Shown: in pieces, positions 1 to 64,000 of the stretch | How positions within the stretch are numbered: the first letter of the stretch is position 1 | Layout: every line of letters begins with the position of its first letter | NCBI GenBank assembly: GCA_001029675.1 | Contig: CP011210.1 | Location: 128,193-192,192, forward strand | Length of the DNA stretch: 64,000 nt | Direction of reading: 5' to 3' | Source: Candidatus Beckwithbacteria bacterium GW2011_GWC1_49_16 | GTDB taxonomy: Bacteria; Patescibacteriota; Microgenomatia; UBA1400; CG1-02-47-37 | Notes under the pieces: model-generated | The model's input: the letters and a program-made list of their open reading frames with translations, nothing else | What the model was told of the DNA's origin: nothing | The model's database searches: none | Made by a program: the position numbers and the translations under genes

Positions 1-1
1 C

Positions 2-949
2 CAGCGGGACACCAAGATTGCCTCCCGGAGATTGCCGGATTTGTCGGTGAGTTTGGGACCTTATAACCTAACCAAGCCGATTATCGCCTCGCCGATGGAC
101 ACGATTACCGGAGAAAAAATGGTCAGGCTGATGCATGAGATGGGAGCGATTGCCGTTTTGCCGCGGGGGGATTTAACCAGAAACGGTAAGCTGTGCCGCA
201 AGTTTACCCGGGCAAAAATCCGCTGTATTTACGCCATTGGTTTGAAAAACGCCCTGGAAGAGGCCAAGGCTTACAAAAAGTGGGGGGCCAAGGTGATTTT
301 GATCGACGTGGCCCACGGCGGCATGAGCCAAGTAGTCAAGGCGGCCAAAGAGATTGGCGAAAGACTGAAGCTGACGGTGATGGCGGGCAACATCGCCTCG
401 TTTTCCCAGGCCCAGGAATATAAAAAGGCGGGCCTAAAAATTGCCCGGGTGGGAGTGGGTTGCGGCGGTTTGTGTATTACCCGGTTGGTGGCCGGAGCGG
501 GAGTGCCGCAGCTGTCGGCGATTTTTGATACTAGTGCAAGCGGGTTGCAGATTGTCGCCGATGGGGGCATCAGGCGGCCGGCAGATTTTGCCAAAGCCAT
601 TGCTGCCGGGGCGGATTTGGTAATGATCGGTTCGATGTTGGCCGGAACGGATGAGACACCGGGCAAGGTGATCGGCGGCAGGAAAGAGGTCCGCGGCCAG
701 GCGTCGGAGGCCTATATGAAAGATAACGACGTCGAGCTGGGTGAGTTTCGGGCGGCCGAGGGCATCAGTACCATGGTCAAGGTCAAAGGCTCGGCCCGTC
801 ACGTGATCAATGATTTGGCGGCGGGACTAAGAAGCGCCATGAGCTACACCGGAGCTAAAACAATCCGCGAGTTTCAGCAAAAAGCCGAGTTTGTGCTGGT
901 GACCAAGTCGGCCCAAATCGAAAACCAGCCGCATATTTTAAGCCTCTAA
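2..949 (+). CDS. IMP dehydrogenase/GMP reductase family protein (GuaC-like), 5' partial at window edge
   Basis: The frame is open from nt 2. The protein aligns to GuaC from about residue 45 (PIIASPMDT, IDVAHG, GVGCGGLCITR with the catalytic Cys, IVADGGIR, GADLVMIGSMLAG). There are no CBS domains. Confidence 0.7.
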   Translation, partial: QRDTKIASRRLPDLSVSLGPYNLTKPIIASPMDTITGEKMVRLMHEMGAIAVLPRGDLTRNGKLCRKFTRAKIRCIYAIGLKNALEEAKAYKKWGAKVILIDVAHGGMSQVVKAAKEIGERLKLTVMAGNIASFSQAQEYKKAGLKIARVGVGCGGLCITRLVAGAGVPQLSAIFDTSASGLQIVADGGIRRPADFAKAIAAGADLVMIGSMLAGTDETPGKVIGGRKEVRGQASEAYMKDNDVELGEFRAAEGISTMVKVKGSARHVINDLAAGLRSAMSYTGAKTIREFQQKAEFVLVTKSAQIENQPHILSL

Positions 950-973
950 GAAGCAGCTGCTAGCTCCTAGGTT

Positions 974-1501
974 CTAAGGGTTAGGTAGATTATTACTAGT
1001 TTCAGAATAGAAGGATAGATTTCTAGCAATGGTGGCTCTTGTTTCTCTGCGTACTTCCGCGTTTGTTAAAGGACGCCCCATGGATTCAGCCATTTCTTTT
1101 CGCATTGTAAAACTATAATCCATGGCGTTTTTGTTTAGCGGAATATCGAGTCTCATGATTTTGTCTAATAAAGGTTCTTTGTCCGTTTCTTGAACATTTG
1201 GGAGCAGTAAACAAATTTTAAAGCTAATTTTACCGTGCATACTATTAACGGGAATGGTTTCTAGCGATGAATCAGGCACGATTGTCTTTACGGTCTCTAT
1301 AAATCTAGAAAAATTTCCTTCTTCAACCAATGCCCAATAAATTTCTGTTTGAAAGTTGTAATCTCTAAGGACATTTTTGGCTTCGTTAAATAATTTTAGT
1401 TCCTTTTCTGCTTTGGGTGGGTAGTGAAATTTAATTTCTAATACCTTTCCCATGCTGTTGGTGTCGCCACGAATTAGAGTTAACAAGGCGTGATTGTTCA
1501 T
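974..1501 (-). CDS. hypothetical protein in an AT-rich island
   Basis: A 175-aa ORF fills the interval. GC is clearly lower than in the neighbouring genes. No motif was recognised. Confidence 0.45.
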   Translation of the reverse strand: MNNHALLTLIRGDTNSMGKVLEIKFHYPPKAEKELKLFNEAKNVLRDYNFQTEIYWALVEEGNFSRFIETVKTIVPDSSLETIPVNSMHGKISFKICLLLPNVQETDKEPLLDKIMRLDIPLNKNAMDYSFTMRKEMAESMGRPLTNAEVRRETRATIARNLSFYSETSNNLPNP

Positions 1502-1561
1502 GTTGGGCGATTATACAGTAAACAGAGTTAAACCACTATAGGTTAGACTGTGAGCTGAGGG

Positions 1562-1828
1562 TTATTTGAATTTTTGTTCCAGGCGGGAGAGTTGGAGGGT
1601 AACCAGAACGGCCAGGGCGGTGACTAAAACTGCGTAGATGATAAGAGAAATTAAGCCCGAGCCTTGGCCGATTAAAGGTTTGATGTAGGTGTCGACGGTT
1701 TCTTTGATGACATTGTTCCAGGCAAGCGCGGCGACTAAACCAAAGCCGGAAGTGGCCAGCGCCGTCATTTGCTTGATGACGCTTTTGGGCAGGTCTTTGG
1801 TGGATTGGGGGGGGTTGATTTTGGTCAT
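1562..1828 (-). CDS. small membrane protein
   Basis: An 88-aa ORF with two hydrophobic helices (GFGLVAALAW, LISLIIYAVLVTALAVLV). Confidence 0.5.
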   Translation of the reverse strand: MTKINPPQSTKDLPKSVIKQMTALATSGFGLVAALAWNNVIKETVDTYIKPLIGQGSGLISLIIYAVLVTALAVLVTLQLSRLEQKFK

Positions 1829-1836
1829 ACATAATT

Positions 1837-2580
1837 TTAGCCGGTTTGGGGTTTGACTTCCAGGAAGGGTTTTTGTGCTTCAGGAATGAGGTCGGGGTTA
1901 ACCGGAAAGTGGATGGTGGCGTAGGGGGGGCGGGGGATTTGGTTGCGGTTAAGGTTTGGAGCCAGCCGGCCTTTGATGGCCAGGCTTTCTCGGCCCTGAC
2001 CGCCGTCGTCGCAGCCGTAGCCGTGGATCCAGATAGACGGATGAAAGGAAAACATGGCCCGGCCGTGGGCAAGACCGGGAAGGTTGATCTTGCCGCCCGG
2101 GGTTTTTGAGGCCAGGGCGTAGACGTAAAACTTGGGGTAGGGCAGTTTAGTCTTTCGGGAGCGGTTTAAAGCGTCAAACTGGTTTTTGATGGTGCTGATG
2201 GCGCAGTTTAAGGTGTTTTGAGTGTCGACTACGGCCTCGGTGAAAACAACGGGCAGGACCCGGCCGGACTTTTTGATGATGAAATCCAGGTGGGGAGGGT
2301 AGAGGCAGGCAGGTTTACTCCGGCGGCGGTTTTGTTCGTCGTAGTAGCTGATGCGCATCGGGTTGACCCGGACCGGGCCGGCCAGGGCTAAAATGGCCCC
2401 TAGCTGGTTGCCGCCTTTGGCGATGGGAACGACGGAAACGCGGTTGTCGGGAAAGAGGTGCTTGAATTCGGCGGTTAAAGAGGCCAGAGCCTGGAGGCAA
2501 AGGCTGGAGGGGATCAAAGTAATGGCGGTGTCAAAAGAAGTGGCGGCAGCAATGGGGTTTTTGAGTTGGGCCATCGGCAT
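1837..2580 (-). CDS. phosphoribosyltransferase-like protein (HPRT-like fold, degenerate PRPP motif)
   Basis: VVPIAKGGNQLG, ISYYDE and VLPVVFTEAVVDTQNTL resemble the HPRT motifs VLKGG, SSY and VLIVEDIIDTGLTL. The acidic PRPP-binding residues are substituted. A C-terminal extension is present. Confidence 0.4.
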   Translation of the reverse strand: MPMAQLKNPIAAATSFDTAITLIPSSLCLQALASLTAEFKHLFPDNRVSVVPIAKGGNQLGAILALAGPVRVNPMRISYYDEQNRRRSKPACLYPPHLDFIIKKSGRVLPVVFTEAVVDTQNTLNCAISTIKNQFDALNRSRKTKLPYPKFYVYALASKTPGGKINLPGLAHGRAMFSFHPSIWIHGYGCDDGGQGRESLAIKGRLAPNLNRNQIPRPPYATIHFPVNPDLIPEAQKPFLEVKPQTG

Positions 2581-2649
2581 TATTGTAGCATTAAAACTGA
2601 CGCTTGTTTTTTACCGCAAAAGGTGCGAGAATTAGTGCGGAAAATCAAC

Positions 2650-3723
2650 ATGTATCAGCCAAAATTTACCATTAGCAACGAAATTTTAAAATATATCGGG
2701 GAGATTGGCGGAGCCAAAGAGGTAATTGATTATGCAGTGATGGTGCCGGCGTGGGAGGCGAAATTTAAAGAGGAGGCGATGGTGCGGACGGTCCATTTTG
2801 GCACCAAGATTGAAGGGAACGAACTGAATTTTTCTCAAACAGAGAGGGTAATGAAAGGTGAAGAGGTCATCGCCCGGGAAAGAGACATTCAGGAAGTTTT
2901 AAACTATAGAAACGTGATGGAATATATCGACCGATTGGGGGAGAGGTTCGGCGAGAAGGGGCCGGGCGGGTCAGCAGCCAGCTATTCCGAAGGCTGGCTC
3001 CAAAAAATCCACCAGTTGACCACCGAGAAGATTTTAGAGAAAGGTAGAGCCGGGGAGTATCGAACCAGTCGGGTGGTGGTAAAAAACAGCGCCACGGGCG
3101 AGGTGAGTTTCCGGCCGCCTTTGCCGGTGGAAGTCGAGGTGCAACTAGCCGAATTTTTTGAGTGGCTCAACAGCGACGAGGGGAAAAAGCTTCATCCGGT
3201 TTTGCGAGCCGGGATAACCCATTATGAGCTGGTGCGGATTCATCCCTTTGTGGACGGCAATGGCCGGGTGGCCAGAGCTTTTGCTCTTTTAGTTTTGTTT
3301 CGCGAAGGCTATGATGTGAAGCGGTTTTTCTCGATCGAGGAGTATTTTGACAAGAATGCCCCAGCGTATTACCAGGCGCTTCAGGCGGTGTCGCAGGCTC
3401 GCGGGGACTTGACCTTCTGGCTGGAGTTTTTTACCAAAGCTTTGGCGATTGAACTAACTAAAATTAAAGACAGGGTCAGGAGCTTGTCGATTGACTTTAA
3501 GTGGCGGGACAGGTTGGGCCGGCAGATTGCGCTTTCGGCGCGGCAGATTAAACTGATGGAAATGTTGACCGACAAAGACAAGCTTTTTATGAGGGAAGCC
3601 AGAGAGAAGTTTGCCGACGTGTCTGATGATACTATTTTGCGGGACATTAAAGATTTGATGGACAAGGGGATTTTGAAGAAGAAAGGCAGCACCAAGGCAG
3701 CGTATTACATGATGCGAAATTAA
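2650..3723 (+). CDS. Fic family protein with a C-terminal winged-HTH domain
   Basis: Fic motif HPFVDGNGRVARAF. The C-terminal helix-turn-helix region reads ILRDIKDLMDKGILKKKGSTKAAYY. The start was trimmed to Met29 (MYQPKF) to avoid overlap with the upstream gene on the opposite strand. Confidence 0.8.
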   Translation: MYQPKFTISNEILKYIGEIGGAKEVIDYAVMVPAWEAKFKEEAMVRTVHFGTKIEGNELNFSQTERVMKGEEVIARERDIQEVLNYRNVMEYIDRLGERFGEKGPGGSAASYSEGWLQKIHQLTTEKILEKGRAGEYRTSRVVVKNSATGEVSFRPPLPVEVEVQLAEFFEWLNSDEGKKLHPVLRAGITHYELVRIHPFVDGNGRVARAFALLVLFREGYDVKRFFSIEEYFDKNAPAYYQALQAVSQARGDLTFWLEFFTKALAIELTKIKDRVRSLSIDFKWRDRLGRQIALSARQIKLMEMLTDKDKLFMREAREKFADVSDDTILRDIKDLMDKGILKKKGSTKAAYYMMRN

Positions 3724-3726
3724 TTT

Positions 3727-5523
3727 ATGAAGTTCAAGCGCTTTGCCGAGTATTTAGAGAGAATTGAGCAAACGCCGTCGCGGCTTAAAATGACTTCAGT
3801 TTTGGCCGAGCTTTTTGGAGAGGCGACGGCTGACGAGATCGACCAAATGGTTTATTTGGCTTTGGGGAGATTACGGCCTAAGTACGAGAGTGTTGAGTTT
3901 AACCTGGCAGAAAAAATGATGTTTAGAGTGATGGCCGAGGCGTACCAGGTTGAGCCGGCAAAAGTAAAGCAAGCGTTCAAAAAGACTGGTGATTTAGGCG
4001 GGGCGGTGGAGGAGTTGCCCCACTTCGCCAAAGCTTCGAGGGGTACAGCTAAAGATTTATCGGTGGCAGAGGTGTACCAGCGGCTGATGGATGTAGCGGC
4101 GGACGAGGGGGTGGGTAGCCAGGAAAGAAAAGTTAACCATATGGCTAATTTGATCCGCGACCTTGACAGCCTGTCGGCAAAGTATGTGTTGCGGATTCCG
4201 GTAAAAAAGTTGAGGTTGGGGTTTTCGGACATGACGGTTTTGGATGGATTATCCTGGATGGAGGCAGGCGACAAGAGTTTGCGGCCTCAACTGGAGCGGG
4301 CTTTTAACGTGTCGGCCGATATCGGCGGCATTGCGGAGAGGTTTAAAAAAGGCGGTCTGGCCGGGGTGGCGGGGGTCAAGGTAAAGGTGGCGGTGCCGAT
4401 CAGAACGGCGCAGGCGGAAAGGCTGCCGAATGAGAAAGCGGTGGTGGAGAAACTCAAAGTGTTTGCGGTGGAGGGCAAATACGACGGTTTGAGGGTGCAA
4501 ATCCATGTCGATAAATCTCCAGACTCAAAGCGCAAGATTCAAAGTGATTTGTTCGGTGAGTCAAAAAAATTTGTGGAGATATTTTCTCGCAATCTGGACA
4601 ACATGACGCATATGTTCCCCGACATCGTGGCGGCGGCCGACAAACTAAAAGTTAAAACGGCGATTTTGGACGGGGAAGCGGTTGCGTTTGAGCCTAAAAC
4701 CGGCAAGTCTTTACCTTTTCAGGAAACGGTGACCAGAAAAAGAAAACACGGAGTCAAAAATAAGGCAAAAGAGATGCCGCTAAAGGTGATTATCTATGAT
4801 TTACTATATCTTAACGGTACAACATTGATCGAGAAACCGTTTAAGGAGAGAAGAAAGCAGCTGGAAAAAGTCTTGGGTAGGAATGGAAAAACCGACGGAC
4901 TGGAGCTGGCAGAGCAAGAAATTGTCAGCGAGCCGGAGAGGTTAAACCAGCTTTTAAAAAAATACCTTAAGGAAGGGTTAGAGGGAGTGATGTGTAAGAA
5001 GTTAACCACGGCTTATCAGGCCGGAGCCAGAAATTTTAACTGGGTGAAGCTGAAAAAAACTTCCCAAAAGGAATTGGCCGACACCATCGATTGCGTGGTG
5101 ATGGGCTATTATGCCGGCCGGGGCAAGAGGAGCGGGTTTGGTATCGGGGCGTTTTTGGTCGGTGTTACCCACAAATCCGAAGCACGAAGTACGAAATCCG
5201 AAATCGGGGTTGGGTCGGTGGCCAAAATTGGTACAGGCTTGACCGACGAGCAGTGGCGGGAGATCCGCCGGCGGGCGGACAAATTGAAAGTTAAGGCTAA
5301 ACCGGAGGAGTATGTGGTGGACAAGAATTTGGCGCCCGACGTTTGGGTGAGGCCAGAGATGGTGGTAGAGATTTTGGCGGATGAAATAACTCGCAGCCCG
5401 ATTCACGCTTTTGGCTTGGCTTTGCGTTTCCCGCGGCTTATTAGTTTTCGTGACGACAAGGATGTTGGCCAGGCGACGACAAAGCGCGAGCTTGAGCGGC
5501 TGTTTAAGCTGCAGCGGGGTTAG
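3727..5523 (+). CDS. lig: ATP-dependent DNA ligase (archaeal/eukaryotic type)
   Basis: Adenylation motif EGKYDGLRVQIH (KxDG). Length is 598 aa. The C-terminal OB-domain region reads VVEILADEITRSP. Confidence 0.9.
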   Translation: MKFKRFAEYLERIEQTPSRLKMTSVLAELFGEATADEIDQMVYLALGRLRPKYESVEFNLAEKMMFRVMAEAYQVEPAKVKQAFKKTGDLGGAVEELPHFAKASRGTAKDLSVAEVYQRLMDVAADEGVGSQERKVNHMANLIRDLDSLSAKYVLRIPVKKLRLGFSDMTVLDGLSWMEAGDKSLRPQLERAFNVSADIGGIAERFKKGGLAGVAGVKVKVAVPIRTAQAERLPNEKAVVEKLKVFAVEGKYDGLRVQIHVDKSPDSKRKIQSDLFGESKKFVEIFSRNLDNMTHMFPDIVAAADKLKVKTAILDGEAVAFEPKTGKSLPFQETVTRKRKHGVKNKAKEMPLKVIIYDLLYLNGTTLIEKPFKERRKQLEKVLGRNGKTDGLELAEQEIVSEPERLNQLLKKYLKEGLEGVMCKKLTTAYQAGARNFNWVKLKKTSQKELADTIDCVVMGYYAGRGKRSGFGIGAFLVGVTHKSEARSTKSEIGVGSVAKIGTGLTDEQWREIRRRADKLKVKAKPEEYVVDKNLAPDVWVRPEMVVEILADEITRSPIHAFGLALRFPRLISFRDDKDVGQATTKRELERLFKLQRG

Positions 5524-5557
5524 GGTTTTTTCTTAAAAAGTAGGGTAAAATATATCT

Positions 5558-5791
5558 ATGGTTTCAGCTTTACCCAAATTTCTCCATAAATATTTTTGGG
5601 GCGATCGGTTAAGCGAGCTTAATTTGAAAGATCACCGGCGCTACATTATCCAGACAATTTTGGAAAAAGGTGATCGCCGGGCGGCCTCGTGGCTAATAAA
5701 AAAAGTTGGCAAAAAAACCCTGAAAAACAACTTGCCGGTTTTGTCTTTAAGCCCTAAAGCCTTTAATTTCTGGCGGCTGTACTTGTCATGA
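5558..5791 (+). CDS. small protein, possible partner (antitoxin-like) of the downstream nucleotidyltransferase
   Basis: A 77-aa ORF overlaps the downstream gene by 4 nt (ATGA), consistent with translational coupling. No motif was recognised. Confidence 0.35.
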   Translation: MVSALPKFLHKYFWGDRLSELNLKDHRRYIIQTILEKGDRRAASWLIKKVGKKTLKNNLPVLSLSPKAFNFWRLYLS

Positions 5792-6423
5792 GCCAGAAAT
5801 TCTTCATTGATTCCCTGCCGCCTTTTACAGTTAAACTTTTAGCCTTGTTTCAGAAAGATAAATCGTCTTTTTTACCAGATTTTTATCTAACCGGAGGGAC
5901 GGCGCTTTCGTTACTTTTAGGTCACCGGGAGTCGGAAGATTTAGACTGGTTTAGCCCTAAAAATTTTGACCCGGTCAAACTTCAGTCGCAACTTTTAAAG
6001 CTCGGCAACTTATCCCGGGTGGAGTTGGAAGAAAATACTCTAAACGCTTATTTAAATGAAGTCAAAGTTCAATTTTTGGGTTATCCGTATCCCTTGTTGG
6101 GATCGCTAGCGACTTGGGGGAATATTAAAATCAGCTCTTTGCTGGACATCGCCTGTACTAAGGTGTTAACGATCGGAGTGAGGGGGAGTAAGAAAGACTT
6201 TGTTGACCTGTATTTTTTGTTAAAACAATTTTCTTTGGAAGAGTTATTTACTGCTTTAGCCAAAAAATACCGCCGGGTCGATTACAACCAGCCGCATATT
6301 TTGAAGGCTTTAGTGTATTTTGTTAATGCCGACAGTCAACCAATGCCCCGGATGCATCAACAAATCGATTGGGCAAAAATCAAGAAAGAAATAATTGGAA
6401 AAGTGAAAGCGATAAAACTTTAA
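5788..6423 (+). CDS. AbiEii/DUF1814-like nucleotidyltransferase (type IV toxin-like)
   Basis: YLTGGTALSLLLGHRESEDLDWF matches the Gly-rich GGTAL NTP-binding loop plus the acidic DxD motif typical of AbiEii-family nucleotidyltransferases. Confidence 0.55.
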   Translation: MSQKFFIDSLPPFTVKLLALFQKDKSSFLPDFYLTGGTALSLLLGHRESEDLDWFSPKNFDPVKLQSQLLKLGNLSRVELEENTLNAYLNEVKVQFLGYPYPLLGSLATWGNIKISSLLDIACTKVLTIGVRGSKKDFVDLYFLLKQFSLEELFTALAKKYRRVDYNQPHILKALVYFVNADSQPMPRMHQQIDWAKIKKEIIGKVKAIKL

Positions 6424-6480
6424 ACAGGCGCGAGCTTGAGGGATTATTTAAGCTGCAGCGGGGAAGTTGATTGAAATTAG

Positions 6481-7080
6481 TTACTGTCGTTCAATGCTGG
6501 ATGTTGTGTGGCCATCGAGACGATCAATATATTTTCCTGGATCACTTTTCTCCATATAGTTTAACCCCCGGATAAGGGAACCTTCAATTTTTGGTTCTAG
6601 ATAGCGATGCCTTCTTATAAGCTGGGCTATTTGCATGGGGTTAAATTCTCCAGTCACATATAGTCCTGTAATAAGAAAGTTTATAGCTGTGGCGTTATCC
6701 ATATTCTCGAGCGGTTCAGCCTTTATAAGCTCAGGACAGAAGACTCGGAGGTTATTTTTAATTCCTAAATGATTTAATGTTTCTAAAACTAAAGCTTTTG
6801 GATCTTGAGCCCATTCTGATTTAGTGAAAAACGCAACCCCGTCGATATCTGAATGTGGAGTAGCTACTCCTAAGGCAAATGACCCTACGACAACAATGGA
6901 AAGTTTATGTTCTCCCAAGGCCTGTTGAAGAGATTGAGTTATGTTACTAAGCCGCGCCTCGCTTTGTTGGCTGATTGAGGCATAGCTAGGGTAAGATTTA
7001 AGTTGGGAAAGGATAGTGGCGCGTTGCTGTTCAAAGCTGGCGCGCCATAATCTTATACCTCGTGGTGAAAACATACTCAT
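6481..7080 (-). CDS. nucleotidyltransferase domain protein (pol-beta-like minimal NTase with a helical C-terminal domain)
   Basis: GSFALGVATPHSDIDGVAFF is a GS...DxD pol-beta NTase motif. The start was trimmed to MSMFSPRG at 7080 to remove the overlap with the cofE-like gene. Confidence 0.6.
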   Translation of the reverse strand: MSMFSPRGIRLWRASFEQQRATILSQLKSYPSYASISQQSEARLSNITQSLQQALGEHKLSIVVVGSFALGVATPHSDIDGVAFFTKSEWAQDPKALVLETLNHLGIKNNLRVFCPELIKAEPLENMDNATAINFLITGLYVTGEFNPMQIAQLIRRHRYLEPKIEGSLIRGLNYMEKSDPGKYIDRLDGHTTSSIERQ

Positions 7081-7150
7081 TGTGAGAATTAAATTAAAAC
7101 AACGGCGAGAATTATACCACATTATTATAGGTTTGTTTACTTGTATAGGA

Positions 7151-7888
7151 CTAGGGTGAGGAATTAAGGGTTTTTTTGAAGACTTTAAGAAGCGGAGCGT
7201 AGAGGTCGGATTTGCCTTGGGGAATTTTGAGTTCAGAGAGGGTGGATTTGCTGGTGAAACGGATTTTGTCAAGGCCGCGGACAATCAAAAGTGGGGTTTG
7301 TTCGTTACCTTCGCCCATGATGACACCGCCGAAAGCGGCCAGGGCGTCGACGAGATTTGAGTTGGCCTCGACGATTTTGCGGCCGAAGATGTCCGGCTGG
7401 CCGACATAGGAATAGTTAGGATGAAAACCCCAGAAGCCGACGGAGATGCCCATATGGCCCCAGCGAAGCGGCAAACAAAAAGAGTCGGTGACGACGACGC
7501 CGAGGTTTTTTAAACGATACTTATTTCTAAGATGGGTCCAGATTTTTTTGGCAAACAGGTGGGGTTTTTGGGGTAATAAGATGTAGTGGTTTTTACCATT
7601 GGACCGGTCGACGCCGGCGTAAGGGGTTAAAGTTAAGTCCTTGACGGCCAGGCCGTGGGGGGTTTGGGGCAGCCAGCCGTCGGCCTCTTTTTTGATGAGG
7701 CGGATTTTATCTTTAAGAGTCATGTCGGGGGTGATTTTGACGCAGCGACCCTGATGGATGGAGACGAGCTTGGAGGTAATCAAAACCAAGTCTTTTTCTT
7801 TTAAGGCGGGGAGAGACTGGTCAAGGAGGCCAAAGAGATCGTCTTTTGGCGGCAGGAATTTTCTGGTTTTGACCGGAATAAAGTCCAT
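7151..7888 (-). CDS. CofE-like (F420-0:gamma-glutamyl ligase family) protein
   Basis: Block-wise similarity to CofE: ITSKLVSIHQGRCVKI, AGVDRSNG, LGVVVTDSFCLPLRWGHMGISVGFWG, VIMGEGNEQTPLLIVRGLD. Confidence 0.75.
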   Translation of the reverse strand: MDFIPVKTRKFLPPKDDLFGLLDQSLPALKEKDLVLITSKLVSIHQGRCVKITPDMTLKDKIRLIKKEADGWLPQTPHGLAVKDLTLTPYAGVDRSNGKNHYILLPQKPHLFAKKIWTHLRNKYRLKNLGVVVTDSFCLPLRWGHMGISVGFWGFHPNYSYVGQPDIFGRKIVEANSNLVDALAAFGGVIMGEGNEQTPLLIVRGLDKIRFTSKSTLSELKIPQGKSDLYAPLLKVFKKTLNSSP

Positions 7889-7905
7889 GAGTTAGGATAT
7901 TATAA

Positions 7906-10452
7906 ATGATAGACGTGGGTTTGAGTCAAAAAGAAGCAGAAAAAAGGTTAAGCCAGTTTGGCTGGAACGAGATTGCCAGGAAAAAAAGAGTCAGCGATCT
8001 GCAGTTGTTGTTAGCTCAAGTTAAATCGCCCCTGATTTATGTGTTGTTGGCGGCGATGGGCATTACCGGGGTGGTTTTACATGATGTGGAAGACACCATC
8101 GTCATTGGCCTGGCAGTGGTGTTTAACACTTTTTTGGGCTTTATCCAGGAAAGAAAAGCCAATCGGTCGCTGGAGGCTTTGGCGGCGGTGTTGACCCTTC
8201 ACGCCAAAGTGAAGAGAGACGGTAAGTGGGTGGAAATTGAAGCCAGAAAAGTAGTGCCGGGAGACGTGTTGCGGCTGGAGTTGGGTTCCAGAGTGGCGGC
8301 AGACGGAGAGGTGACGACGGCGGACTCGTTGTCGATTAATGAGGCGGTGCTGACGGGTGAGTCGGCGGCGGTGACAAAAAACAAAAAAGACAAGGCGTTC
8401 ATGGGCACGACGGTGGCCGGAGGCATCGGCGAGATGGTGGTGACCAAGACGGGGGAGAAAACCGAGTTTGGCAAAATCGCCGAGAGCCTGCAAGAAACCA
8501 AAAGCGAAGCGACTCCGCTGCAGGCCCAAATCAACCGCTTCGCTAAAACCATGGCGGTGGCGGTGTTTATCGTTTCTTTAATGGTACTGGCGGTGGGACT
8601 TTTTGTCGGAGACAGTTTCAGAGAGATTTTTCCGACAGCGGTGGCTTTGGCGGTGGCGGCTATTCCCGAAGGCTTGGCGGTATCGCTGACGGTGATTTTG
8701 GCCATAGGCATGCAGCGGATTTTAAAGAAAAAAGCTTTGGTGCGGAAACTGGTGGCGGCAGAAACTCTGGGCGGGGTGACGGTAGTTTGCGCCGACAAAA
8801 CCGGCACTCTGACCGAAGGCAAAATGCGGGTGGTTGATGTTTTGGAGAGTATTAGTCCGGACAAGAAAAGGCGGGAGATGAAGCGGGCGATGATGCTGAA
8901 AGCGGTGGTTTTGTGCAATGACATGCGGGACCCTTTGGAAGTAGCCATGATGGATTGGGCCCTTAAACAGCAATCTCACCTCCGAGGTGAAAATACCCAC
9001 GCCTCGGAGGTGTCTGGGTTTTTAGAGAAACAGTATCCGCGGCTGGACGAGATACCGTTTGACCCGAAACACCGTTATATTGCCACCTTACATAAAGTGA
9101 TCACTCCCGGAGTGTCTAGAGTAAAACACTCCGGGAGTGGAGAAACTCAAAGGTTGTTGCTGGTCGGTGGGGCGCCGGAAGAGGTCTTGGCGCGATGCGA
9201 CACCACCGAAGCCAGAAGAAAAGAGTGGCTGGAGAAAATCAACCGCGAAGGCAGACAGGGCCACCGCTTGGTAGGTTTTGCTTACCGGGAAGTAGGGGCG
9301 GATAAAAAAAACTTGGCCGATAAAGACATTAAGCAGCTGATGTGGTTGGGCAGTTTGGTGTTTGAAGATCCGATAAGAAAAGGAGTAAAGGAGTCGTTAA
9401 AAGAAGTAGCCGCGGCCGGAATTAAGGTTAAGGTAGTCACCGGCGATTACGCGCCGACGGCCGAAGCGGTGATGAAGGCTTTGGGGCTAATCGGAAGTAA
9501 AGAAGAGGGGGTAGTCATGGAAGGGAGCGAGTTAAAAAAACTGACGGATGAGGCGCTGAAGAAAAGGCTGTCGCAGGTGAAGTTGTTTGCCAGGACCACA
9601 CCGGATCAGAAGTTGAAAATCGTGGAGGTGTTACAGGGGATGGGCGAGGTGGTGGCGATGACCGGCGATGGGGTCAACGACGCGCCGGCTTTGAAAAAAG
9701 CCGATATCGGCATAGTGGTGGAGACGGCCTCGGATGTGTCCAAAGAAACGGCTGATATGGTGTTGCTCGACAGCAACTTTAAAACCATTTTGGCGGCGAT
9801 TGAGGGCGGACGGATGATTAAAGACAACTTGCGTAAAGTGATTTTGTATTTACTCGCCGATAGTTTTGGGGAGATTGTTTTGGTGGTGATGAGCCTAGTT
9901 GCTGGCATGCCTTTGCCGATAACGGCGGCGATGATTTTGTGGGTTAACTTGGTGTCGGACGGGTTTCCGGATTTGGCCTTAACAGTGGATCCGGCCGAGA
10001 AAGGTTTGTTAAAAAGGCAGCCGGAAAGCCGGCAGAGGCATTTAATTGACGCCGAGATGGCCTTGCTGATTGTTTTGATCTCGTTGGCTTCGGCGCTGAC
10101 GGCCTTTGGGGCATTTTGGTATTACTGGCATAATCCGGCTTATGGTTTGGAGCACGCCAGAACGGTGGCTTTTAACCTTTTGGGGCTAAACTCATTGTTT
10201 TACGTCTGGTCGGCCAGAAGCCTAAAGCAGCCGGTGTGGAAAGAAAGTTTATTTGAAAACCCATGGCTGGTGGTGGCGGTGCTTTTGGGGCTGGGGCTGC
10301 AGATGGTCGGAGTTTATTCCCGGGTAGGGCAAAGGTTGTTGGAGACGGTGGCGCTTGACGCTTCCGAGTGGTTGGTGGTGGTTGCCGGGAGTCTGCTGAT
10401 GATGGTAATAGTAGAAGGAGTTAAGTTCGCCTTTAACAGGCGAGAGAGGTAG
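7906..10452 (+). CDS. P-type cation-transporting ATPase (Ca2+/P2-type)
   Basis: Phosphorylation motif CADKTGTLT and hinge motif TGDGVNDAPALKKADIGI. There are 8-10 TM segments. It carries two in-frame palindromic insertions (see findings). Confidence 0.9.
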   Translation: MIDVGLSQKEAEKRLSQFGWNEIARKKRVSDLQLLLAQVKSPLIYVLLAAMGITGVVLHDVEDTIVIGLAVVFNTFLGFIQERKANRSLEALAAVLTLHAKVKRDGKWVEIEARKVVPGDVLRLELGSRVAADGEVTTADSLSINEAVLTGESAAVTKNKKDKAFMGTTVAGGIGEMVVTKTGEKTEFGKIAESLQETKSEATPLQAQINRFAKTMAVAVFIVSLMVLAVGLFVGDSFREIFPTAVALAVAAIPEGLAVSLTVILAIGMQRILKKKALVRKLVAAETLGGVTVVCADKTGTLTEGKMRVVDVLESISPDKKRREMKRAMMLKAVVLCNDMRDPLEVAMMDWALKQQSHLRGENTHASEVSGFLEKQYPRLDEIPFDPKHRYIATLHKVITPGVSRVKHSGSGETQRLLLVGGAPEEVLARCDTTEARRKEWLEKINREGRQGHRLVGFAYREVGADKKNLADKDIKQLMWLGSLVFEDPIRKGVKESLKEVAAAGIKVKVVTGDYAPTAEAVMKALGLIGSKEEGVVMEGSELKKLTDEALKKRLSQVKLFARTTPDQKLKIVEVLQGMGEVVAMTGDGVNDAPALKKADIGIVVETASDVSKETADMVLLDSNFKTILAAIEGGRMIKDNLRKVILYLLADSFGEIVLVVMSLVAGMPLPITAAMILWVNLVSDGFPDLALTVDPAEKGLLKRQPESRQRHLIDAEMALLIVLISLASALTAFGAFWYYWHNPAYGLEHARTVAFNLLGLNSLFYVWSARSLKQPVWKESLFENPWLVVAVLLGLGLQMVGVYSRVGQRLLETVALDASEWLVVVAGSLLMMVIVEGVKFAFNRRER
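8977..9012. repeat. palindromic element, variant B (CACCTCCGAGGTG / CCTCGGAGGTG) inside the P-type ATPase CDS
   Basis: Inverted 13-nt arms are separated by a 10-nt A-rich spacer. The element is translated in frame as HLRGENTHASEV. Confidence 0.7.
9102..9139. repeat. palindromic element, variant A (CACTCCCGGAGTG / CACTCCGGGAGTG) inside the P-type ATPase CDS
   Basis: Perfect reverse-complementary 13-nt arms with a 12-nt spacer. Translated in frame as TPGVSRVKHSGS. Confidence 0.75.
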
Positions 10453-10456
10453 TTTT

Positions 10457-11425
10457 ATGATTTGGCTGCAATTGTTGCTACTGACTGGTTTTTCTTTTTT
10501 ACTCATTAAAGCGACGGACATTGTCAGCGAAAGTTTGCAGCAGCTATCCAGACTGACCCGGATAGGCAAGTTTGCCATGACGTCGTTTTTGTTAACGTTG
10601 GCCACTTCGGCCCCCGAACTGGTAGTGGGCGTGGCGGCGGCCCTGGAAGGAACGCCGAACCTGGCTTTGGGGACGGTGGTGGGCAGCAACATTGCCAACG
10701 TTTCCCTGGTGATCGGCCTGGCGGCGGTAATCGGCGGCAGTTTTTCGGTGGTGGGGGAGTTTTTGAAAGTGGACATTTTTTCGGTTTTTCTGGCAGGAGT
10801 AATGCCTTTGATGTTGCTTTTGGACGGCAGGCTTTCAAGGGTGGACGGGTTGATTTTACTGCTGGTTTACGGCGCTTATAACTTTGGCTTGTTGAATAAA
10901 TATAATACCAGCCCTCCGACCAGGGGGGGGCGGCTTTTAAGCCGGATGTTTAACGGCAACAATCGCGGTAAAATGAGCCGTTGGCTGGCTTGGTTGTTTT
11001 TGGGCGGCGCCATGCTGGTGTTTGCCGCCGACATGATCGTAAATGTGGGCGCGGAATTGGCGACGGGGCTGGGGGTGCCGGTGTTTTTGATCGGTCTTTT
11101 TTTCGTGGCCATTGGTACCAGTTTACCGGAGTTGGCCTTTCAAAGCCGGGCGGTGAGAAAGGGCCAGGTGGCCATGGCCTTGGGAAATTTAATGGGCAGC
11201 GTGGTGGCTAACTCCACCTTGATTTTAGGGATAGTCAGTTTGATCAGGCCGGTGGTGCTGTACAAGGGTCTTAATGCCTATTTGCTGGCGGCGGCGGCCT
11301 TCGGGGTGATTTTTATGCTTTTCTGGTATTTGGTGAAGACCAAGAAAAAACTCGAGCGCTGGGAAGGAGCGGTACTTTTATTGGCTTACGCAGTCTTTAT
11401 GTGGTTGGAGTGGCTGGGGAAGTAA
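10457..11425 (+). CDS. Na+/Ca2+ exchanger (CaCA family, YrbG-like)
   Basis: Two alpha-repeat signatures, ATSAPELVVG and GTSLPELAFQ, in a 322-aa polytopic membrane protein. Confidence 0.85.
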   Translation: MIWLQLLLLTGFSFLLIKATDIVSESLQQLSRLTRIGKFAMTSFLLTLATSAPELVVGVAAALEGTPNLALGTVVGSNIANVSLVIGLAAVIGGSFSVVGEFLKVDIFSVFLAGVMPLMLLLDGRLSRVDGLILLLVYGAYNFGLLNKYNTSPPTRGGRLLSRMFNGNNRGKMSRWLAWLFLGGAMLVFAADMIVNVGAELATGLGVPVFLIGLFFVAIGTSLPELAFQSRAVRKGQVAMALGNLMGSVVANSTLILGIVSLIRPVVLYKGLNAYLLAAAAFGVIFMLFWYLVKTKKKLERWEGAVLLLAYAVFMWLEWLGK

Positions 11426-11445
11426 TGGTGTTACAATAGGTTTGA

Positions 11446-12795
11446 ATGAACATAATTGCCGACTTACAACTGCACAGTAAATACTCGCGGGCGGTAAGCA
11501 AAGACATGGTGATCCCGATTTTGAGCCAGTGGGGTGAGAAAAAGGGGATAGATTTACTGGCCACGGGCGACTGGACGCACCCTTTGTGGCTTAAGGAACT
11601 TGAGGCAAATTTGGAGGAGGCGGGAGAGGGAATTTACAAACTCAAAGGCAGCGAGAAAAAAACCCGGTTTTTGCTGTCCGGGGAAATATCTTCGATCTAC
11701 ACCCAGGGTGGGCAGGGGCGGAGGGTGCACACTTTGTTTTTTGCCCCGTCTTTGGCTGTTGTGGCCAAGATTAACCAGGAGTTGACTAAAAGGGGAGCTA
11801 ATTTGATGAGTGACGGGCGACCGATCGTGGGGCTTTCTTGCCAAGATCTTTGCGAAGTGGTTTGGGGAGTGGACGAGCGGGTGTTGGTGATACCGGCTCA
11901 CGCGTTCACCCCGTGGTTTGCCCTGTATGGCTCAAAGTCCGGTTTTGATTCGATTGATGAATGTTTTGGGGAATATGCCGATAAAATCTATGCTATCGAG
12001 ACAGGACTTAGTTCGGATCCGGCGATGAACTGGCAGATTGCGGATTTGGATCGGCGGGCGATTGTCAGTTTTTCTGACGCTCACAGCCCGAGGAAGCTGG
12101 GGCGCGAAGCGACGGTGTTTGAGTTTGAGGGTAAGGAAAGTGAAGACTACGGCTTCGACGATGTAGCTTGGGCGATTAAGGAGAGGTATTTAGGAGAAAA
12201 TTCAGGCAGGATGAAGATTTTGTACACCATCGAATTTCACCCGGAAGAAGGTAAATACCATTACACCGGTCATAGAAAGTGTAACGTGGTCCAGTCGCCC
12301 CAGGAAACGAGGGAAAAAGGGACGACTTGCCACGTTTGCGGCCGGTCGTTGACGGTCGGGGTGATGCATCGAGTGGAGGAGTTGGCTAAAGATAGGCCAG
12401 AGATTGAGCCGAAAAAGAAAGAAGGCAAGACCGGAGTGGTGGGTTACTGGCATCCTGAAGACGAAACCCGGCCGCCTTACGTGATGCTGGTGCCTTTGCA
12501 CGAAATTTTGGCCGAAGCCTTGGGAGTGGGAGAGTCGAGTCAGAAGGTTGGGGGAGTTTATGAGCTGTTGGTGGGTAAATTCGGCGGCGAGTTTGAGGTG
12601 CTACTTAAAGCCGAAACCAGCCAGATTGGTAAAGTGGCCGGTTCACGGGTGGCCGAGGCAGTAGACAGGGTGAGGCGGGGGGAGATAGAAGTCAAGCCTG
12701 GCTATGACGGGGTGTTTGGGGAGGTGTCGATCTGGGCCTCCGACGCATTAGCTTCTGAGGTTAAACCCGCAGAGCAGCCGGATTTGTTTTCTTGA
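11446..12795 (+). CDS. endoQ: endonuclease Q (PHP-domain, zinc-finger deaminated-base endonuclease)
   Basis: Close block similarity to Pyrococcus EndoQ: DLQLHSKYSRAVSKDM, TGDWTHPLWLKEL, RRVHTLFFAP, IPAHAFTPWFALY, SFSDAHSPRKLGREATVFEF, zinc finger CHVCGRS, RPPYVMLVPLHEILA. Confidence 0.8.
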   Translation: MNIIADLQLHSKYSRAVSKDMVIPILSQWGEKKGIDLLATGDWTHPLWLKELEANLEEAGEGIYKLKGSEKKTRFLLSGEISSIYTQGGQGRRVHTLFFAPSLAVVAKINQELTKRGANLMSDGRPIVGLSCQDLCEVVWGVDERVLVIPAHAFTPWFALYGSKSGFDSIDECFGEYADKIYAIETGLSSDPAMNWQIADLDRRAIVSFSDAHSPRKLGREATVFEFEGKESEDYGFDDVAWAIKERYLGENSGRMKILYTIEFHPEEGKYHYTGHRKCNVVQSPQETREKGTTCHVCGRSLTVGVMHRVEELAKDRPEIEPKKKEGKTGVVGYWHPEDETRPPYVMLVPLHEILAEALGVGESSQKVGGVYELLVGKFGGEFEVLLKAETSQIGKVAGSRVAEAVDRVRRGEIEVKPGYDGVFGEVSIWASDALASEVKPAEQPDLFS

Positions 12796-12852
12796 CAGAC
12801 GGGGCATAATAAGGGATATTGGTGGTAGTTATTAAATTTTGCGGGGGTAAAC

Positions 12853-13188
12853 ATGGCAAACAAAAAAATGACAGTTGCCTTTGGTCTTGAGGAAAATGTA
12901 GCTTGTGCTTTGGCCTATGTGGGCGGCTGGCTGTCGGGCTTAATATTTTTGCTGGTAGAAAAAGACAACGGCACGGTGCGCTTTCATGCCATGCAGAGCA
13001 TTTTGGCTTTTGGTGGTTTGATGGTACTGATGTTTGTGCCGATTGTCGGCTGGGTGTTGAGCCCGTTTTTGTGGATTATTAGCTTTGTGGTCTGGCTTTA
13101 TAGCGTCTACAAAGCCTACCAGGGTGAGAAGTTTAAGTTACCGATTGTGGGCAAAATTGCCCAGCAGCAGTTGAAGAAGATTAAATAA
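12853..13188 (+). CDS. DUF4870-family small membrane protein
   Basis: CALAYVGGWLSGLIFLLVEKDNGTVRFHAMQSIL resembles the DUF4870 consensus. Confidence 0.6.
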   Translation: MANKKMTVAFGLEENVACALAYVGGWLSGLIFLLVEKDNGTVRFHAMQSILAFGGLMVLMFVPIVGWVLSPFLWIISFVVWLYSVYKAYQGEKFKLPIVGKIAQQQLKKIK

Positions 13189-13376
13189 TGTTTATGATTG
13201 ACGGCAGTAATTAGTCTTTGATCGTTCTGGCTCGACAGCGGGCACTGCGACGTGCCACGTCAAGATCTTGCGCGCGACGTTGCCCGCCTGTCTACGCAGA
13301 GCCGTCAAGGTCGAGGTCCGACCTTATTGAAAAATTACGGTTTACTGTTTACAGATTACTGATTACTATTAAGTTG

Positions 13377-13916
13377 ATGATATTTCAAGATCGAGAGGAA
13401 GCGGGTAAAAAGTTGGCCGATAAGGTAAAAGGATTTGTTTCCGGGAGCGCCCGCCTGCCGGCGAGGCAGGGTCTGGTGTTGGGGATTCCGCGAGGCGGAG
13501 TGGTGACGGCCAAAGTGGTGGCGGAGAAGTTGGGGTGGCCTTTGGATGTTTTGCGAGCCAAAAAAATCGGGGCGCCGGGCAATCCGGAACTAGCCATCGG
13601 GGCCAAGGTGCGGTCGCCATACCCTAAGCTTTCAGGAGTTAAACAAGTGGTTTTAGTCGACGACGGAGTGGCAACAGGGCATACGGTTGAGGCGGGAGTC
13701 AAGTGGCTTAAAGCCAACGGGGTTGAGAAGGTAATCGTGGCCGTGCCGGTGGCGGCTAAAGACTCGGCTAAAAAACTTAAAAAATTGGCCCCGCATGCGC
13801 GGGGTAAACCTGAGTGGGTTTGTTTGCTAGAGCCGGAAAACTTTTACGCCGTAGGGCAGTTTTACCGCCATTTTCCCCAGGTGACGGATGAAGAGGTGAG
13901 AGAGATTTTGGTATAA
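13377..13916 (+). CDS. phosphoribosyltransferase
   Basis: PRPP-binding motif VVLVDDGVATGHT and the LVLGIPRGG loop. The start was trimmed to MIFQDREEAG. The upstream 160 nt is better read as a structured leader than as coding. Confidence 0.7.
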   Translation: MIFQDREEAGKKLADKVKGFVSGSARLPARQGLVLGIPRGGVVTAKVVAEKLGWPLDVLRAKKIGAPGNPELAIGAKVRSPYPKLSGVKQVVLVDDGVATGHTVEAGVKWLKANGVEKVIVAVPVAAKDSAKKLKKLAPHARGKPEWVCLLEPENFYAVGQFYRHFPQVTDEEVREILV

Positions 13917-13937
13917 TAAGCGGCCTGCTCGGAATTT

Positions 13938-14357
13938 ATGTCTATTGAGCAGCAGAGAGCCAGCGAAATTAGCGTTTGGAGAGCCAGAGTGGAGCAGCTG
14001 CAAAGAAGAAGAGACCGATTTGTGGCCGCGAGCATTCCTGGTTGGGTATCAATGGCAGTGGTGCTGCCAAAACTCCTTCAAGAGGCATTTGATTCAAGTG
14101 AGCCGATTGAGTTTGGATTAAAAATTGCCGGCCCTTTATCAATTTTAGCTGGATGGGGGCTGTTTGAGGCGGCAGAGTATACAGAGCTTGCCCGACTGAA
14201 AGTTATAGACAATCTTCATAGGGCTGGAGAAGATGTAGCAGAAATGTTGATAGCTGGAAAATTTCCCTGGGTGAGGCATTTTGCTGATAGCGAGCCGACG
14301 TATATAAAAATACCCAGGTTGTTACGGGAGAGACGAGAGCGAGGTAGGGGGATGTAG
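13938..14357 (+). CDS. hypothetical protein
   Basis: A 139-aa ORF with no recognised motif. Confidence 0.45.
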   Translation: MSIEQQRASEISVWRARVEQLQRRRDRFVAASIPGWVSMAVVLPKLLQEAFDSSEPIEFGLKIAGPLSILAGWGLFEAAEYTELARLKVIDNLHRAGEDVAEMLIAGKFPWVRHFADSEPTYIKIPRLLRERRERGRGM

Positions 14358-14379
14358 GGATATTTGCTAGAATGGGGGT

Positions 14380-14856
14380 ATGAAACTCGTAGTCGGGCTA
14401 GGGAATCCGGGAGAAAAGTATCAAAATACAAGGCATAACGTGGGGTTTTTGGTGGTGGATAGATTGCGCGAGCGTTTGGACGAGGGGAAAGATCGGGTGT
14501 TGTTTTTGAAGCCAGATAAATTTATGAACCAGTCGGGGGCGGTGGTAAAGGCTTTTTTAAAAAAGCATCCGAAGGTAAAGCCGGAGGAGATGTATGTGGC
14601 TCACGACGATTTGGACATAAAACTGGGAGAATATAAGATTTCTTTTGGCAAAGGACCCAGAGATCACAACGGCCTAAAGTCGATTTATGAGCAGTTGGGG
14701 ACCAAAGAGTTCTGGCACGTGAGGGTGGGGATTGACGGCCCGCGGGGTGAGGTTAAAAGTGGCGAGGAGTATGTTTTATCCAGTTTTCGGCCGGAGGAAA
14801 AGTCAATAGTTAATTCAATAGTTAATTCGGTAGTTAAGGCGATAGTTAAATTATGA
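14380..14856 (+). CDS. pth: peptidyl-tRNA hydrolase
   Basis: MKLVVGLGNPGEKYQNTRHNVGF is the canonical Pth N-terminus. Confidence 0.9.
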   Translation: MKLVVGLGNPGEKYQNTRHNVGFLVVDRLRERLDEGKDRVLFLKPDKFMNQSGAVVKAFLKKHPKVKPEEMYVAHDDLDIKLGEYKISFGKGPRDHNGLKSIYEQLGTKEFWHVRVGIDGPRGEVKSGEEYVLSSFRPEEKSIVNSIVNSVVKAIVKL

Positions 14857-15155
14857 GTAAAACTGACAAAAAATCTCCCACTTCGCTGGGGGATTTACTC
14901 TCCGGCTATGATTGGGATAAGAAGAAATACATCAGCCGGGAGTGGCAGGATTATGCTTACCGGCTGGCGGTGGCTTTGGACGATTTGAAAAACAAATCAC
15001 TTTACATGAAATTAGCCAAAGAAACACCCCGGGCCTGGCTGGAAGAAGCCAAAAACTTTGTCAAAGACGCTTACGAAGTCAAGAGCAAAGCGAGGCTGTT
15101 TATGTGGAAATTAAAAGAGATTAGAAAAGAGAAGAAGAATGAAAAGAAAAAGTAG
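14853..15155 (+). CDS. hypothetical protein with a Lys-rich C-terminus
   Basis: A 100-aa ORF, 4-nt overlap-coupled to pth. Confidence 0.45.
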   Translation: MSKTDKKSPTSLGDLLSGYDWDKKKYISREWQDYAYRLAVALDDLKNKSLYMKLAKETPRAWLEEAKNFVKDAYEVKSKARLFMWKLKEIRKEKKNEKKK

Positions 15156-15170
15156 TTTTTTTGGCCAAAT

Positions 15171-15443
15171 ATGAAGCAGCGGGTACATCTTTATATTTCG
15201 GGTATAGTCCAGGGAGTAGGGTTTAGGTATTTTTTGAAGCAGACGGCCGACGCTTTGGGTATTTTTGGTTGGGCAAAAAATTTGGCCGGCGGCAGGGTAG
15301 AGGTAGTGTTTGAAGGGGAGAAAGGGGCGGTAAAACAAGCGGTCAACGAAGCTTGGCAGGGACCGCCGGCGGGTAAGGTGAGAGAGGTTGAAGTGGTTGG
15401 TGAGGCTTGGCAGGGGGAGAAGGAGTTTGCTATAGTGAGGTAA
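15171..15443 (+). CDS. acyP: acylphosphatase
   Basis: VQGVGFRYF and GWAKNLAGGRVEVVFEG signatures. Confidence 0.85.
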   Translation: MKQRVHLYISGIVQGVGFRYFLKQTADALGIFGWAKNLAGGRVEVVFEGEKGAVKQAVNEAWQGPPAGKVREVEVVGEAWQGEKEFAIVR

Positions 15444-15449
15444 GCCGAC

Positions 15450-16013
15450 ATGACTCGTAGAAAGACAAGCTTGTTTATTCTCGCAGGATATTTACTGGGA
15501 GTGGCGGTGACGGGGATAATTAGGGGAAAGATAGTTTTGCTGGCCGACTGGTTAGACGTGACGGGACTGTTTGTCGGCGGGGTTTTGGGTTGGCTGTTGG
15601 TGAACTTGGACCGGTTGGTTTATGTTTATTTTTCCCACGCAGGCACCCAAATGGCCCAGTACGCCAGATACCAGTTTGACCAGAAAAAATGGCGGGAGGG
15701 GTGGCGGATTTTGGAAATGAGGCAGGACGAGATGGAAGAGCTGACTTTCAGAAGCGCGCTGTTTCAGGCGGCGTGGGTGGTTTTGGCCTTGTTTGCTTTG
15801 ACCTCGACGGCGTCACTTTTTGGTAAAAGTTTAGTGATGGGGGTGGGCTTGAAGATTTTGGTAGACGAGTGGCGGGATTACCTTTATGCTCGAGGGACAC
15901 TCAAGCGCTGGCTGTTTTGGCAGGTGAAACGGGAGATAACCGATACAGAGGTGAAGGTTTATCTTTACGTGATGACGGCGGCGTTTTTGCTATTAACCCT
16001 GTTACTGCTATAA
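15450..16013 (+). CDS. hypothetical membrane protein
   Basis: A 187-aa ORF with about four hydrophobic segments. Confidence 0.5.
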   Translation: MTRRKTSLFILAGYLLGVAVTGIIRGKIVLLADWLDVTGLFVGGVLGWLLVNLDRLVYVYFSHAGTQMAQYARYQFDQKKWREGWRILEMRQDEMEELTFRSALFQAAWVVLALFALTSTASLFGKSLVMGVGLKILVDEWRDYLYARGTLKRWLFWQVKREITDTEVKVYLYVMTAAFLLLTLLLL

Positions 16014-16020
16014 TAGGGGC

Positions 16021-16740
16021 TTGAGAATGATAGTCAAAAAGCCGAATACGTTTGTTTTGGATCTGGGCGGGTCGGTGTTTGCCCCTAACAGCAGAGCCAA
16101 GGGGATTGATATTGCCTATCTCAAGCAATTTGAGAAGTTTATCAGAAAGCAAGTCGCCTTAAAGAGGCGATTTTTTATTGTCACCGGCGGCGGCTATGTG
16201 GCCCGCGAGTACCGCGATGCGGCGGCGGCGGCGGTGGGGGGAAAGATTGCCGACGAGGACTTGGACTGGCTGGGAGTACACGCCACCAGGTTAAACGCCC
16301 ATTTGTTTCGGACGATTTTCCGTGACATTGCTTATCCGTGGATTTTAAAGCATTATGATTTGGTCGATAAGAAAGTGACCACGCCGGTGGTGGTCTGTGG
16401 CGGCTGGAAGCCGGGCTGGTCCACCGATTACTGTAGCGTCCTGGTGGCGGCGGATTACCATATCGACACGGTGATCAGCTTGACCAATGTTGACTATGCT
16501 TATGACAAAGACCCGAATAAGTATAAAGGGGCTAAGCCGATCAAAACCATGGGCTGGGACGAGATGATTAAACTGGTGGGTAAAAAGTGGCGGCCGGGAA
16601 TGAACACGCCCTTTGATCCGGTGGCTTCCCGCGAGGCCAAGAAGTTCGGTTTGAAAGTGGTGATTGCCAACGGCAGGAAGTTTGCCAATTTGGAACGGAT
16701 TTTAGACGGAAAAACTTTTACCGGCACGGTGATTGAGTAG
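16021..16740 (+). CDS. pyrH: UMP kinase, archaeal-type (amino-acid-kinase family)
   Basis: LDLGGSVF, IVTGGGYVAREY, VVVCGGWKPGWSTDY...TNVDYAY..DP and GTVIE match the archaeal uridylate kinase blocks. Confidence 0.7.
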   Translation: MRMIVKKPNTFVLDLGGSVFAPNSRAKGIDIAYLKQFEKFIRKQVALKRRFFIVTGGGYVAREYRDAAAAAVGGKIADEDLDWLGVHATRLNAHLFRTIFRDIAYPWILKHYDLVDKKVTTPVVVCGGWKPGWSTDYCSVLVAADYHIDTVISLTNVDYAYDKDPNKYKGAKPIKTMGWDEMIKLVGKKWRPGMNTPFDPVASREAKKFGLKVVIANGRKFANLERILDGKTFTGTVIE

Positions 16741-16743
16741 CAG

Positions 16744-17421
16744 ATGATGACGCTGGGGCAACCAGAGGGTGAAATAGCGGTGACCGGGCCGGTGAAGGAC
16801 TATTTGGATTTAAGTTTTAAGCGGCGGTTGGTATTAGACGGCCAGGAGGAGCAAGTCTTAGATTTTTTTCTCGGCCAGCCGCCAAACACAATTTTTCAGA
16901 TACACCAGGTGCGGCAAGGCGCTTTTGAGGGGGGAGTGAAATACTCTGAAACTGTAATAAAAAGTTATCTTAGGAGTTTAAACGATGGCTTGGTCTCGTT
17001 GAATGGGGTTGAGTTAAGGATCGGCATAGTCCCAAATTATGGCAGATCAGGAAGGCAGGGATATGTTTTAATGACCCCGGGATTGGATGGTTATCAGCGC
17101 GTAGTTAAAGCTACCGCTGGCGAGAGAAAGGTAGATTTGTTGAGTTCCGAAGTTTGTCTTAGTAGAGTCAAGACTTTGACAAGAGTCTTAAAAGAAATAA
17201 AAAAAATGGAGCTAGTGACAGGGCTTTGGTCGGGCGAAAAGTTGTCTAGAGCCGAAGAATTGAGAGCTAATCTAATAGCAGAGCTTAGAGAGCAGATCGA
17301 GGCTTATCACGGAGGAAGCTTTAATGAATTTAGGGGTTGGGCTTTACGGGGAGTTGAAGATGCGGGCAAAGAGGAGAAGGCGTTTGAGGGGATGAGAGAG
17401 GTTTCAGGGAGTAAGGCTTGA
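16744..17421 (+). CDS. hypothetical protein
   Basis: A 225-aa ORF with no recognised motif. Confidence 0.45.
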   Translation: MMTLGQPEGEIAVTGPVKDYLDLSFKRRLVLDGQEEQVLDFFLGQPPNTIFQIHQVRQGAFEGGVKYSETVIKSYLRSLNDGLVSLNGVELRIGIVPNYGRSGRQGYVLMTPGLDGYQRVVKATAGERKVDLLSSEVCLSRVKTLTRVLKEIKKMELVTGLWSGEKLSRAEELRANLIAELREQIEAYHGGSFNEFRGWALRGVEDAGKEEKAFEGMREVSGSKA

Positions 17422-17457
17422 CAGAATTGGTAAAGGTAGTATACTAGGGGGGAGTAT
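17418..17457 (+). promoter_or_regulatory. sigma70-like promoter (TTGACA-N16-TATACT) overlapped by a TACT-A-GGGGGG-AGTA operator of RcnR/CsoR type
   Basis: -35 at 17418-17423 and -10 at 17440-17445. The pseudo-palindrome ATACT-AGGGGGG-AGTAT at 17441-17457 sits 12 nt upstream of the repressor gene start. Confidence 0.5.
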
Positions 17458-17468
17458 AACATTATCAA

Positions 17469-17723
17469 ATGAAACAACTTCAAGGTAAACAGGATAAAGT
17501 TGAACAATCCCTGGCGCGGATTGAGGGGCAGGTGCGGGGCATCAGCAAGATGTACGGCGAGGGTAAGCCCTGTTTGGACGTGGTGCAGCAGGTGGCCGCT
17601 GCCCGGGAAGCTTTGGGGAGAATCGGCAGGGAGCTTCTTAAAGATGAAGCCACTCTGTGTATGACTAGCGAGAAAGAGAAACAAAAGTTTGACAAAATTT
17701 TAAAGCAGTTATTTAAAAGCTAG
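17469..17723 (+). CDS. CsoR/RcnR-family (DUF156) transcriptional repressor, two-Cys CstR-like
   Basis: The helical 84-aa protein contains ARIEGQVRGI. Cys35 and Cys64 occupy the X and Z sensor positions. There is no His at the Y position. Confidence 0.75.
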   Translation: MKQLQGKQDKVEQSLARIEGQVRGISKMYGEGKPCLDVVQQVAAAREALGRIGRELLKDEATLCMTSEKEKQKFDKILKQLFKS

Positions 17724-17732
17724 GAGTTATAT

Positions 17733-18059
17733 ATGCCAGCAGGGCATTTTACCGATCAAGACTTTGAGGACAAAGTCTTAAAGCAAAAAGGAGTGTTTTT
17801 CGTCGACTTTTACGCCGACTGGTGCGGGCCGTGTAAAATCTCCGGCCCGATCATCGACAAGCTGGCTGATGAGTACCAAGGCAAGCTGACTTTCGGCAAG
17901 GTCAATGTCGATGAGAACCAGGCCACCAGCCAAAAGTACGGGGTGATGAGCATCCCGACGGTGGTGGTTTTAAAAGACGGCCAAGAAGTCGATAGGATGA
18001 TCGGCTTTGCCGGCGAGGAAGGCTATGTCAAGATGATTAAGAAGGCGCTGGGGGAATGA
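17733..18059 (+). CDS. trxA: thioredoxin
   Basis: WCGPCK active site. Length is 108 aa. Confidence 0.9.
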   Translation: MPAGHFTDQDFEDKVLKQKGVFFVDFYADWCGPCKISGPIIDKLADEYQGKLTFGKVNVDENQATSQKYGVMSIPTVVVLKDGQEVDRMIGFAGEEGYVKMIKKALGE

Positions 18060-19027
18060 ACGAAGTGCGTAAAGTGATCATCATCGGGTCGGGGCCGGCG
18101 GGGTATGCCGCGGCGCTTTACAACGCCAGGGCAGCCCTGGTACCGTTGGTTTTGGCCGGGGGAAAATGGGGCGGGCAGTTGATGCTGACGACTAAGGTGG
18201 AAAACTGGCCGGGGAGTAACGAGGGTATCATGGGGCCGGATTTGATGGAAAAGATGCGCCAACAGGCTAAAAAGTTTGGCGCCGAGATCGTGGACAAGAA
18301 TGTGACGGCGGTGGATTTTTCGAAAAGGCCGTTTGAGATTCACCTCGGAGGAGTTCCGCCGGCCGGCGGACCACCGTCCGAGGTGTATTTGGCCGAGGCG
18401 GTGATCGTGGCTACCGGGGCAGAGGCCAAGATGCTTGAAGTTGGCGAGGAGAAGTTTTTGGGCCGGGGAGTGTCGACCTGCGCCGTCTGCGACGCGCCGT
18501 TTTACAAGGACAAAATCACTTTCGTGGTGGGCGGGGGCGACGCGGCCATGGAAGAGGCTCTGGCCTTGGTCAAGCACGCCAGGGAGGTGATTATAGTTCA
18601 CAGAAGAGACCAGTTTCGGGCTTCGCAAATCATGCAAGATCGGGTGTTAAAAGACCACGCAGACAAGATTAAAGTCATCTGGGACAGCCAGGTTGCCGGA
18701 GTGGCGGGGGAAGAGAATTTAACCAAGATTGTGGTGGAGAATGTTAAAACTCAAGCCAAACAAGAGTTAGCGGTTGACGGTTTGTTTATAGCCATTGGCC
18801 ATAAACCTAATACCCAAATTTTCAAAGGCCAGCTGGAACTTGATAAAAAGGGGTATTTGGTAACCCGTTGGGGTGATTTAGGAAACTTTCCCACCCAAAC
18901 CAGCGTCACAGGCGTTTTTGGCGCGGGGGACGTGGTGGATTTTAGGTATCGCCAGGCAGTGACCGCGGCCGGTTTTGGAGTCATGGCCGCTCTGGACGCG
19001 GAGCGCTGGCTGGAACAGCAAGGATGA
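18056..19027 (+). CDS. trxB: thioredoxin reductase
   Basis: FAD motif IIIGSGPAGYAAA, redox CAVCDA, NADPH motif GGGDAAMEEA. Confidence 0.9.
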   Translation: MNEVRKVIIIGSGPAGYAAALYNARAALVPLVLAGGKWGGQLMLTTKVENWPGSNEGIMGPDLMEKMRQQAKKFGAEIVDKNVTAVDFSKRPFEIHLGGVPPAGGPPSEVYLAEAVIVATGAEAKMLEVGEEKFLGRGVSTCAVCDAPFYKDKITFVVGGGDAAMEEALALVKHAREVIIVHRRDQFRASQIMQDRVLKDHADKIKVIWDSQVAGVAGEENLTKIVVENVKTQAKQELAVDGLFIAIGHKPNTQIFKGQLELDKKGYLVTRWGDLGNFPTQTSVTGVFGAGDVVDFRYRQAVTAAGFGVMAALDAERWLEQQG

Positions 19028-19467
19028 TAGAGGTACTTAGAAGATTTCTAGGGCCAGCCCAGATTTTAGAGAAGGAAGATGTAGTGGTTGGGTCTGATTT
19101 CGATTTAGAAACAATAGGCGGAGAAAAGAGAAATTTATGGGTAGGGGAGAAGTTAGAGTTGGTGGCGGGAAATTTTAAGGGGGAGGGGGCGGTTTTGGAA
19201 ATTAAGGGTCCGCGAGAGGCATGGTTGTCCTTACACCACATTGATGGCGGTTTAAACTTTGTGTGTCACTTTTGGACCAATGGTGGATTAACAGCGGGAA
19301 AAGGTGAACACCCTTATCCTGGGACGAACCGATTTAACTGGCAGATAGGGAAGGGCAAGAATTTTGTCACCCTTGATGTGGATACGGGTTGTTTAATCGC
19401 CTTTGATTTAGGAACGATGAGGCAGGTAAGATTAAGATTGAAGGAAAGCCAAAAAACTGACGGTTGA
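19024..19467 (+). CDS. hypothetical protein
   Basis: A 147-aa ORF coupled to trxB by a 4-nt overlap. Confidence 0.45.
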   Translation: MIEVLRRFLGPAQILEKEDVVVGSDFDLETIGGEKRNLWVGEKLELVAGNFKGEGAVLEIKGPREAWLSLHHIDGGLNFVCHFWTNGGLTAGKGEHPYPGTNRFNWQIGKGKNFVTLDVDTGCLIAFDLGTMRQVRLRLKESQKTDG

Positions 19468-19492
19468 CAAAAAAAATTATCTTTGTTGTAAT
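19464..19492 (+). promoter_or_regulatory. putative promoter TTGACA-N17-TGTAAT upstream of the dsbA-like gene
   Basis: Hexamers are at 19464-19469 and 19487-19492. The start codon is at 19500. Confidence 0.35.
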
Positions 19493-19499
19493 TTAGTTC

Positions 19500-20258
19500 A
19501 TGGCCGAAGCTAAAAAAGAAACCAAAAAGGGCAAAAGCTTACTCCAACCGATTTTGATTGGTTTGTTAGTGATTGCCGCTTTTGCCATCGGCAGCATGTG
19601 GACGGAACTTAAAATGCTCAAAGGCGGGACGGGATTGGTGGGGACGACTCAGCAGGCAGGCCAGGGGGCGGCCGGTAGTGAAGCGGCGCCGGAAGAAATT
19701 ACCGAGTTGACCGATGAGCAGTGGCAGGAAGTTTTGGCCAAGCCGGCAGCGGTTAAAGGAGACGAAGGGGCAGAAGTAATCATGGTGGAGTTTACCGATT
19801 ATCAGTGCCCGTTTTGTAAGCGCCATTTTGACCAAACCGCAGCCCAAATCGATCAGGAATACACTGCTACGGGTAAAGTGCGTTACGTGATTCGGGATTT
19901 GCCTTTGTCTTTCCACCAAAATGCCCACGCGGCGGCCGAGGCGGCCCGGTGTGCCGGCGACCAGGAAGCCTATTTTGAATACCACGATAAGCTGTTTGAG
20001 ACCCAGACCGCTTGGGCGGAACTGGCTGACCCGAATGAGACTTTTAGCGGTTATGCCGGTGAACTGGGGCTTAATAGGTCAACTTTCTCCAGTTGTCTGA
20101 CCGACGGCAAGTATAAGGCCCAAGTGGATGAGGATTTGGGGCTAGCCCAAAAAGTGGGCGCCAATGGCACGCCGACTTTCTTCATCAACGGCAAGGCATT
20201 GGTCGGGGCCCAACCCTTTGCGGCCTTTAAGGCCATGCTCGACGCGGAACTTAATTAG
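19500..20258 (+). CDS. DsbA-family thiol:disulfide oxidoreductase with an N-terminal TM anchor
   Basis: CPFC active site in a thioredoxin-fold domain. The N-terminal hydrophobic helix is LLQPILIGLLVIAAFAIGSMW. Confidence 0.8.
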   Translation: MAEAKKETKKGKSLLQPILIGLLVIAAFAIGSMWTELKMLKGGTGLVGTTQQAGQGAAGSEAAPEEITELTDEQWQEVLAKPAAVKGDEGAEVIMVEFTDYQCPFCKRHFDQTAAQIDQEYTATGKVRYVIRDLPLSFHQNAHAAAEAARCAGDQEAYFEYHDKLFETQTAWAELADPNETFSGYAGELGLNRSTFSSCLTDGKYKAQVDEDLGLAQKVGANGTPTFFINGKALVGAQPFAAFKAMLDAELN

Positions 20259-20301
20259 GCGCCGGGCATCAGCTTCTAGCTTCTAGAATTACCCTATAGA
20301 G

Positions 20302-20670
20302 TTGAAAATTCTGATTATTTATGATATTGGTGTCAGTATTATGGAAGGAGAGAGGAAATTTGACAGAGGTGGAGTCGGAGAAGAGTTTACGGTTAAAGCC
20401 GGAACCCCTCTTGAAGCTCTTATGAGTTTAAGGGCGTCGGTGATAATGTCAGAAAGGATGCCGACCATGATACAGAGAGGAGAAGCCAGGCGAAAGTCTT
20501 TTTTAGACGCGGTGCGATTTTTAAGAAGAACACCCGATGTAGACAAAAGAAAATCTTTATTAGAGGGTCTTAGGTCGACCGAGCCTGGGGTAGCCCAAAA
20601 AGTAGAGCGGACTTTGAACTTAACCAAGGCAATTGTGGTGATGATGCAGACGGCTAAAAGCCAGGGTTGA
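20302..20670 (+). CDS. hypothetical protein
   Basis: A 122-aa ORF. The start is uncertain. Confidence 0.3.
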   Translation: MKILIIYDIGVSIMEGERKFDRGGVGEEFTVKAGTPLEALMSLRASVIMSERMPTMIQRGEARRKSFLDAVRFLRRTPDVDKRKSLLEGLRSTEPGVAQKVERTLNLTKAIVVMMQTAKSQG

Positions 20671-21596
20671 AAACGGTAGGGTTTGGTATAATTGGCGCTA
20701 TGAAGAAATTGGCACTTGGGTGTTTGAGTTTCATTATGTTTTTGTCTCTGGCGGTTGTAGTTCCCGCCTACGTCCAAGGCTTCGGCGAGGCAAAGGAAGC
20801 CACCGAGGCGGCGTCGACGGTGGCGACCGAGTCGGCCACCAAGCAAATCGAAGCGGCGGTTAAGGAGGACATTACCGAGAGAACCTCGCCGGCCAAAGGC
20901 AGACTAGAGCGGTATTTAGCCGAGAAGGAGTTGGGAGAGCTTTCTTACAGGAACTTTTTACAGCACGCCATTAGAAGAGCGGTAGCCCAGGGAGTCTCGG
21001 CCAACACCATCGTTTTGGTGCTACTTTTTCCGTTGGTGGCAGGGTTGATTGCCGCTGGCCGCCATCTTTTGGGACTAACCGGATTTGGCATTTTTGTGCC
21101 GGCGATGCTGGCGGTGGCATTCCTTGCTACCGGGATCAAGGTGGGCATGGTTTTGTTTGTAGTGATTTGGCTTTTGGCGACTGCCTCCAGGGGGTTGACG
21201 GGCAGGTTAAAGCTGCAGTATCTACCGCGAATGGCGCTGTTGATGTGGTTTGTGTCGGTGGGGGTGTTGGCGGTGATGCTCGCGGCAGTCAACATCAACT
21301 TTGGGGAACTCTCGGCCGTGTCGATTTTTCCGATCTTGATTTTGATGTTACTAGCCGAAAACTTTATCGAAGTCCAGGCGGGCAAAAGCGGCCGGGAGGC
21401 TTTTCTGGTGACTTTGCAGACTATCATTATGGCGGTAGCGGCGGCTTTGGTGCTGCGGCTTGATCTGGTGCAGCGCCTGGTGCTTTTAAACCCGGAAATT
21501 TTTCTGCTCGCGGTGGCAATATTTGACGTTTACGTGGGCCGCTACGTGGGCTTGAGGGCTTTGGAGTGGGTGAAGTTTAAAAAACTACTTAGATAA
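20667..21596 (+). CDS. polytopic membrane protein, 7TM_transglut-like
   Basis: Signal/TM N-terminus followed by 6-7 TM helices. It is positioned immediately upstream of an ATPgrasp_ST-type ligase, as in known amidoligase operons. Confidence 0.45.
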   Translation: MKTVGFGIIGAMKKLALGCLSFIMFLSLAVVVPAYVQGFGEAKEATEAASTVATESATKQIEAAVKEDITERTSPAKGRLERYLAEKELGELSYRNFLQHAIRRAVAQGVSANTIVLVLLFPLVAGLIAAGRHLLGLTGFGIFVPAMLAVAFLATGIKVGMVLFVVIWLLATASRGLTGRLKLQYLPRMALLMWFVSVGVLAVMLAAVNINFGELSAVSIFPILILMLLAENFIEVQAGKSGREAFLVTLQTIIMAVAAALVLRLDLVQRLVLLNPEIFLLAVAIFDVYVGRYVGLRALEWVKFKKLLR

Positions 21597-21610
21597 GTGG
21601 TTGGGGGATT

Positions 21611-22939
21611 ATGAGGCGCAGCGACATTTTGGGCATGAACGCCAGAAACCACTTGTATCAGTCGCGCTACAACAAGCCCAAGGGTAAAAAGATTGCCGGC
21701 TCGAAGTTACTGACTAAGTCGACTTTGAGAAAAGCGAGGCTGGCCGTGCCTAAACTTTACCGGGTGTTTAAAAGAGAAGAGGCGGTGGAAAAGTATGATT
21801 TTATGAAGCTGCCGGAGAGTTTTGTGGTCAAGCCCAGCCAGGGTTTGGGCGGAGAAGGGATTTTGGTAATTGAGCGAGGAGGGGAATATGCCGGCGAGTG
21901 GGTGACGGTGGACAAACAGTTGGTGGCAGCCAACGATTTAAGGCTTCACATCAAGGATATCTTGGCGGGCAAGTACTCGATGCATGATTTGCCGGACACG
22001 GCCTTTGTGGAGGAGAGGGTGAGGGTGCACCCGAGATTTAGCCCAATTTCCTTTCAGGGGACGCCGGATATAGGGGTGTTGGTGTTTAACCGGGTGCCGG
22101 TGATGGCCTTTTTGCGGTTGGCGACCAGAGAATCTCACGGCAAAGCCAACATGTTTCAGGGGGCGGTGGCCTGCGGCATTGACATGGCCACCGGAGTGAC
22201 CACCGACGCGGTCAGACACACCAGCCAGATTACTTTTTTCCCGGGAACCAGAAGGAAGCTTAGAGGCATTAGGGTTCCCCGGTGGGATAAAGTTTTGAGG
22301 CTGGCGGTGGAGGCGGCCGAGGCGGTGGGGTTGGGGTTTTGCCGGGTGGACGTGGCGCTTCAGCCGAAGTTAACCCGTGAGGGGAAACTGAAAAGCAAGC
22401 CGATGGTGCTGGAGGTCAATTCCCAACCGGGCTTGAAAATTCAGCTGGCCAATGCGGCGGGGTTAAGGCGGAGACTGACGCGGGTTGAGGGGCTTAAGGT
22501 GAAGACGGTGAGGCAAGGTTTGGAGATCGGCAAGCAATTGTTCGCCGCTCGGGACGAAGCCGAGTCGATTCAGGGCGGGGTGGTGCACGTGGGGGTGTTT
22601 GAGAACCTGGAAGTGGAGGATTTTTTGGGAGAAAAACACCAAGTGGCGGCCAAGATTGACACCGGCGCCTTTAGGACCTCGATCGACGAGGCTTTGGCCA
22701 AAAGGCTGGGGTTGACAGACCCGGAAAACGTGCTGTGGAACGTGGGTTATAGAAGCGCCTTGGGCAGGGAAGAGCGGAAAGTGGTGGGGCTGACTTTTTG
22801 GCTTCGCGATAAAAAGATCAAGACCAGCGCTTCGGTGGCAGACAGGTCTAAACTCAAACGGCCGATGATTGTCGGCAGGAGGGATTTATTGGGATTTTCT
22901 TTGCGGGTGAGAGAGAAGGAAGCCGAGCAGGAGGCTTAA
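21611..22939 (+). CDS. alpha-L-glutamate-ligase-related ATP-grasp (ATPgrasp_ST) fused to a retropepsin-like Zn_protease (DUF785) domain
   Basis: N-terminus ILGMNARNHLY...KLLTK. ATP-grasp core FVVKPSQGLGGEGI. C-terminal AKIDTGAFRTS is the retropepsin-like DTGA signature. Confidence 0.65.
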   Translation: MRRSDILGMNARNHLYQSRYNKPKGKKIAGSKLLTKSTLRKARLAVPKLYRVFKREEAVEKYDFMKLPESFVVKPSQGLGGEGILVIERGGEYAGEWVTVDKQLVAANDLRLHIKDILAGKYSMHDLPDTAFVEERVRVHPRFSPISFQGTPDIGVLVFNRVPVMAFLRLATRESHGKANMFQGAVACGIDMATGVTTDAVRHTSQITFFPGTRRKLRGIRVPRWDKVLRLAVEAAEAVGLGFCRVDVALQPKLTREGKLKSKPMVLEVNSQPGLKIQLANAAGLRRRLTRVEGLKVKTVRQGLEIGKQLFAARDEAESIQGGVVHVGVFENLEVEDFLGEKHQVAAKIDTGAFRTSIDEALAKRLGLTDPENVLWNVGYRSALGREERKVVGLTFWLRDKKIKTSASVADRSKLKRPMIVGRRDLLGFSLRVREKEAEQEA

Positions 22940-22946
22940 TAAATCA

Positions 22947-24491
22947 ATGTTGTTTGTTGATAGCGATTGGCAGAAAAGCAAAGAGGCGGTACGGCAGGCG
23001 CTTGGTCGGGTTGATAAAAATTTGGTCGGCATCGGGGTGACGGCGTTTAACCGGATCAGCCCCGCCTTGGTATCGGATAAGTTTCAGTTGGTGTGCCACC
23101 GGGCCGGTTCGGATTTGCCATATTTGAGAAAAATTGCCAAAGTGACGGCTATCTCCGAGAGTTGGCCGGAAACGGCGGGGATGACGAGGTACAACAGTTT
23201 GGCGATTTTACAACACCCGGGAGTGGAGCAGTATTTGACCAGTCTAGGTAAGGTTGGGGTGTTTGTTTACAAAACCAGCGAGCGGGTGGACAGGCTGTGT
23301 GACGAGCGGGGTTATCAGTTGATTGCCAACCGGCACGAGATCAGAGATAAGTTTGAGAACAAGAAGGATTTTCGGGTGATCGGTAAAAAAATTGGCCTGA
23401 AGATGATCGGGGGCGAGACGATAAAGATTGATGACTTAAGCGACGAGAAATATGGAGAGTTAGTTGGTAAGATGGGGGATAAACTTGTTCTGCAGCTGAC
23501 CGAGTTGTCCCGCGGCGGCGGGTCGGGAACTTTTTTTATTAACAACAAGGGTGATCTTGAAAAATTCAGAGAAGTGGTGGCGGAAAAAGGGGAGAATCGG
23601 GAAGAAGAGGAGAAGCTGACGTTTGTCAATGTGACCCAGTTTGTCGAGGGAATTGCCGGCAGCATTACCGGCTGTGTCACAAGAGAAGGGGTGCTGACCG
23701 GGGTAGTTCAGACCCAGGTGGTGGACGTGCCCGAGCTGGTGCGACGCGACACCGGCCGCAGTGGAGTGTTTCGGGGGCACGACTGGAGTGTATTTCACTA
23801 TTCGGACAAGGTTCAAAGACAGGCCGAGAAGATGGCCGAGGCTTTGGGCGGCTTTATGGCGAAAGAGGGCTATAAGGGGATTTTTGGCATTGATTTGATC
23901 ATCGACCGGGAGCGGGACGAGGTGTACCCGGTGGAGTGCAACCCCCGCTACACCGGGGCGTTTCCGGTTTACAGCCTGCTTCAGGCGCAAGCGAACGAAG
24001 TGCCGCTGGACGTGTTTCAGCTGTTGGAGTTTTTGGGGGTTGACTACGCTTATGATTTTGAGGCGGTCAATCAAAGCTGGAAAACGCCAAAGTTTGGAGC
24101 CCACCTGGTGCTTCACAACCGCGACCACGAGAACTGGGTGAGGGCGGGCGGGGAGCTGGCGGCAGGGGTGTATCGGTTTAAGGTTGAGGCAGACGACAAG
24201 GTGGAGCTGACATTTTTAAGGGAAGGCTTTCAGCCGGAGGATTTGCGGGGAGAGGACGAGTTGGTGTTGACCGACGGGGTGCCTTACAAGGGGGATTTGA
24301 TTAAACCGCATTTACGCTGCGGCAAGTTGATTTTTGCCGGCAAGGTTTTAAACAAGATTCATGACCAGTTGACGGCGGAAGCCAGCGCTGTGGTCAAAGA
24401 AGTTTACCGCCGGTTTGACTTTCAGGTGGTGGACGTGCCCGAGGACGACTGGCGCTGGGAGAGAAGAATGGCTAGTGAAGCAAACGCTTGA
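22947..24491 (+). CDS. ATP-grasp domain protein (second ligase of the cluster)
   Basis: The C-terminal half contains IFGIDLIIDRERDEVYPVECNPRYTG, the ATP-grasp E/N catalytic region. The N-terminal region is unassigned. Confidence 0.5.
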   Translation: MLFVDSDWQKSKEAVRQALGRVDKNLVGIGVTAFNRISPALVSDKFQLVCHRAGSDLPYLRKIAKVTAISESWPETAGMTRYNSLAILQHPGVEQYLTSLGKVGVFVYKTSERVDRLCDERGYQLIANRHEIRDKFENKKDFRVIGKKIGLKMIGGETIKIDDLSDEKYGELVGKMGDKLVLQLTELSRGGGSGTFFINNKGDLEKFREVVAEKGENREEEEKLTFVNVTQFVEGIAGSITGCVTREGVLTGVVQTQVVDVPELVRRDTGRSGVFRGHDWSVFHYSDKVQRQAEKMAEALGGFMAKEGYKGIFGIDLIIDRERDEVYPVECNPRYTGAFPVYSLLQAQANEVPLDVFQLLEFLGVDYAYDFEAVNQSWKTPKFGAHLVLHNRDHENWVRAGGELAAGVYRFKVEADDKVELTFLREGFQPEDLRGEDELVLTDGVPYKGDLIKPHLRCGKLIFAGKVLNKIHDQLTAEASAVVKEVYRRFDFQVVDVPEDDWRWERRMASEANA

Positions 24492-24543
24492 CAGCTTAAG
24501 GTTATAGGTTATAATACGGGCAAATTTTAAAAAAGGACAGAAA

Positions 24544-25383
24544 ATGGTCATCGGCGAAAGACTGGCAGCAAGAGGAGACCAAGCACGACTGGGCACATCT
24601 CATTTAGTGGAAATGGCTACGGGGACCTTAACTTTGGAAAATAACCAGGCGATTGTGGAGCTAATCGAGAGGCAAAATCAGGTAAAGGCCGACCTACGTT
24701 ATCGAAAATTTGAATATATTTACGACTGGGTTCAGAAGGCGAGGGATATTAGGGATTGCGATTTTCATACGGATGAAATTTTCTTGATTTATTTAGAAGG
24801 AAAAGGTTATCAAAAAGGAATTGCTGAAACTGGACTGTTAGTTGAAGGGGTTAACGAGACAGTAATGTATATGGTTGATAGAGAACGAAGAGGTTTAATC
24901 GTAGAAGAGGTGGGATTTTATAGAGAACTTATTGGGAAGGGGGTCACTTTTAGGCTGCCTATATCCCCACAGGGCAAGATTTTTTTTGGAAGAGACAAGA
25001 TTATGGTAAGGTTGGAGGAGAAAAAGCCAGAACCAGAATTTCCTAAGCATGTTAAATCTTACTTTGGTTCTTTAGAGGATGAGAATATTAGTGGTTGGAT
25101 GGGGATGATCAATGTGGTCGATGTTGACCTGATAGAAAAAATGGGAAAATGGCAAGATGGGTTTGATTCTGTAACTTCAGACTTGAAAAGTGGTGGGGAA
25201 GTAAAAAAGAAGCAATACAGAAGACTTGATAAACAAATGAGGTGGATGGAAAAAAGGCTAGCAACCTACGGTAATCAACCACATGATGGATTTGTTGACG
25301 AAGCCGTGGATTTAGTAAGGACGCTGAGAAAATTTGAGCTTACCAAGGAAGTGTTGCAGGCTGATTTTAGGAGTAGTGACTAA
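24544..25383 (+). CDS. hypothetical protein in an AT-rich island
   Basis: A 279-aa ORF with GC below the local average. No motif was recognised. Confidence 0.45.
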   Translation: MVIGERLAARGDQARLGTSHLVEMATGTLTLENNQAIVELIERQNQVKADLRYRKFEYIYDWVQKARDIRDCDFHTDEIFLIYLEGKGYQKGIAETGLLVEGVNETVMYMVDRERRGLIVEEVGFYRELIGKGVTFRLPISPQGKIFFGRDKIMVRLEEKKPEPEFPKHVKSYFGSLEDENISGWMGMINVVDVDLIEKMGKWQDGFDSVTSDLKSGGEVKKKQYRRLDKQMRWMEKRLATYGNQPHDGFVDEAVDLVRTLRKFELTKEVLQADFRSSD

Positions 25384-25480
25384 AGTTGAAAAATTGAGGT
25401 TTTTCACTAGGCTGAATATACAGCTAAGCTGATAAGGGCAAAAAGAGAATTTAATGTTTACCTAATGAGGTGTAATGATA

Positions 25481-25885
25481 TTATTTCGAATCTTTAATCT
25501 TTGGAAAAGCCATAGAAGCTAGAATTGCACTAATGGTTCCGACTGCAACGTCTCCTAAAAATTCTGGATTTGGTTTTGATAAGTTTTCAACTAAGACATT
25601 AATTAAAGTTACAGAAACAACAGTTAAGGCGTTCCGCTGCGAGTTGGTAAGCCTAAACATTTCTGTTGACTCTATAGGAGTTGATATAATTTCTAGAGAG
25701 GTTATTAAGAATCTGTTTAGATGAAAGAGTGCTTGAGATGCGTTAAAGTTGCCAATGTGATTTTCTAAAAATGTTCCTTGACCAAGAATGTATGGATCAA
25801 TTCTTTTAGCAAAATTCATGGCTACGCCAGCAGTTATACCAATGAAGCCAACTGTTTTTGTTAGAGATCTTTCTGTTTGCGGCAT
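25481..25885 (-). CDS. hypothetical protein, AT-rich
   Basis: A 134-aa ORF. Weak. Confidence 0.35.
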   Translation of the reverse strand: MPQTERSLTKTVGFIGITAGVAMNFAKRIDPYILGQGTFLENHIGNFNASQALFHLNRFLITSLEIISTPIESTEMFRLTNSQRNALTVVSVTLINVLVENLSKPNPEFLGDVAVGTISAILASMAFPKIKDSK

Positions 25886-25926
25886 AATTTGGCTATGCTA
25901 TCATAGTTATAGGATATTGGAAGCTT

Positions 25927-27120
25927 TTGATAGAATACGGTATGAGGAGGGGTAAGATAAAAGTTGCCGTGGGGATTTCTGGTGGGGTCGATTCAGCGCT
26001 GGCGGCGGCGCTTTTGAAAGAGAAAGGGTTTGACGTCACCGGAGTGTTTATGGAGTGCTGGAACGAGCCGGGGTGTAGGACCGACGAGGACAGAAAAGAC
26101 GCGCTTAAAGTGGCCTTGAAGCTAAAAATCCCTTTTAAGGTTTTGGACTTTAAAAAGGAATATAAAAGAAAAGTGGTGGATTGGTTTTTTGGGCAGTACC
26201 AAAAGGGCAGAACGCCTAATCCTGATATAGTTTGTAATAGAGAGATAAAGTTTGGTAGGTTTTTATCGTGGGCAGAAAAGCACGGTTTTGATTATATAGC
26301 TACCGGACATTATGCCAGAATATCGCAAACCGCCCACATGCCTTTCCAGAAAACCACAGGTTCGCTGGCCAGCGCCAGCGACCTCTTGCGTACTCGCCCG
26401 GCTGAGTCGCCTAAGGCGACACCAGCTCAGCCAGGCTCCGTAAGCTTTTCTGTAAAGGACGCGGGCGATTTACGTTTACTTCAGGGTGTAGATAAGCAAA
26501 AGGATCAGACGTATTTTTTGGCGCTGTTGACGCAGAAGCAGTTAGGAAAGGCGATGTTTCCGGTAGGCCACATGTTAAAAAGCCAAGTGAGGCGGGAGGC
26601 GAAAAAGCGGGGCTTGGCCGTTTGGGATAAAAAGGACTCGACCGGGATTTGTTTTATCGGCCACGATTACCGCTTTGACGAGTTTTTGAAAAGAAGGATT
26701 GCCGAGCATCCCGGCGAGGTGGTGGATACTAGCGGTAAAGTAGTCGGCAAGCACCGCGGGGTGGAGTTTTACACCATCGGCCAACGGCACGGGTTTGAGG
26801 TTAAGCTCGCCTCGACCCAAAGACCCAAACTTTATGTGGTTGCCAAAGAAGCAAAGACAAATCGGTTGGTGGTGGGAAGCAAGAAAGACCTTAAAAGAGG
26901 CGAATTTAAAGTTGAGGGGTGGAGCTTAATCGGGGGACCCCGCATCACATTGGGTGCGGGGTTGCGAGTACGCATCAGACACCAGGGGGAGCTTACGGGG
27001 TGTAGGGTTTTGGGAAAAACAGTTAAGCTTAAGAAGTTAGTGGAGGGTGTAGCGTCGGGGCAGGTGGCGGTAATTTACAGGGGGGAGGAGTGTTTGGGCG
27101 GGGGAGTGATTGAGGATTGA
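25927..27120 (+). CDS. mnmA: tRNA 2-thiouridine synthase MnmA
   Basis: PP-loop VGISGGVDSA, plus GHYAR, KDQTYFL and CFIGHDYRF. There is an insertion of about 40 aa between GHYAR and LLQGVD. Confidence 0.9.
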   Translation: MIEYGMRRGKIKVAVGISGGVDSALAAALLKEKGFDVTGVFMECWNEPGCRTDEDRKDALKVALKLKIPFKVLDFKKEYKRKVVDWFFGQYQKGRTPNPDIVCNREIKFGRFLSWAEKHGFDYIATGHYARISQTAHMPFQKTTGSLASASDLLRTRPAESPKATPAQPGSVSFSVKDAGDLRLLQGVDKQKDQTYFLALLTQKQLGKAMFPVGHMLKSQVRREAKKRGLAVWDKKDSTGICFIGHDYRFDEFLKRRIAEHPGEVVDTSGKVVGKHRGVEFYTIGQRHGFEVKLASTQRPKLYVVAKEAKTNRLVVGSKKDLKRGEFKVEGWSLIGGPRITLGAGLRVRIRHQGELTGCRVLGKTVKLKKLVEGVASGQVAVIYRGEECLGGGVIED

Positions 27121-27192
27121 CCGGTTGAAAGGGAGTGATATATAATATGGTCATCATGACATAAGAAAGGCAACCAGTTTGTGGGGCTTTGA

Positions 27193-27218
27193 TCCCGACT
27201 CTGGTCGGGACTTTTTTT
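27193..27218 (+). terminator. rho-independent terminator downstream of mnmA
   Basis: Hairpin TCCCGAC-TCTG-GTCGGGA followed by CTTTTTTT. Confidence 0.5.
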
Positions 27219-27256
27219 GTCCGCGTAAAGCTTACGCCACGCGGCAAGCGCAGAAC

Positions 27257-27329
27257 GGTTACGAGGTAAGCTTTTAAAAAGAAGGTTTACCCCGTGATCG
27301 CGAAGCGATTTTACGGGGCTCTTTGAAAA
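27257..27329 (+). promoter_or_regulatory. rRNA leader with a boxB-like hairpin and boxA (GCTCTTTGAAAA); copy 1, upstream of 16S
   Basis: The hairpin CCCCGTGATCGCGAAGCGATTTTACGGGG (27290-27318) is followed by GCTCTTTGAAAA, matching the E. coli boxA consensus GCTCTTTAACAA. An 85-nt block is repeated upstream of 23S. Confidence 0.55.
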
Positions 27330-27373
27330 GTAAAGATCACTTTGTCAATTCAATTAGTGGTAGAACGTTAATT

Positions 27374-28844
<1,471 letters not shown>

Positions 28845-28979
28845 CTAAGGAGAAATTTTTGCCTCTGAGGAGATCACCTCGTAAAAAACGAGACCCGTTC
28901 TGCCACTTGTTGAGTTGACAAATTTACCCCACGTCGCTAAAAGCTATGTGGGGTTTTTTGTGTTAAAATAACTTCTCGA

Positions 28980-29053
28980 GGGCGCTTAGCTCAGTTGGTT
29001 AGAGCGCAGTCCTGATAAGACTGAGGTCCATGGTTCGAGTCCATGAGCGCCCA
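28980..29053 (+). tRNA. tRNA-Ile (anticodon GAT)
   Basis: Cloverleaf with acceptor GGGCGCT/AGCGCCC, anticodon loop CCTGATAAG, T-arm GGTTCGAGTCC. Confidence 0.9.
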
Positions 29054-29091
29054 CAATTTATTTATTCCGTTTGTTAAGATAAAATGTTGCT

Positions 29092-29970
29092 ATGGGTTCT
29101 CAACCTGGTTTACACGAGGTTCCGGCAAGCGAAGAGCTTTCTAAATATGAGAAAAGTGATGTTGTTGCCAAGGTAATTGACTGTATTGATCGTAAACTGG
29201 ATGAGGGACAGACTTCCACTATTTTGCTAACTGGCGGTCCGGGAGTGGGTAAATCAACGGCTTCTTATGAAGTGCTTGATTACTTAAAACTAGAAAGAGG
29301 CTTAGAGTCAGTGTGGATACAAGCTCCCGACATCGGCAGTGAAAAGACAAGAGATAGAATAATCCATATGGGCAACGACAAAGTCTTATTTATAGATTCA
29401 GTTGATAATTTATTTCCTTCTTCTAAAGACCCCGATGAGGTGGCTGAAACAGTGAAGCTATTAAAAGATTTAGCCCAAAAAGGAGAGGGTCCAATAGTTA
29501 TAGCTAACATCCATGATCCCTATTTAGTTAAAAGAGAGATTAAAACAACCCATCTTCCTTTAAGAGACCAAATACTAGGTGATACAGGCTTGTTTTCTGA
29601 TACAAAACAACATTTTGTCGTTGAAGATCGGTTTGTTAATGAAAAAGCCATGAGCGTGGCGGTAAAAAGACTGATAGGTCAGGCTGATATTCACGCGAGT
29701 TGGGCTACCTTTATTCAGCTTGAACTTGAAAAACACGAAGTTAATAAACATAGCGAAACAACCTTTGCATTGTCTTTACTAAAGAAAGATTCTATGCCAG
29801 GGAGTTTGAAGAAATCTTATGTTTTAGGCAGTGAAGATGAGGTCAGGACTTGGTTTAACGATGCTATTGAAGATGCTAGAAAGGTGGGAGAAGAATTTTA
29901 TCGGGCTTATTATGAGCCAGACAGCGAAAGTGAGGCTTTCAAGGGACTAGTGCGATTTGATGTAAGCTAG
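29092..29970 (+). CDS. P-loop NTPase (AAA-like) encoded inside the 16S-23S spacer
   Basis: Walker A LLTGGPGVGKST and Walker B KVLFIDSVD. The gene is AT-rich. It is flanked by a duplicated tRNA-Ile 3' end. Confidence 0.55.
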   Translation: MGSQPGLHEVPASEELSKYEKSDVVAKVIDCIDRKLDEGQTSTILLTGGPGVGKSTASYEVLDYLKLERGLESVWIQAPDIGSEKTRDRIIHMGNDKVLFIDSVDNLFPSSKDPDEVAETVKLLKDLAQKGEGPIVIANIHDPYLVKREIKTTHLPLRDQILGDTGLFSDTKQHFVVEDRFVNEKAMSVAVKRLIGQADIHASWATFIQLELEKHEVNKHSETTFALSLLKKDSMPGSLKKSYVLGSEDEVRTWFNDAIEDARKVGEEFYRAYYEPDSESEAFKGLVRFDVS

Positions 29971-29973
29971 GAT

Positions 29974-29998
29974 CTGGTTCGAGTCCATGAGCGCCCAC
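29974..29998 (+). repeat. direct repeat: second copy of the tRNA-Ile 3' end (TGGTTCGAGTCCATGAGCGCCCAC)
   Basis: 24-nt identity with 29030-29054, immediately after the stop codon of the inserted ORF. Confidence 0.85.
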
Positions 29999-30212
29999 TT
30001 TTAAGTTATTTAAGCTTGACGCGTCTTAATAGTAGTGTTATCATACATTTTGCCAAATTTTTAGGGAGAAAAAACTCTTAAATGCAAACTTTAAACCAAG
30101 GAAAATTAAACCAATGGGGTATTTTGCCGTGTTGATTTAACAGGTTTAAAAGTGAGCGTTTAGGTTAATCTCCCTCAAGGGAGATTTTTTTCGGCAAGGA
30201 TCAAGGTTGGCT

Positions 30213-30285
30213 GGGCCCATGGCGCAGTTGGTAGCGCGTCTCGTTTGCAACGAGAAGGTCGTCGGTTCGACCCCGACTGGGTCCA
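30213..30285 (+). tRNA. tRNA-Ala (anticodon TGC)
   Basis: Acceptor stem with the G3:U70 Ala identity pair, anticodon loop TTTGCAA, T-arm GGTTCGACCCC. Confidence 0.9.
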
Positions 30286-30342
30286 CCGCGTAAAGTCCCG
30301 CTAAGCTGGACCACGCGGCAAGCACGCGTAAAGCAGGCAAGC

Positions 30343-30416
30343 GGTTACGAGGTAAGCTTTTAAAAAAGAAGGTTTACCCCGTGATCGCGAAGCGATTTTA
30401 CGGGGCTCTTTGACAA
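30343..30416 (+). promoter_or_regulatory. rRNA leader copy 2 (boxB-like hairpin plus boxA GCTCTTTGACAA) upstream of 23S
   Basis: Near-identical to 27257-27329. The hairpin is 30377-30405 and boxA is 30405-30416. It is followed by a TTGACA-N18-TTTATA promoter-like sequence. Confidence 0.55.
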
Positions 30417-30929
30417 GTGAAGAGAATACCGATCTTTATAGCCAAATATTTTGGTCTATTTGAATTAAAGCAGTCGGTGGATGCCTTGGATGTATTAGCC
30501 GAAGAAGGACGTGCCAGGCCACGATAGGCGTCGGGGAGCTGCCAAGAAGCTGTGATCCGGCGGTGTCCGAATGGGAAAACCTCCTCATTAGTAATAGTGG
30601 GGGCCCCGACAGCGCAAGCTTGTCGGGGGGGGAACCCGGGGAACTGAAATATCTAAGTACCCGGAGGAAAAGAAATTAAATAAGATGCCGTCAGTAGCGA
30701 CGAGCGAAAGCGGTCTAGTCCAAACTCCGACATTACGTCGGAGGGTTGTAGGGCTCCAATATGGGACTACGAGAGATAGTCGAACAACTCGGAATAGTTG
30801 GCCAAAGAAAGTGAAAGCCTTGTAGATGAAATTTTGAGTAGCTCTAGGAGATTCCTGAGTACCACGAGAGACGGCAAACTCTTGTGGGAAGCCGGGGCGA
30901 CCACGCTCCAAGACTAAATACTAATACAT

Positions 30930-30970
<41 letters not shown>

Positions 30971-32456
30971 GGGTCGATGACCCAGTGAAATAGTACCTGA
31001 AACCGATTGCTAACAAACAGTGGGAGGGCCGACGTAAGTCGAGCCTGACCGCGTGCCTATTGAAGAATGAGCCGGCGAGTCTTTGCTGGTGGCAAGGTTA
31101 AGTCGCTTGAAGCGACGGAGCCATAGTGAAAGCGAGCCTGAATAGGGCGATTAGTTGCCAGCAGAGGACCCGAAGCCGAGCGATCTATTCATGAGCAGGG
31201 TGAACCTCGAGTGATATCGGGGGGAAGCCCGAACCTGTGTATGTTGCAAAATGCTAGGATGACTTGTGAATAGAGGTAATATGCCAAACGAGCTCGGAGA
31301 TAGCTGGTTCTCCCCGAAATATATTTAGGTATAGCCTTTCCTTATTTAGGCGCAGGGGTAAAGCACTGGATGGGCATTAGGGACTTGTCTCTGATGCTCA
31401 ACCAAACTCTGAATACTGCGTTGATAACGGAAGGAGTCAGTTGCTGGGGGCTAAGCTCCAGCCGCAAAAGGGAAACAACCCAGATCTCCAGCTAAGGTCT
31501 CTAAATCACTTGCTTAGTTTGTAAGGAGGTCGTAGTCCTTAGACAGCCAGGAAGTCGGCTTAGAAGCAGCCATCTTTGAAAGAAAGCGTAACAGCTCACT
31601 GGTTGACGGAAGACGGCGCCGAAAATTTATCGAGGATAAAGCAGTGTACCGAAGCTGAGACCCCGACAGCGCAAGCTTGTCGGGGGGTAGGGGAGCGTTC
31701 TAAGGGCAGTGAAGGGCCGATGTAAATCGCGCCTGGAGCGCTTAGAAGTGAGAATGCCGGCATGAGTAGCGGAACTCCGGTGAGAATCCGGAGGGTCGAA
31801 AGTCCGAGGTTTCCTACGCAACGTTCGTCGGCGTAGGGTTAGTCGGGCCTAAGGCAAGCCCCGTGTAGTGCGGGGGTAGTCGATGGACAACAGGTTAATA
31901 TTCCTGTACCGGTGACCAATCGTTATTCCCGACGCAAGTCGGGATAAACAGCTGGGGTGGGACGGAATTTGAGAAGTCGAGCGTCTTATTGATTTGACGT
32001 CTAAAAGGCGAGTCAGTCCCGATGTGAAAATCAGTCGGGACGACGGCGAGTCTTGATGGAGAGTTCTCCTTTGGGAGAGCAATTCGACCGGCTTAAGTTT
32101 CCGAGAAAAGCATCGCAGCGAGAAGGGTCACCGCCCGTACCGCAAACCGACACAGGTGGACAAGTCGAGTAGACTAAGATCAGCGGAAGAACGGTGGTTA
32201 AGGAACTCGGCAAATTAGCTGGGAGTAATTTTGAGAGATTCCCTGTCCGACGTTACGTCGGACCGCAGCGAAAGAGTGCCAAGCGACTGTTTAACAAAAA
32301 CACAGGTCTATGCAAAGGCGCAAGCCTAGGTATATGGGCTGAAACCTGCCCAATGCCGGAAGGTTAATTGAGAGGGTGACGTCCGACTTCGGTCGTGACC
32401 GAGCCTTCGATCGAAGCCCCGGTGAATGGCGGCTTTAACTATAAGAGTCCAAAGGT

Positions 32457-33119
32457 AGAATCGCTGCCTTTGTAAAATTTTGCTATATGCTGGAAACTCC
32501 GAGAATCTTGAACTACTGCCTGTTTATGTGTAATACTACACATAATGGGAAGTAAAAAAGTTACAAGTGCGGACAATCAGCAGGAAAGGCTAAAAACGAT
32601 TGGTTGGATAGTTGGTTTCACAGATGGTGATGGTTGTTTTTGTATTTCGATAAACAAAAACCACAGATTAAAACTTGGTTGGCAAGTGGTTCCTGAGTTT
32701 GTAATAACTCAAGGAGAGAAAAGCCTAGAGAGCTTAAAACTTGTTAAAAAGTTTTTTAAATGTGGAAGAATCTTTATTAATCGAAGACATGACAACCATA
32801 AGGAAGACCTTCATAGATATTGCGTGAGAAGTATAGCTGACTTAGAAGAAAAGATAATTCCTTTCTTTGAGAAAAATCAGTTAAAAACCTACAAAAGAAA
32901 ATCATTTGAGACTTGGAGTAAAGCAGTGAAGTTGATGATAAACAAAAGACTTCATTTAAGTATGAAAGGGATTAGAAAGTTAGCAGAAATGTCAGCGGAG
33001 ATAAACCAACAGAAACGACCAAAGTTTTTAGAATCCTCAGAGACTATACGCAGAAGTCCCGCTAAGCGGGATAAGATATAGTCCGATCTCATAAGCGATT
33101 ATGAGTTAACATTATTAAG
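32457..33119 (+). mobile_element. group I intron in 23S rRNA (helix 69/71 region, E. coli ~1931 site)
   Basis: Exon 1 ends ...AGTCCAAAGGT and exon 2 resumes AGCGAAGTACCTTGTCGGGTAAGTTCCGAC. The insert ends in G. It contains a LAGLIDADG ORF. Confidence 0.65.
32545..33081 (+). CDS. LAGLIDADG homing endonuclease, intron-encoded
   Basis: LAGLIDADG motif GFTDGDGCF. 178 aa, AT-rich, located inside the 23S intron. Confidence 0.85.
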   Translation: MGSKKVTSADNQQERLKTIGWIVGFTDGDGCFCISINKNHRLKLGWQVVPEFVITQGEKSLESLKLVKKFFKCGRIFINRRHDNHKEDLHRYCVRSIADLEEKIIPFFEKNQLKTYKRKSFETWSKAVKLMINKRLHLSMKGIRKLAEMSAEINQQKRPKFLESSETIRRSPAKRDKI

Positions 33120-33236
33120 AGCGAAGTACCTTGTCGGGTAAGTTCCGACGCGCACGAAAGGTGTAACGACTTGGCAACTGTCTTGACCACTGATCCGGTG
33201 AAATTGAAATGGCTGTGAAGATGCGGCCTATTGACT

Positions 33237-33267
<31 letters not shown>

Positions 33268-33908
33268 ATAACTTGACATTGGTTTATTTAAGTTGATCGT
33301 CTAGGATAGGCGGGACCCCGACTTTATGTCGGGGGCCAGTGTAATACCGCTCGTTAACTTGAGTAAATCTAACTTATGATCTCTGGAAACGGGATTAGGG
33401 ACAGTGTCTGGGAGGTAGTTTCGCTGGGGAGGTGGTTTGCTAAAAAGTACCGCAAACGCGCAAAGGTACCCTTAGCGCGGATAGAAATCGCGCTGAAAGT
33501 GTAAAGGCAAAAGGGTGCTTGACTGTGACACTTACAAGTGAAGCAGGAGCGAAAGCTGGCCTTAGTGATCCTCGAATCCGTTGTGGAACGGATCGGGCTT
33601 ATCGGATAAAAGCTACCCCGGGGATAACAGAGTAGTCGCACCCAAGCGTCCACAGCGACGGTGCGGTTCGCTACCTCGATGTCGGCTCAGGGTATCCTGG
33701 GGGTGTAGAAGCTCCCAAGGGTTGGTCTGTTCGCCCATTAAAACCCTACGTGAGCTGGGTTCAGAACGTCGCAAGACAGTTCGGTCTCTATCCGCAGTCA
33801 ACGTTGGATTCTTGAGGGAAGCTGACCTCAGTACGAGAGGACCAGGTTGGGCCAGTCCCTAGTGTGCCGGTTGTCGCATCAGCGGCACTGCCGGGTAGCT
33901 ACACTGGT

Positions 33909-33946
<38 letters not shown>

Positions 33947-34109
33947 TCCCAAGATGAGGAATCCCATTAAGATCCCTGGGAGACTACCAGGTGATAGGCA
34001 GCCGGTGTAAGTGCCGTAAGGCATTTAGCCTAGCTGTACTAATCGATCGATCGAAAATAGACCAATTTATTTTGGCTATAAAGAACGAGTATTCTCTTTA
34101 AAATAACTT

Positions 34110-34263
34110 TCCCGGTCTTTAGAGCGTTGTCGAACCACCTCTTTTACCGGTTTTACCGAGTATCCTCGGCAGAGCCGGGACCATCCCGAACAGAGTCGTG
34201 AAAGGCAGCAGCGGGGACGATAGGTCCGACGCAAGTCGGACTGAAAATACCTCAAGGCCGGGA
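34110..34263 (+). rRNA. rrf: 5S ribosomal RNA (boundaries approximate)
   Basis: Loop-C-like CCATCCCGAACAGAGTCGTGAAAGGCAGCAGCGGGGACGATAG matches the 5S consensus CCGAACTCAGAAGTGAAACGCCGTAGCGCCGATGGTAG. The terminal stem TCCCGGTCTT/AAGGCCGGGA is followed by a T-run. Confidence 0.45.
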
Positions 34264-34276
34264 TTTTTTGTGGGTC

Positions 34277-34735
34277 TTACTCCCAGGGATAAACGATCCA
34301 GACGTCGTTGTCGATTTGGCGGGCAAAAATGTCTGGTTTGACGCGCGAGCGGGGTTTGTAGTGGAGAGCTGCGGTGGTGATCATTTGGGGCTGATGGGTT
34401 TTGACCAGGGTGAGGGCTTTTTTTAAGGTTTGGCCGGAGTCGGCCACGTCGTCTAAGATCAGCACCTTTTTATTCTCGATGGGGTAGATGTTTAAGGGGG
34501 AGACGATTTTAACTTTTTTGCTTTGGTAGCCGGGCTGGCCTTCGATGGCAATTTCTTCAAGCTGCAGAGTGACGATGTGGGGACGACTCAAATATTTGTT
34601 GGCGATGATGGTAGCAGGGGGCAGGCCGCCTTTGGTGATGGCGACGATAACGTCGACGGAGTGGGGGATTTTTTGGGCCAGCGCCTTACAGTCGGCCTCG
34701 ATGTCCTGCCAGGAGAGAGTAAGTTTTTGAGCCAT
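34277..34735 (-). CDS. gpt: xanthine-guanine phosphoribosyltransferase (Gpt-like)
   Basis: Matches E. coli Gpt blocks: AITKGGLPPATIIANKY, VLILDDVADSGQT, C-terminus DVWIVYPWE against WIEQPWD. Confidence 0.8.
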   Translation of the reverse strand: MAQKLTLSWQDIEADCKALAQKIPHSVDVIVAITKGGLPPATIIANKYLSRPHIVTLQLEEIAIEGQPGYQSKKVKIVSPLNIYPIENKKVLILDDVADSGQTLKKALTLVKTHQPQMITTAALHYKPRSRVKPDIFARQIDNDVWIVYPWE

Positions 34736-34797
34736 AGACTATTGTAGCAAATTGAGGTAAAATCAAAAAACTTTAATGAAAGGAGACTTATGAAGTC

Positions 34798-35943
34798 ATG
34801 GCAAAAAAGACGATCAAGGCGGTAAAAAAGTCTGGGAAAGAGCCCCAGACGATGGACGAGTTATTGAAGGCAACGGGATATAAGCTCAAAGGTTTGAAAA
34901 AAGGCCAGCTGGTAGAGGGAGTGGTAACTGACGTGACCCGCGGGGCAATCCTGATTGACATTGGCGCCAAAACCGAAGGGGTAGTGGTGGACAAGGAGCT
35001 GGAGGTAGCCAGGGAGTTGATGGAGCATTTGAGCGTGGGCGATACGGTTCAGGCTTATGTGGGTTCGCCGGAAAATGAGCGGGGGCAGATTTTACTTTCT
35101 TTAAGACAAGCGGTGATGGACAAGCGCTGGGAGTTGTTTGAAAGGCTACTTAAGACCGGCGAGGCGGTGGCTGTCCGGGGCCTGGAAGTGAACAAGGGAG
35201 GGATTATTGTCCGAAGCCGCGGGGTACGAGGGTTTGTGCCATCAAGTCAGTTTGGCAGGAAGTATTTGGGCAAACTTGATGAATTGAAAAACGAGAAGTT
35301 TGAGGTCAAGGTGATCGAGGTCGATCGGGAGAAGAACCGGCTGATTTTTTCGGAGAAGGCGGTTTCTGAACAGGAGGCTTTGGCCAAGCAAAACGAAGCC
35401 TTAAAGCTGGTTAGTCCAGGTGACGAGCTGTCCGGAGTAGTGTCGGGAATCATGCCTTTTGGTGTGTTTGTCAGGGCCAACGTGCCCCTAAAGAAAAAAG
35501 CCAAGACGAAGCAGGCGGATAAGGAGTTGTTTTTAGAAGGTTTGGTGCACATATCGGAGATTTCCTGGGAAAAGGTGGAGAATCCGGGCAATTACTTTAA
35601 GACGGGAGACAAGATTAAAGTTAAAGTAATTGGGGTGGATGAGAAAAGCGCCAGGCTTAATTTGTCGGTGAAACAGCTGATGGCTGATCCGTGGGAGAAG
35701 ATTGCCAAAGACTACCCCGAAGGCAGCAAGGTAAAAGGCGAGATTACCCGAATGGCTTCCTTTGGAGCCTTTGTCAGCTTGGCGGCCGGGGTTGACGGCT
35801 TGATCCACATCTCAAAGATTCCGGCAGACAGCCAGTTTAAAGTGGGCCAGAAAATTGAGTGCTTTGTGGAACAGGTGGATATGTCTCACAGGCGAATGAG
35901 TTTGAGCTTGGCTCTAATCAAAAAGCCGGTAGGCTATAAATAA
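34798..35943 (+). CDS. rpsA: 30S ribosomal protein S1 (four S1 domains)
   Basis: Repeated S1 OB-fold units (GQLVEGVVTDV..GAILIDIG, GEAVAVRGLEVNKGGIIV, GDELSGVVSGIMPFGVFV, GSKVKGEITRMASFGAFV). Confidence 0.8.
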   Translation: MAKKTIKAVKKSGKEPQTMDELLKATGYKLKGLKKGQLVEGVVTDVTRGAILIDIGAKTEGVVVDKELEVARELMEHLSVGDTVQAYVGSPENERGQILLSLRQAVMDKRWELFERLLKTGEAVAVRGLEVNKGGIIVRSRGVRGFVPSSQFGRKYLGKLDELKNEKFEVKVIEVDREKNRLIFSEKAVSEQEALAKQNEALKLVSPGDELSGVVSGIMPFGVFVRANVPLKKKAKTKQADKELFLEGLVHISEISWEKVENPGNYFKTGDKIKVKVIGVDEKSARLNLSVKQLMADPWEKIAKDYPEGSKVKGEITRMASFGAFVSLAAGVDGLIHISKIPADSQFKVGQKIECFVEQVDMSHRRMSLSLALIKKPVGYK

Positions 35944-35960
35944 TATATAAAGGAGGCAAT

Positions 35961-36113
35961 ATGGCAAAGAAAAAAATGATCATTTACGACGACACCATTT
36001 TGGTCGACTTTAAACTGGTGTTTGACGCCATTAGGGAAGAAAAAGGCGACTGGCAGAAGGTAGAAAAAGAACTCCAGGAGCTTCTAGAGTCGGTCAGCGG
36101 CGAGAGGGAGTAG
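35961..36113 (+). CDS. small protein (50 aa)
   Basis: A strong SD (AAAGGAGG) lies 7 nt upstream of the ATG. It is not in the ORF track because it is under 60 aa. Confidence 0.35.
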   Translation: MAKKKMIIYDDTILVDFKLVFDAIREEKGDWQKVEKELQELLESVSGERE

Positions 36114-36122
36114 TAGGCTCAG

Positions 36123-37910
36123 ATGTCAAAAAGCCTCAAAAAAAAGAAGATGGTTGAAGCTCGGCGCCCAGTAGAAAATCTTGAAGTTCAAGCCCCACAT
36201 TTAGCCAGACAACTTAAGGAGTTCATGGGGAAACTCTCTGAACGGTGGTTAGATCGGATTGAAAATCGAGAAAGGGTAGGACGGGGCATTGATTGGGTGC
36301 AATCATTTATCGCGTGGAAAGCCTTAAGCAGGTTACAGAGAGCCGAAGAGGCCCAGGACCCTAGAGTAGATGAGGCGCGAGAATTGGCCAGAGAAATGCA
36401 TGGAAAATCTAACCATCATTTTTTTGTTACTTGTATTGATGGTCGGAATTTGCCGGCGATAATGTTTTCCTTTGTGCCTAAGCTGGGAGGGGCGATGAGA
36501 ACACAGGCGGGAGAATTGTTTAGCTTCGGCGAAGAACTTGACCCTAAAACTGTGGCAGTAAACAAGGATTCGTTTGAAGCGCAGGCTATCAAAAAATTGG
36601 TGGCTGATCCGGAAAGAAAAGGAAACACAATCTACTACTCACTTGATAGTCATCTTGGCTGCGCGGCTAAAGATGGGATGCATTTGTCTGAAGGGGCAGA
36701 AGAGAGTGATGGTGGTCTTTTGGATGATGTGGGGCGGAAAATGAAAATTTCCCATGGAATACAAGAGTTTTATAGGGAGTTGAGGGGCCAGAAGATACCA
36801 GTAGCCGATATTGTACCGCAAAACTTTTCTTATAATCCCCATGATGGCACCATATATCTTGGCCTCGAGATGCATATTGATAATGCCCCAAGAGAAGGCT
36901 TCACGCAAAGGGTGTTAAGTGAGTATAGAAAAAATGGAGATGTGGTGAATACCTGGGATTTTTTAGAAGATGCAGAAGTAATCAAAGCCCTTGAAGCTCA
37001 AAACATTCCCCAAGCAGATTTTAGAGGGAATTTTGCCGAGAGTATGCTTGGTAACTGGCAAGCAATTTATGCTCTTTGGAATAAAGGTGAGGGCGAGGTT
37101 TATCGAAAGATTTATCAGCGCATCAAACAAGCATATATCAAGAACGGCTTTTCAATTAGTGATGAAGTTGGTTCAGATTCCCATTTAATTTACGACGGAG
37201 AAAAAGTAGTCATCAGAGGAGCGATAGAAAACAAAGCCAAGGTAATGTTAAAAAACTTGGTAACCAGATGGTCAATTGCGCAAGCCAATCAGGGTGAAGG
37301 CGCTTGGCCTTTTGCCGAACACCAGGAACAGGGAGTAGTGATTACAGAGGGTGGTTATGCGCCTTTTCCAAATCCTGGTAATAAGCCGTTTCCTCCAGAT
37401 ATGTTTGCGGTTTTTGCCTACGATGATCCTCATAACTTAGTTGATCACACGCTTTTGAGTGCTAATTTAGTAAGAGATTTTAGGAGAACTGGCAAGATAA
37501 AGGACCCACTCGGTAAGTTAGAGGGGGCCGAGTTTGTTGGGGTGCCAGTGTTAGTTTTGAATCATCAAATTTTAAGAAACTTGGGTGAAGAATCTTGGGG
37601 CATTTTGGAAAGAACTAACTTTACCGATCTGTTTTCTTCTTTAGACTGGAATTTTGGTTCAGAAATTTATAGGTGGGGAAAGCCAGATATAAAAGATCTT
37701 TTGATGAAGGCTGTTGGAAAAGAGACATTTACTGAGGCAAATGACGTGTCTGAATTGATAGACGCTACGTGGGAACTTTTCTCTCGTACCAAAGCGATGT
37801 TGCTACACAGAGATATTAGAAGATTGATTATTAAAGGGAGGCTTTTAATCGTCAATAAGCTGATCGACGGCTACCGCAAACCAAGAGTATTTATGCCGAT
37901 GGTATTTTAA
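36123..37910 (+). CDS. large hypothetical protein (595 aa)
   Basis: A long ORF with lower GC than the flanking genes. It has a weak beta-carbonic-anhydrase-like motif pair: CIDGR at residue 104 and HLGC at residue 177. Confidence 0.55.
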   Translation: MSKSLKKKKMVEARRPVENLEVQAPHLARQLKEFMGKLSERWLDRIENRERVGRGIDWVQSFIAWKALSRLQRAEEAQDPRVDEARELAREMHGKSNHHFFVTCIDGRNLPAIMFSFVPKLGGAMRTQAGELFSFGEELDPKTVAVNKDSFEAQAIKKLVADPERKGNTIYYSLDSHLGCAAKDGMHLSEGAEESDGGLLDDVGRKMKISHGIQEFYRELRGQKIPVADIVPQNFSYNPHDGTIYLGLEMHIDNAPREGFTQRVLSEYRKNGDVVNTWDFLEDAEVIKALEAQNIPQADFRGNFAESMLGNWQAIYALWNKGEGEVYRKIYQRIKQAYIKNGFSISDEVGSDSHLIYDGEKVVIRGAIENKAKVMLKNLVTRWSIAQANQGEGAWPFAEHQEQGVVITEGGYAPFPNPGNKPFPPDMFAVFAYDDPHNLVDHTLLSANLVRDFRRTGKIKDPLGKLEGAEFVGVPVLVLNHQILRNLGEESWGILERTNFTDLFSSLDWNFGSEIYRWGKPDIKDLLMKAVGKETFTEANDVSELIDATWELFSRTKAMLLHRDIRRLIIKGRLLIVNKLIDGYRKPRVFMPMVF

Positions 37911-37942
37911 GAAGTGAGTTTTGGGCGTGATATACTAGCTTC

Positions 37943-39307
37943 ATGGCGAGGCAAGTGAGCCGGTTTGTGTGTCAAAACTGCGGGGGGGAGTTTCCCAAGT
38001 GGAGCGGTCAGTGCGCTAGTTGCGGCCAGTGGAACAGTTTAGTAGAAACCCTGGTTGTCCCCAAGAAAAAGACAGGTTTTGGCGGGAGGCGAGCCTTCGG
38101 GAGAGAGCCGGTAAGGTTGAGTCAGATAAAGGGTAAAGGGGTGATGAGATTGGGAAGCGGCATTGGTGAACTTGACCGGGTTTTGGGCGGAGGTATTGTG
38201 CCCGGAAGCGTGGTTTTACTAGCCGGCGAGCCGGGAATAGGCAAATCTACTTTATTAACTCAACTTGCTTTAAGAATCACCTCCGAGGTGAAAAAATCCT
38301 CCACCTCGGAGGTGTTGTATGTCTGCGGGGAAGAAAGTCCGGAGCAGATAAAGCTTAGAATTGATCGGTTAAATACCACACCGGGACAGTCTAAAGCCAG
38401 TCCCGGTGTGACGCAACTTTCATTTTTGCCGGAAACCGACGTTGATGAAGTGATCGTCACCATCGAAGGGCAAAAACCGGCGCCTGGGCTGGTTATTGTG
38501 GATTCGGTTCAAAGTCTGTCTACCACCGACTTGACCGGTATGGCCGGCAGCGTGGGGCAAGTGAGAGAATGTTCATATAGATTACTCAATATGGCTAAAA
38601 AGACTAATATACCTGTATTTCTGGTAGGGCATGTTACCAAGGAAGGGGCCATTGCCGGGCCCAAAGTTTTGGAACATTTGGTGGATTCGGTGTTGTATTT
38701 AGAGGGGGATAAAAAACACGTCTTTCGCATTTTGCGGGCCCAAAAGAATCGTTTTGGGTCGGTCGATGAAGTCGGGGTGTTTTTGATGGAAGAGGCGGGC
38801 TTAAAAGAGGTGGAAAACCCGTCTGACGTGTTTTTGGAAGAGCGCCAGGCAGGGGTGCCGGGGAGCTGTTTGGTGGCTACCATGGAAGGTACCAGGCCGG
38901 TTTTGGTCGAGGTTCAGGGCTTGGTCAACCCGACGCAACTGGCGGTGCCAAGACGCGTGGCAACAGGGGTGGATCAGAGGAGGTTGACGCTTCTGACGGC
39001 GGTGTTGTCCAAGCGCTGTGGTTTGCCTTTAGGCAACATGGACGTTTATGTCAATGTGGCCGGGGGGCTTAATTTACGCGAGCCGGCGGTTGATTTGGGC
39101 GTCTGTTTGGCAATAGCCTCGTCGTTCAAAAACAAGGTTCTACCCAAGAAAGCGGCCGTTTTTGGAGAGGTGGGGCTTTTGGGGGAGATAAGACAGGTAA
39201 GTTTTGCGGCCAAACGCGCCCATGAGGCCAAGAAACTAGGTTACAGTTTGATTATTGAACCGGGTAAGGTGAAAACTATCAGGGATGCTTTAAAGATTTT
39301 AGGTTAA
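37943..39307 (+). CDS. radA: DNA repair protein RadA (Sms)
   Basis: Zn finger CQNCGGEFPKWSGQCASCGQWNS, Walker A GEPGIGKSTLL, KNRFG motif, Lon-protease-like C-terminus. It contains an in-frame palindromic insertion. Confidence 0.9.
   Translation: MARQVSRFVCQNCGGEFPKWSGQCASCGQWNSLVETLVVPKKKTGFGGRRAFGREPVRLSQIKGKGVMRLGSGIGELDRVLGGGIVPGSVVLLAGEPGIGKSTLLTQLALRITSEVKKSSTSEVLYVCGEESPEQIKLRIDRLNTTPGQSKASPGVTQLSFLPETDVDEVIVTIEGQKPAPGLVIVDSVQSLSTTDLTGMAGSVGQVRECSYRLLNMAKKTNIPVFLVGHVTKEGAIAGPKVLEHLVDSVLYLEGDKKHVFRILRAQKNRFGSVDEVGVFLMEEAGLKEVENPSDVFLEERQAGVPGSCLVATMEGTRPVLVEVQGLVNPTQLAVPRRVATGVDQRRLTLLTAVLSKRCGLPLGNMDVYVNVAGGLNLREPAVDLGVCLAIASSFKNKVLPKKAAVFGEVGLLGEIRQVSFAAKRAHEAKKLGYSLIIEPGKVKTIRDALKILG
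38278..38314. repeat. palindromic element, variant B, inside the radA CDS
   Basis: CACCTCCGAGGTG-aaaaaatcctc-CACCTCGGAGGTG, translated as TSEVKKSSTSEV. Confidence 0.75.
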
Positions 39308-39651
39308 TTTTCCCAGTTATCCACAGGAGTTTTTGTTTAGGGGATTACGTGGTTTTTCCTTGAGGTAATGGATAAGAGTAGAATAATATAGGTTATAGAA
39401 GTTTTGGTGTTATTTTTTCTATAGGATTGACAAGAGGGAGGTTTTTTGGTAAAAGAAAAAGAGCATCACTATCGCAGTGGGGTACTCGAGTAGTAATGCC
39501 CTTTTTAGGTAGGTAAGACCTGGACAGAGAGGTCAAACCCACACTAAGAAATAACACTAAAATTGGTGTTTTGTCAACTATAAATTCAAGTAGTTGACGG
39601 TCTAGGCGGGGGTGATAAGTTGGGCAGGCCTATCACCCCCACTTAAGCTTT

Positions 39652-40710
39652 ATGCTGAAAAAACTTTTTAACAGTCCGTTAGTAGTGCTTTTAAGCCTGT
39701 TTTTGGTAATGGTGGCAGTGGCCTCGGCGCAGTATGTCAGGGTGAAAAGAGAGGTTGGGGTTGGGGCGGTTAATAATTGTTCTGCGATCACCGACAGAGA
39801 TACTTGTAATCAAACCTGCTCTGGAGATCAGTTCTATGGTTGTAAGTGGATACAGGGTGAGTGTAAGAAGAACTATCGGCGTGAATGTGGTGCTGATGGA
39901 GAGCCAGAGCCAGGTGTGGTAGACGATGTTTATATTTGTGGTAGTCTGTCTAACGATACTCAGTGTCCTGTAGGTGAACCGGCAGGTGGTGCTTGCGGGA
40001 ATGACGGTGAGGGAACTTGTATTGCTTTGGTGAACCAGTGTGATAAGTGGGATGGAGGGGATTGTGGGCAAGGTAGGCCTAAATGTTCTTGTGTGGTAAG
40101 AGAAGAACGGCCTTCGCCGGGTCCGTCTCATTCTCCCAGTCCCAGTCCGTCTGCGTCGCCGAGTCCACACCCTTCGCCATCGCCTTCGGCGAGTCCTTCG
40201 CCTTCACCGAGTCCGAGCCCCAGCCCCAGCGCCAGTCCGAGCCCTAGCCCGTCACCTTCACCCTCACCGACCCCGCCTCCGGCAGACCACGCCCAGTTTG
40301 TAGTCAGAAAGTTTGCCGATACCGATAAAGACGGAGTTTGGGATAATGATGAGGGCGCGACCGGCCGGCAGTGGAGTTTTGAGTACCGGCTCGACGACGG
40401 CGACTGGAAGGAGTATAAAACCAACGCCTCAACTGGTTGGGGTGGAACGATTCAAGTAGACGTTGATACTAAGGTTGAGGCTCGCGAGATCGAGGTCGAC
40501 GGCTGGGTCAATACTACCGGCTTGACAGCGGTGAGGATTTTGGACGAAGAAAAAACCTATTACTTTGATTTTGGCAACTTTGAGTCGCCGACGGTGGTCA
40601 CGGCTTCTCCGCCTGCTGTAGCCCCGGAAACAGGCATAGGTTTGCCCTGGACGGCGATTATTGTCGGCGGCTTGGGATTACTGTTACAGCTGGTTATTCT
40701 TTGGCTATAA
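39652..40710 (+). CDS. secreted Cys-rich surface protein with a Ser-Pro repeat linker and a C-terminal PETG sorting signal
   Basis: Signal peptide MLKKLFNSPLVVLLSLFLVMVAVASA. About 14 Cys residues in the N-terminal domain. A (SPSP)n tract. The C-terminus APETG is followed by a hydrophobic helix. A sortase gene is adjacent. Confidence 0.6.
   Translation: MLKKLFNSPLVVLLSLFLVMVAVASAQYVRVKREVGVGAVNNCSAITDRDTCNQTCSGDQFYGCKWIQGECKKNYRRECGADGEPEPGVVDDVYICGSLSNDTQCPVGEPAGGACGNDGEGTCIALVNQCDKWDGGDCGQGRPKCSCVVREERPSPGPSHSPSPSPSASPSPHPSPSPSASPSPSPSPSPSPSASPSPSPSPSPSPTPPPADHAQFVVRKFADTDKDGVWDNDEGATGRQWSFEYRLDDGDWKEYKTNASTGWGGTIQVDVDTKVEAREIEVDGWVNTTGLTAVRILDEEKTYYFDFGNFESPTVVTASPPAVAPETGIGLPWTAIIVGGLGLLLQLVILWL
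40125..40275 (+). repeat. tandem Ser-Pro codon repeat (AGTCCGAGCCCCAGCCCC...) within the CDS
   Basis: Low-complexity tract encoding SPSPSPSASPSPSPSP. Confidence 0.8.
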
Positions 40711-40719
40711 AATAAAGCC

Positions 40720-41463
40720 ATGGAAACCCACGGCATAATTTTTCAGCGGTCGAAATCGACTCAAGATTTAAATCCTTTGGCCTGGGCAGTGATAAGTGAG
40801 GTAGTGTCTTTATGGCAGGATTTAGTTAGGCCGGTTAAAAAAAGCTTAAAGCTTTGGGCCAGGGGGTTGACGTTGGGGGCGTTGTTAGTAGTTTTGACTA
40901 CGGCGATTTTACCAATTTGGCTTAACCGCGAGGAAGCAGCCAAAAGGTTAGCCGAGCTCAAAAAAAGCCAGATTACTTTTGCCGACCTTTTAAGAGTCGA
41001 GGCTAACAAGCCGGTAGCGATCACTGACTCGACATACTTTACCGTCGAGATTCCAAAAGTAGGGGCTTATTCCAAGGTAATCGCCAACGTCAATCCGGCT
41101 GACAGCCAGATTTACACCGAGGCTTTAAAGGAGGGGATTGCCCACGCGGCCGGAACCTATTTGCCCGGCATGGGCGGAACGGTGACGCTTTTCTCTCACT
41201 CGACCGATTTGGCCGCCAATGTGGCCTACTACAACGCCGTCTTTTACCGTCTGGACGAATTGGTCCCGGGAGACGAAGTAACGGTGTGGTTTTTGGGAGA
41301 AAGGCGGGTTTATCGGGTGGAAGAGGTGAAGGTGACGCCGCCCAGTGATGTGTCGATTTTTGAGAGGCAAAACGACGGCGAGAAGCTGATTCTGATGACC
41401 TGTACGCCTCGGGGCACGACCAAGAATCGCCTGGTAGTCACGGCTAAACCCTTGACAGGTTGA
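40720..41463 (+). CDS. sortase family transpeptidase
   Basis: N-terminal TM anchor. Catalytic Cys in KLILMTCTP, with the downstream Arg (PRGTTKNRLVV) and an upstream His (TLFSHS). Confidence 0.65.
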   Translation: METHGIIFQRSKSTQDLNPLAWAVISEVVSLWQDLVRPVKKSLKLWARGLTLGALLVVLTTAILPIWLNREEAAKRLAELKKSQITFADLLRVEANKPVAITDSTYFTVEIPKVGAYSKVIANVNPADSQIYTEALKEGIAHAAGTYLPGMGGTVTLFSHSTDLAANVAYYNAVFYRLDELVPGDEVTVWFLGERRVYRVEEVKVTPPSDVSIFERQNDGEKLILMTCTPRGTTKNRLVVTAKPLTG

Positions 41464-41525
41464 GCTTTGCCTGGTAGATTAGACACGTATTTCGTTCTCC
41501 CGTGGTTTTGTTTCCGAGAAGATGA

Positions 41526-42908
41526 GTGCGTTTTATGGTAAATAATAATTCCCCAAAAGGAAGCGACAACTTGGTTGATGATTTGGTTGGAGGGCAGCAG
41601 CCCCAGCCGGCGCCCCAGCAGCCGCCACAGCAAACCTTTCAGAGGTCGCGACCGATTATGACTAACCGCCCGGCATTTAGGAAACCGATGAGGCGCGGTC
41701 CGGTAGGCAGAATGAGGCCGGCCCAGGGCGTGGTGGCCAGACCCTTGGTAGTTGACAACCGGATGATTCCGGATGCCCAGCTTCCCACAGAGAGTGTTAG
41801 CGGGGTGTTGGAGATAACCAGCGAAGGTCACGGATTATTGCGGCCGAATTTTTCGCCCAGCGACAGAGACGTTTATATTTCTTCGTCGCAAATCAGGCGT
41901 TTTCGCTTGCGGCCGGGAGACGTGGTTGAGGGTCCGGCCAGAAAACCCAAGGAAAACGAGCGCTACTGGGGTTTACTTAAAGTAGAAAAGGTTAATGGTA
42001 AGGATTTTGACGAGGGGTTAAGAAGGCCTGATTTTGACCGGCTGACGCCGATTTTCCCTAAAGAGAAGTTGGTGCTGGAGACGGATAAAGGTTCGGTGGC
42101 GGCCAGAGTCATCGACTTGGTGGCGCCGATCGGTAAAGGCCAGCGCGGCCTGATCGTCTCGCCGCCCAAAGCGGGCAAAACGACGATTTTAAAGGATATT
42201 GCCCATGGGATTGCCGAAAACAGCCCCAAGGTGCACCTGATGGCGGTGTTGGTAGGCGAGCGGCCGGAAGAAGTGACCGATATTAGAAAGTCGGTTAAGG
42301 GTGAAGTGGCGGCGTCTAACTTTGATGAGGCGGCAGAAAGGCAAACCAAAGTAGCCGAGATTGCCTTGGATCGAGCTAAACGTTTAGTAGAGTTGGGCAA
42401 CGACGTGGTGATACTTCTTGATTCGATTACCAGGTTAGCCCGGGCTTACAACTTGGCCATTCCCACGTCGGGCAGGACTTTGTCCGGCGGGTTTGACCCG
42501 GCGGCTTTATATCCCCCGAAGCGCTTTTTTGGGGCGGCACGAAACTTTGAGCCGTTTAAAGTCGAGGGTAAGGAAGTTGGTGGCAGTTTAACTATTATCG
42601 GCACGGCTTTGGTGGACACGGGTTCGCGGATGGACGAGCTCATCTACGAAGAGTTTAAGGGTACGGGCAATATGGAACTTCATCTGTCGCGTAAGCTTCA
42701 GGAGCGGCGGATGTTCCCGGCGATCAACCTCCAGCGCTCCGGCACCAGGCAAGAGCAACTGCTGTTTAACGAGAAAGACTATGAAAAGATAAGAACCATG
42801 CGGCGGATGATTGACGTTTTGGACGACAACGAGCAGACGGAAGTGATGCTGGAACGCTTGCGAAAAACCAAATCGAACAAGGAGTTCTTGAGTAGTCTGG
42901 GGAAGTAG
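41526..42908 (+). CDS. rho: transcription termination factor Rho (with a Q/P-rich N-terminal extension)
   Basis: Walker A GKGQRGLIVSPPKAGKTTIL, RNA-binding OB region, R-loop/Q-loop regions, C-terminal LQRSGTRQE. Confidence 0.9.
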   Translation: MRFMVNNNSPKGSDNLVDDLVGGQQPQPAPQQPPQQTFQRSRPIMTNRPAFRKPMRRGPVGRMRPAQGVVARPLVVDNRMIPDAQLPTESVSGVLEITSEGHGLLRPNFSPSDRDVYISSSQIRRFRLRPGDVVEGPARKPKENERYWGLLKVEKVNGKDFDEGLRRPDFDRLTPIFPKEKLVLETDKGSVAARVIDLVAPIGKGQRGLIVSPPKAGKTTILKDIAHGIAENSPKVHLMAVLVGERPEEVTDIRKSVKGEVAASNFDEAAERQTKVAEIALDRAKRLVELGNDVVILLDSITRLARAYNLAIPTSGRTLSGGFDPAALYPPKRFFGAARNFEPFKVEGKEVGGSLTIIGTALVDTGSRMDELIYEEFKGTGNMELHLSRKLQERRMFPAINLQRSGTRQEQLLFNEKDYEKIRTMRRMIDVLDDNEQTEVMLERLRKTKSNKEFLSSLGK

Positions 42909-42925
42909 GCTAGAATAGTTAGCCT

Positions 42926-45042
<2,117 letters not shown>

Positions 45043-45066
45043 GGTTGGTCCTACGCAGCCTTACGC

Positions 45067-45139
45067 GGGCCGTTAGCTCAGTTGGTAGAGCGCTACATTC
45101 GCATTGTAGAGGTCGGGAGTTCGACTCTCCTACGGTCCA
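45067..45139 (+). tRNA. tRNA-Ala (anticodon CGC)
   Basis: Acceptor GGGCCGT/ACGGTCC with G3:U70. Anticodon loop TTCGCAT. T-arm GGGAGTTCGACTCTCC. Confidence 0.8.
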
Positions 45140-45143
45140 CAGC

Positions 45144-45329
45144 ATGAGGAAAGATAAAATTCTAGTCTGCCAGAATTGTTTACAGGAGTTTGTCTGGACT
45201 TTAGGCGAGCAGGAGTTTTTTGAAAAAAAGGGTTTGAGTCAGCCCAAATTGTGCCCGGTGTGCCGAGGGATAGAGAAGGCGGCCAGGGAGGATAAGTTTA
45301 GGGGGCGGGAATCGGCTCAAAGCCGCTAG
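45144..45329 (+). CDS. small zinc-ribbon protein (CxxC...CxxC)
   Basis: A 61-aa ORF starting after the tRNA (MRKDKILVCQNC...CPVC). The tracked 94-aa ORF was trimmed because it overlapped the tRNA. Confidence 0.4.
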   Translation: MRKDKILVCQNCLQEFVWTLGEQEFFEKKGLSQPKLCPVCRGIEKAAREDKFRGRESAQSR

Positions 45330-47289
45330 GCGGCGAAGGCAAAGGTGAGGGTTGGGAGAGTTGATCGGGTTGGGGTGAGGCTTGAGGTTGGGTGGCAGTT
45401 GCTGGCAGTTGGGATTTAAGTTGATTGAGTTCATCCTGGGCCTTGACTGCGTCGTCGGAGTCGGCCGGGACCAAAGCGACCACTTGCTGCATCGCTTGGT
45501 AGGCTTCCAGAGTTTTGCCAGAGTCGCGGTAGGCGTAAGACAAGTTGTAGTAGCCGTTGGCGTAATCCGGTTTTAGCTCGATGGCTTCCCTAAAACGGTC
45601 GATGGCTTGGTCGTATTGCTTAAGCGAGTAATAAAGGCCGCCGAGTTGGACCCGCAAAACCGGGTTAGCCGGATCAAGCTGAATCGCTCTGATATAGGCG
45701 GCAACGGCAAACTGGTCGGCGCCGTCGGCAAAATTGACCAGTTGGCGATAAACATTGCCAAGATTAGTCCAGTTTAGGGCCTTTTGAGGGTTTAGTTGGG
45801 TGGCGGTCCTGGCCTCGCGGATGGCTTGTTGGATTAGCTGGGTTACTTGCTCGCGGTCTTGGTCGGTGAGTTCGCTTTGGGCGGCAATCGAGTTTGCCAG
45901 GGCCAGGTTAGTGTTGGCGTAGGCGACGCGGTAGCGGTCGACCTTGGGGTTTTTGGCGATAGCGGCAATCTGTAGGTCATAGGTGGCTTTGCCTTGGTTT
46001 TGGGCCAGGGTGTCGAGGCTTTGTTTGAAGGCAACTTCGGCGGCGTAAGCACGTGTTAGGTTAATGCCGGCAATAACTAATCCGAGCCCGATGGGGGCAG
46101 CTAAAATGTAAGGGAGAACGTTAGTTTGGTCTTTGGAGATGGCAGTGGGTTGGTCGGGGTCGACGATCTCCAGGGTGTTGATGGTGACCAAAACGTCTTT
46201 GACTTTTTTTAAATTCTTGGTTTTATTGAGGGCCACCGAGAAGCTAAAAAGGCCGATTAGAGTGGTTAAGGTAACCACAGTGAAGGGGATAAACAAAGCC
46301 AAGATGAGAGCGGTGGCAGTGGCCAAGTTGACGGCAGCTTGGGTGGCGGTAATCCGGGTGCCGGGCTGGCGTTTTACCAGTTTGCCCCAACCTAAAATGG
46401 TTAAAAGAAAGGCAGCGATGCCGGCAAGGCCCAAGGTGGTCATCAGGTGGAGGTATTCGTTTGCCGAGACGGTAAAGCCGACTTGCCAGAAAGGAGTAAA
46501 GTTGAGGCTAACTGGTTTGAACTGGGAGAATTGTTGTAAAAATGAACCAGGGCCGGAACCCAAAAGCGCGTTTGATTTAAAAGTATCGGTGGCGATCGAC
46601 CAACCGGCCAACTTAGGTAGAAGCGTAGGCGTAAAAGTTTGGCCGGGGAGAAACTGGTAGCCGATCAAAATGGTGGCGGCCAGAATGATGCCGGAGAAAA
46701 GAAAATAGTAGAGTTTTTCCGGGCCGCTTCTGATTTTAAAAGCCAGAGTCAGGCTTAAGGGAAGAGTAATGATTAGGTAGCTGACTAAAACTAACAGAGA
46801 GCCGGCAGGGCTAAAAGACCTACTGGTAAAGTAGCTAGATCCTTCCAGCAGGCCGGTGGTGGAAGCAAGGCCTAAAATGGCCAAGATTGCGGCGACGATA
46901 ATTTGGCCGGTGATAATGTTTCTTACCTGGCGAGGGGTTTGGATTAAGGTGCTAGCCATGATAAAAAAGACGGTCAGGGTCAAATACAAAGAGGTGCGAC
47001 CCAGCCAGGCACCGGCGGTGTCGGCGGCGGCCAAGTAAGTCGAAGCAACGGCGGTAGCGGCGAGTAAAATGAGGGGTAAAAGTAAAGGTGACAGGGTGAG
47101 GCGGACGGATTTTTGCAAGATAGAGTGGATCAGCCAAAAGACTAAGGAGACAGATGTTAAAAGGATAAAAAGAACTTGTTTGTTGAAGCCAAAAAAGTCG
47201 GTAGTTAAGGGCAGAAAGAAAATCGGCACTAAAATTAGGATGGCAGCAAGAAAGAAAGTAGCGATTGACTTAGGCTTATCCATCAACAC
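45298..47289 (-). CDS. O-antigen ligase-like polytopic membrane protein with C-terminal TPR repeats
   Basis: About 12 TM helices in the N-terminal 430 aa. The C-terminal region has TPR units (AIQLDPANPVLRVQLGGLYYSLKQYDQAIDRFREAIELKPDYANGYYNLSYAY). Confidence 0.55.
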   Translation of the reverse strand: MLMDKPKSIATFFLAAILILVPIFFLPLTTDFFGFNKQVLFILLTSVSLVFWLIHSILQKSVRLTLSPLLLPLILLAATAVASTYLAAADTAGAWLGRTSLYLTLTVFFIMASTLIQTPRQVRNIITGQIIVAAILAILGLASTTGLLEGSSYFTSRSFSPAGSLLVLVSYLIITLPLSLTLAFKIRSGPEKLYYFLFSGIILAATILIGYQFLPGQTFTPTLLPKLAGWSIATDTFKSNALLGSGPGSFLQQFSQFKPVSLNFTPFWQVGFTVSANEYLHLMTTLGLAGIAAFLLTILGWGKLVKRQPGTRITATQAAVNLATATALILALFIPFTVVTLTTLIGLFSFSVALNKTKNLKKVKDVLVTINTLEIVDPDQPTAISKDQTNVLPYILAAPIGLGLVIAGINLTRAYAAEVAFKQSLDTLAQNQGKATYDLQIAAIAKNPKVDRYRVAYANTNLALANSIAAQSELTDQDREQVTQLIQQAIREARTATQLNPQKALNWTNLGNVYRQLVNFADGADQFAVAAYIRAIQLDPANPVLRVQLGGLYYSLKQYDQAIDRFREAIELKPDYANGYYNLSYAYRDSGKTLEAYQAMQQVVALVPADSDDAVKAQDELNQLKSQLPATATQPQASPQPDQLSQPSPLPSPPSGFEPIPAP

Positions 47290-47336
47290 CAGTAAAGCTT
47301 AAAAAATTAACTTTGTCAAGCAAAAAAGTTAAAAAA

Positions 47337-47798
47337 TTAATCGGCGCAGACGTAGTAGGTTAGGCTAGCCGGCGAGGCGACACCGCAGGCGGCGGCGCTG
47401 GTGGTAAGGTCTGGGTCGGAGGCGTTTTCTAAAACTACCGAAAGCAGGAAGCCCTGGCCGGAGTCTTGTTGGGTGTAAGCATACTCGTCTGGCAGTTGTT
47501 TCATGTAGACGGTGTCGTCGGGGCTGATGCCTAAGGAAAATTCTCCTTCAGCAGGGCAAGCCTCGTTGCCGGCTGCGCCGCAGGCGACAATCTCGTTTGA
47601 AGCATTGTTAGTAGGATAGGTTTGGTTGTCGTTGTAATAAAGGCGCAAGGAAGTTTTTAGAGCGGTTAATTCTGATTTGCGTTTAGAATCGCGGGCCCGG
47701 GCCCGGGCGTCGGAAAGGTTAGCCAAAACTAAGGTGGCTAGCACCCCGATGATGGCCATGGCCACTAAGAGTTCTATAAGAGTGAAGCCCTTTTTCAT
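47337..47798 (-). CDS. type IV pilin/pseudopilin
   Basis: Prepilin leader plus N-methylation motif MKKGFTLIELLVAMAIIGVLA. Confidence 0.8.
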   Translation of the reverse strand: MKKGFTLIELLVAMAIIGVLATLVLANLSDARARARDSKRKSELTALKTSLRLYYNDNQTYPTNNASNEIVACGAAGNEACPAEGEFSLGISPDDTVYMKQLPDEYAYTQQDSGQGFLLSVVLENASDPDLTTSAAACGVASPASLTYYVCAD

Positions 47799-48334
47799 TC
47801 TGTAACCAAGGTTCGGCTGGCACCGGCCGTGGTGTTGCTACTTGATGTACCGTAATTACATTGTATGCTGGCGGCGGAGTCGCAGTAAAGGCCTTGGTAG
47901 GATTGCGGATTACCGTCGGCGTCTTTGGGCACATCCCGGTCGTTTTCGTTTTCCAGGCGGGCGTAGATTTGGTATGAAGTGCCGGTGTCGTCGGCATCAT
48001 AATCATAGGTATAGCCTAAGGTGGGGTCGGCCGGAATCTCGACCATATAGACGGTGCCGTACTGGTCGGTGAACTCATCCCCCCAGTCGCAGAGCGACTC
48101 GTCATCCGCGCCGCAGCCGTAGATTTGACCGGAGTCAGAGTTGTCTCCCGGGTACTGACCCTTGTCGTTTAAGTAGGCCTCTAAGGCAAGCGAGACTTGT
48201 TTCAAGTCATTTTTTCTTCTGGTGTCGCGAGACTTTTTTTGTGAGTTTTGAAAGGTACCCAGGCCAATTGAGGCCAAAATACCAATGATGGTAATGGAGA
48301 CCAGAAGTTCGATCAGCGTAAACCCTTTTTTCAT
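47795..48334 (-). CDS. type IV pilin/pseudopilin (second)
   Basis: MKKGFTLIELLVSITIIGILA at the internal Met. The tracked ORF was trimmed from 329 to 179 aa. Confidence 0.7.
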   Translation of the reverse strand: MKKGFTLIELLVSITIIGILASIGLGTFQNSQKKSRDTRRKNDLKQVSLALEAYLNDKGQYPGDNSDSGQIYGCGADDESLCDWGDEFTDQYGTVYMVEIPADPTLGYTYDYDADDTGTSYQIYARLENENDRDVPKDADGNPQSYQGLYCDSAASIQCNYGTSSSNTTAGASRTLVTE

Positions 48335-48335
48335 T

Positions 48336-49022
48336 TTAGCTTTCGCACCAATAAGCGGGTGAGGCGTCGCAGTATTGTTGGCAGAGATCGGAGTCGGAGA
48401 AAGTGATCGGACAGCCGGAGCCTTCGGGGTCAGAGTAGGAGTTACAAACACCGGTGGGGTCGCAGGCAAAGTTGCCGTTAGGTCCGGGCGGAGGTAAGCT
48501 GGCCGGTGGTTCAGAGGGGCCGGCCGACGGCGAGGGCGAGGGGGAGGGCAGAGCCGGGTTGAGAACGGCCACGTTAGTCGAGGCGACGCCGTAGTTATAC
48601 CCCAGGCTGCCGCAAGCATCATCCCAGCCGCAGTTTTGGTCCCCGTCGCAGCCGAGCTTGGCAATGTCCGGGTCAGAATCGTTGTCAAGTGGCACCAAAA
48701 TCCTGAAGTTGTTAGAGCAAGCCGTGCCGTCGGGAACATAGCAGTAGGCTTGCCCGGTAGTCGGGTCGCAGGGAATGGAATCAAGATAGGGGTCGAGTTC
48801 GCCGCCGCCGCAGTTGTCTAAAATCGTTTCGTCAGGGTAACAGTCAAAGTCCGAATAGTAGTCTTCAAAAGCCACGGCCAGTTTTGACAGCTGGTCTTTT
48901 CTTTTGGCGTCGTTGGCTTTGTCGATTTGTCTTCTAAAGCTGAACCAGCCGAGCAAAATGAGGATGGCCAGAATGGCGATGACGATTAAAAGTTCGATTA
49001 GGGTCAGGCCCGCCCGCTTCAT
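48336..49022 (-). CDS. type IV pilin-like protein, Cys-rich with a Ser-Pro tract (third)
   Basis: MKRAGLTLIELLIVIAILAIL is a prepilin-like N-terminus. About 16 Cys residues in the C-terminal domain. Trimmed to Met11. Confidence 0.65.
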   Translation of the reverse strand: MKRAGLTLIELLIVIAILAILILLGWFSFRRQIDKANDAKRKDQLSKLAVAFEDYYSDFDCYPDETILDNCGGGELDPYLDSIPCDPTTGQAYCYVPDGTACSNNFRILVPLDNDSDPDIAKLGCDGDQNCGWDDACGSLGYNYGVASTNVAVLNPALPSPSPSPSAGPSEPPASLPPPGPNGNFACDPTGVCNSYSDPEGSGCPITFSDSDLCQQYCDASPAYWCES

Positions 49023-49045
49023 ACTATTTAGTATATAGTAAATTA

Positions 49046-49945
49046 GTGTCAATGTGGCAAGATTGGCCGATCAGAACTATTAGGGTAGAAAACAAGGGTT
49101 TTCCTGAAAGGTTGGGGTTGGTGACGCCAGAGGTAAAAAAGCTTTATTACCGAGGCAATTGGCATAAGAGAGATTTTAAGCACGCTTTGGCGGTGGTGGG
49201 TTCAAGAAGAATGACCAGCTACGGCAAGGGGGTGGTAGAGAAATTAATTCCGCCGCTTGCCCGGGCAGGAGTGACCATAGTTTCCGGGATGATGTACGGC
49301 GTCGACGCCTGCGCCCACCTAGCCTGCCTTGCCGCTGGCGGCAAGACGGTGGCGGTTTTGGGCAGCGGCCTTGACGTCACCGATTCAGAAGAAAGCGGTC
49401 GGCTTTATAGCCAAATTCTTCAATCGGGCGGCTTGGTGTTAAGCGAGTATGAACGCGACAGCCAACCGGCGTTGTGGACCTACCCGCAAAGAAACCGGAT
49501 CGTGGCCGGTTTGAGTGGGGCGGTATTGGTGATCGAGGGCGGGGAGAAGTCGGGGACGCTGATTACCGCCAAACTTGGTTTTAAGCAAAAAAAACCGGTG
49601 ATGGCTGTGCCCGGGCCGATTACCTCGAGCAATTCTTTAGGGGTTAACTGGTTGATCAAAAACGGCGCCGTGGCGGTGACCAGCGCAGAGGAGGTGTTGG
49701 CGGAGTTAGGGATCAAATCACACTCCCGGAGTGAGAAAGAACTCACCTCCAAGGTGGCTTTAGACTCCTTAGAGGTGGAGGGGTTAGGAAAGCGAATTCT
49801 TGCCGAGCTTAACCGTGAGCCTTTAGAAGTTGACGAGTTGGCTAGAAAACTGGGCATGGACGTTGTCAGTTTGGGTCAGAAATTATCGCTGATGGAAATT
49901 GCCGGTTTGGTCAAAGAACAAGATGGTAAGTATACTAGTAAGTGA
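49046..49945 (+). CDS. dprA: DNA processing protein DprA (Smf)
   Basis: Rossmann-like DprA core VTIVSGMMYGVDACAH...VAVLGSGLDV...YPQRNRIVAGLSGAVLVIEG. Confidence 0.85.
   Translation: MSMWQDWPIRTIRVENKGFPERLGLVTPEVKKLYYRGNWHKRDFKHALAVVGSRRMTSYGKGVVEKLIPPLARAGVTIVSGMMYGVDACAHLACLAAGGKTVAVLGSGLDVTDSEESGRLYSQILQSGGLVLSEYERDSQPALWTYPQRNRIVAGLSGAVLVIEGGEKSGTLITAKLGFKQKKPVMAVPGPITSSNSLGVNWLIKNGAVAVTSAEEVLAELGIKSHSRSEKELTSKVALDSLEVEGLGKRILAELNREPLEVDELARKLGMDVVSLGQKLSLMEIAGLVKEQDGKYTSK
49721..49756. repeat. palindromic element hybrid (variant A arm plus CACCTCCAAGGTG) inside the dprA CDS
   Basis: CACTCCCGGAGTG-agaaagaact-CACCTCCAAGGTG, translated as HSRSEKELTSKV. Confidence 0.6.
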
Positions 49946-51519
49946 TGTTGACTAAGGTACATTCTTTGGCTAGCCGGGGTTTGGAAGCGATCGAAGTCGA
50001 GGTCGAAGTCAATGTCGCCGGCCGGGGTTTTCCCGGTTTTAACATCGTCGGCCTGCCCAACAAGGCCATTGAAGAAGCCAAAGAGCGGGTGAGGACCGCC
50101 CTGGTCAATTCCGGCGTCGAGTTTCCTCAAAAAAAGATTACCGTTAACATGGCTCCGGCAGACATTCCTAAAGAAGGTTCGGGTTACGACTTGCCGATAG
50201 CGGTGGGGATTTTGGCGGCTACGGGGGATATACCTTCCTTCGCCGAGGCTCCGGAGGGTAAGCCTTCGGCTTATTTTTACGGCGAGCTGGGCTTGGACGG
50301 CAAACTGCGGCATACCCGGGGCGTGTTTTTGCTAGGGATGCTAGCCAAAGACAAAGGCGTCAACCAAGTTTTTGTCCCCAAACTGTCAGCCAACGAGGCG
50401 GCAGTAGTGTCGGGGATAAAAGTTTATCCGGTGGGGGATTTATTGAAACTGGTAAGGCACTTAAGACAAGAAAAAGTCATCCGGCCGCTCAAAACCATGC
50501 CGACGAAAGAGGTGATCAGCGAGGCGGAAGTGGAGTTTGATTTTGCCGAAGTGGCCGGCCAGGAGCAGGCCAAACGGGCCTTGGAGATTGCCGCGGCCGG
50601 GGGCCACAACGTGTTTATGGCCGGGCCGCCGGGAGCGGGTAAGACCATGTTGGCCCGGGCTTTGCCGGGGATTTTGCCGGAGCTGACCGAGGCTGAAGCT
50701 TTGGAAGTAACCAAGATTTACTCGGTGACCGGCAACATCGAGCCCGGCGGCGGTTTGATAAGAAGGCGGCCGTTTCGGACGCCGCACCATACTACATCAA
50801 GAGCCGGCCTGGTCGGCGGCGGCTCCAAGCCGATGCCAGGAGAAATTAGTTTAGCTCATCGCGGGGTTTTATTTTTGGACGAGTTTGCCGAGTACACCCG
50901 CTCAACCTTGGAAGCCTTGCGTCAGCCGATGGAAGATGGGGTGGTGTCGGTGGTTCGGGCCGCCGGCACGGTCAAATTTCCGGCCAAGTTCATGCTGGTG
51001 GCGGCTGCCAACCCTTGCCCCTGCGGCTTTTTGACTCACCCGAAAAAAGAATGTAAGTGTTCTTTGGGGCAGATCAAGCGTTACCAAAAGAGGCTTTCGG
51101 GGCCGATTCTGGACCGGATCGACCTTCACGTCAACGTGCCCTTTGTGGAGATCGAAAAACTAAGGCAGCGTCACACTCCCGGAGTGAAAGATGTTCACAC
51201 TCCGGGAGTGGAATCTTCGGAGGTGATCAGGGAACGGATAAAACTAGCCAGAAAGGCACAGGTGGTAAGATTCAGCGACGAACCCGGGCTATTTGCCAAC
51301 GCCGAGATGAGAAATAAACAGGTGAAAAAATATTGCCGGTTAAATAGCGAGGTAGAAAATTTGCTGCAGCAGGCGGCGGTGAGCTTTAACTTGTCGGCGC
51401 GAAGCTATTTTCGTTTGATCAAAGTGGCCCGAACCATTGCCGATCTTGCCGGAGAGAAAGAGATTGCCACCTCCCACATGGCCGAAGCGCTGCAGTACCG
51501 GATCAGGGAAGATAGTTGA
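49942..51519 (+). CDS. comM: Mg-chelatase-like AAA+ ATPase YifB/ComM
   Basis: N-terminal Lon-like domain, then Walker A GPPGAGKTMLA, Walker B VLFLDEF, sensor motifs. It contains an in-frame palindromic insertion. Confidence 0.85.
   Translation: MMLTKVHSLASRGLEAIEVEVEVNVAGRGFPGFNIVGLPNKAIEEAKERVRTALVNSGVEFPQKKITVNMAPADIPKEGSGYDLPIAVGILAATGDIPSFAEAPEGKPSAYFYGELGLDGKLRHTRGVFLLGMLAKDKGVNQVFVPKLSANEAAVVSGIKVYPVGDLLKLVRHLRQEKVIRPLKTMPTKEVISEAEVEFDFAEVAGQEQAKRALEIAAAGGHNVFMAGPPGAGKTMLARALPGILPELTEAEALEVTKIYSVTGNIEPGGGLIRRRPFRTPHHTTSRAGLVGGGSKPMPGEISLAHRGVLFLDEFAEYTRSTLEALRQPMEDGVVSVVRAAGTVKFPAKFMLVAAANPCPCGFLTHPKKECKCSLGQIKRYQKRLSGPILDRIDLHVNVPFVEIEKLRQRHTPGVKDVHTPGVESSEVIRERIKLARKAQVVRFSDEPGLFANAEMRNKQVKKYCRLNSEVENLLQQAAVSFNLSARSYFRLIKVARTIADLAGEKEIATSHMAEALQYRIREDS
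51174..51210. repeat. palindromic element, variant A, inside the comM CDS
   Basis: CACTCCCGGAGTG-aaagatgttca-CACTCCGGGAGTG, translated as HTPGVKDVHTPGV. Confidence 0.75.
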
Positions 51520-51554
51520 TTGTCGATCGTAGATAGTAGATAGTAGATTAAGAG

Positions 51555-51914
51555 ATGATAAATAACTTTGATAAACTAGATGCTTGGAAGAAAGCTCACG
51601 GTTTGGCATTGAAGATTTACAAATTAGCAGAAAATTTTCCACGAACAGAGAGGTTTGGTTTGGTAAGCCAGATTTGTCGGGCTGCAAGTTCGGTTCCGGC
51701 AAATATAGTCGAGGGTAACAGCAGACAAAGCAAGAAAGAATATGCTCAGTTTTTGTTTCAAGCCAAGGGTTCTTTGAGTGAAGTTCAGTATTTTTTAATT
51801 TTAGCTAGAGATTTAAAGTTTATTAGCGACCAGCAAGCTAAAGAATTGATGAATGACTGTGATGATGTGTCGAGGTTAATAGCCGGACTAATTAAATATT
51901 TACGGAAGGGCTAA
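51555..51914 (+). CDS. four-helix-bundle protein (23S rRNA intervening-sequence protein family)
   Basis: FDKLDAWKKAHGLALKIYKLAENFPRTERFGLVSQICRAASSVPANIVEG matches the family consensus. The gene is AT-rich. Confidence 0.75.
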   Translation: MINNFDKLDAWKKAHGLALKIYKLAENFPRTERFGLVSQICRAASSVPANIVEGNSRQSKKEYAQFLFQAKGSLSEVQYFLILARDLKFISDQQAKELMNDCDDVSRLIAGLIKYLRKG

Positions 51915-51956
51915 TAAATAGTCAACGATCGATGATCAACAACCTATAATCTAATT

Positions 51957-52313
51957 ATGCGTCAGCATAATGTCGCCCGCGGTAAACAAGGTGAAAATTT
52001 GGCGGTGAAGTTTTTACAAGAGAAGGGCTATCGGATTTTGGAAAGAAACTTTCGGACCCGGTTTGGCGAGGTCGATATTGTGGCTAAAGATGGTCAGGCG
52101 TTGGTGTTTGTGGAGGTTAAGACTAAAAGCAGCGATAGTTTTGGTGAGCCCTGGGAGATGGTGGATGAGCGCAAGCTGGAGCAGGTCAAGAAGATGGCCC
52201 AAGTTTATCTACAATCTAAAAACTACAATCAACAATCTATGCGCTTGCGCATCGACGTAGTCGGGGTGTGGCTTGATTCGGGTAAACTTAAGCACTGGCA
52301 GGCGGTTTATTGA
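51957..52313 (+). CDS. yraN: YraN-family (UPF0102) endonuclease
   Basis: GENLAVKFLQEKGYRILERNFRTRFGEVDIVAKDGQALVFVEVKTK. Confidence 0.8.
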   Translation: MRQHNVARGKQGENLAVKFLQEKGYRILERNFRTRFGEVDIVAKDGQALVFVEVKTKSSDSFGEPWEMVDERKLEQVKKMAQVYLQSKNYNQQSMRLRIDVVGVWLDSGKLKHWQAVY

Positions 52314-55300
52314 GGTTCCAGGCGAATAATCCACCAGTTAAACTCCAAATCATAAGGCAAAGATTTATTGATGGCGACTTTAAACCATTCTTTCTCTTTT
52401 TTGGCTAGAACATAAAGGACTTGGTTTTGGGGGTCGCCTATGGGGGTGACGTAAGTTAAGGTGTCGGCGGAGACATGAGGCGTAAAGACGGTGAATTCGG
52501 TTAGACCTGCGGGCAGAGTAGCCTTGCCGGCAGTGGCGTTGGTGGCAATCGAAGACGAAGCGGTTGCCTCCTCGGAGGTGGCTGTAGCAATCACCAAGCC
52601 TTCGGTGGTAACTTCTTTGAAACTAGCCGAGCCGGTGCTGACCAAATTTTGGGTGAGTAATTCCTCAAAGTGACCTTGGTTGGCGGTAACTTTTTCGGCG
52701 ATAAGGTTGCCGGTTACAGTCAGATTGCCGTTTATTACCACGTTGCCGGAGGCGTCCAGGGTCATCAGGCCGGCGAGTAAGTTGATGGCACCCACACCTG
52801 AAGGTTGAAGATAAAGGGTATTATCAAGGGAGGAAATGGAGTTTGAAGTTAAAAGTAGGTTGTCGTTTAGGTTTAAGCTATTGGTAACTTTAAGATCGGT
52901 GATGGTGGCTTGGCCGAGGACTGCCAGGTAGTCGGAGAAGAAACCAAAGCTAGCTTCGACCGAATCCAAGCGCAGGTTAGCCGAAGCCGAGGCTTCGATA
53001 GTTTGTAGATTGTAGATCGTAGTTTGTAAGTTTGGATCTTTGTCGGAGGTGTCTAGGTTTTCTGCAGATAAGGTTTGGTCGCGGTATTTTTGGGCTAGAT
53101 CGGCTATTTTTTCTCTCAAGCCTTCGATTTGGCCGGCTTTGATCTTGCCAGCAATAAGCTCGTCGGTAACCACTCTGTCGGCTACCAGCGTGCCTTGAAC
53201 ATCTAATGCTAATTGACTCCCCGGGGTGGCGCTTGACGACTCCCTGGGGTGGCTTGGCGCGATTACCACCGGGCCTTCAATAGTAATCGCGCCGTTGTCT
53301 GCCAGGGGGGAGATAAAGTCGGTGACCAGTTTGTCGGTTTCGACGGTAGGAGAGATGATTTTATTGGCAAACAGGTTACCTGCCACGTTGGCGGCGCCGT
53401 CGACGGCCAATTCTTTGGCCTCGATAAGGCCCGCTTTTACGTGGGCGATGGTGGCGGAAGCGTAAGCAGTTGCCCGAGTAATTAAATTACCCAGAGTGTC
53501 GGTTAACCGGTAAGAAGTCAGAGTGGCCGAGTCGGTGGCCGGGTCGGCGGCAGTGATGTCTAGCTCACCGGCATCAGTTAAGCGGATGCCCGGGTCGTAC
53601 CAACCGAGGTTAACAAAGACCATGATCCGGTCGCCGCCGTTTAACGGGTCCCAGGGCTCGAGCGCCTTGCCGATGATTTGGCCCGGCTCGGTCGCTTTCA
53701 TGGCTTTGCCGGGTTCGGAAGAGCTAGTTAAAGCGTCGCCGATCATGATAGGGGCAGAGGCGCGGGAGATTTTCACCGGCACCCGGCCGGCCAACGCCAC
53801 AGCCCGCTTGGCCGAGTCAGAGGCGGTGTCGCTAGCGCCCAGAACGAAACCAGGCTCGGTTGAGACGACGCCAAGTAACTGGAGATCATAAGGCTTGTCT
53901 GCTTTATGTAAAACGGCCTCAGTGACAACTTTTTGAGTGCCGTCGGGTTCGGTGATGTCGGTGGTGCCGACTTCGCCGATGACCACCACGTCGGCCGCGC
54001 CGATTGACGGGTCGCCGGAAACATAGTACTCGGCTACGTCAGCGGCCGTGGTATTAACCTTACCTGCAAACAGCGTGCCGTAGCCGTTGTATTCAGAAAG
54101 TAAGGTTCTGCCGGCAGAGGCGGCCCCGCCGTTGCCCGTGTCGGCACCGCCACTTGCTCCTGCTCCGAGGTTGCAGGCTCCAGAACCTCCCCCGGTACCG
54201 TTTTTACCTCCACCCCCGCCCCCACCAGCATCCAAAGCTCCGACGTCCGCACAACTGCCGCCGTTTCCACCTGTGGCGCCTGTAGCTCCACTTCCTGCAG
54301 TAGCTTGGTAAGTGCCCTCGGTGAGATTGCTACTAATAAGCCAAACTGTCCCTCCGGCACCACCACCACCACCTCCTCCTCCTCCTCCACCGCCACCTCC
54401 ACCAGAAGCACGATCACCGGACGCGCCGACTGACCCGTCAGTTCCAGCAGTGGCAGTTGAGGGATTTGAAGGAGTTTCTCCATTAGCTCTAATTGTGCTG
54501 CTGTTAGTGAGAGTGTTTGCAGAAATAACTACAATGCCGCCGCCAATACCGCCGTTTCCTCCATTAGATCCGGCACCGCCAGCGGCGGTGTTAGCGCTAG
54601 CGCTGATTGTGGCACAGGCACTTTCACCACCACCACCACCACCTCCACCACCACCACCTCCTCCACCCATGAAGAGAGTCGAAAGAGTGCTGTTGCCTCT
54701 GGCAGAGTCGGCTGATCCGGCCGTACCCTCAGCCGTCCCACCAGCTCCGTCGGGCCCGGCTCCACTACCACCATCAGCACCAGTGGTTCCGGCAGTTGAG
54801 GCCGCGCCATAAGCTCCGCCTCCGCCGCCTCCGCCCGCTTCTGCACCGCCTCCGCCACCTGCATCACCACTTAGGTATGAGCCATGCTGACCAAGATCAC
54901 CTCCTGCGCCTAATCCTCCACTACTTGAAGGGCCACCTCCAGTTGTACCGTCGCTGCCGTCTGTACCGTCATTACCATTGATCGAGCCGGTGCCGGAGCA
55001 GTTTGCTGCTCCAGTACCTCCGCTGCCACCGCTACCGCCTGTTCCTCCGGCATACCCCAGTTCGTTGCCCTCGACGGTGCCGCTATTTATGAATGTGCCG
55101 TTGGCTTTGATATAGAGGACTCCTCCTACGCCGGTTCCACTGTCCCAGGCGGAAGCAGTAAAAGTGGTCGAGGAGTTGATAGTAACATCGTTGTATTGGG
55201 GAATTCTAACTACTTGGGCTCCTGTTGATTGATAGTCGTTTTGAAGATTGGCAGTAAAGGTGATGATCCCGTTAGTTGAGTCGATGGCGTCTATCTCCAT

Positions 55301-58300
55301 AATGTCGTAGTTACCGGCACCGGTGCCGGTCATTTGGATAACGATTACATGATCGCCCACCGTATAGTTAGGCGATGAATCGCTTACCGTGACTCTGTTG
55401 GTGTAGGATGCGGCAGCAGTGATGTCTATAGCTTCGCAGTCAAAATTTGAGTCACTGTCTGGCCCGTCCGTTGTAGAGCAGTTGAATGGTGTGTTGACTT
55501 GATTGCCGGTGGCGCCGCTGGTGACCACTTCAATGTCGCCGTCACCCCCGTCGCCATAGCGGTCGTTCGTTAGGTCGTTAGTGTCAAACCTTCCCTTAAC
55601 CGTGCCGGAGGAGTTGAGGAAAAAGATCGAGGAGTTGCCGGCAACGCCGGTCGTGGTACCGCCGGCTTGGAGACGGAGAGAATCGGTGGAGTCGCCGATG
55701 ATGTTACCCGTTAAGGTAATATCACCTGAAACATCTAGTTCTTGACCTGGAGTGTTCGTGCCGATACCGACAGAGTTTACGTTATCATCGACATAAAGGG
55801 TGTTACCGTCAAAGGAGATATCGCCGTTGTTGGTGGTGCCGGTGACAATATACATATGCGTTTCGGTGTTGTCTTCGTTGGTAAAGCGGATTTGAGAGCT
55901 AGCCGAGTCGTCGTCGCCGGTAATGACTAAATTATTGGTGATGTTGTTAATGAATGAGTCGGTGCCGTCGTGATAGAAAGCCAGATCTTCTCCCACACCG
56001 ATGGTCAGGCCAGCGGTTGACCCGTCGGTGACAAGTTCTAGTTGGCCGGCATTAGTTAGGGTCATGCGGGTTGTTGCCGAAGCCGAGGCGGTAAAAATGG
56101 GACCAGAGCCTAATTGGTCTACTTGTAAAGTAGCCGCCCCGCCGGAATTGTTTTGAACCATGGTGATGCCGTTTGAAGCAGGGGCGATGGTTAAGTTAGC
56201 AGCATCAGTGGTGCCTAAGGTTAGATCGGTGCCGTCAGAGGAAAAGGTAAAGTAATCACCGGTGTCGTTATCTGGTTGGAGGAAAATGTCCGAGGCAGAG
56301 ATGAAAGTCAGGTTGCCGGTGTTATTGTCGATAAACGAGTCGGTGCCGTCGTGATAAAGGTCCAAGTCGTTGCCGGTGCCCAGATAAAGGTGTTTGCTGT
56401 CTAAAATGTTGATGTTGCCGGCCACAATCAAAGAGGTGCCGGTGGCGGCCGGGTCAAGGTAGTAAGTGTCGTCGGCCAGGTCAGTATAGCGCTGGTAGTA
56501 GGCGTAGCCGTTGGTGTCGAGACGAAACTTGGTCACTCCCGAAGCCGAGGCGGTCAGTAAGTCGCCTGTGCCTAACTGGTCGATGACCACCAAGGCGTCG
56601 CCGCCGGCATTTGATTGGACCAAAAAGTGTTCGTTAGACTCCAAAGCCAGTTTTAATGAGCCGGCGTTTTGCGTCCAGGTGGCAAAGGTGGTGGCAGCGT
56701 CTTTGAAAAAGATGTCGGCGCCGTCGGCGTCAAGGATAATATCGCCGGAACTGTCCAAAGTCATGTCGCCGGTCGAGTTTAAAGTCAGGGTGCCGGTGGG
56801 GGTAATATCCAGGTTGCCGTCAGAGGTAATGCTGTCGCCGTTGACGGCCAAGGTGCCGGCCAGAGTGATGGAGTCGTCAAGATTAATGGTAACGGTGTCG
56901 GTGGCCGAGTCAACCGTGGTGATATTGGTGCCGCCGGCAATGGTTAAAGTGTTTCCCTGGGTGATGGCTTGGCCGCCTCCCGAGTCACCGGCGGCGGTAA
57001 AGAGCGTTCCGGAAACTTGGGCAACGGGAATTGTTCCTGTTGAACTAATCACTTCTGTGCCGTTGACCCTAAGAACCGAATCCCAACCAGATCCTACATT
57101 AATCGCGTATTCGGTAGCGCCTCCGGCCGAAGTCAAAGCGCCGATATTTAAGCCGTAAAGATTGCCTGCCGCCGGGCCGGAGGTGGTGGGGGCGACAATA
57201 TTAAGACCGCTCATGGTACCGCCGGTAACAATGGCGCCGGAAGCAGGCACCAGTACCCGGACGCCGTCGGCGTTGACCGTTCCCGTCGTCTGGGTGATAA
57301 CCGGCAGGGTAACATTTAGTCCCCGCCAATTAATCGTGCCGGCGGCTGTGTCCTGGGTTAAAGCGGCCGCGGCCGAGAGGTTGTAACCGGTGTAAGTAGT
57401 GGTGTTGGCGGCTGACTGGGTAAGAGCCGGGGTTTGGACGTTAGTGCCGGTAACATCCAAATCAGTCGCCCCGGTTAAGTTGCTGTTGAGGTTTAAGGAT
57501 AGACCGGTGATGTCGCCGCCTGATTGGGTGGTAGCGCCGGCAAAATCGGCGTTGATCAGGGTGCCGTTAGTCCATTCGGTTTCCAGAACATAATCGGTGA
57601 AAGTGCCGGTTGTTCCCGGAGTGAAGCTTAGTTGTCCAGAGGAATTTACCTGGAACAGATCGCCGTTGCCGACAGTGAAGAGGGATGCGGGGGTTGAATC
57701 ACCTACACCCACGTTGCCGTTTTCGTCGAGCGTCATTCTGATCCCAGAAGATCCAGCGTTCATGGTGGTGAAGTAGAGTTCTCCCGAGTTTTCACTAGTA
57801 CCTTCAACGAGGGTGTATATGGAAGCAATTGTGTTGTTTGCGCTACCCGCATGGAAACTGATCATGCCGATCCTTTTACCGTCAGCAATGTTGTTGCTAG
57901 TTTTAGAAAACTCAAGATATGAGCCGTTGAGGCTATCCGAGGTGTCCACTAGTGTTATCGCCGGTTCCGAACTTGAGTTGATTCCGGGAGTGGTGGTACG
58001 AAGTCCAAGCTGACCAGCGCCATCGAGGGTCATTTTAACGGCCCCTGCGTCGCCGCTGGCGTTGTCGGTGAAAAAGTCCATTCTGGAGGAAGGTCTGGTA
58101 TTACCGAAATTTCCTTCTGCTAAAACTCTAATGTAGCCTGCTGTATTTGAAGTTAAAGTAGAGTCGTTGGAATAGAAACTTAGCGTTCCGATTACTTCCC
58201 CTGATAAGACTGTTATGTCGTTGCGGCTAAGCGTGAGTGTGGGTCCTCCGGTACTTTCTATCTCCAGGTTGCTTATAGGGTCGGCTGTACCTATGCCAAC

Positions 58301-59950
58301 TCGATCGGTGCTGGCGTCAATAGAAAGAGTATTGGAATCAAAATTCAAGGCATCGGCGGCGGCGTTTAAGGTGACGTCGACGGTTTGGTTAGAGAGGTCA
58401 ATTACGCCCGTGTTAATAGCCAAGTTGCCGGTGGTAGAGCCACCTAGCGTTAAGGTTTGGGCATTGGTGGTGCCCAGGTTGCCCAAGCCGGTCAGAAAAG
58501 CAGCGTTGTTGCCGGAACTGGCGGAGATAGTGGCGGTGGGGGTGCCGGAGTTGACGTTGATGAAGCCGAATTTGGCAGAGGCGGTGGCGGTGTTGCCGAT
58601 CAAAACATCCAGAGTGTCATTTATGGGGGATAAAGCGCCCTCGCTGAGGCGCCAGTAGACAGTGCCGCCGCCGGTATCATCGCTGCCGCAGGTTAAAATG
58701 CCGGAACCATCGGTTTCGAGTGCTGTGCAGGTAATAAAATCGGTTAGGATAATGTCGTCAACGGCGTTTAAGGTAATATCAGAGCCAGCGCCGGTGGTTT
58801 GCAGGGTGAGAGAAGAACCGTCGATGGTGATGGCGTCGCCGCCATCACCTAAAGTGACCGCGCCATCAGCGTCTAAAGCCCCGGCAATATAGGTGGCTCC
58901 GGTCCGGCCAACCGTAAACACCTCTGTTTCTGAGGCGCCGGAGGAGAGGTTTAACAGGTCTCCGGTGGCGGTGTCGTTGCCGACGTAGCCGGAAATTAAG
59001 TGGCCGGAGGTGAGAGAAGCGTTGGTAGCGCGGATAAAGTTAGTCGAGGTGGTAGAGCCGGTGAGCAGCAGTTGGCCGGTGCCGTCAGGGGCGATGGTGA
59101 TGGCGCCGTTGGTGCCGGTGTCGGTGACGATCGATAAGGCTTGGCCTTTGATGGCAAAGGTGCCCGAGGTGGAGTAGACCTGGGGGTTGGCGGCGGCAAT
59201 GACCAGGTCGCCCTCTTGGGTTAAGACCGGGATTTGGTCGGCCGAGGCCGAGGCCGAAGGAGGGAAGCCCCGCAAAGTCTCGGCGTTTAAGGCATAGGCG
59301 ACGGTGGCGATTTGCTGGCGCGGGGTGGCCTCAGGGTCGGTCTCGACGGTGACTCCCAGCCAGAGGTCGGCGTTTTCGGTAAAGACACTGGAGGCGATAG
59401 AGGTTTCAGTGCCCAAAAGGACCGAGAAGATGCCGTCTTGGTCGGGGTCGAGGTAGCGCTGCTCCTCCCAAAGTTTAGCCGAGCCGGAGGCGGTTTCGTC
59501 GTCGTAAATGATAAACCTAAAGTCGGTGGGCACGGTGATGGGGTTGTCGGAAGTGTCGGTCAGCCGGGCCTGAAATGACAGGTAGCGGTTGGGAGTAGTG
59601 GGGCTGGGAGCTTGGGGGTAGGCTTGGCCGAGGAAGACCTCCTGGAAAATTTGTTTGTAGCCAAAGATGCCTAAAGCCACGGCAAACAGGACCAAAAGGG
59701 ATAGGTTGAGGTAGCTGGCGATGCTTAAAGAGTGGTATTTTTGGTAGAGTTTGCCAAAGCTGATACCTTTTGACCTAGTTTGTATGAGTTTTCTAGAGGG
59801 GGGGTGAGGGTAGTGGTGTTTGGCCCAGGCAGAAAAGCGGTTGAGTGAAGAAATTTTGCGTTTAATGGTGGCTGATGGAACCTTTTGGGCCGCCAAATGC
59901 TTTTTATAGCGGGAAATGAGCTTTTTACTGGTAAGAGTAGTCAGGTCCAT
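52307..59950 (-). CDS. giant membrane-anchored surface protein (2,547 aa)
   Basis: A single uninterrupted ORF. The N-terminal 50 aa forms a cytoplasmic SAM-like segment. One TM helix (LSIASYLNLSLLVLFAVALGIFGY). Then a Thr/Gly/Ser-rich repetitive beta-rich ectodomain with three poly-Gly tracts. Confidence 0.8.
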   Translation of the reverse strand: MDLTTLTSKKLISRYKKHLAAQKVPSATIKRKISSLNRFSAWAKHHYPHPPSRKLIQTRSKGISFGKLYQKYHSLSIASYLNLSLLVLFAVALGIFGYKQIFQEVFLGQAYPQAPSPTTPNRYLSFQARLTDTSDNPITVPTDFRFIIYDDETASGSAKLWEEQRYLDPDQDGIFSVLLGTETSIASSVFTENADLWLGVTVETDPEATPRQQIATVAYALNAETLRGFPPSASASADQIPVLTQEGDLVIAAANPQVYSTSGTFAIKGQALSIVTDTGTNGAITIAPDGTGQLLLTGSTTSTNFIRATNASLTSGHLISGYVGNDTATGDLLNLSSGASETEVFTVGRTGATYIAGALDADGAVTLGDGGDAITIDGSSLTLQTTGAGSDITLNAVDDIILTDFITCTALETDGSGILTCGSDDTGGGTVYWRLSEGALSPINDTLDVLIGNTATASAKFGFINVNSGTPTATISASSGNNAAFLTGLGNLGTTNAQTLTLGGSTTGNLAINTGVIDLSNQTVDVTLNAAADALNFDSNTLSIDASTDRVGIGTADPISNLEIESTGGPTLTLSRNDITVLSGEVIGTLSFYSNDSTLTSNTAGYIRVLAEGNFGNTRPSSRMDFFTDNASGDAGAVKMTLDGAGQLGLRTTTPGINSSSEPAITLVDTSDSLNGSYLEFSKTSNNIADGKRIGMISFHAGSANNTIASIYTLVEGTSENSGELYFTTMNAGSSGIRMTLDENGNVGVGDSTPASLFTVGNGDLFQVNSSGQLSFTPGTTGTFTDYVLETEWTNGTLINADFAGATTQSGGDITGLSLNLNSNLTGATDLDVTGTNVQTPALTQSAANTTTYTGYNLSAAAALTQDTAAGTINWRGLNVTLPVITQTTGTVNADGVRVLVPASGAIVTGGTMSGLNIVAPTTSGPAAGNLYGLNIGALTSAGGATEYAINVGSGWDSVLRVNGTEVISSTGTIPVAQVSGTLFTAAGDSGGGQAITQGNTLTIAGGTNITTVDSATDTVTINLDDSITLAGTLAVNGDSITSDGNLDITPTGTLTLNSTGDMTLDSSGDIILDADGADIFFKDAATTFATWTQNAGSLKLALESNEHFLVQSNAGGDALVVIDQLGTGDLLTASASGVTKFRLDTNGYAYYQRYTDLADDTYYLDPAATGTSLIVAGNINILDSKHLYLGTGNDLDLYHDGTDSFIDNNTGNLTFISASDIFLQPDNDTGDYFTFSSDGTDLTLGTTDAANLTIAPASNGITMVQNNSGGAATLQVDQLGSGPIFTASASATTRMTLTNAGQLELVTDGSTAGLTIGVGEDLAFYHDGTDSFINNITNNLVITGDDDSASSQIRFTNEDNTETHMYIVTGTTNNGDISFDGNTLYVDDNVNSVGIGTNTPGQELDVSGDITLTGNIIGDSTDSLRLQAGGTTTGVAGNSSIFFLNSSGTVKGRFDTNDLTNDRYGDGGDGDIEVVTSGATGNQVNTPFNCSTTDGPDSDSNFDCEAIDITAAASYTNRVTVSDSSPNYTVGDHVIVIQMTGTGAGNYDIMEIDAIDSTNGIITFTANLQNDYQSTGAQVVRIPQYNDVTINSSTTFTASAWDSGTGVGGVLYIKANGTFINSGTVEGNELGYAGGTGGSGGSGGTGAANCSGTGSINGNDGTDGSDGTTGGGPSSSGGLGAGGDLGQHGSYLSGDAGGGGGAEAGGGGGGGAYGAASTAGTTGADGGSGAGPDGAGGTAEGTAGSADSARGNSTLSTLFMGGGGGGGGGGGGGGESACATISASANTAAGGAGSNGGNGGIGGGIVVISANTLTNSSTIRANGETPSNPSTATAGTDGSVGASGDRASGGGGGGGGGGGGGGGAGGTVWLISSNLTEGTYQATAGSGATGATGGNGGSCADVGALDAGGGGGGGKNGTGGGSGACNLGAGASGGADTGNGGAASAGRTLLSEYNGYGTLFAGKVNTTAADVAEYYVSGDPSIGAADVVVIGEVGTTDITEPDGTQKVVTEAVLHKADKPYDLQLLGVVSTEPGFVLGASDTASDSAKRAVALAGRVPVKISRASAPIMIGDALTSSSEPGKAMKATEPGQIIGKALEPWDPLNGGDRIMVFVNLGWYDPGIRLTDAGELDITAADPATDSATLTSYRLTDTLGNLITRATAYASATIAHVKAGLIEAKELAVDGAANVAGNLFANKIISPTVETDKLVTDFISPLADNGAITIEGPVVIAPSHPRESSSATPGSQLALDVQGTLVADRVVTDELIAGKIKAGQIEGLREKIADLAQKYRDQTLSAENLDTSDKDPNLQTTIYNLQTIEASASANLRLDSVEASFGFFSDYLAVLGQATITDLKVTNSLNLNDNLLLTSNSISSLDNTLYLQPSGVGAINLLAGLMTLDASGNVVINGNLTVTGNLIAEKVTANQGHFEELLTQNLVSTGSASFKEVTTEGLVIATATSEEATASSSIATNATAGKATLPAGLTEFTVFTPHVSADTLTYVTPIGDPQNQVLYVLAKKEKEWFKVAINKSLPYDLEFNWWIIRLEPQ

Positions 59951-60332
59951 AGTCAGATTGTTTCTTGGGGTGGGTTAGCGGTCAGGACTAACAAGTGATA
60001 ATAAATAAAAATCGGCATTTTAGCTTGATTTACAGCTTTAATTAAAGAAATCAGCGGCTCAAAAAACCGGCCTAACAGGGGTGAAAACATAATCGGTGAA
60101 AAGGGGCTATAGGTTGGGTTTGATACAAAAAAGCGGGGTAGGGCAGGTAAAAGCAGTTTTAGCGCTATAATTGTGTTATAGGTTATGTTTTTTGTAGAAA
60201 GTTTACCAAGTTTATGCGGAGAATTGGACAGATAATTAGCGTCTTGGCTATAGAAAATTTTTAGTTTCATAAGTGTAAAAGTTAAGGTGGTTATTAAAAT
60301 CAACGAATGTGAAAGTTTATTGTTATCTGTTA

Positions 60333-60872
60333 TTATGCTTGTTTTTGAGCCCATAGTAGATATGATTTTATGTCTGAAAGATAGTTTTTTATAGTCGACG
60401 GCGACAAGCTTTGATTTTCTAAATAATTTTTATATAGACCCATAATATCTTTCACTTTTGTGGCGGGGACTGATGAAAGTTTGTCGGTGGGGTCGGCTTC
60501 GGCGCGGCCGGTGGCAGCTAAAAATTCACCAAAACGTTTTAGCGACGAAAGGTGGCGGTTGGCGGTGGCGGCGGGGTATGAGTTTTGTAAAAATTGTTGG
60601 TAAGCGAGGCAAACGGCGGCGGTGATGTGACCGGCATTGATTATCTTTTCCTGGAGAGACTGACTAAGCCAGGTTAAGAAGCGGTTGACGTCGGACAGAT
60701 AGTTGGCGATTGACGAGGCGGAGAGGTTTTTTTGGCCTTCAAGGAAGCTTTTAAAGGCTTCAGCCAGGGGTTGGAGAGAGCCAGAGAGAGTCAGGATAGA
60801 GGCCGGAAGCGGCTGGGACAGTGATTGGGGCAGGGTTTTGGGGGTATGGTTGAGGTTAGATAAGGCAGGCAT
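60333..60872 (-). CDS. protein with two tandem integrase-N-terminal SAM-like (core-binding) domains, no catalytic domain
   Basis: LSASSIANYLSDVNRFLTWL..ANRHLSSLKRFGEFL and LSPSTIKNYLSDIKSYLLWA resemble the tyrosine-recombinase N-terminal domain. Confidence 0.5.
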   Translation of the reverse strand: MPALSNLNHTPKTLPQSLSQPLPASILTLSGSLQPLAEAFKSFLEGQKNLSASSIANYLSDVNRFLTWLSQSLQEKIINAGHITAAVCLAYQQFLQNSYPAATANRHLSSLKRFGEFLAATGRAEADPTDKLSSVPATKVKDIMGLYKNYLENQSLSPSTIKNYLSDIKSYLLWAQKQA

Positions 60873-61250
60873 AGGTTTAGCCTGCGTAGGCAGCCGGACA
60901 GACGCTGCCTACGCAGGCAGTAATAAAAAAGCTAGTAAGGCAGGCTTAGGGCCCAGCTAAGGGTTGCTAGGGCGGTAAGTAAGCTAATTAGGGCGGTAAA
61001 CTCCACCACCAGTTGAGCTGCCCTGTTGCGGAAAATGGCTTTGAGGTTTAACTTAATCGCTCTGGGCGGAGTCAGGATGATCGGCAGGGTGGGGAAAGCG
61101 GTGACGGTGGACATAATTTGCCTTTCTTTTCTCTACCTCTGTAATTAGATTAAATTACAAGAGATTATTTGATAACTTCTTGTTCTATACTAAGAAGAAA
61201 AAGAGCCTGTAAACAACAGACCAAAAAAGCAACTTTTTTACAGGCTTAAA

Positions 61251-61278
61251 TTTCTAATTTCTAATTTCTAATTGCTAA
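61251..61278. repeat. tandem repeat (TTCTAAT)x3
   Basis: tttctaatttctaatttctaattgctaa, in an AT-rich intergenic region. Confidence 0.7.
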
Positions 61279-61364
61279 AAATTATTTCATGTGGTTTTCA
61301 TGGGCAGTTGTTTGACTACATCAAAATATATAATTGTAATATTAACAATGTCGGCATCTGGCTT

Positions 61365-61406
61365 GTTTACGGATTACGGTTTACGGATTACGGTTTACGG
61401 ATTAAA
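61365..61406. repeat. 3 x 14-nt tandem repeat GTTTACGGATTACG immediately upstream of a promoter-like TTGACA
   Basis: Three direct copies with an internal 7-nt TACGGAT/TACGGTT alternation, followed by TTGACA at 61409-61414. Confidence 0.8.
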
Positions 61407-61466
61407 GCTTGACAGCCAAGATAGCGCAGTGTTATGGTGTAGTTAACTACAATTAAACAATGCGCT

Positions 61467-62240
61467 ATGCGAGAATTGAAGCTCAAACTACTTTTTTCCC
61501 TTGCCAGCGAGCAGGATTTTTTCCGCCTTAGCGAAGGTTATGATTACCGGCCTTACCGGCATCTTTACAGGCTTTTGAGCGAGTTTAGAGCCGGTTCGGT
61601 CAGGGACGCGGCAGTCAGGCTGGTTAAGGCAGGAATGATGGATAAAATCGTCAGAAACAGGCAGCCTTTGTTTCGCTTGACCAGCCTGGGTAGAGACCAG
61701 TTGTTGAAGAGTTTACCAAGATTCAAGGGGCAAAGAAAAGTCTGGGATAGGATCTGGCGGATAGTCATTTTTAAAGGGGTGGGAAGAGACGCCAGGCTGG
61801 CAGCCAGAAGGCTTATTAGCTTGGGGTACAAAAGGGTGGCCTCGGGGGTGTATTTGACGCCGCTGTCGGTGTCAGAGGAGACCAAGGAGCTAATTTTAGC
61901 TAAAACTTGGACAAAAGAGGCGTTTGTGATCGCTTCCCGTCGGTTTATTATCGGGGACGACTTTGAACTGGCTAAAAATTTGTGGGACCTGGATAAGAAA
62001 GCTCAAGAATATGCTGATTTTGTCAGTAGGGCCGAAACTCTGCTAAAAAAATCCAGGCGTAGTTTGATAGCCCTACAGCAGTCCAAAGGCGGCTTTAAAG
62101 ATGTCTTTGATGACTATTTTAGGTTGAATTTGACCGACCCGGGTTTGCCCAAGAAACTGCTGCCGCCGGATTGGCAAGAAGAGAAGGCCAGAGAGGTGTT
62201 TTTGCGCTTAGTGGAGCTGGCTAAAACCGCAAAAATCTAG
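61467..62240 (+). CDS. putative PaaX-like transcriptional regulator
   Basis: The N-terminal wHTH-like region and overall length resemble the PaaX family. Low confidence. Confidence 0.35.
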   Translation: MRELKLKLLFSLASEQDFFRLSEGYDYRPYRHLYRLLSEFRAGSVRDAAVRLVKAGMMDKIVRNRQPLFRLTSLGRDQLLKSLPRFKGQRKVWDRIWRIVIFKGVGRDARLAARRLISLGYKRVASGVYLTPLSVSEETKELILAKTWTKEAFVIASRRFIIGDDFELAKNLWDLDKKAQEYADFVSRAETLLKKSRRSLIALQQSKGGFKDVFDDYFRLNLTDPGLPKKLLPPDWQEEKAREVFLRLVELAKTAKI

Positions 62241-62244
62241 GAAA

Positions 62245-63375
62245 TCAAGATTGATATCTTTTGATATCTTTTGAATAGGTTCTGATGAGCCAGGCAATAA
62301 GGAATGTAGCCAAGAAGGTGAGACCGATGGTTATGAAGTGCGGGCGGGTCAAAGCCAGGTACAAAAGAATCAAGTCGGCCAGCCATAAAGGAATGAGGCT
62401 GGGGTTGGGCTGGCGTTTTCTTAAAAGATAAATCTGCCACAGTAGTAGCAGGATAATGATCCAGGGAAGGTAGAAGATGAAAGCGGCTCTTGCCGGGGCT
62501 AAAGGAAAGGCCTGGAGGATTTCCGGAAGAGTTGGCAGGCTCGGCCGGGGCAAAAAGGGCAGGCCGGGGAGGGTGATTTGGGGTAGGGGTGAGGGTAAAG
62601 AGATGACGATTGGGGGATAGGCCTGGCTTATTTCTAGGGTAAAAGGGGGCAGGGTAGCGGTGTTTCCTGGCGTATCAGACGAGGAAACGGTGACGGTGTA
62701 GCTGCCTGGAGGCAGAGCGTAGGGTGGGGCGAGGTTGAAGGAGCCGTCGGCGGCAACTAAGGTAGAAAAATTGACGCTTTTTGGGCCGACTAAAGAAATG
62801 GTGAGGGTAGCGTTGGCTTCGGACTGCCCCGCAAAACCCGGCTGGCGCTGGCTGGTAGTGAAGGTTAGGCCGGAAGGAATGGTGGAGTGGTCGAGTGACG
62901 ACAGGTTGGTGTCGTGTTCGGCTACCTGGCTGACCAGGATCAAGGGAGCGGTGACATCGATGGTAAAAACCCAGGTGGCCGAGTCGCGGCTAAGGGTGTT
63001 ACTGCCTATGGCTTTAATCATCCAGGTGTGCTGGCCTTCGGTTAACGCCGAGAGGGCCTGGGCGGCGATGGTGGTGTACGATTGGGGGATGTGGTCGGTG
63101 TTTTTTTTGCCGTCGAGCCAGAGTTGGTAGTGGGTGACAGAGGTTTCCCCCAAGGAGGGGTCGAAAATGAAGTTGGGGGCGCGGGTAGAGATGGTGGAGC
63201 CGTTTTCAGGCGAGATTAAGACAGGAATATCAGGCGGGTTAGTTTGGGGAACGGTGGCGGTGACGCTGGCCGAGCCGGATTGGGGGTTTTCCACGGCGAG
63301 AGCCGGAGAGAAATAGACGATGGCCGCGGCAGCAGCCATGATTACCCCCGTGGTGGTTTTACTCGACCAACTCAT
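62245..63375 (-). CDS. secreted/anchored surface protein with Ig-like beta domains and C-terminal TM helices
   Basis: Signal peptide MSWSSKTTTGVIMAAAAAIVYFSPALA. Thr/Ser-rich beta segments. A Pro-rich linker (LPGLPFLPRPSLPTLPEIL) followed by two hydrophobic helices. Confidence 0.5.
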   Translation of the reverse strand: MSWSSKTTTGVIMAAAAAIVYFSPALAVENPQSGSASVTATVPQTNPPDIPVLISPENGSTISTRAPNFIFDPSLGETSVTHYQLWLDGKKNTDHIPQSYTTIAAQALSALTEGQHTWMIKAIGSNTLSRDSATWVFTIDVTAPLILVSQVAEHDTNLSSLDHSTIPSGLTFTTSQRQPGFAGQSEANATLTISLVGPKSVNFSTLVAADGSFNLAPPYALPPGSYTVTVSSSDTPGNTATLPPFTLEISQAYPPIVISLPSPLPQITLPGLPFLPRPSLPTLPEILQAFPLAPARAAFIFYLPWIIILLLLWQIYLLRKRQPNPSLIPLWLADLILLYLALTRPHFITIGLTFLATFLIAWLIRTYSKDIKRYQS

Positions 63376-64000
63376 AGTAGGTGTTTTTTCCTTTACCCTT
63401 TCGGATAATTAACTTTAACCTGATGAGTCGGTTAAAATCCAGCGCCCGGGTAGCTTTAGCTCGTTTTACCAGTCTGGCATAGTCTTTATCGGTAATAAAC
63501 AGGTGGTTAGTCAGGTAATCAAGAATTTTCTGATGATGCAGTTCTAACCTGCTGTCGGGCGTTAAGTTGATTTGGGGCAGCAGTTTTTGGACTCTCAAGA
63601 GTTCATCGATAATGCCGGCAGTAAAGTATTCCAGCCAGCCGGTAAAGTCGATTTTGTCTTTGAGATAGTAGAAATCGCCTTTTTCGCCAACAATGTCAAA
63701 ATATTCGCTGACGTTTTGGTTGTAGTAGTTTTCAAAGCTGAATAAGTGAAAGGTGTTTAAACCTAAACTTGCCAGTAAGGCTTTGGTGGTGATTCTGGCG
63801 GTTCGGCCGTTGCCGTCCATAAAAGGATGAATCAGGACAATTTGTTTGTGGAAAATACCGGCGATGATTAAAGGGTCGGCGGCTGCTTGGTTTTTATTGA
63901 CAAAGGCGATTAGGTTTTTAACCAACGGTTTGACGTCGTTGGCGTCCGGCGGCAGAAAGACTACCTGGCCGGTTTTAGGGTTGTTAACCGTTACCGGCAG
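63359..64000 (-). CDS. Fic family protein, N-terminus beyond the window end
   Basis: Fic motif HPFMDGNGRTARIT and C-terminal wHTH (KGKGKNTYYELVE). The frame stays open to the window edge. Confidence 0.75.
   Translation of the reverse strand: MPVTVNNPKTGQVVFLPPDANDVKPLVKNLIAFVNKNQAAADPLIIAGIFHKQIVLIHPFMDGNGRTARITTKALLASLGLNTFHLFSFENYYNQNVSEYFDIVGEKGDFYYLKDKIDFTGWLEYFTAGIIDELLRVQKLLPQINLTPDSRLELHHQKILDYLTNHLFITDKDYARLVKRAKATRALDFNRLIRLKLIIRKGKGKNTYYELVE

Follow-up and report, generated by a model that had tools for sequence, protein, structure and literature searches.

The 64-kb stretch of DNA analyzed here, hereafter the window, carries a single visible 23S rRNA gene, and that gene is interrupted. 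Rfam recognizes a complete bacterial large-subunit rRNA gene at positions 30454 to 34064 (RF02541, 2396.5 bits, model positions 1 to 2925), 3,611 nt long against a model of 2,925 positions; this gene and the intron features described below lie on the plus strand. Upstream of it Rfam finds an uninterrupted 16S rRNA gene, with tRNA-Ile and tRNA-Ala genes in the spacer. When the 23S rRNA gene was aligned with E. coli rrlH by MAFFT (67% identity over aligned columns, E. coli numbering anchored by GGTAGCGAAATTCC at E. coli 1929), one large insertion appeared, spanning positions 32457 to 33119 of the window (663 nt) and located directly 3' of E. coli position 1931. The insertion separates the homologues of E. 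coli U1931 and A1932 in domain IV, which is the insertion site of the L1931 intron lineage. The exon flanks read ...GAGTCCAAAGGT upstream and AGCGAAGTACCTTGTCGGGTAAGTTCC downstream of the insert, and the joined-exon junction reads ...CCAAAGGU-AGCGAAGUACC....

The borders of the insert carry an ambiguity of up to two bases, as AG opens both the intron and exon 2. We chose 32457 and 33119 because only these borders give U at position -1 together with a terminal G. Borders shifted by +2, corresponding to site 1933, were rejected, as they put G instead of U at position -1 and lose the U·G wobble. To locate an intron-less relative, metagenome contigs were scanned for the exact 36-nt joined flanks, and one contig (L086) was found. 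L086 is identical to the window over the 36-nt joined flank, and its 16S and 23S rRNA sequences are 89% and 82 to 89% identical to those of the window, respectively. By BLAST, two segments of the window 23S rRNA gene abut in L086, and exactly 663 nt are skipped. We conclude that the insert is real, precisely bounded, and optional. The initial annotation had described a 663-nt insert at these positions with these flanks, placed it near E. coli 1931 in domain IV, and noted that it ends in G and encodes a 178-aa protein containing GFTDGDGCF. The E. coli alignment and L086 bear out the insert and its site, the alignment with intron-less 23S rRNA that the annotation had proposed as a check returns exactly these 663 nt, and both the terminal G (G33119) and the protein are found in the sequence and the list of open reading frames.

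The same locus is present in many assemblies at 99.9 to 100% identity, and the intron occurs in all inspected assemblies of the species. A BLASTN search of plasmid sequences with the intron returned no match and thus gave no sign of a plasmid-borne copy. The exact protein encoded by the insert is deposited in GenBank as AKM78948.1/OGD52041.1, where it is already named "LAGLIDADG homing endonuclease." GenBank files it under Candidatus Beckwithbacteria, as it does three further proteins encoded in the window. The CPR context given in the initial annotation is thereby confirmed.

The open reading frame extends from 32545 to 33081 and encodes 178 amino acids with one LAGLIDADG_1 domain and the motif IGWIVGFTDGDGCF. 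Residues 22 to 128 match the whole of the PF00961 (LAGLIDADG_1) profile with 83.2 bits against a cutoff of 23.1 (E = 2.8e-23). In the PDB, I-LtrI, I-OnuI, I-SmaMI, and I-PanMI, which have two domains each, are matched by sequence in both halves, with E values down to 5e-37, and the single-domain chain 5gkk is matched at 7.6e-26. An AlphaFold model computed with 26 homologues has a pLDDT of 82.2 and shows the order alpha-beta-beta-alpha-beta-beta-alpha, with predicted helices at residues 8 to 26, 58 to 71, and 97 to 110 and predicted strands at 32 to 38, 46 to 57, 75 to 79, and 89 to 94. In a Foldseek comparison, I-TnaI, I-GpeMI, I-OnuI, and I-LtrI were all matched with a probability of 1.00, and the best match among solved structures was 5gkk, "homing endonuclease I-TnaI," with a TM score of 0.84 on the target and 34% identity. 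The name I-TnaI suggests the enzyme of Thermotoga neapolitana. The LAGLIDADG helix ends in an acidic residue within GFTDGDGCF, and all invariant columns of the 26-sequence alignment are retained, including D27, G28, and G30. At the metal-binding acidic position, residue 29, the window protein has D, where most homologues have E. Thus, the protein was rightly called a LAGLIDADG homing endonuclease at the outset, by family and by fold.

Homologues of the protein are numerous. A large protein database holds 2,850 of them, and relatives are encoded in at least 579 GTDB species-representative genomes. Where loci were fetched, the gene lay inside an insert of 662 to 800 nt between ...AAGGT and AGCGAAATTCC, and hence at the same site, in 58 of 80 cases. 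Full-length relatives that are 55 to 83% identical occur in hundreds of genomes of several phyla, again at that site. The spread of such relatives across phyla at one site fits a pattern of recurrent horizontal homing. The nearest relatives for which DNA was available are approximately 70% identical in protein sequence, such that synonymous sites would be saturated for a dN/dS estimate. How readily the protein is made is uncertain, because no Shine-Dalgarno-like sequence precedes the AUG of the open reading frame and the AUG itself lies in a predicted stem.

The RNA of the insert, together with the adjoining exon ends, folds by hand into a group I ribozyme comprising P1 and P3 through P10. P1 is formed by the 5' exon strand CAAAGGU (32450 to 32456) and GCCUUUG (32466 to 32472), and it contains the 5' splice site wobble, U32456·G32466. 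The latter strand belongs to an internal guide sequence at 32461 to 32472, in which GCCUUUG is the P1 part and UCGCU (32461 to 32465) is the P10 part; UCGCU makes five consecutive pairs with the 3' exon strand AGCGA (33120 to 33124). P1 is joined directly to P3 by J1/3, UAAAA, and P2 is therefore absent. P3 pairs UUUUGC (32478 to 32483) with GCAGAA (33050 to 33055), and its 3' strand forms a pseudoknot with P7. P4 pairs UGCUGG (32488 to 32493) with UCAGCA (32577 to 32582). P5 and its extension occupy 32498 to 32573, with UCCG (32498 to 32501) pairing to CGGA (32570 to 32573); the extension spans 32502 to 32569, and its terminal hairpin (32518 to 32549) contains the start codon of the open reading frame. 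The 5' strands of P6 (GGA, 32583 to 32585) and P6a (CUAAAAAC, 32590 to 32597) follow the 3' strand of P4, the three together covering 32577 to 32597. Their partners lie beyond the body of the open reading frame at 33024 to 33036, where GUUUUUAG (33024 to 33031) closes P6a and UCC (33034 to 33036) closes P6; this segment encodes K-F-L-E-S.

The 3' part of the core is compact. The 5' strand of P7 (33040 to 33047) consists of G33040, a bulged A33041, and GACUAU (33042 to 33047), and pairs with AUAGUC (33078 to 33083) and C33084. Beside the bulged A33041 lies the pair G33042-C33083, the homologue of the guanosine-binding pair. The P7-region stretch CAGAGACUAU agrees with the Rfam consensus. We align this stretch with Tetrahymena CACAGACUAA, and G33042-C33083 with Tetrahymena G264-C311. 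P8 is a hairpin, UCCCGC-UAA-GCGGGA, at 33057 to 33071. J8/7 and the 3' strand of P7, UAAGAUAUAGUCC (33072 to 33084), agree with the RF00028 consensus AAGAUAUAGUC, as does UAAGAUAUAGUC in the J8/7 region, and the stop codon UAG of the open reading frame (33079 to 33081) lies inside this segment. P9 is a hairpin, CUCAUAA-GCGA-UUAUGAG (33088 to 33105), with a GNRA loop, GCGA, that is conserved. A 3' tail, read from the sequence, runs from 33106 to the terminal guanosine, G33119.

The fold was also recovered without guidance. An unconstrained minimum free energy (MFE) fold of the whole insert yields P1, P4, P5 and its extension with the same stems, P6, P6a, P7, P8, and P9, and its energy is far below that of shuffled sequences (z = -7.9). 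P3 is missing from the MFE fold because the P3/P7 pseudoknot cannot form in it. Two assignments were discarded along the way. A first version of P5, CGAG/CUUG in a hairpin closed by AAU, was replaced by UCCG/CGGA, as the homologues show the compensatory UCUG/CAGA. The P3 of the Rfam alignment (GUUUUUAG...) was rejected, as it contains mismatches and leaves no P4 through P6, and UUUUGC/GCAGAA co-varies instead.

Comparison among homologous introns supports the fold. The core segments of 52 of them, excluding the loop that holds the open reading frame and the P5 extension, were aligned by MAFFT without structure input, and the fold was then tested on the alignment as 46 pairs in 8 helices (2,369 cells). 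Standard pairs fill 92.7% of the cells, compared with 35 to 42% when the 3' partners are slid by 1 to 3 columns, and both sides of the pair change in 33 of the 46. None of 500 shuffles reached the observed value on any of five measures. Every pair co-varies in P3 (6 of 6, with 97.4% of cells paired), P6a (8 of 8, 92.1%), P8 (6 of 6), and P9 (7 of 7, 93.3%). Changes on both sides are found in 3 of 4 pairs of P5 (95.7% paired; UCCG/CGGA versus UCUG/CAGA) and in 3 of 6 pairs of P7. P4 (99.7% paired) and P6 are nearly invariant and hence uninformative. A homologue outside the alignment (L026) has a P4 of UGCGGG/CCCGCA.

Of 56 homologues, 37 share the 7-bp P1. The guide sequence tracks the host exon through five different heptamers: the CAAAGGU of the window and, with their guides, CUAAGGU/GCCUUAG, UUAAAGU/GCUUUAA, CUACGGU/GCCGUAG, and CUAUGGU/GCCAUAG. 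At the guanosine site, 41 of 52 homologues have a G-C pair, and the terminal G is absent from about a quarter of the homologous introns. We note that relatives exist with A-U or C-G at the guanosine site and with a terminal U or A.

Taken together, the insert has a P1 with a U·G pair, a terminal G and P10, a P3-P8 core with the P3/P7 pseudoknot, and the guanosine-binding pair, and it is a group I intron, as the initial annotation had named it. The P1-P9 fold on which that annotation had staked the name is present, P2 excepted. The Rfam covariance-model search that it had recommended gave a divided answer: the group I model RF00028 did match, but below its gathering score. The match covers 32947 to 33105 and was obtained at relaxed thresholds with 34.1 bits (E = 7.3e-7), against a gathering score of 50; it includes J6/7, P7, the 3' strand of P3, P8, the J8/7-P7' stretch that carries the consensus given above, and P9. 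A second fragment at 32488 to 32624 (13.4 bits) corresponds to the P4-P6 part of the model. The gathering score is a detection threshold and not a structural definition. Moreover, an intron at the same site that lacks an open reading frame (L077, 335 nt) aligns with the window intron over the whole core and reaches the gathering score with 51.2 bits. In L077, a short CCGC-UUCG-GCGG hairpin closes the P6/P6a helix where the window carries the open reading frame. We conclude that the low score of the window intron results from the 426-nt P6a loop and the P5 extension, which split the model, and not from missing structure. Standard Rfam thresholds miss introns of the L1931 lineage that bear an open reading frame, as the open reading frame splits the covariance model.

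The gene and the ribozyme overlap extensively. The open reading frame starts in the P5 extension, passes through the 3' strands of P5 and P4 and through P6 and P6a, fills the P6a loop with its body (32598 to 33023, the 426 nt mentioned above), and ends inside the 3' strand of P7. Codons 9 to 18 (A-D-N-Q-Q-E-R-L-K-T) correspond to P5', J5/4, P4', P6, and P6a, and codons 160 to 178 (K-F-L-E-S-S-E-T-I-R-...) correspond to P6a', P6', J6/7, P7, P3', P8, and part of P7'. Approximately 100 nt thus double as ribozyme core and coding sequence. In the protein alignment, the codons that overlap the core show little or no variation, and they are exactly the invariant stretches outside the catalytic domain. 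The terminal peptides NQQERLK and KFLESSETIR are dictated by helices P4'/P6/P6a and by P6a'/P6'/J6/7/P7/P3', respectively. The same arrangement, together with the absence of P2 and a complex P5, has been described for L1917 and L1931 introns (Haugen et al. 2007, PMC1995217).

By these features, the intron belongs to the L1931 lineage, as it lacks P2, has an elaborated P5, and contains a single-motif LAGLIDADG open reading frame that reaches into the core. L1931 introns with single-motif LAGLIDADG genes are known from Simkania, three Thermotoga species, two Synechococcus strains, green-algal organelles, and Acanthamoeba mitochondria (PMC1995217, Table 1). The window intron resembles them in site, in a similar size (663 nt), in its one LAGLIDADG motif, in the lack of P2, in the elaborated P5, and in the intrusion of the open reading frame into the core. 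It differs from the Thermotoga and Simkania introns in its CPR host, in a somewhat longer protein (178 aa), and in an identity to I-TnaI of only about one third. I-CpaI and the green-algal organelle introns share the site, and their lineage likewise has single-motif LAGLIDADG enzymes (PMC1995217); in the literature, L1931 goes by the name of the I-CpaI target site (PMC6019428). Archaeal group I introns at LSU/1931 are of the IB4 subgroup and occur in several archaeal phyla (Nawrocki et al. 2018, PMC6125680). Some of the archaeal introns are approximately 680 to 760 nt long, suggesting an open reading frame; their site is that of the window intron, although their hosts differ. Published surveys assign LSU/1931 introns to IB4, and this subgroup probably applies to the window intron as well.

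The closest context is provided by the CPR bacteria themselves. Insertions at CPR 23S position 1931, called "23IS7," encode LAGLIDADG_1 proteins throughout the CPR (Tsurumaki et al. 2024, PMC11270868). The window intron is like them in clade, gene region, and protein family, in a single-domain protein of approximately 180 aa, and in flanks that appear group I-like at relaxed cmscan thresholds only. Two CPR enzymes at 23S have been named, the putative I-KazI and the characterized I-ShaI, which cleaves its site, dimerizes as judged by cross-linking, and is 42% identical to I-CeuI (PMC11270868). The I-KazI target oligonucleotide was divided exactly between GGT and AGCG, which is the junction in the window (PMC11270868). 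I-ShaI and the window protein are 34% identical and have in common the RNA-imposed peptides NQQER and S-x-ETIR. The I-ShaI substrate, however, was built around a junction eight bases upstream, between AACTGT and TCTAAGG (site 1923).

How the endonuclease would act is suggested by the same comparison. With one domain and with the cross-linking of I-ShaI as precedent, the 178-aa protein should act as a homodimer, and on the same grounds we infer that it would cleave the intron-less target to leave 4-nt 3' overhangs. A pseudo-palindrome was sought at the joined-exon site, and the best candidate is symmetric at 6 of 11 positions with its center 4 nt downstream of the junction, a value that 76% of shuffles equal. 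The weak symmetry of the joined exons therefore does not count as separate evidence for a homodimer target.

Whether such an intron leaves the rRNA must be considered, as an insert of this kind might instead be a group I intron by descent that is no longer spliced and persists in the mature 23S molecule as an expansion separating helices 69 and 71. This appears to be so in Simkania negevensis, at the same site; Everett et al. reportedly described it in 1999, to judge by their title, "An unspliced group I intron in 23S rRNA...." The Thermotoga L1931 intron splices, unlike, it seems, that of Simkania. Moreover, with the terminal G absent from a quarter or so of the homologous introns, copies that do not splice may exist in the lineage. 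The window copy, however, keeps all of the features for both splicing steps, namely, the U·G pair, the 7-bp P1, the 5-bp P10, the G-C site with its bulged A, and the terminal G. Helix 69, which adjoins site 1931, is an inter-subunit bridge, and 663 extra nucleotides beside it would be hard to tolerate. Finally, the CPR rRNA insertions detected by Brown et al. are removed from transcripts, according to the introduction of PMC11270868. Retention of the intron in mature 23S rRNA thus seems very improbable to us.

An intervening sequence of the RNase III type, excised without ligation and leaving a fragmented 23S rRNA, is less credible still, and we give it almost no weight. Such sequences are not known to carry LAGLIDADG genes overlapping a ribozyme core. 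The sole end-to-end pairing in the MFE fold is an 8-bp helix that stands in for P3, with no extended terminal stem, and the insert has instead a group I core that is complete and supported by covariation. Reduced-genome bacteria often have intervening sequences of this type, and CPR 23S genes contain them too, but there they occupy sites 23IS2 and 23IS4, and position 1931 is one of the LAGLIDADG/group I sites (PMC11270868).

A further possibility, compatible with self-splicing and mobility, is that the intron splices while its protein is now mainly a maturase or a decaying remnant. The LAGLIDADG protein of the T. neapolitana 23S intron has maturase-like activity (PMC3984707), and the solved structure nearest to the window protein is that of I-TnaI. 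The intron also appears to be fixed in the species, and once fixation is reached, a homing endonuclease gene is expected either to decay or to gain a new role (PMC1995217). On the other hand, the open reading frame is full length, the motif acid and all invariant residues are kept, similarly intact relatives abound at the same site across phyla, and endonuclease activity has been demonstrated for I-ShaI, a related CPR enzyme (PMC11270868). We consider a protein that has largely left homing behind to be possible but rather unlikely. That the endonuclease has a second role as a maturase, by analogy with what is reported for the Thermotoga L1931 protein, is an idea that we would hold only tentatively. 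If it were true, the splicing of the single 23S rRNA gene, and with it all ribosome production in a bacterium with a reduced genome, would depend on the intron's own protein, and the invariant tails NQQERLK and KFLESSETIR could be co-opted for RNA binding.

We conclude that the element is very probably a group I intron of the L1931 lineage that splices itself and may be mobile. At the level of RNA, the precursor rRNA would fold into the P3-P9 ribozyme core, and the guide sequence at 32461 to 32472 would bring the two exons into register by means of P1 and P10. The P7 pair G33042-C33083 would bind free guanosine, which would attack after U32456, and the terminal G33119 would then take the guanosine site, such that the exons are joined and ...AAGGU-AGCGAAG... 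is restored between helices 69 and 71. At the level of DNA, the single-domain LAGLIDADG protein encoded by the intron would, as a homodimer, cut intron-less 23S rDNA at the joined-exon sequence, and repair from an intron-bearing copy would insert the intron, thereby completing homing.

The element is of an already known kind. Descriptions of L1931 introns that carry single-motif LAGLIDADG genes go back to 1999, and the CPR catalogue dates from 2024. The window intron is an ordinary member of this long-known lineage, found in a published CPR genome and encoding a protein that is already annotated. We regard it as a textbook pair of selfish intron and endonuclease at a classic rRNA homing site, and it carries little weight as a discovery. 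The approximately 100 nt that serve both ribozyme and protein are a clean example of an arrangement described before. For annotation, the intron is of more direct value, as it explains the 3.6-kb 23S rRNA gene and provides exact splice borders from which the mature rRNA can be derived.

In an alignment of 52 homologous L1931 introns, which lie directly downstream of the position equivalent to E. coli U1931, the guanosine-binding pair of helix P7 (columns 82 and 141 of alignment A2) covaries with the terminal intron nucleotide. A G-C pair was accompanied by a terminal G in 34 introns and by a terminal A in 7, an A-U pair by a terminal U in 5 and a terminal G in 1, a C-G pair by a terminal A in all 4 cases, and a G-U pair by a terminal A in its single case. 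The intron of the window is canonical at both the guanosine-binding pair and the terminal nucleotide. Variants occur at L010, L015, L018, L031, L033, L034, L036, L054, L059, L064, and L070, all loci fetched for relatives of the intron-encoded endonuclease, and at others with a terminal A. The introns with a variant pair or terminal base are either decayed copies that do not splice or natural changes in nucleotide specificity.

The introns also differ at the 5' end. In an alternative architecture, the first ~130 nt carry an extra hairpin immediately after the splice site and then a segment (for example GGACUGGGACGG) that is complementary to the upstream exon (the 3' strand of helix 69) and that precedes the usual guide sequence and P3. 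This arrangement was found at L010, L015, L016, L018, L021, L030-L034, L048, L050, L052, L062, L066, L071, and L074.

Protein-coding genes are unusual inside rRNA operon spacers. The 16S-23S spacer of the window contains a forward-strand ORF of 292 aa (29092-29970) between tRNA-Ile (28980-29054) and tRNA-Ala (30213-30287). The ORF has a P-loop, GGPGVGKST, and in Pfam matched AAA at 4e-07 and nSTAND NTPases weakly, and some 50 Beckwithbacteria contigs encode the same protein. Across all 64 kb of the window (including 34065-64000 and 1-27373), no 5S rRNA gene reached the gathering score of Rfam; downstream of the 23S gene there is instead one gene with a phosphoribosyltransferase domain and another with an S1 domain. 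Farther along, the reverse strand carries a very long ORF (52307-59950), which encodes 2547 aa.

The endonuclease family is found at a second site. In L077, from an actinobacterial MAG, a homologue 49% identical to the window's endonuclease is carried by a different intron (2872-3565), which interrupts helix 69 just past the position equivalent to E. coli U1911. The L1931 site of L077 is occupied by an ORF-less intron of 335 nt (3598-3932). At the U1911 site, this endonuclease family appears to have moved ectopically. The L1931 intron and endonuclease seen in the window occur not only in CPR but also in bins labelled Acidobacteria, Actinomycetota, Planctomycetota, Bipolaricaulota, Bathyarchaeia, Pacearchaeota, and Nanoarchaeota (L012, L017, L022, L024, L028, L029, L042, L055, L065, and L075, among others). 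Such a distribution fits either mis-binning of rRNA contigs or wide horizontal spread of the intron and its endonuclease.

Follow-up and report, generated by a model that had tools for sequence, protein, structure and literature searches.

A predicted core-binding domain divided between two genes, on the cytoplasmic side of a giant, probable surface protein in Candidatus Beckwithbacteria

The locus and the giant protein

The window, that is the whole stretch of 64,000 nucleotides analysed here from Candidatus Beckwithbacteria bacterium GW2011_GWC1_49_16, carries an open reading frame (ORF) of 2,547 uninterrupted codons, encoding 2,547 aa according to the ORF list and its translation. An ORF of 179 codons lies upstream of it on the same strand (Table 1). 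Hydropathy analysis of the giant protein gives a single peak, at residues 77-98, with a maximal Kyte-Doolittle value of 2.19 (19-residue window). The 76 residues preceding this segment include 17 K+R vs 1 D+E, and this strongly basic flank fits a topology with the N-terminus inside. The ORF list, hydropathy and charge agree with a preliminary description of the same DNA, in which both ORFs had these lengths and the giant was a single-pass protein with a cytoplasmic N-terminus.

Table 1. Features of the locus and the evidence for each
Feature	Position	Strand	Evidence
C-terminal beta-sandwich, giant residues ~2467-2543, closing the C-terminal module shared with MerR/HTH_17-bearing CPR proteins	52322..52552	-	AlphaFold2, pLDDT 81-94
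Giant ORF: second half of CB2, TM helix, ~2,450-aa ectodomain	52307..59950	-	ORF list, translation
phi29 gp12-like C-terminal autochaperone (Peptidase_G2 IMC-type) fold, predicted, residues ~1971-2133	53552..54040	-	AlphaFold2 and Foldseek
Gly-rich region, residues ~1640-1960, (GGT)n-encoded poly-Gly, exact length uncertain	54071..55033	-	Composition; N gaps in other assemblies
Membrane-proximal ectodomain, residues ~111-360, 'AYP..PNRYLSFQ.RLT..', starting with a beta-sandwich	58871..59620	-	Conservation and model
TM helix, residues 77-98, N-terminus inside	59657..59722	-	Hydropathy; helix at fusion positions 257-280 (model); basic flank
Second half of CB2 (helices C-D), giant residues 4-47	59810..59941	-	Phage_int_SAM_1 partial match; AlphaFold2 fusion model
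A+T-rich spacer interrupting CB2	59951..60332	-	133-codon open frame and conserved DNA blocks
179-aa soluble protein: ~33 unstructured residues, CB1, first half of CB2	60333..60872	-	Pfam, NCBIfam, model
First half of CB2, residues 138-179 of the 179-aa protein	60336-60461	-	
CB1, residues 34-120 of the 179-aa protein	60513-60773	-	
Perfect hairpin, 15-nt arms, between the 60-aa and 179-aa ORFs	60880..60918		Inverted-repeat search
60-aa ORF with C-terminal hydrophobic helix, first gene of apparent operon	60932..61114	-	ORF list
PaaX-like regulator, divergently transcribed	61467..62240	+	PaaX_C, E 5e-12
376-aa Big_13 (Ig-like) protein, conserved family neighbour	62245..63375	-	Pfam

The giant is rich in G (14%), T (13%), A (10%) and S (9%), and contains five poly-Gly runs of 5, 7, 14, 15 and 7 residues, which are encoded by in-frame (GGT)n triplet repeats. 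All sequences considered in this work come from metagenome assemblies. The same population is represented by three other assemblies, which show 99.98-100% identity and likewise have the arrangement of the two ORFs described below. Their N runs fall precisely on the Gly-rich region (giant residues ~1748-1805, ~1763-1785 and ~1925-1967); because these gaps fall over the (GGT)n repeats, the lengths of the poly-Gly tracts are uncertain. A check for frameshifts splitting the giant in independent assemblies, as proposed earlier, revealed none: a single open frame is kept across the gap in two of the three, L083 being the exception. The last 560 aa of the giant are 100% identical to A3J22_03260 of Candidatus Beckwithbacteria RIFCSPLOWO2_02_FULL_49.

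The ectodomain was modelled with AlphaFold2. Residues ~124-214 form a predicted beta-sandwich (pLDDT 82-92) that matches generic Ig/macroglobulin-like folds. For residues ~1971-2133 (pLDDT 84-96) the best Foldseek matches were 3gqh and 3suc (E 9e-4 and 1.7e-3; target-normalised TM-score, TMt, 0.53). In these models, the ectodomain looks similar to a tail fibre or an appendage of phages, including an autochaperone like that of phi29 gp12. Pfam gave no match to an autochaperone domain in the giant of the window, and PF11962 (Peptidase_G2) or PF13884 (Peptidase_S74) is on record for homologues. Sequence searches with the giant against PHROGs and PDB retrieved only scFv linkers, which match the Gly runs. 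The predicted autochaperone fold would be shared with the phi29 gp12 appendage and with chaperone-bearing tail fibres and tailspikes, and the body of the giant is repetitive and rich in Thr, Gly, Ser and Asn. Unlike gp12, however, it is a cellular protein, predicted to be membrane-anchored with a cytoplasmic domain, and ~410 residues extend beyond the autochaperone-like domain.

Several of the upstream neighbours recur in related loci (handles starting with L). Counterparts of the 60-aa ORF, which has no Pfam match, are found at the corresponding place in L001 and L002 (62 and 70 aa), and a palindrome related to the hairpin breaks up the CB gene of L001. The PaaX-like neighbour is also found at 18 related loci; tandem repeats lie in the adjacent intergenic region (61365-61406 and 61249-61278). 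The Big_13 neighbour is present in 32 related loci, the family neighbours being secreted Ig-like or WxL-interacting-like proteins.

The core-binding domains and the spacer

The 179-aa protein matches the Pfam profile Phage_int_SAM_1 of integrase-type core-binding (CB) domains with 64.7 bits (cut-off 22.3; E 9.8e-18). It had been described as two tandem copies of this SAM-like domain; it is instead composed of one complete CB domain (CB1, residues ~34-120) and the first half of another (CB2, residues ~140-177, profile positions 4-35). Similarly, what had been taken for a SAM-like domain of the giant itself (residues 4-45) matches the second half of the profile only (positions 41-81), which is the half missing from CB2. 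The SAM-like similarity was therefore significant for the 179-aa protein and not for the giant alone, which stays below the cut-off both as a whole protein (13.6 bits) and as N-terminal fragments (19.8-21.4 bits). Taken separately, the two halves of CB2 score 23.3 bits (profile 4-35) and 21.4 bits (profile 41-81). When joined in silico, they give a single match to profile positions 4-81 of 83, with 50.9 bits and an E-value of 1.9e-13. Judging from these profile matches, one CB2 domain is divided between the giant gene and the 179-aa gene.

In AlphaFold2 models, the helices of the 179-aa protein span residues 34-45, 52-73, 85-98, 101-120, 140-153 and 158-177. The in-silico fusion is predicted to form two four-helix bundles (pLDDT 85-96) and the TM helix, the CB2 half of the giant supplying helices at fusion positions 188-200 and 205-225 (pLDDT 85-95); an intact CB2 is expected in this model anyway, since an artificial fusion was modelled with fused homologues in the alignment. 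A Foldseek search with the N-terminal model had the integrase N-terminal domains 5vfz, 5hxy and 3lys among its matches, which were weak (E 0.035-0.15). The cytoplasmic CB module has a pI of 10.1, and the CB2-half segment of the giant one of 10.9. The NCBIfam models XerD and XerC gave partial, N-terminal matches (E 4e-13 and 1.5e-12; model positions 2-96; 47-49 bits vs cut-offs of 330-335). The catalytic domain with the catalytic tyrosine (PF00589) is absent from the 179-aa ORF, the spacer ORF and the giant in Pfam and NCBIfam searches.

The spacer between the two ORFs (382 nt, 35% G+C) had been regarded as an AT-rich promoter region. It is indeed AT-rich, but there is more to it than a promoter: a frame of 133 codons is open there (59953-60354), and three blocks of its DNA are conserved among relatives, at ~60322-60333 (ATAACAGATAAC), ~60259-60281 (CTTTTACACTTATGAAA..) and ~59951-60032. 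The 179-aa ORF, the 133-codon frame and the giant abut in three different frames. An open frame spans the entire spacer in the window, L001 and L002 (P = 0.001, 0.014 and 0.02, respectively), and every frame is interrupted by stops in the spacers of L086, L088 and L090. The spacer ORF has no Pfam match. We rejected it as a conserved protein: its similarity between loci consists of DNA-level conserved patches only, and it is closed in the latter three loci. It is possible that it acts as a 'relay ORF' for translational coupling. Because 382 nt separate the two halves in this genome, their equal expression is not guaranteed. A sigma-54-type reading of the conserved TGGCA...TGC block was also discarded, the spacing being wrong in the alignment (by eye).

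Fused and split members of the family

The family comprises 209 species genomes and 471 representatives at E<=1e-30, with one representative per 50%-identity cluster, and all are CPR/Microgenomates-type. A single ORF encodes the CB domain(s) together with the TM helix and the ectodomain at ~46-49 of 80 related loci. As in the preliminary description, CB modules lacking a catalytic domain lie beside a giant single-pass surface protein and also form its cytoplasmic end; this architecture is conserved and no chance juxtaposition. The closest fused relatives of the window, L004 and the protein P0001, share 60-71% identity with it. The most conserved part of the family is the membrane-proximal ectodomain (residues ~111-360), and CB domains number one in some members and at least two in others.

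Among the top 150 family representatives, ~33 begin with a half-domain, and about a quarter of the members are divided in exactly the loop that is interrupted in the window. At 22 loci besides the window, the complementary half lies in an upstream ORF, and each giant starts with Met. The gap between the two ORFs is -47, -11, 0, 3, 10, 15 ... 1,010 nt, some gaps holding whole genes. Conserved motifs are found on both sides of the split ('TIKNYLSD.R.FL.W' / 'S..T.KRK.SSL.KF..WA'), and the joined halves of eight other split loci give one full domain each (32-63 bits). L074 and L080 have a half-domain start and no upstream partner within 4 kb. Each of the two states, split and fused, is found in at least two separate clades.

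Finally, three CPR proteins (P0065, P0070 and P0080) align with the C-terminal ectodomain module of the giant and carry two N-terminal MerR/HTH_17 domains (Pfam), which precede a hydrophobic, TM-helix-like segment (by eye). They share with the giant this module, an apparent single-pass layout and a pair of DNA-binding-type N-terminal domains. However, their DNA-binding fold is unrelated, they measure ~900-1,000 aa vs 2,547, and they are unsplit. Literature searches for the combination of CB domain, TM helix and giant ectodomain retrieved no match; their coverage was limited, so that this absence is not proof of novelty, and the family is apparently undescribed so far.

A two-piece module at the cytoplasmic end of a fibre

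The reading that we favour, with somewhat more confidence than doubt, is that of a cytoplasmic module in two pieces, which probably binds DNA and is tethered to a giant fibre on the surface, with halves that would reassemble. The locus would encode, in two pieces, a protein widespread among CPR bacteria (Microgenomates-type) that is predicted to be single-pass with its N-terminus inside, and to have a fibre-like ectodomain of ~2,450 aa and catalysis-free CB domains at its cytoplasmic end. The gene appears to be split in the CB2 loop between helices B and C, the 179-aa protein providing CB1 and helices A-B of CB2, and the giant helices C-D. As CB2 is split between two genes, the two proteins probably must snap together: fragment complementation of both polypeptides would rebuild the CB2 four-helix bundle, and the rebuilt domain would dock the soluble 179-aa protein on the cytoplasmic tail of the fibre, restoring a two-CB module. 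With less certainty, this basic module may bind DNA. It would then connect a surface (host-contact) fibre with the chromosome or with transcription, combining a ToxR-type topology with a fold that is also used by FliZ.

Known systems illustrate the parts of this reading. The likeness to the XerC/XerD core-binding domain (PF02899) consists of a significant profile match and predicted four-helix bundles; the locus differs in that the CB domains are tandem, placed on a TM helix and a giant ectodomain, one of them split, and lack a catalytic part. Regulators of the ToxR/CadC/TcpP type combine a DNA-binding domain at the cytoplasmic N-terminus with a single TM helix and a domain outside the cytoplasm, and the giant is predicted to have the matching topology from hydropathy, charge and domain order. 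However, an OmpR-type winged helix is found there and a CB four-helix bundle here (Pfam gave no Trans_reg_C or winged-helix match), and a small sensor domain stands against a 2,450-aa fibre. FliZ of Escherichia coli is a DNA-binding regulator built on an integrase CB-like fold that acts without recombination (PMC3367168), but it is a small soluble protein, unlike the membrane-tethered giant. The score against the FliZ model TIGR03823 (17.7 bits, E 0.0021) is far under its equivalog cut-off of 159.3, so the protein is not a FliZ member.

A wider idea, which we consider doubtful, is that the giant host-contact fibres of CPR bacteria are wired to DNA through a recombinase-derived module, or one of MerR/excisionase type in the sister proteins, attachment or tension altering the action of the module on the chromosome, and that the two-piece link is detachable or adjustable. 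If so, contact would regulate genes or tether DNA at the contact site, and about a quarter of the lineages would have a deliberately two-piece module held by split four-helix complementation. CPR bacteria live attached to host cells; the question bears on how ultra-small CPR/Patescibacteria sense and answer this attachment, their giant surface proteins being almost entirely uncharacterised. The family is tractable, with two unrelated DNA-binding folds (CB and MerR/HTH_17) at one cytoplasmic position and a compact ~85-residue domain that has repeatedly been divided in one loop. Expression and reconstitution of the small cytoplasmic module would be feasible without a cultured organism, and a natural split of a four-helix domain may interest protein engineers.

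It is possible, though rather less probable than the DNA-binding reading, that the CB modules serve as protein-protein or oligomerisation modules (fibre clustering, anchoring or partner recruitment), the split making a detachable adaptor. Neither a DNA target site nor a gene under their control is apparent, and the CB number varies in the family. Moreover, the phi29 gp12-like autochaperone suggests that the fibre is trimeric, and the cytoplasmic domains would then be clustered in any case. Nevertheless, the module is strongly basic, sister proteins have a genuine, unrelated DNA-binding fold (MerR/HTH_17, in two copies) at the same position, and the CB fold binds DNA in every characterised context known to us (recombinases, FliZ).

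The split might also reflect decay: an insertion would have broken the gene, leaving the 179-aa ORF as a dead remnant and a giant whose translation begins at an internal Met and whose half-domain has no function. An uninterrupted state does exist in the same clade (L004, P0001), hairpin-type insertions are found in the spacer, selfish-looking NYN and 23S_rRNA_IVP genes occupy split-locus spacers of other clades, and a 1-nt difference between the window and its relatives causes a frame shift right after the first half-domain. However, decay is improbable given that both halves are intact with conserved motifs at the 22 other loci, in several clades, that joined pairs still score as full domains and that the split sequence recurs in the three assemblies. 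The abutting or overlapping stop and start codons of some loci are also those of translationally coupled genes.

Removal or bypass of the spacer (by an intron, trans-splicing, an intein-like element or programmed frameshifts) would yield a single fused polypeptide. The three abutting ORFs in three frames, the open frame across the spacer at three loci, the conserved DNA blocks at both spacer ends and an intron-like insert in the 23S rRNA of the same genome all speak for it. It is nonetheless very improbable. No Rfam intron family (group I / group II) matched in 59700-61500 even with the limit at E<=10, nor did any other Rfam family match the spacer beyond noise, Hint/intein domains (PF14890, PF01079 and PF07591) had no Pfam match in the 179-aa ORF, the spacer ORF or the giant, gaps range from an overlap to 1 kb, some with whole genes, each downstream ORF has its own Met, and three spacers have stops in all frames. 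Relatives do have inteins, which lie elsewhere, within the ectodomain.

Phase variation of the giant gene, a check on which was suggested earlier, would have the SAM-like proteins and a recombinase switch an invertible promoter. CB domains are normally recombinase parts and surface proteins common phase-variation targets, but the idea is hardly credible: no inverted repeats bracket the spacer or upstream region (only short, local ones were found), Pfam detects no tyrosine-recombinase catalytic domain in the two CB-bearing or nine neighbouring ORFs, the only simple repeats in the gene are the in-frame (GGT)n, and in most relatives the CB domains are fused to the surface protein itself. The protein is no recombinase, and there is no sign of DNA rearrangement by it. 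Family members are often annotated 'site-specific integrase' in public records, a label that is wrong and misleads mobile-element surveys.

A core-binding domain distributed over two genes

The giant surface protein and the 179-aa protein encoded upstream of it are separated by 382 nt with a G+C content of 35% (see the table). The giant has only one hydrophobic segment (residues 77-98), and the 76 residues ahead of it are strongly basic (17 K+R against 1 D+E, pI 11); because of these two features, it fits a signal-anchor protein with its N-terminus inside the cell and ∼2,450 residues outside. This ectodomain is high in Gly, Thr, Ala and Ser and includes five poly-Gly runs, the two longest of which (14 and 15 residues) stem from (GGT)n triplet repeats. 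The C-terminal 560 residues of the giant are 100% identical to A3J22_03260 of Candidatus Beckwithbacteria RIFCSPLOWO2_02_FULL_49. Moreover, three further assemblies of the same population are 99.98-100% identical to the window, with N runs exactly at the Gly-rich region, across which one open frame is kept in two of these three assemblies and not in L083. The giant ORF announced in the preliminary description is therefore real and no artefact, but the lengths of its poly-Gly runs are uncertain.

The 179-aa protein matches the core-binding (CB) domain of tyrosine recombinases, Phage_int_SAM_1 (PF02899), with an E-value of 9.8e-18 (64.7 bits, cut-off 22.3), as well as the XerD and XerC models over their ∼95 N-terminal residues. 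Profile scans found no catalytic domain in it, as had been claimed. It was also thought to carry two tandem SAM-like copies; instead, it consists of one complete CB domain (CB1, residues ∼34-120) and the first half of a second (CB2, ∼140-177, profile positions 4-35). The N-terminus of the giant, also described as SAM-like, is so only in part: it matches the second half of the profile (positions 41-81) and, taken alone, stays under the threshold (13.6-21.4 bits). Joining the two halves in silico, C-terminus of the 179-aa protein to N-terminus of the giant, gave a single hit covering profile positions 4-81 of 83 (50.9 bits, E 1.9e-13). Because the two halves match complementary parts of the profile and together give one full-length hit, a single CB domain is shared out between the two genes, and the break falls in the loop that joins its helices two and three.

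In the AlphaFold2 model of the fusion of both proteins, two four-helix bundles (34-120, and 140-177 plus 188-225; pLDDT 85-96) are followed by a TM helix and a membrane-proximal beta-sandwich, and integrase N-terminal domains (5vfz, 5hxy, 3lys) are among its fold matches, with weak E-values. As the underlying alignment includes fused homologues, this model speaks for the compatibility of the halves and not for the association of two separate chains.

The fibre-like ectodomain and the cytoplasmic module

For giant residues ∼1971-2133, a high-confidence structure model finds its match in the autochaperone at the C-terminus of gp12 from phage phi29 (3gqh, with an E-value of 9e-4 and a target-normalised TM-score of 0.53; 3suc matches as well), and tailspike and pyocin-fibre fragments stand further down the list. 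Homologues carry Peptidase_G2 IMC or Peptidase_S74 domains, and one of them, P0176 (70% identical), has a Laminin_G_3 lectin domain in place of the Gly-rich region of the window. Given this exchange and the variation in domains, the outer part of the giant is modular and variable, as expected of a binding fibre. One or two inteins (PF14890, PF01079), which are unusual in a surface-fibre gene, lie inside the ectodomain of close relatives (P0001, P0004, P0005, P0009, P0015 and P0044; in P0001 in the context 'FTVDRTGQ[C...HN]TYISG'), and the window allele has none at the equivalent site, ∼58895-58915 (giant residues ∼346-352).

The analysis establishes the architecture, the split of one domain, the conservation of that split in relatives and the fibre-like nature of the ectodomain. 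We propose that the 179-aa protein would dock on the cytoplasmic tail of the giant and thereby complete CB2; less certainly, the basic module of two CBs formed in this way (pI 10.1) may bind DNA. DNA binding is favoured because the module is basic and because recombinases and FliZ both use the CB fold to bind DNA, FliZ doing so for gene regulation without recombination (PMC3367168). It is also favoured because proteins sharing the C-terminal ectodomain module of the giant have two MerR/HTH_17 domains at the same N-terminal position, ahead of a TM-like hydrophobic segment, so that this site has recruited a DNA-binding fold unrelated to CB. The CB/giant protein shares its overall topology with ToxR-type membrane-tethered regulators; it does not itself qualify as a recombinase, a FliZ or a ToxR-type protein. 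The main rival to DNA binding is that the CB modules act as protein-protein or clustering modules.

Fused and split forms in relatives

Searching with the fusion retrieved many CPR proteins that span ∼90% of it as one chain, in the order CB1, CB2, TM helix and conserved ectodomain (P0001, 60% identity, P0011, P0029 and others), several of them named 'site-specific integrase' at NCBI. When phmmer was run exhaustively with residues 1-360 of the giant as query, an E-value limit of 1e-30 gave 471 representatives, counted as one per 50%-identity cluster, and a limit of 1e-10 gave 1,758; full-length members measure 1,500-6,346 aa. A half-domain begins ∼33 of the top 150 representatives. When one genome per species was scanned, 209 genomes turned out to have relatives. 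Among the best 80 of these and two loci fetched separately, the architecture is fused in about 46-49 and a single CB is fused to the giant in about nine; not counting the window, 22 have their split in precisely the loop where the window has it. Two loci (L074, L080) have the half-domain at the giant start with no upstream partner found within 4 kb.

Where the gene is split, the motif '...TIKNYLSD.R.FL.W...' closes the upstream ORF, and a Met followed by '...Y...L.....S..T.KRK.SSL.KF..WA' opens the giant. The stop-to-start distance is -47, -11, 0, 3, 10 or 15 nt in some, as is typical of translationally coupled genes, and up to 1,010 nt in others. Eight split pairs joined in silico each gave one full-length PF02899 hit (32-63 bits). 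A neighbour-joining tree built on the conserved ectodomain groups split and fused forms by clade, and the clade of the window holds both (L004 fused; the window, L001, L002/L005 and L006 split), so fission, or re-fusion, at this CB2 loop has occurred at least twice. These findings speak against recent decay as well as a one-off error of assembly. Decay of a split gene is less likely given the number of loci split at the same loop, the coupled-gene spacing of several and the full domains obtained on joining; for the same reasons, the two-piece form would be tolerated and probably functional.

No description of this architecture was found in the searchable literature, a limited collection. Each part is of a known kind and the combination is not, in that CB domains devoid of a catalytic domain occur with a TM helix and a giant, tail-fibre-like ectodomain, and a compact four-helix domain is repeatedly split, at one precise place, between neighbouring genes. 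Many loci, among them L006, L008 and L009, come from records titled 'uncultured Pseudomonadales', 'uncultured Gammaproteobacteria', 'Bathyarchaeia' or 'Nitrospinota'; for this CPR-specific gene, such titles probably reflect wrong labels or contaminated bins.

The spacer and the gene neighbourhood

Splicing or recoding across the spacer is less likely than two separate proteins, as the spacer matches no Rfam intron or other RNA family, no Hint/intein signal was found at the split, and long spacers in other clades hold whole genes in the same orientation (NYN-domain in L011 and L068; 23S_rRNA_IVP four-helix-bundle in L042, L060 and L082). With these insertions, the site acts as an ordinary, insertion-accepting intergenic region. 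Phase variation through an invertible promoter, raised in the preliminary description, is also less likely, no inverted repeats having been found to bracket the spacer.

Within the Beckwithbacteria clade, spacers are mostly unalignable, save three conserved blocks. A frame is open over the entire spacer in the window, L001 and L002 (P = 0.001, 0.014 and 0.02, dinucleotide shuffle); it sets in with the stop codon of the CB gene, or close by, and ends 2 nt ahead of the ATG of the giant or overlaps it. It was rejected as a conserved protein because stops close every spacer frame in L086, L088 and L090; it might relay translating ribosomes to the start codon of the giant.

Features of the locus and its surroundings (window coordinates unless stated)
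Feature	Position	Strand	Remark
Giant ORF, 2,547 codons	52307-59950	-	ORF and translation; no interruption
179-codon ORF	60333-60872	-	ORF and translation
Open spacer frame, 133 codons	59953-60354		
Spacer block 1	ATAACAGATAAC		Right behind first half-domain; kept regardless of reading frame
Spacer block 2	CTTTACACnnATGAAAA		
Spacer block 3			About 80 nt ahead of the giant's ATG
Perfect hairpin, 15-nt arms (GCCTGCGTAGGCAGC)	60880-60918		Just upstream of 179-aa ORF
60-aa ORF, C-terminal hydrophobic helix	60932-61114		Precedes CB gene; equivalent at same position in L001 and L002
Tandem repeat, AATTTCT x4	61249-61278		
Tandem repeat, GTTTACGGATTACG x3	61365-61406		
PaaX-like regulator	61467-62240		Divergent; 18 loci including window
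Big_13 protein	62245-63375		Upstream neighbour; 32 loci including window
Fic/DOC-domain ORF	63359-63925	-	Runs off toward window end; full gene 343 aa in L083
WxL-interacting-protein-like family (weak)			Upstream neighbour; 47 loci
Big_1 protein			Upstream neighbour in family
23S_rRNA_IVP gene	51555-51914		Right downstream of giant
DprA, ComM, 23S_rRNA_IVP four-helix protein, YraN/UPF0102	49046-52313	+	Convergent with giant
Three N_methyl pseudopilin genes	L083, 14968-16653		Next, outside the window
23S rRNA gene	30454-34064	+	3,611 nt; model 2,925 nt
178-aa ORF	32545-33081		In the extra 23S rRNA sequence

Upstream neighbours across the family are mainly secreted or surface proteins; in the window, the Fic/DOC-domain ORF adjoins the Big_13 gene. 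The PaaX-like gene and the small-ORF/CB/giant operon diverge from an intergenic region that contains the two tandem repeats, which could be an operator. A palindrome related to the hairpin upstream of the 179-aa ORF breaks the CB gene in L001 (∼5495-5520), and another hairpin, CCGGAGTG...CACTCCGG, is common to the spacers of L001 and L002; all look like small mobile palindromic elements. Together with the pseudopilins, the genes convergent with the giant form a competence-type neighbourhood. Finally, the extra sequence of the 23S rRNA gene, in which the Rfam gathering scan reported no intron, encodes an ORF with a LAGLIDADG-type motif (GFTDGDGCF) and resembles an insert of intron type that carries a homing endonuclease, of the sort typical of CPR rRNA genes.
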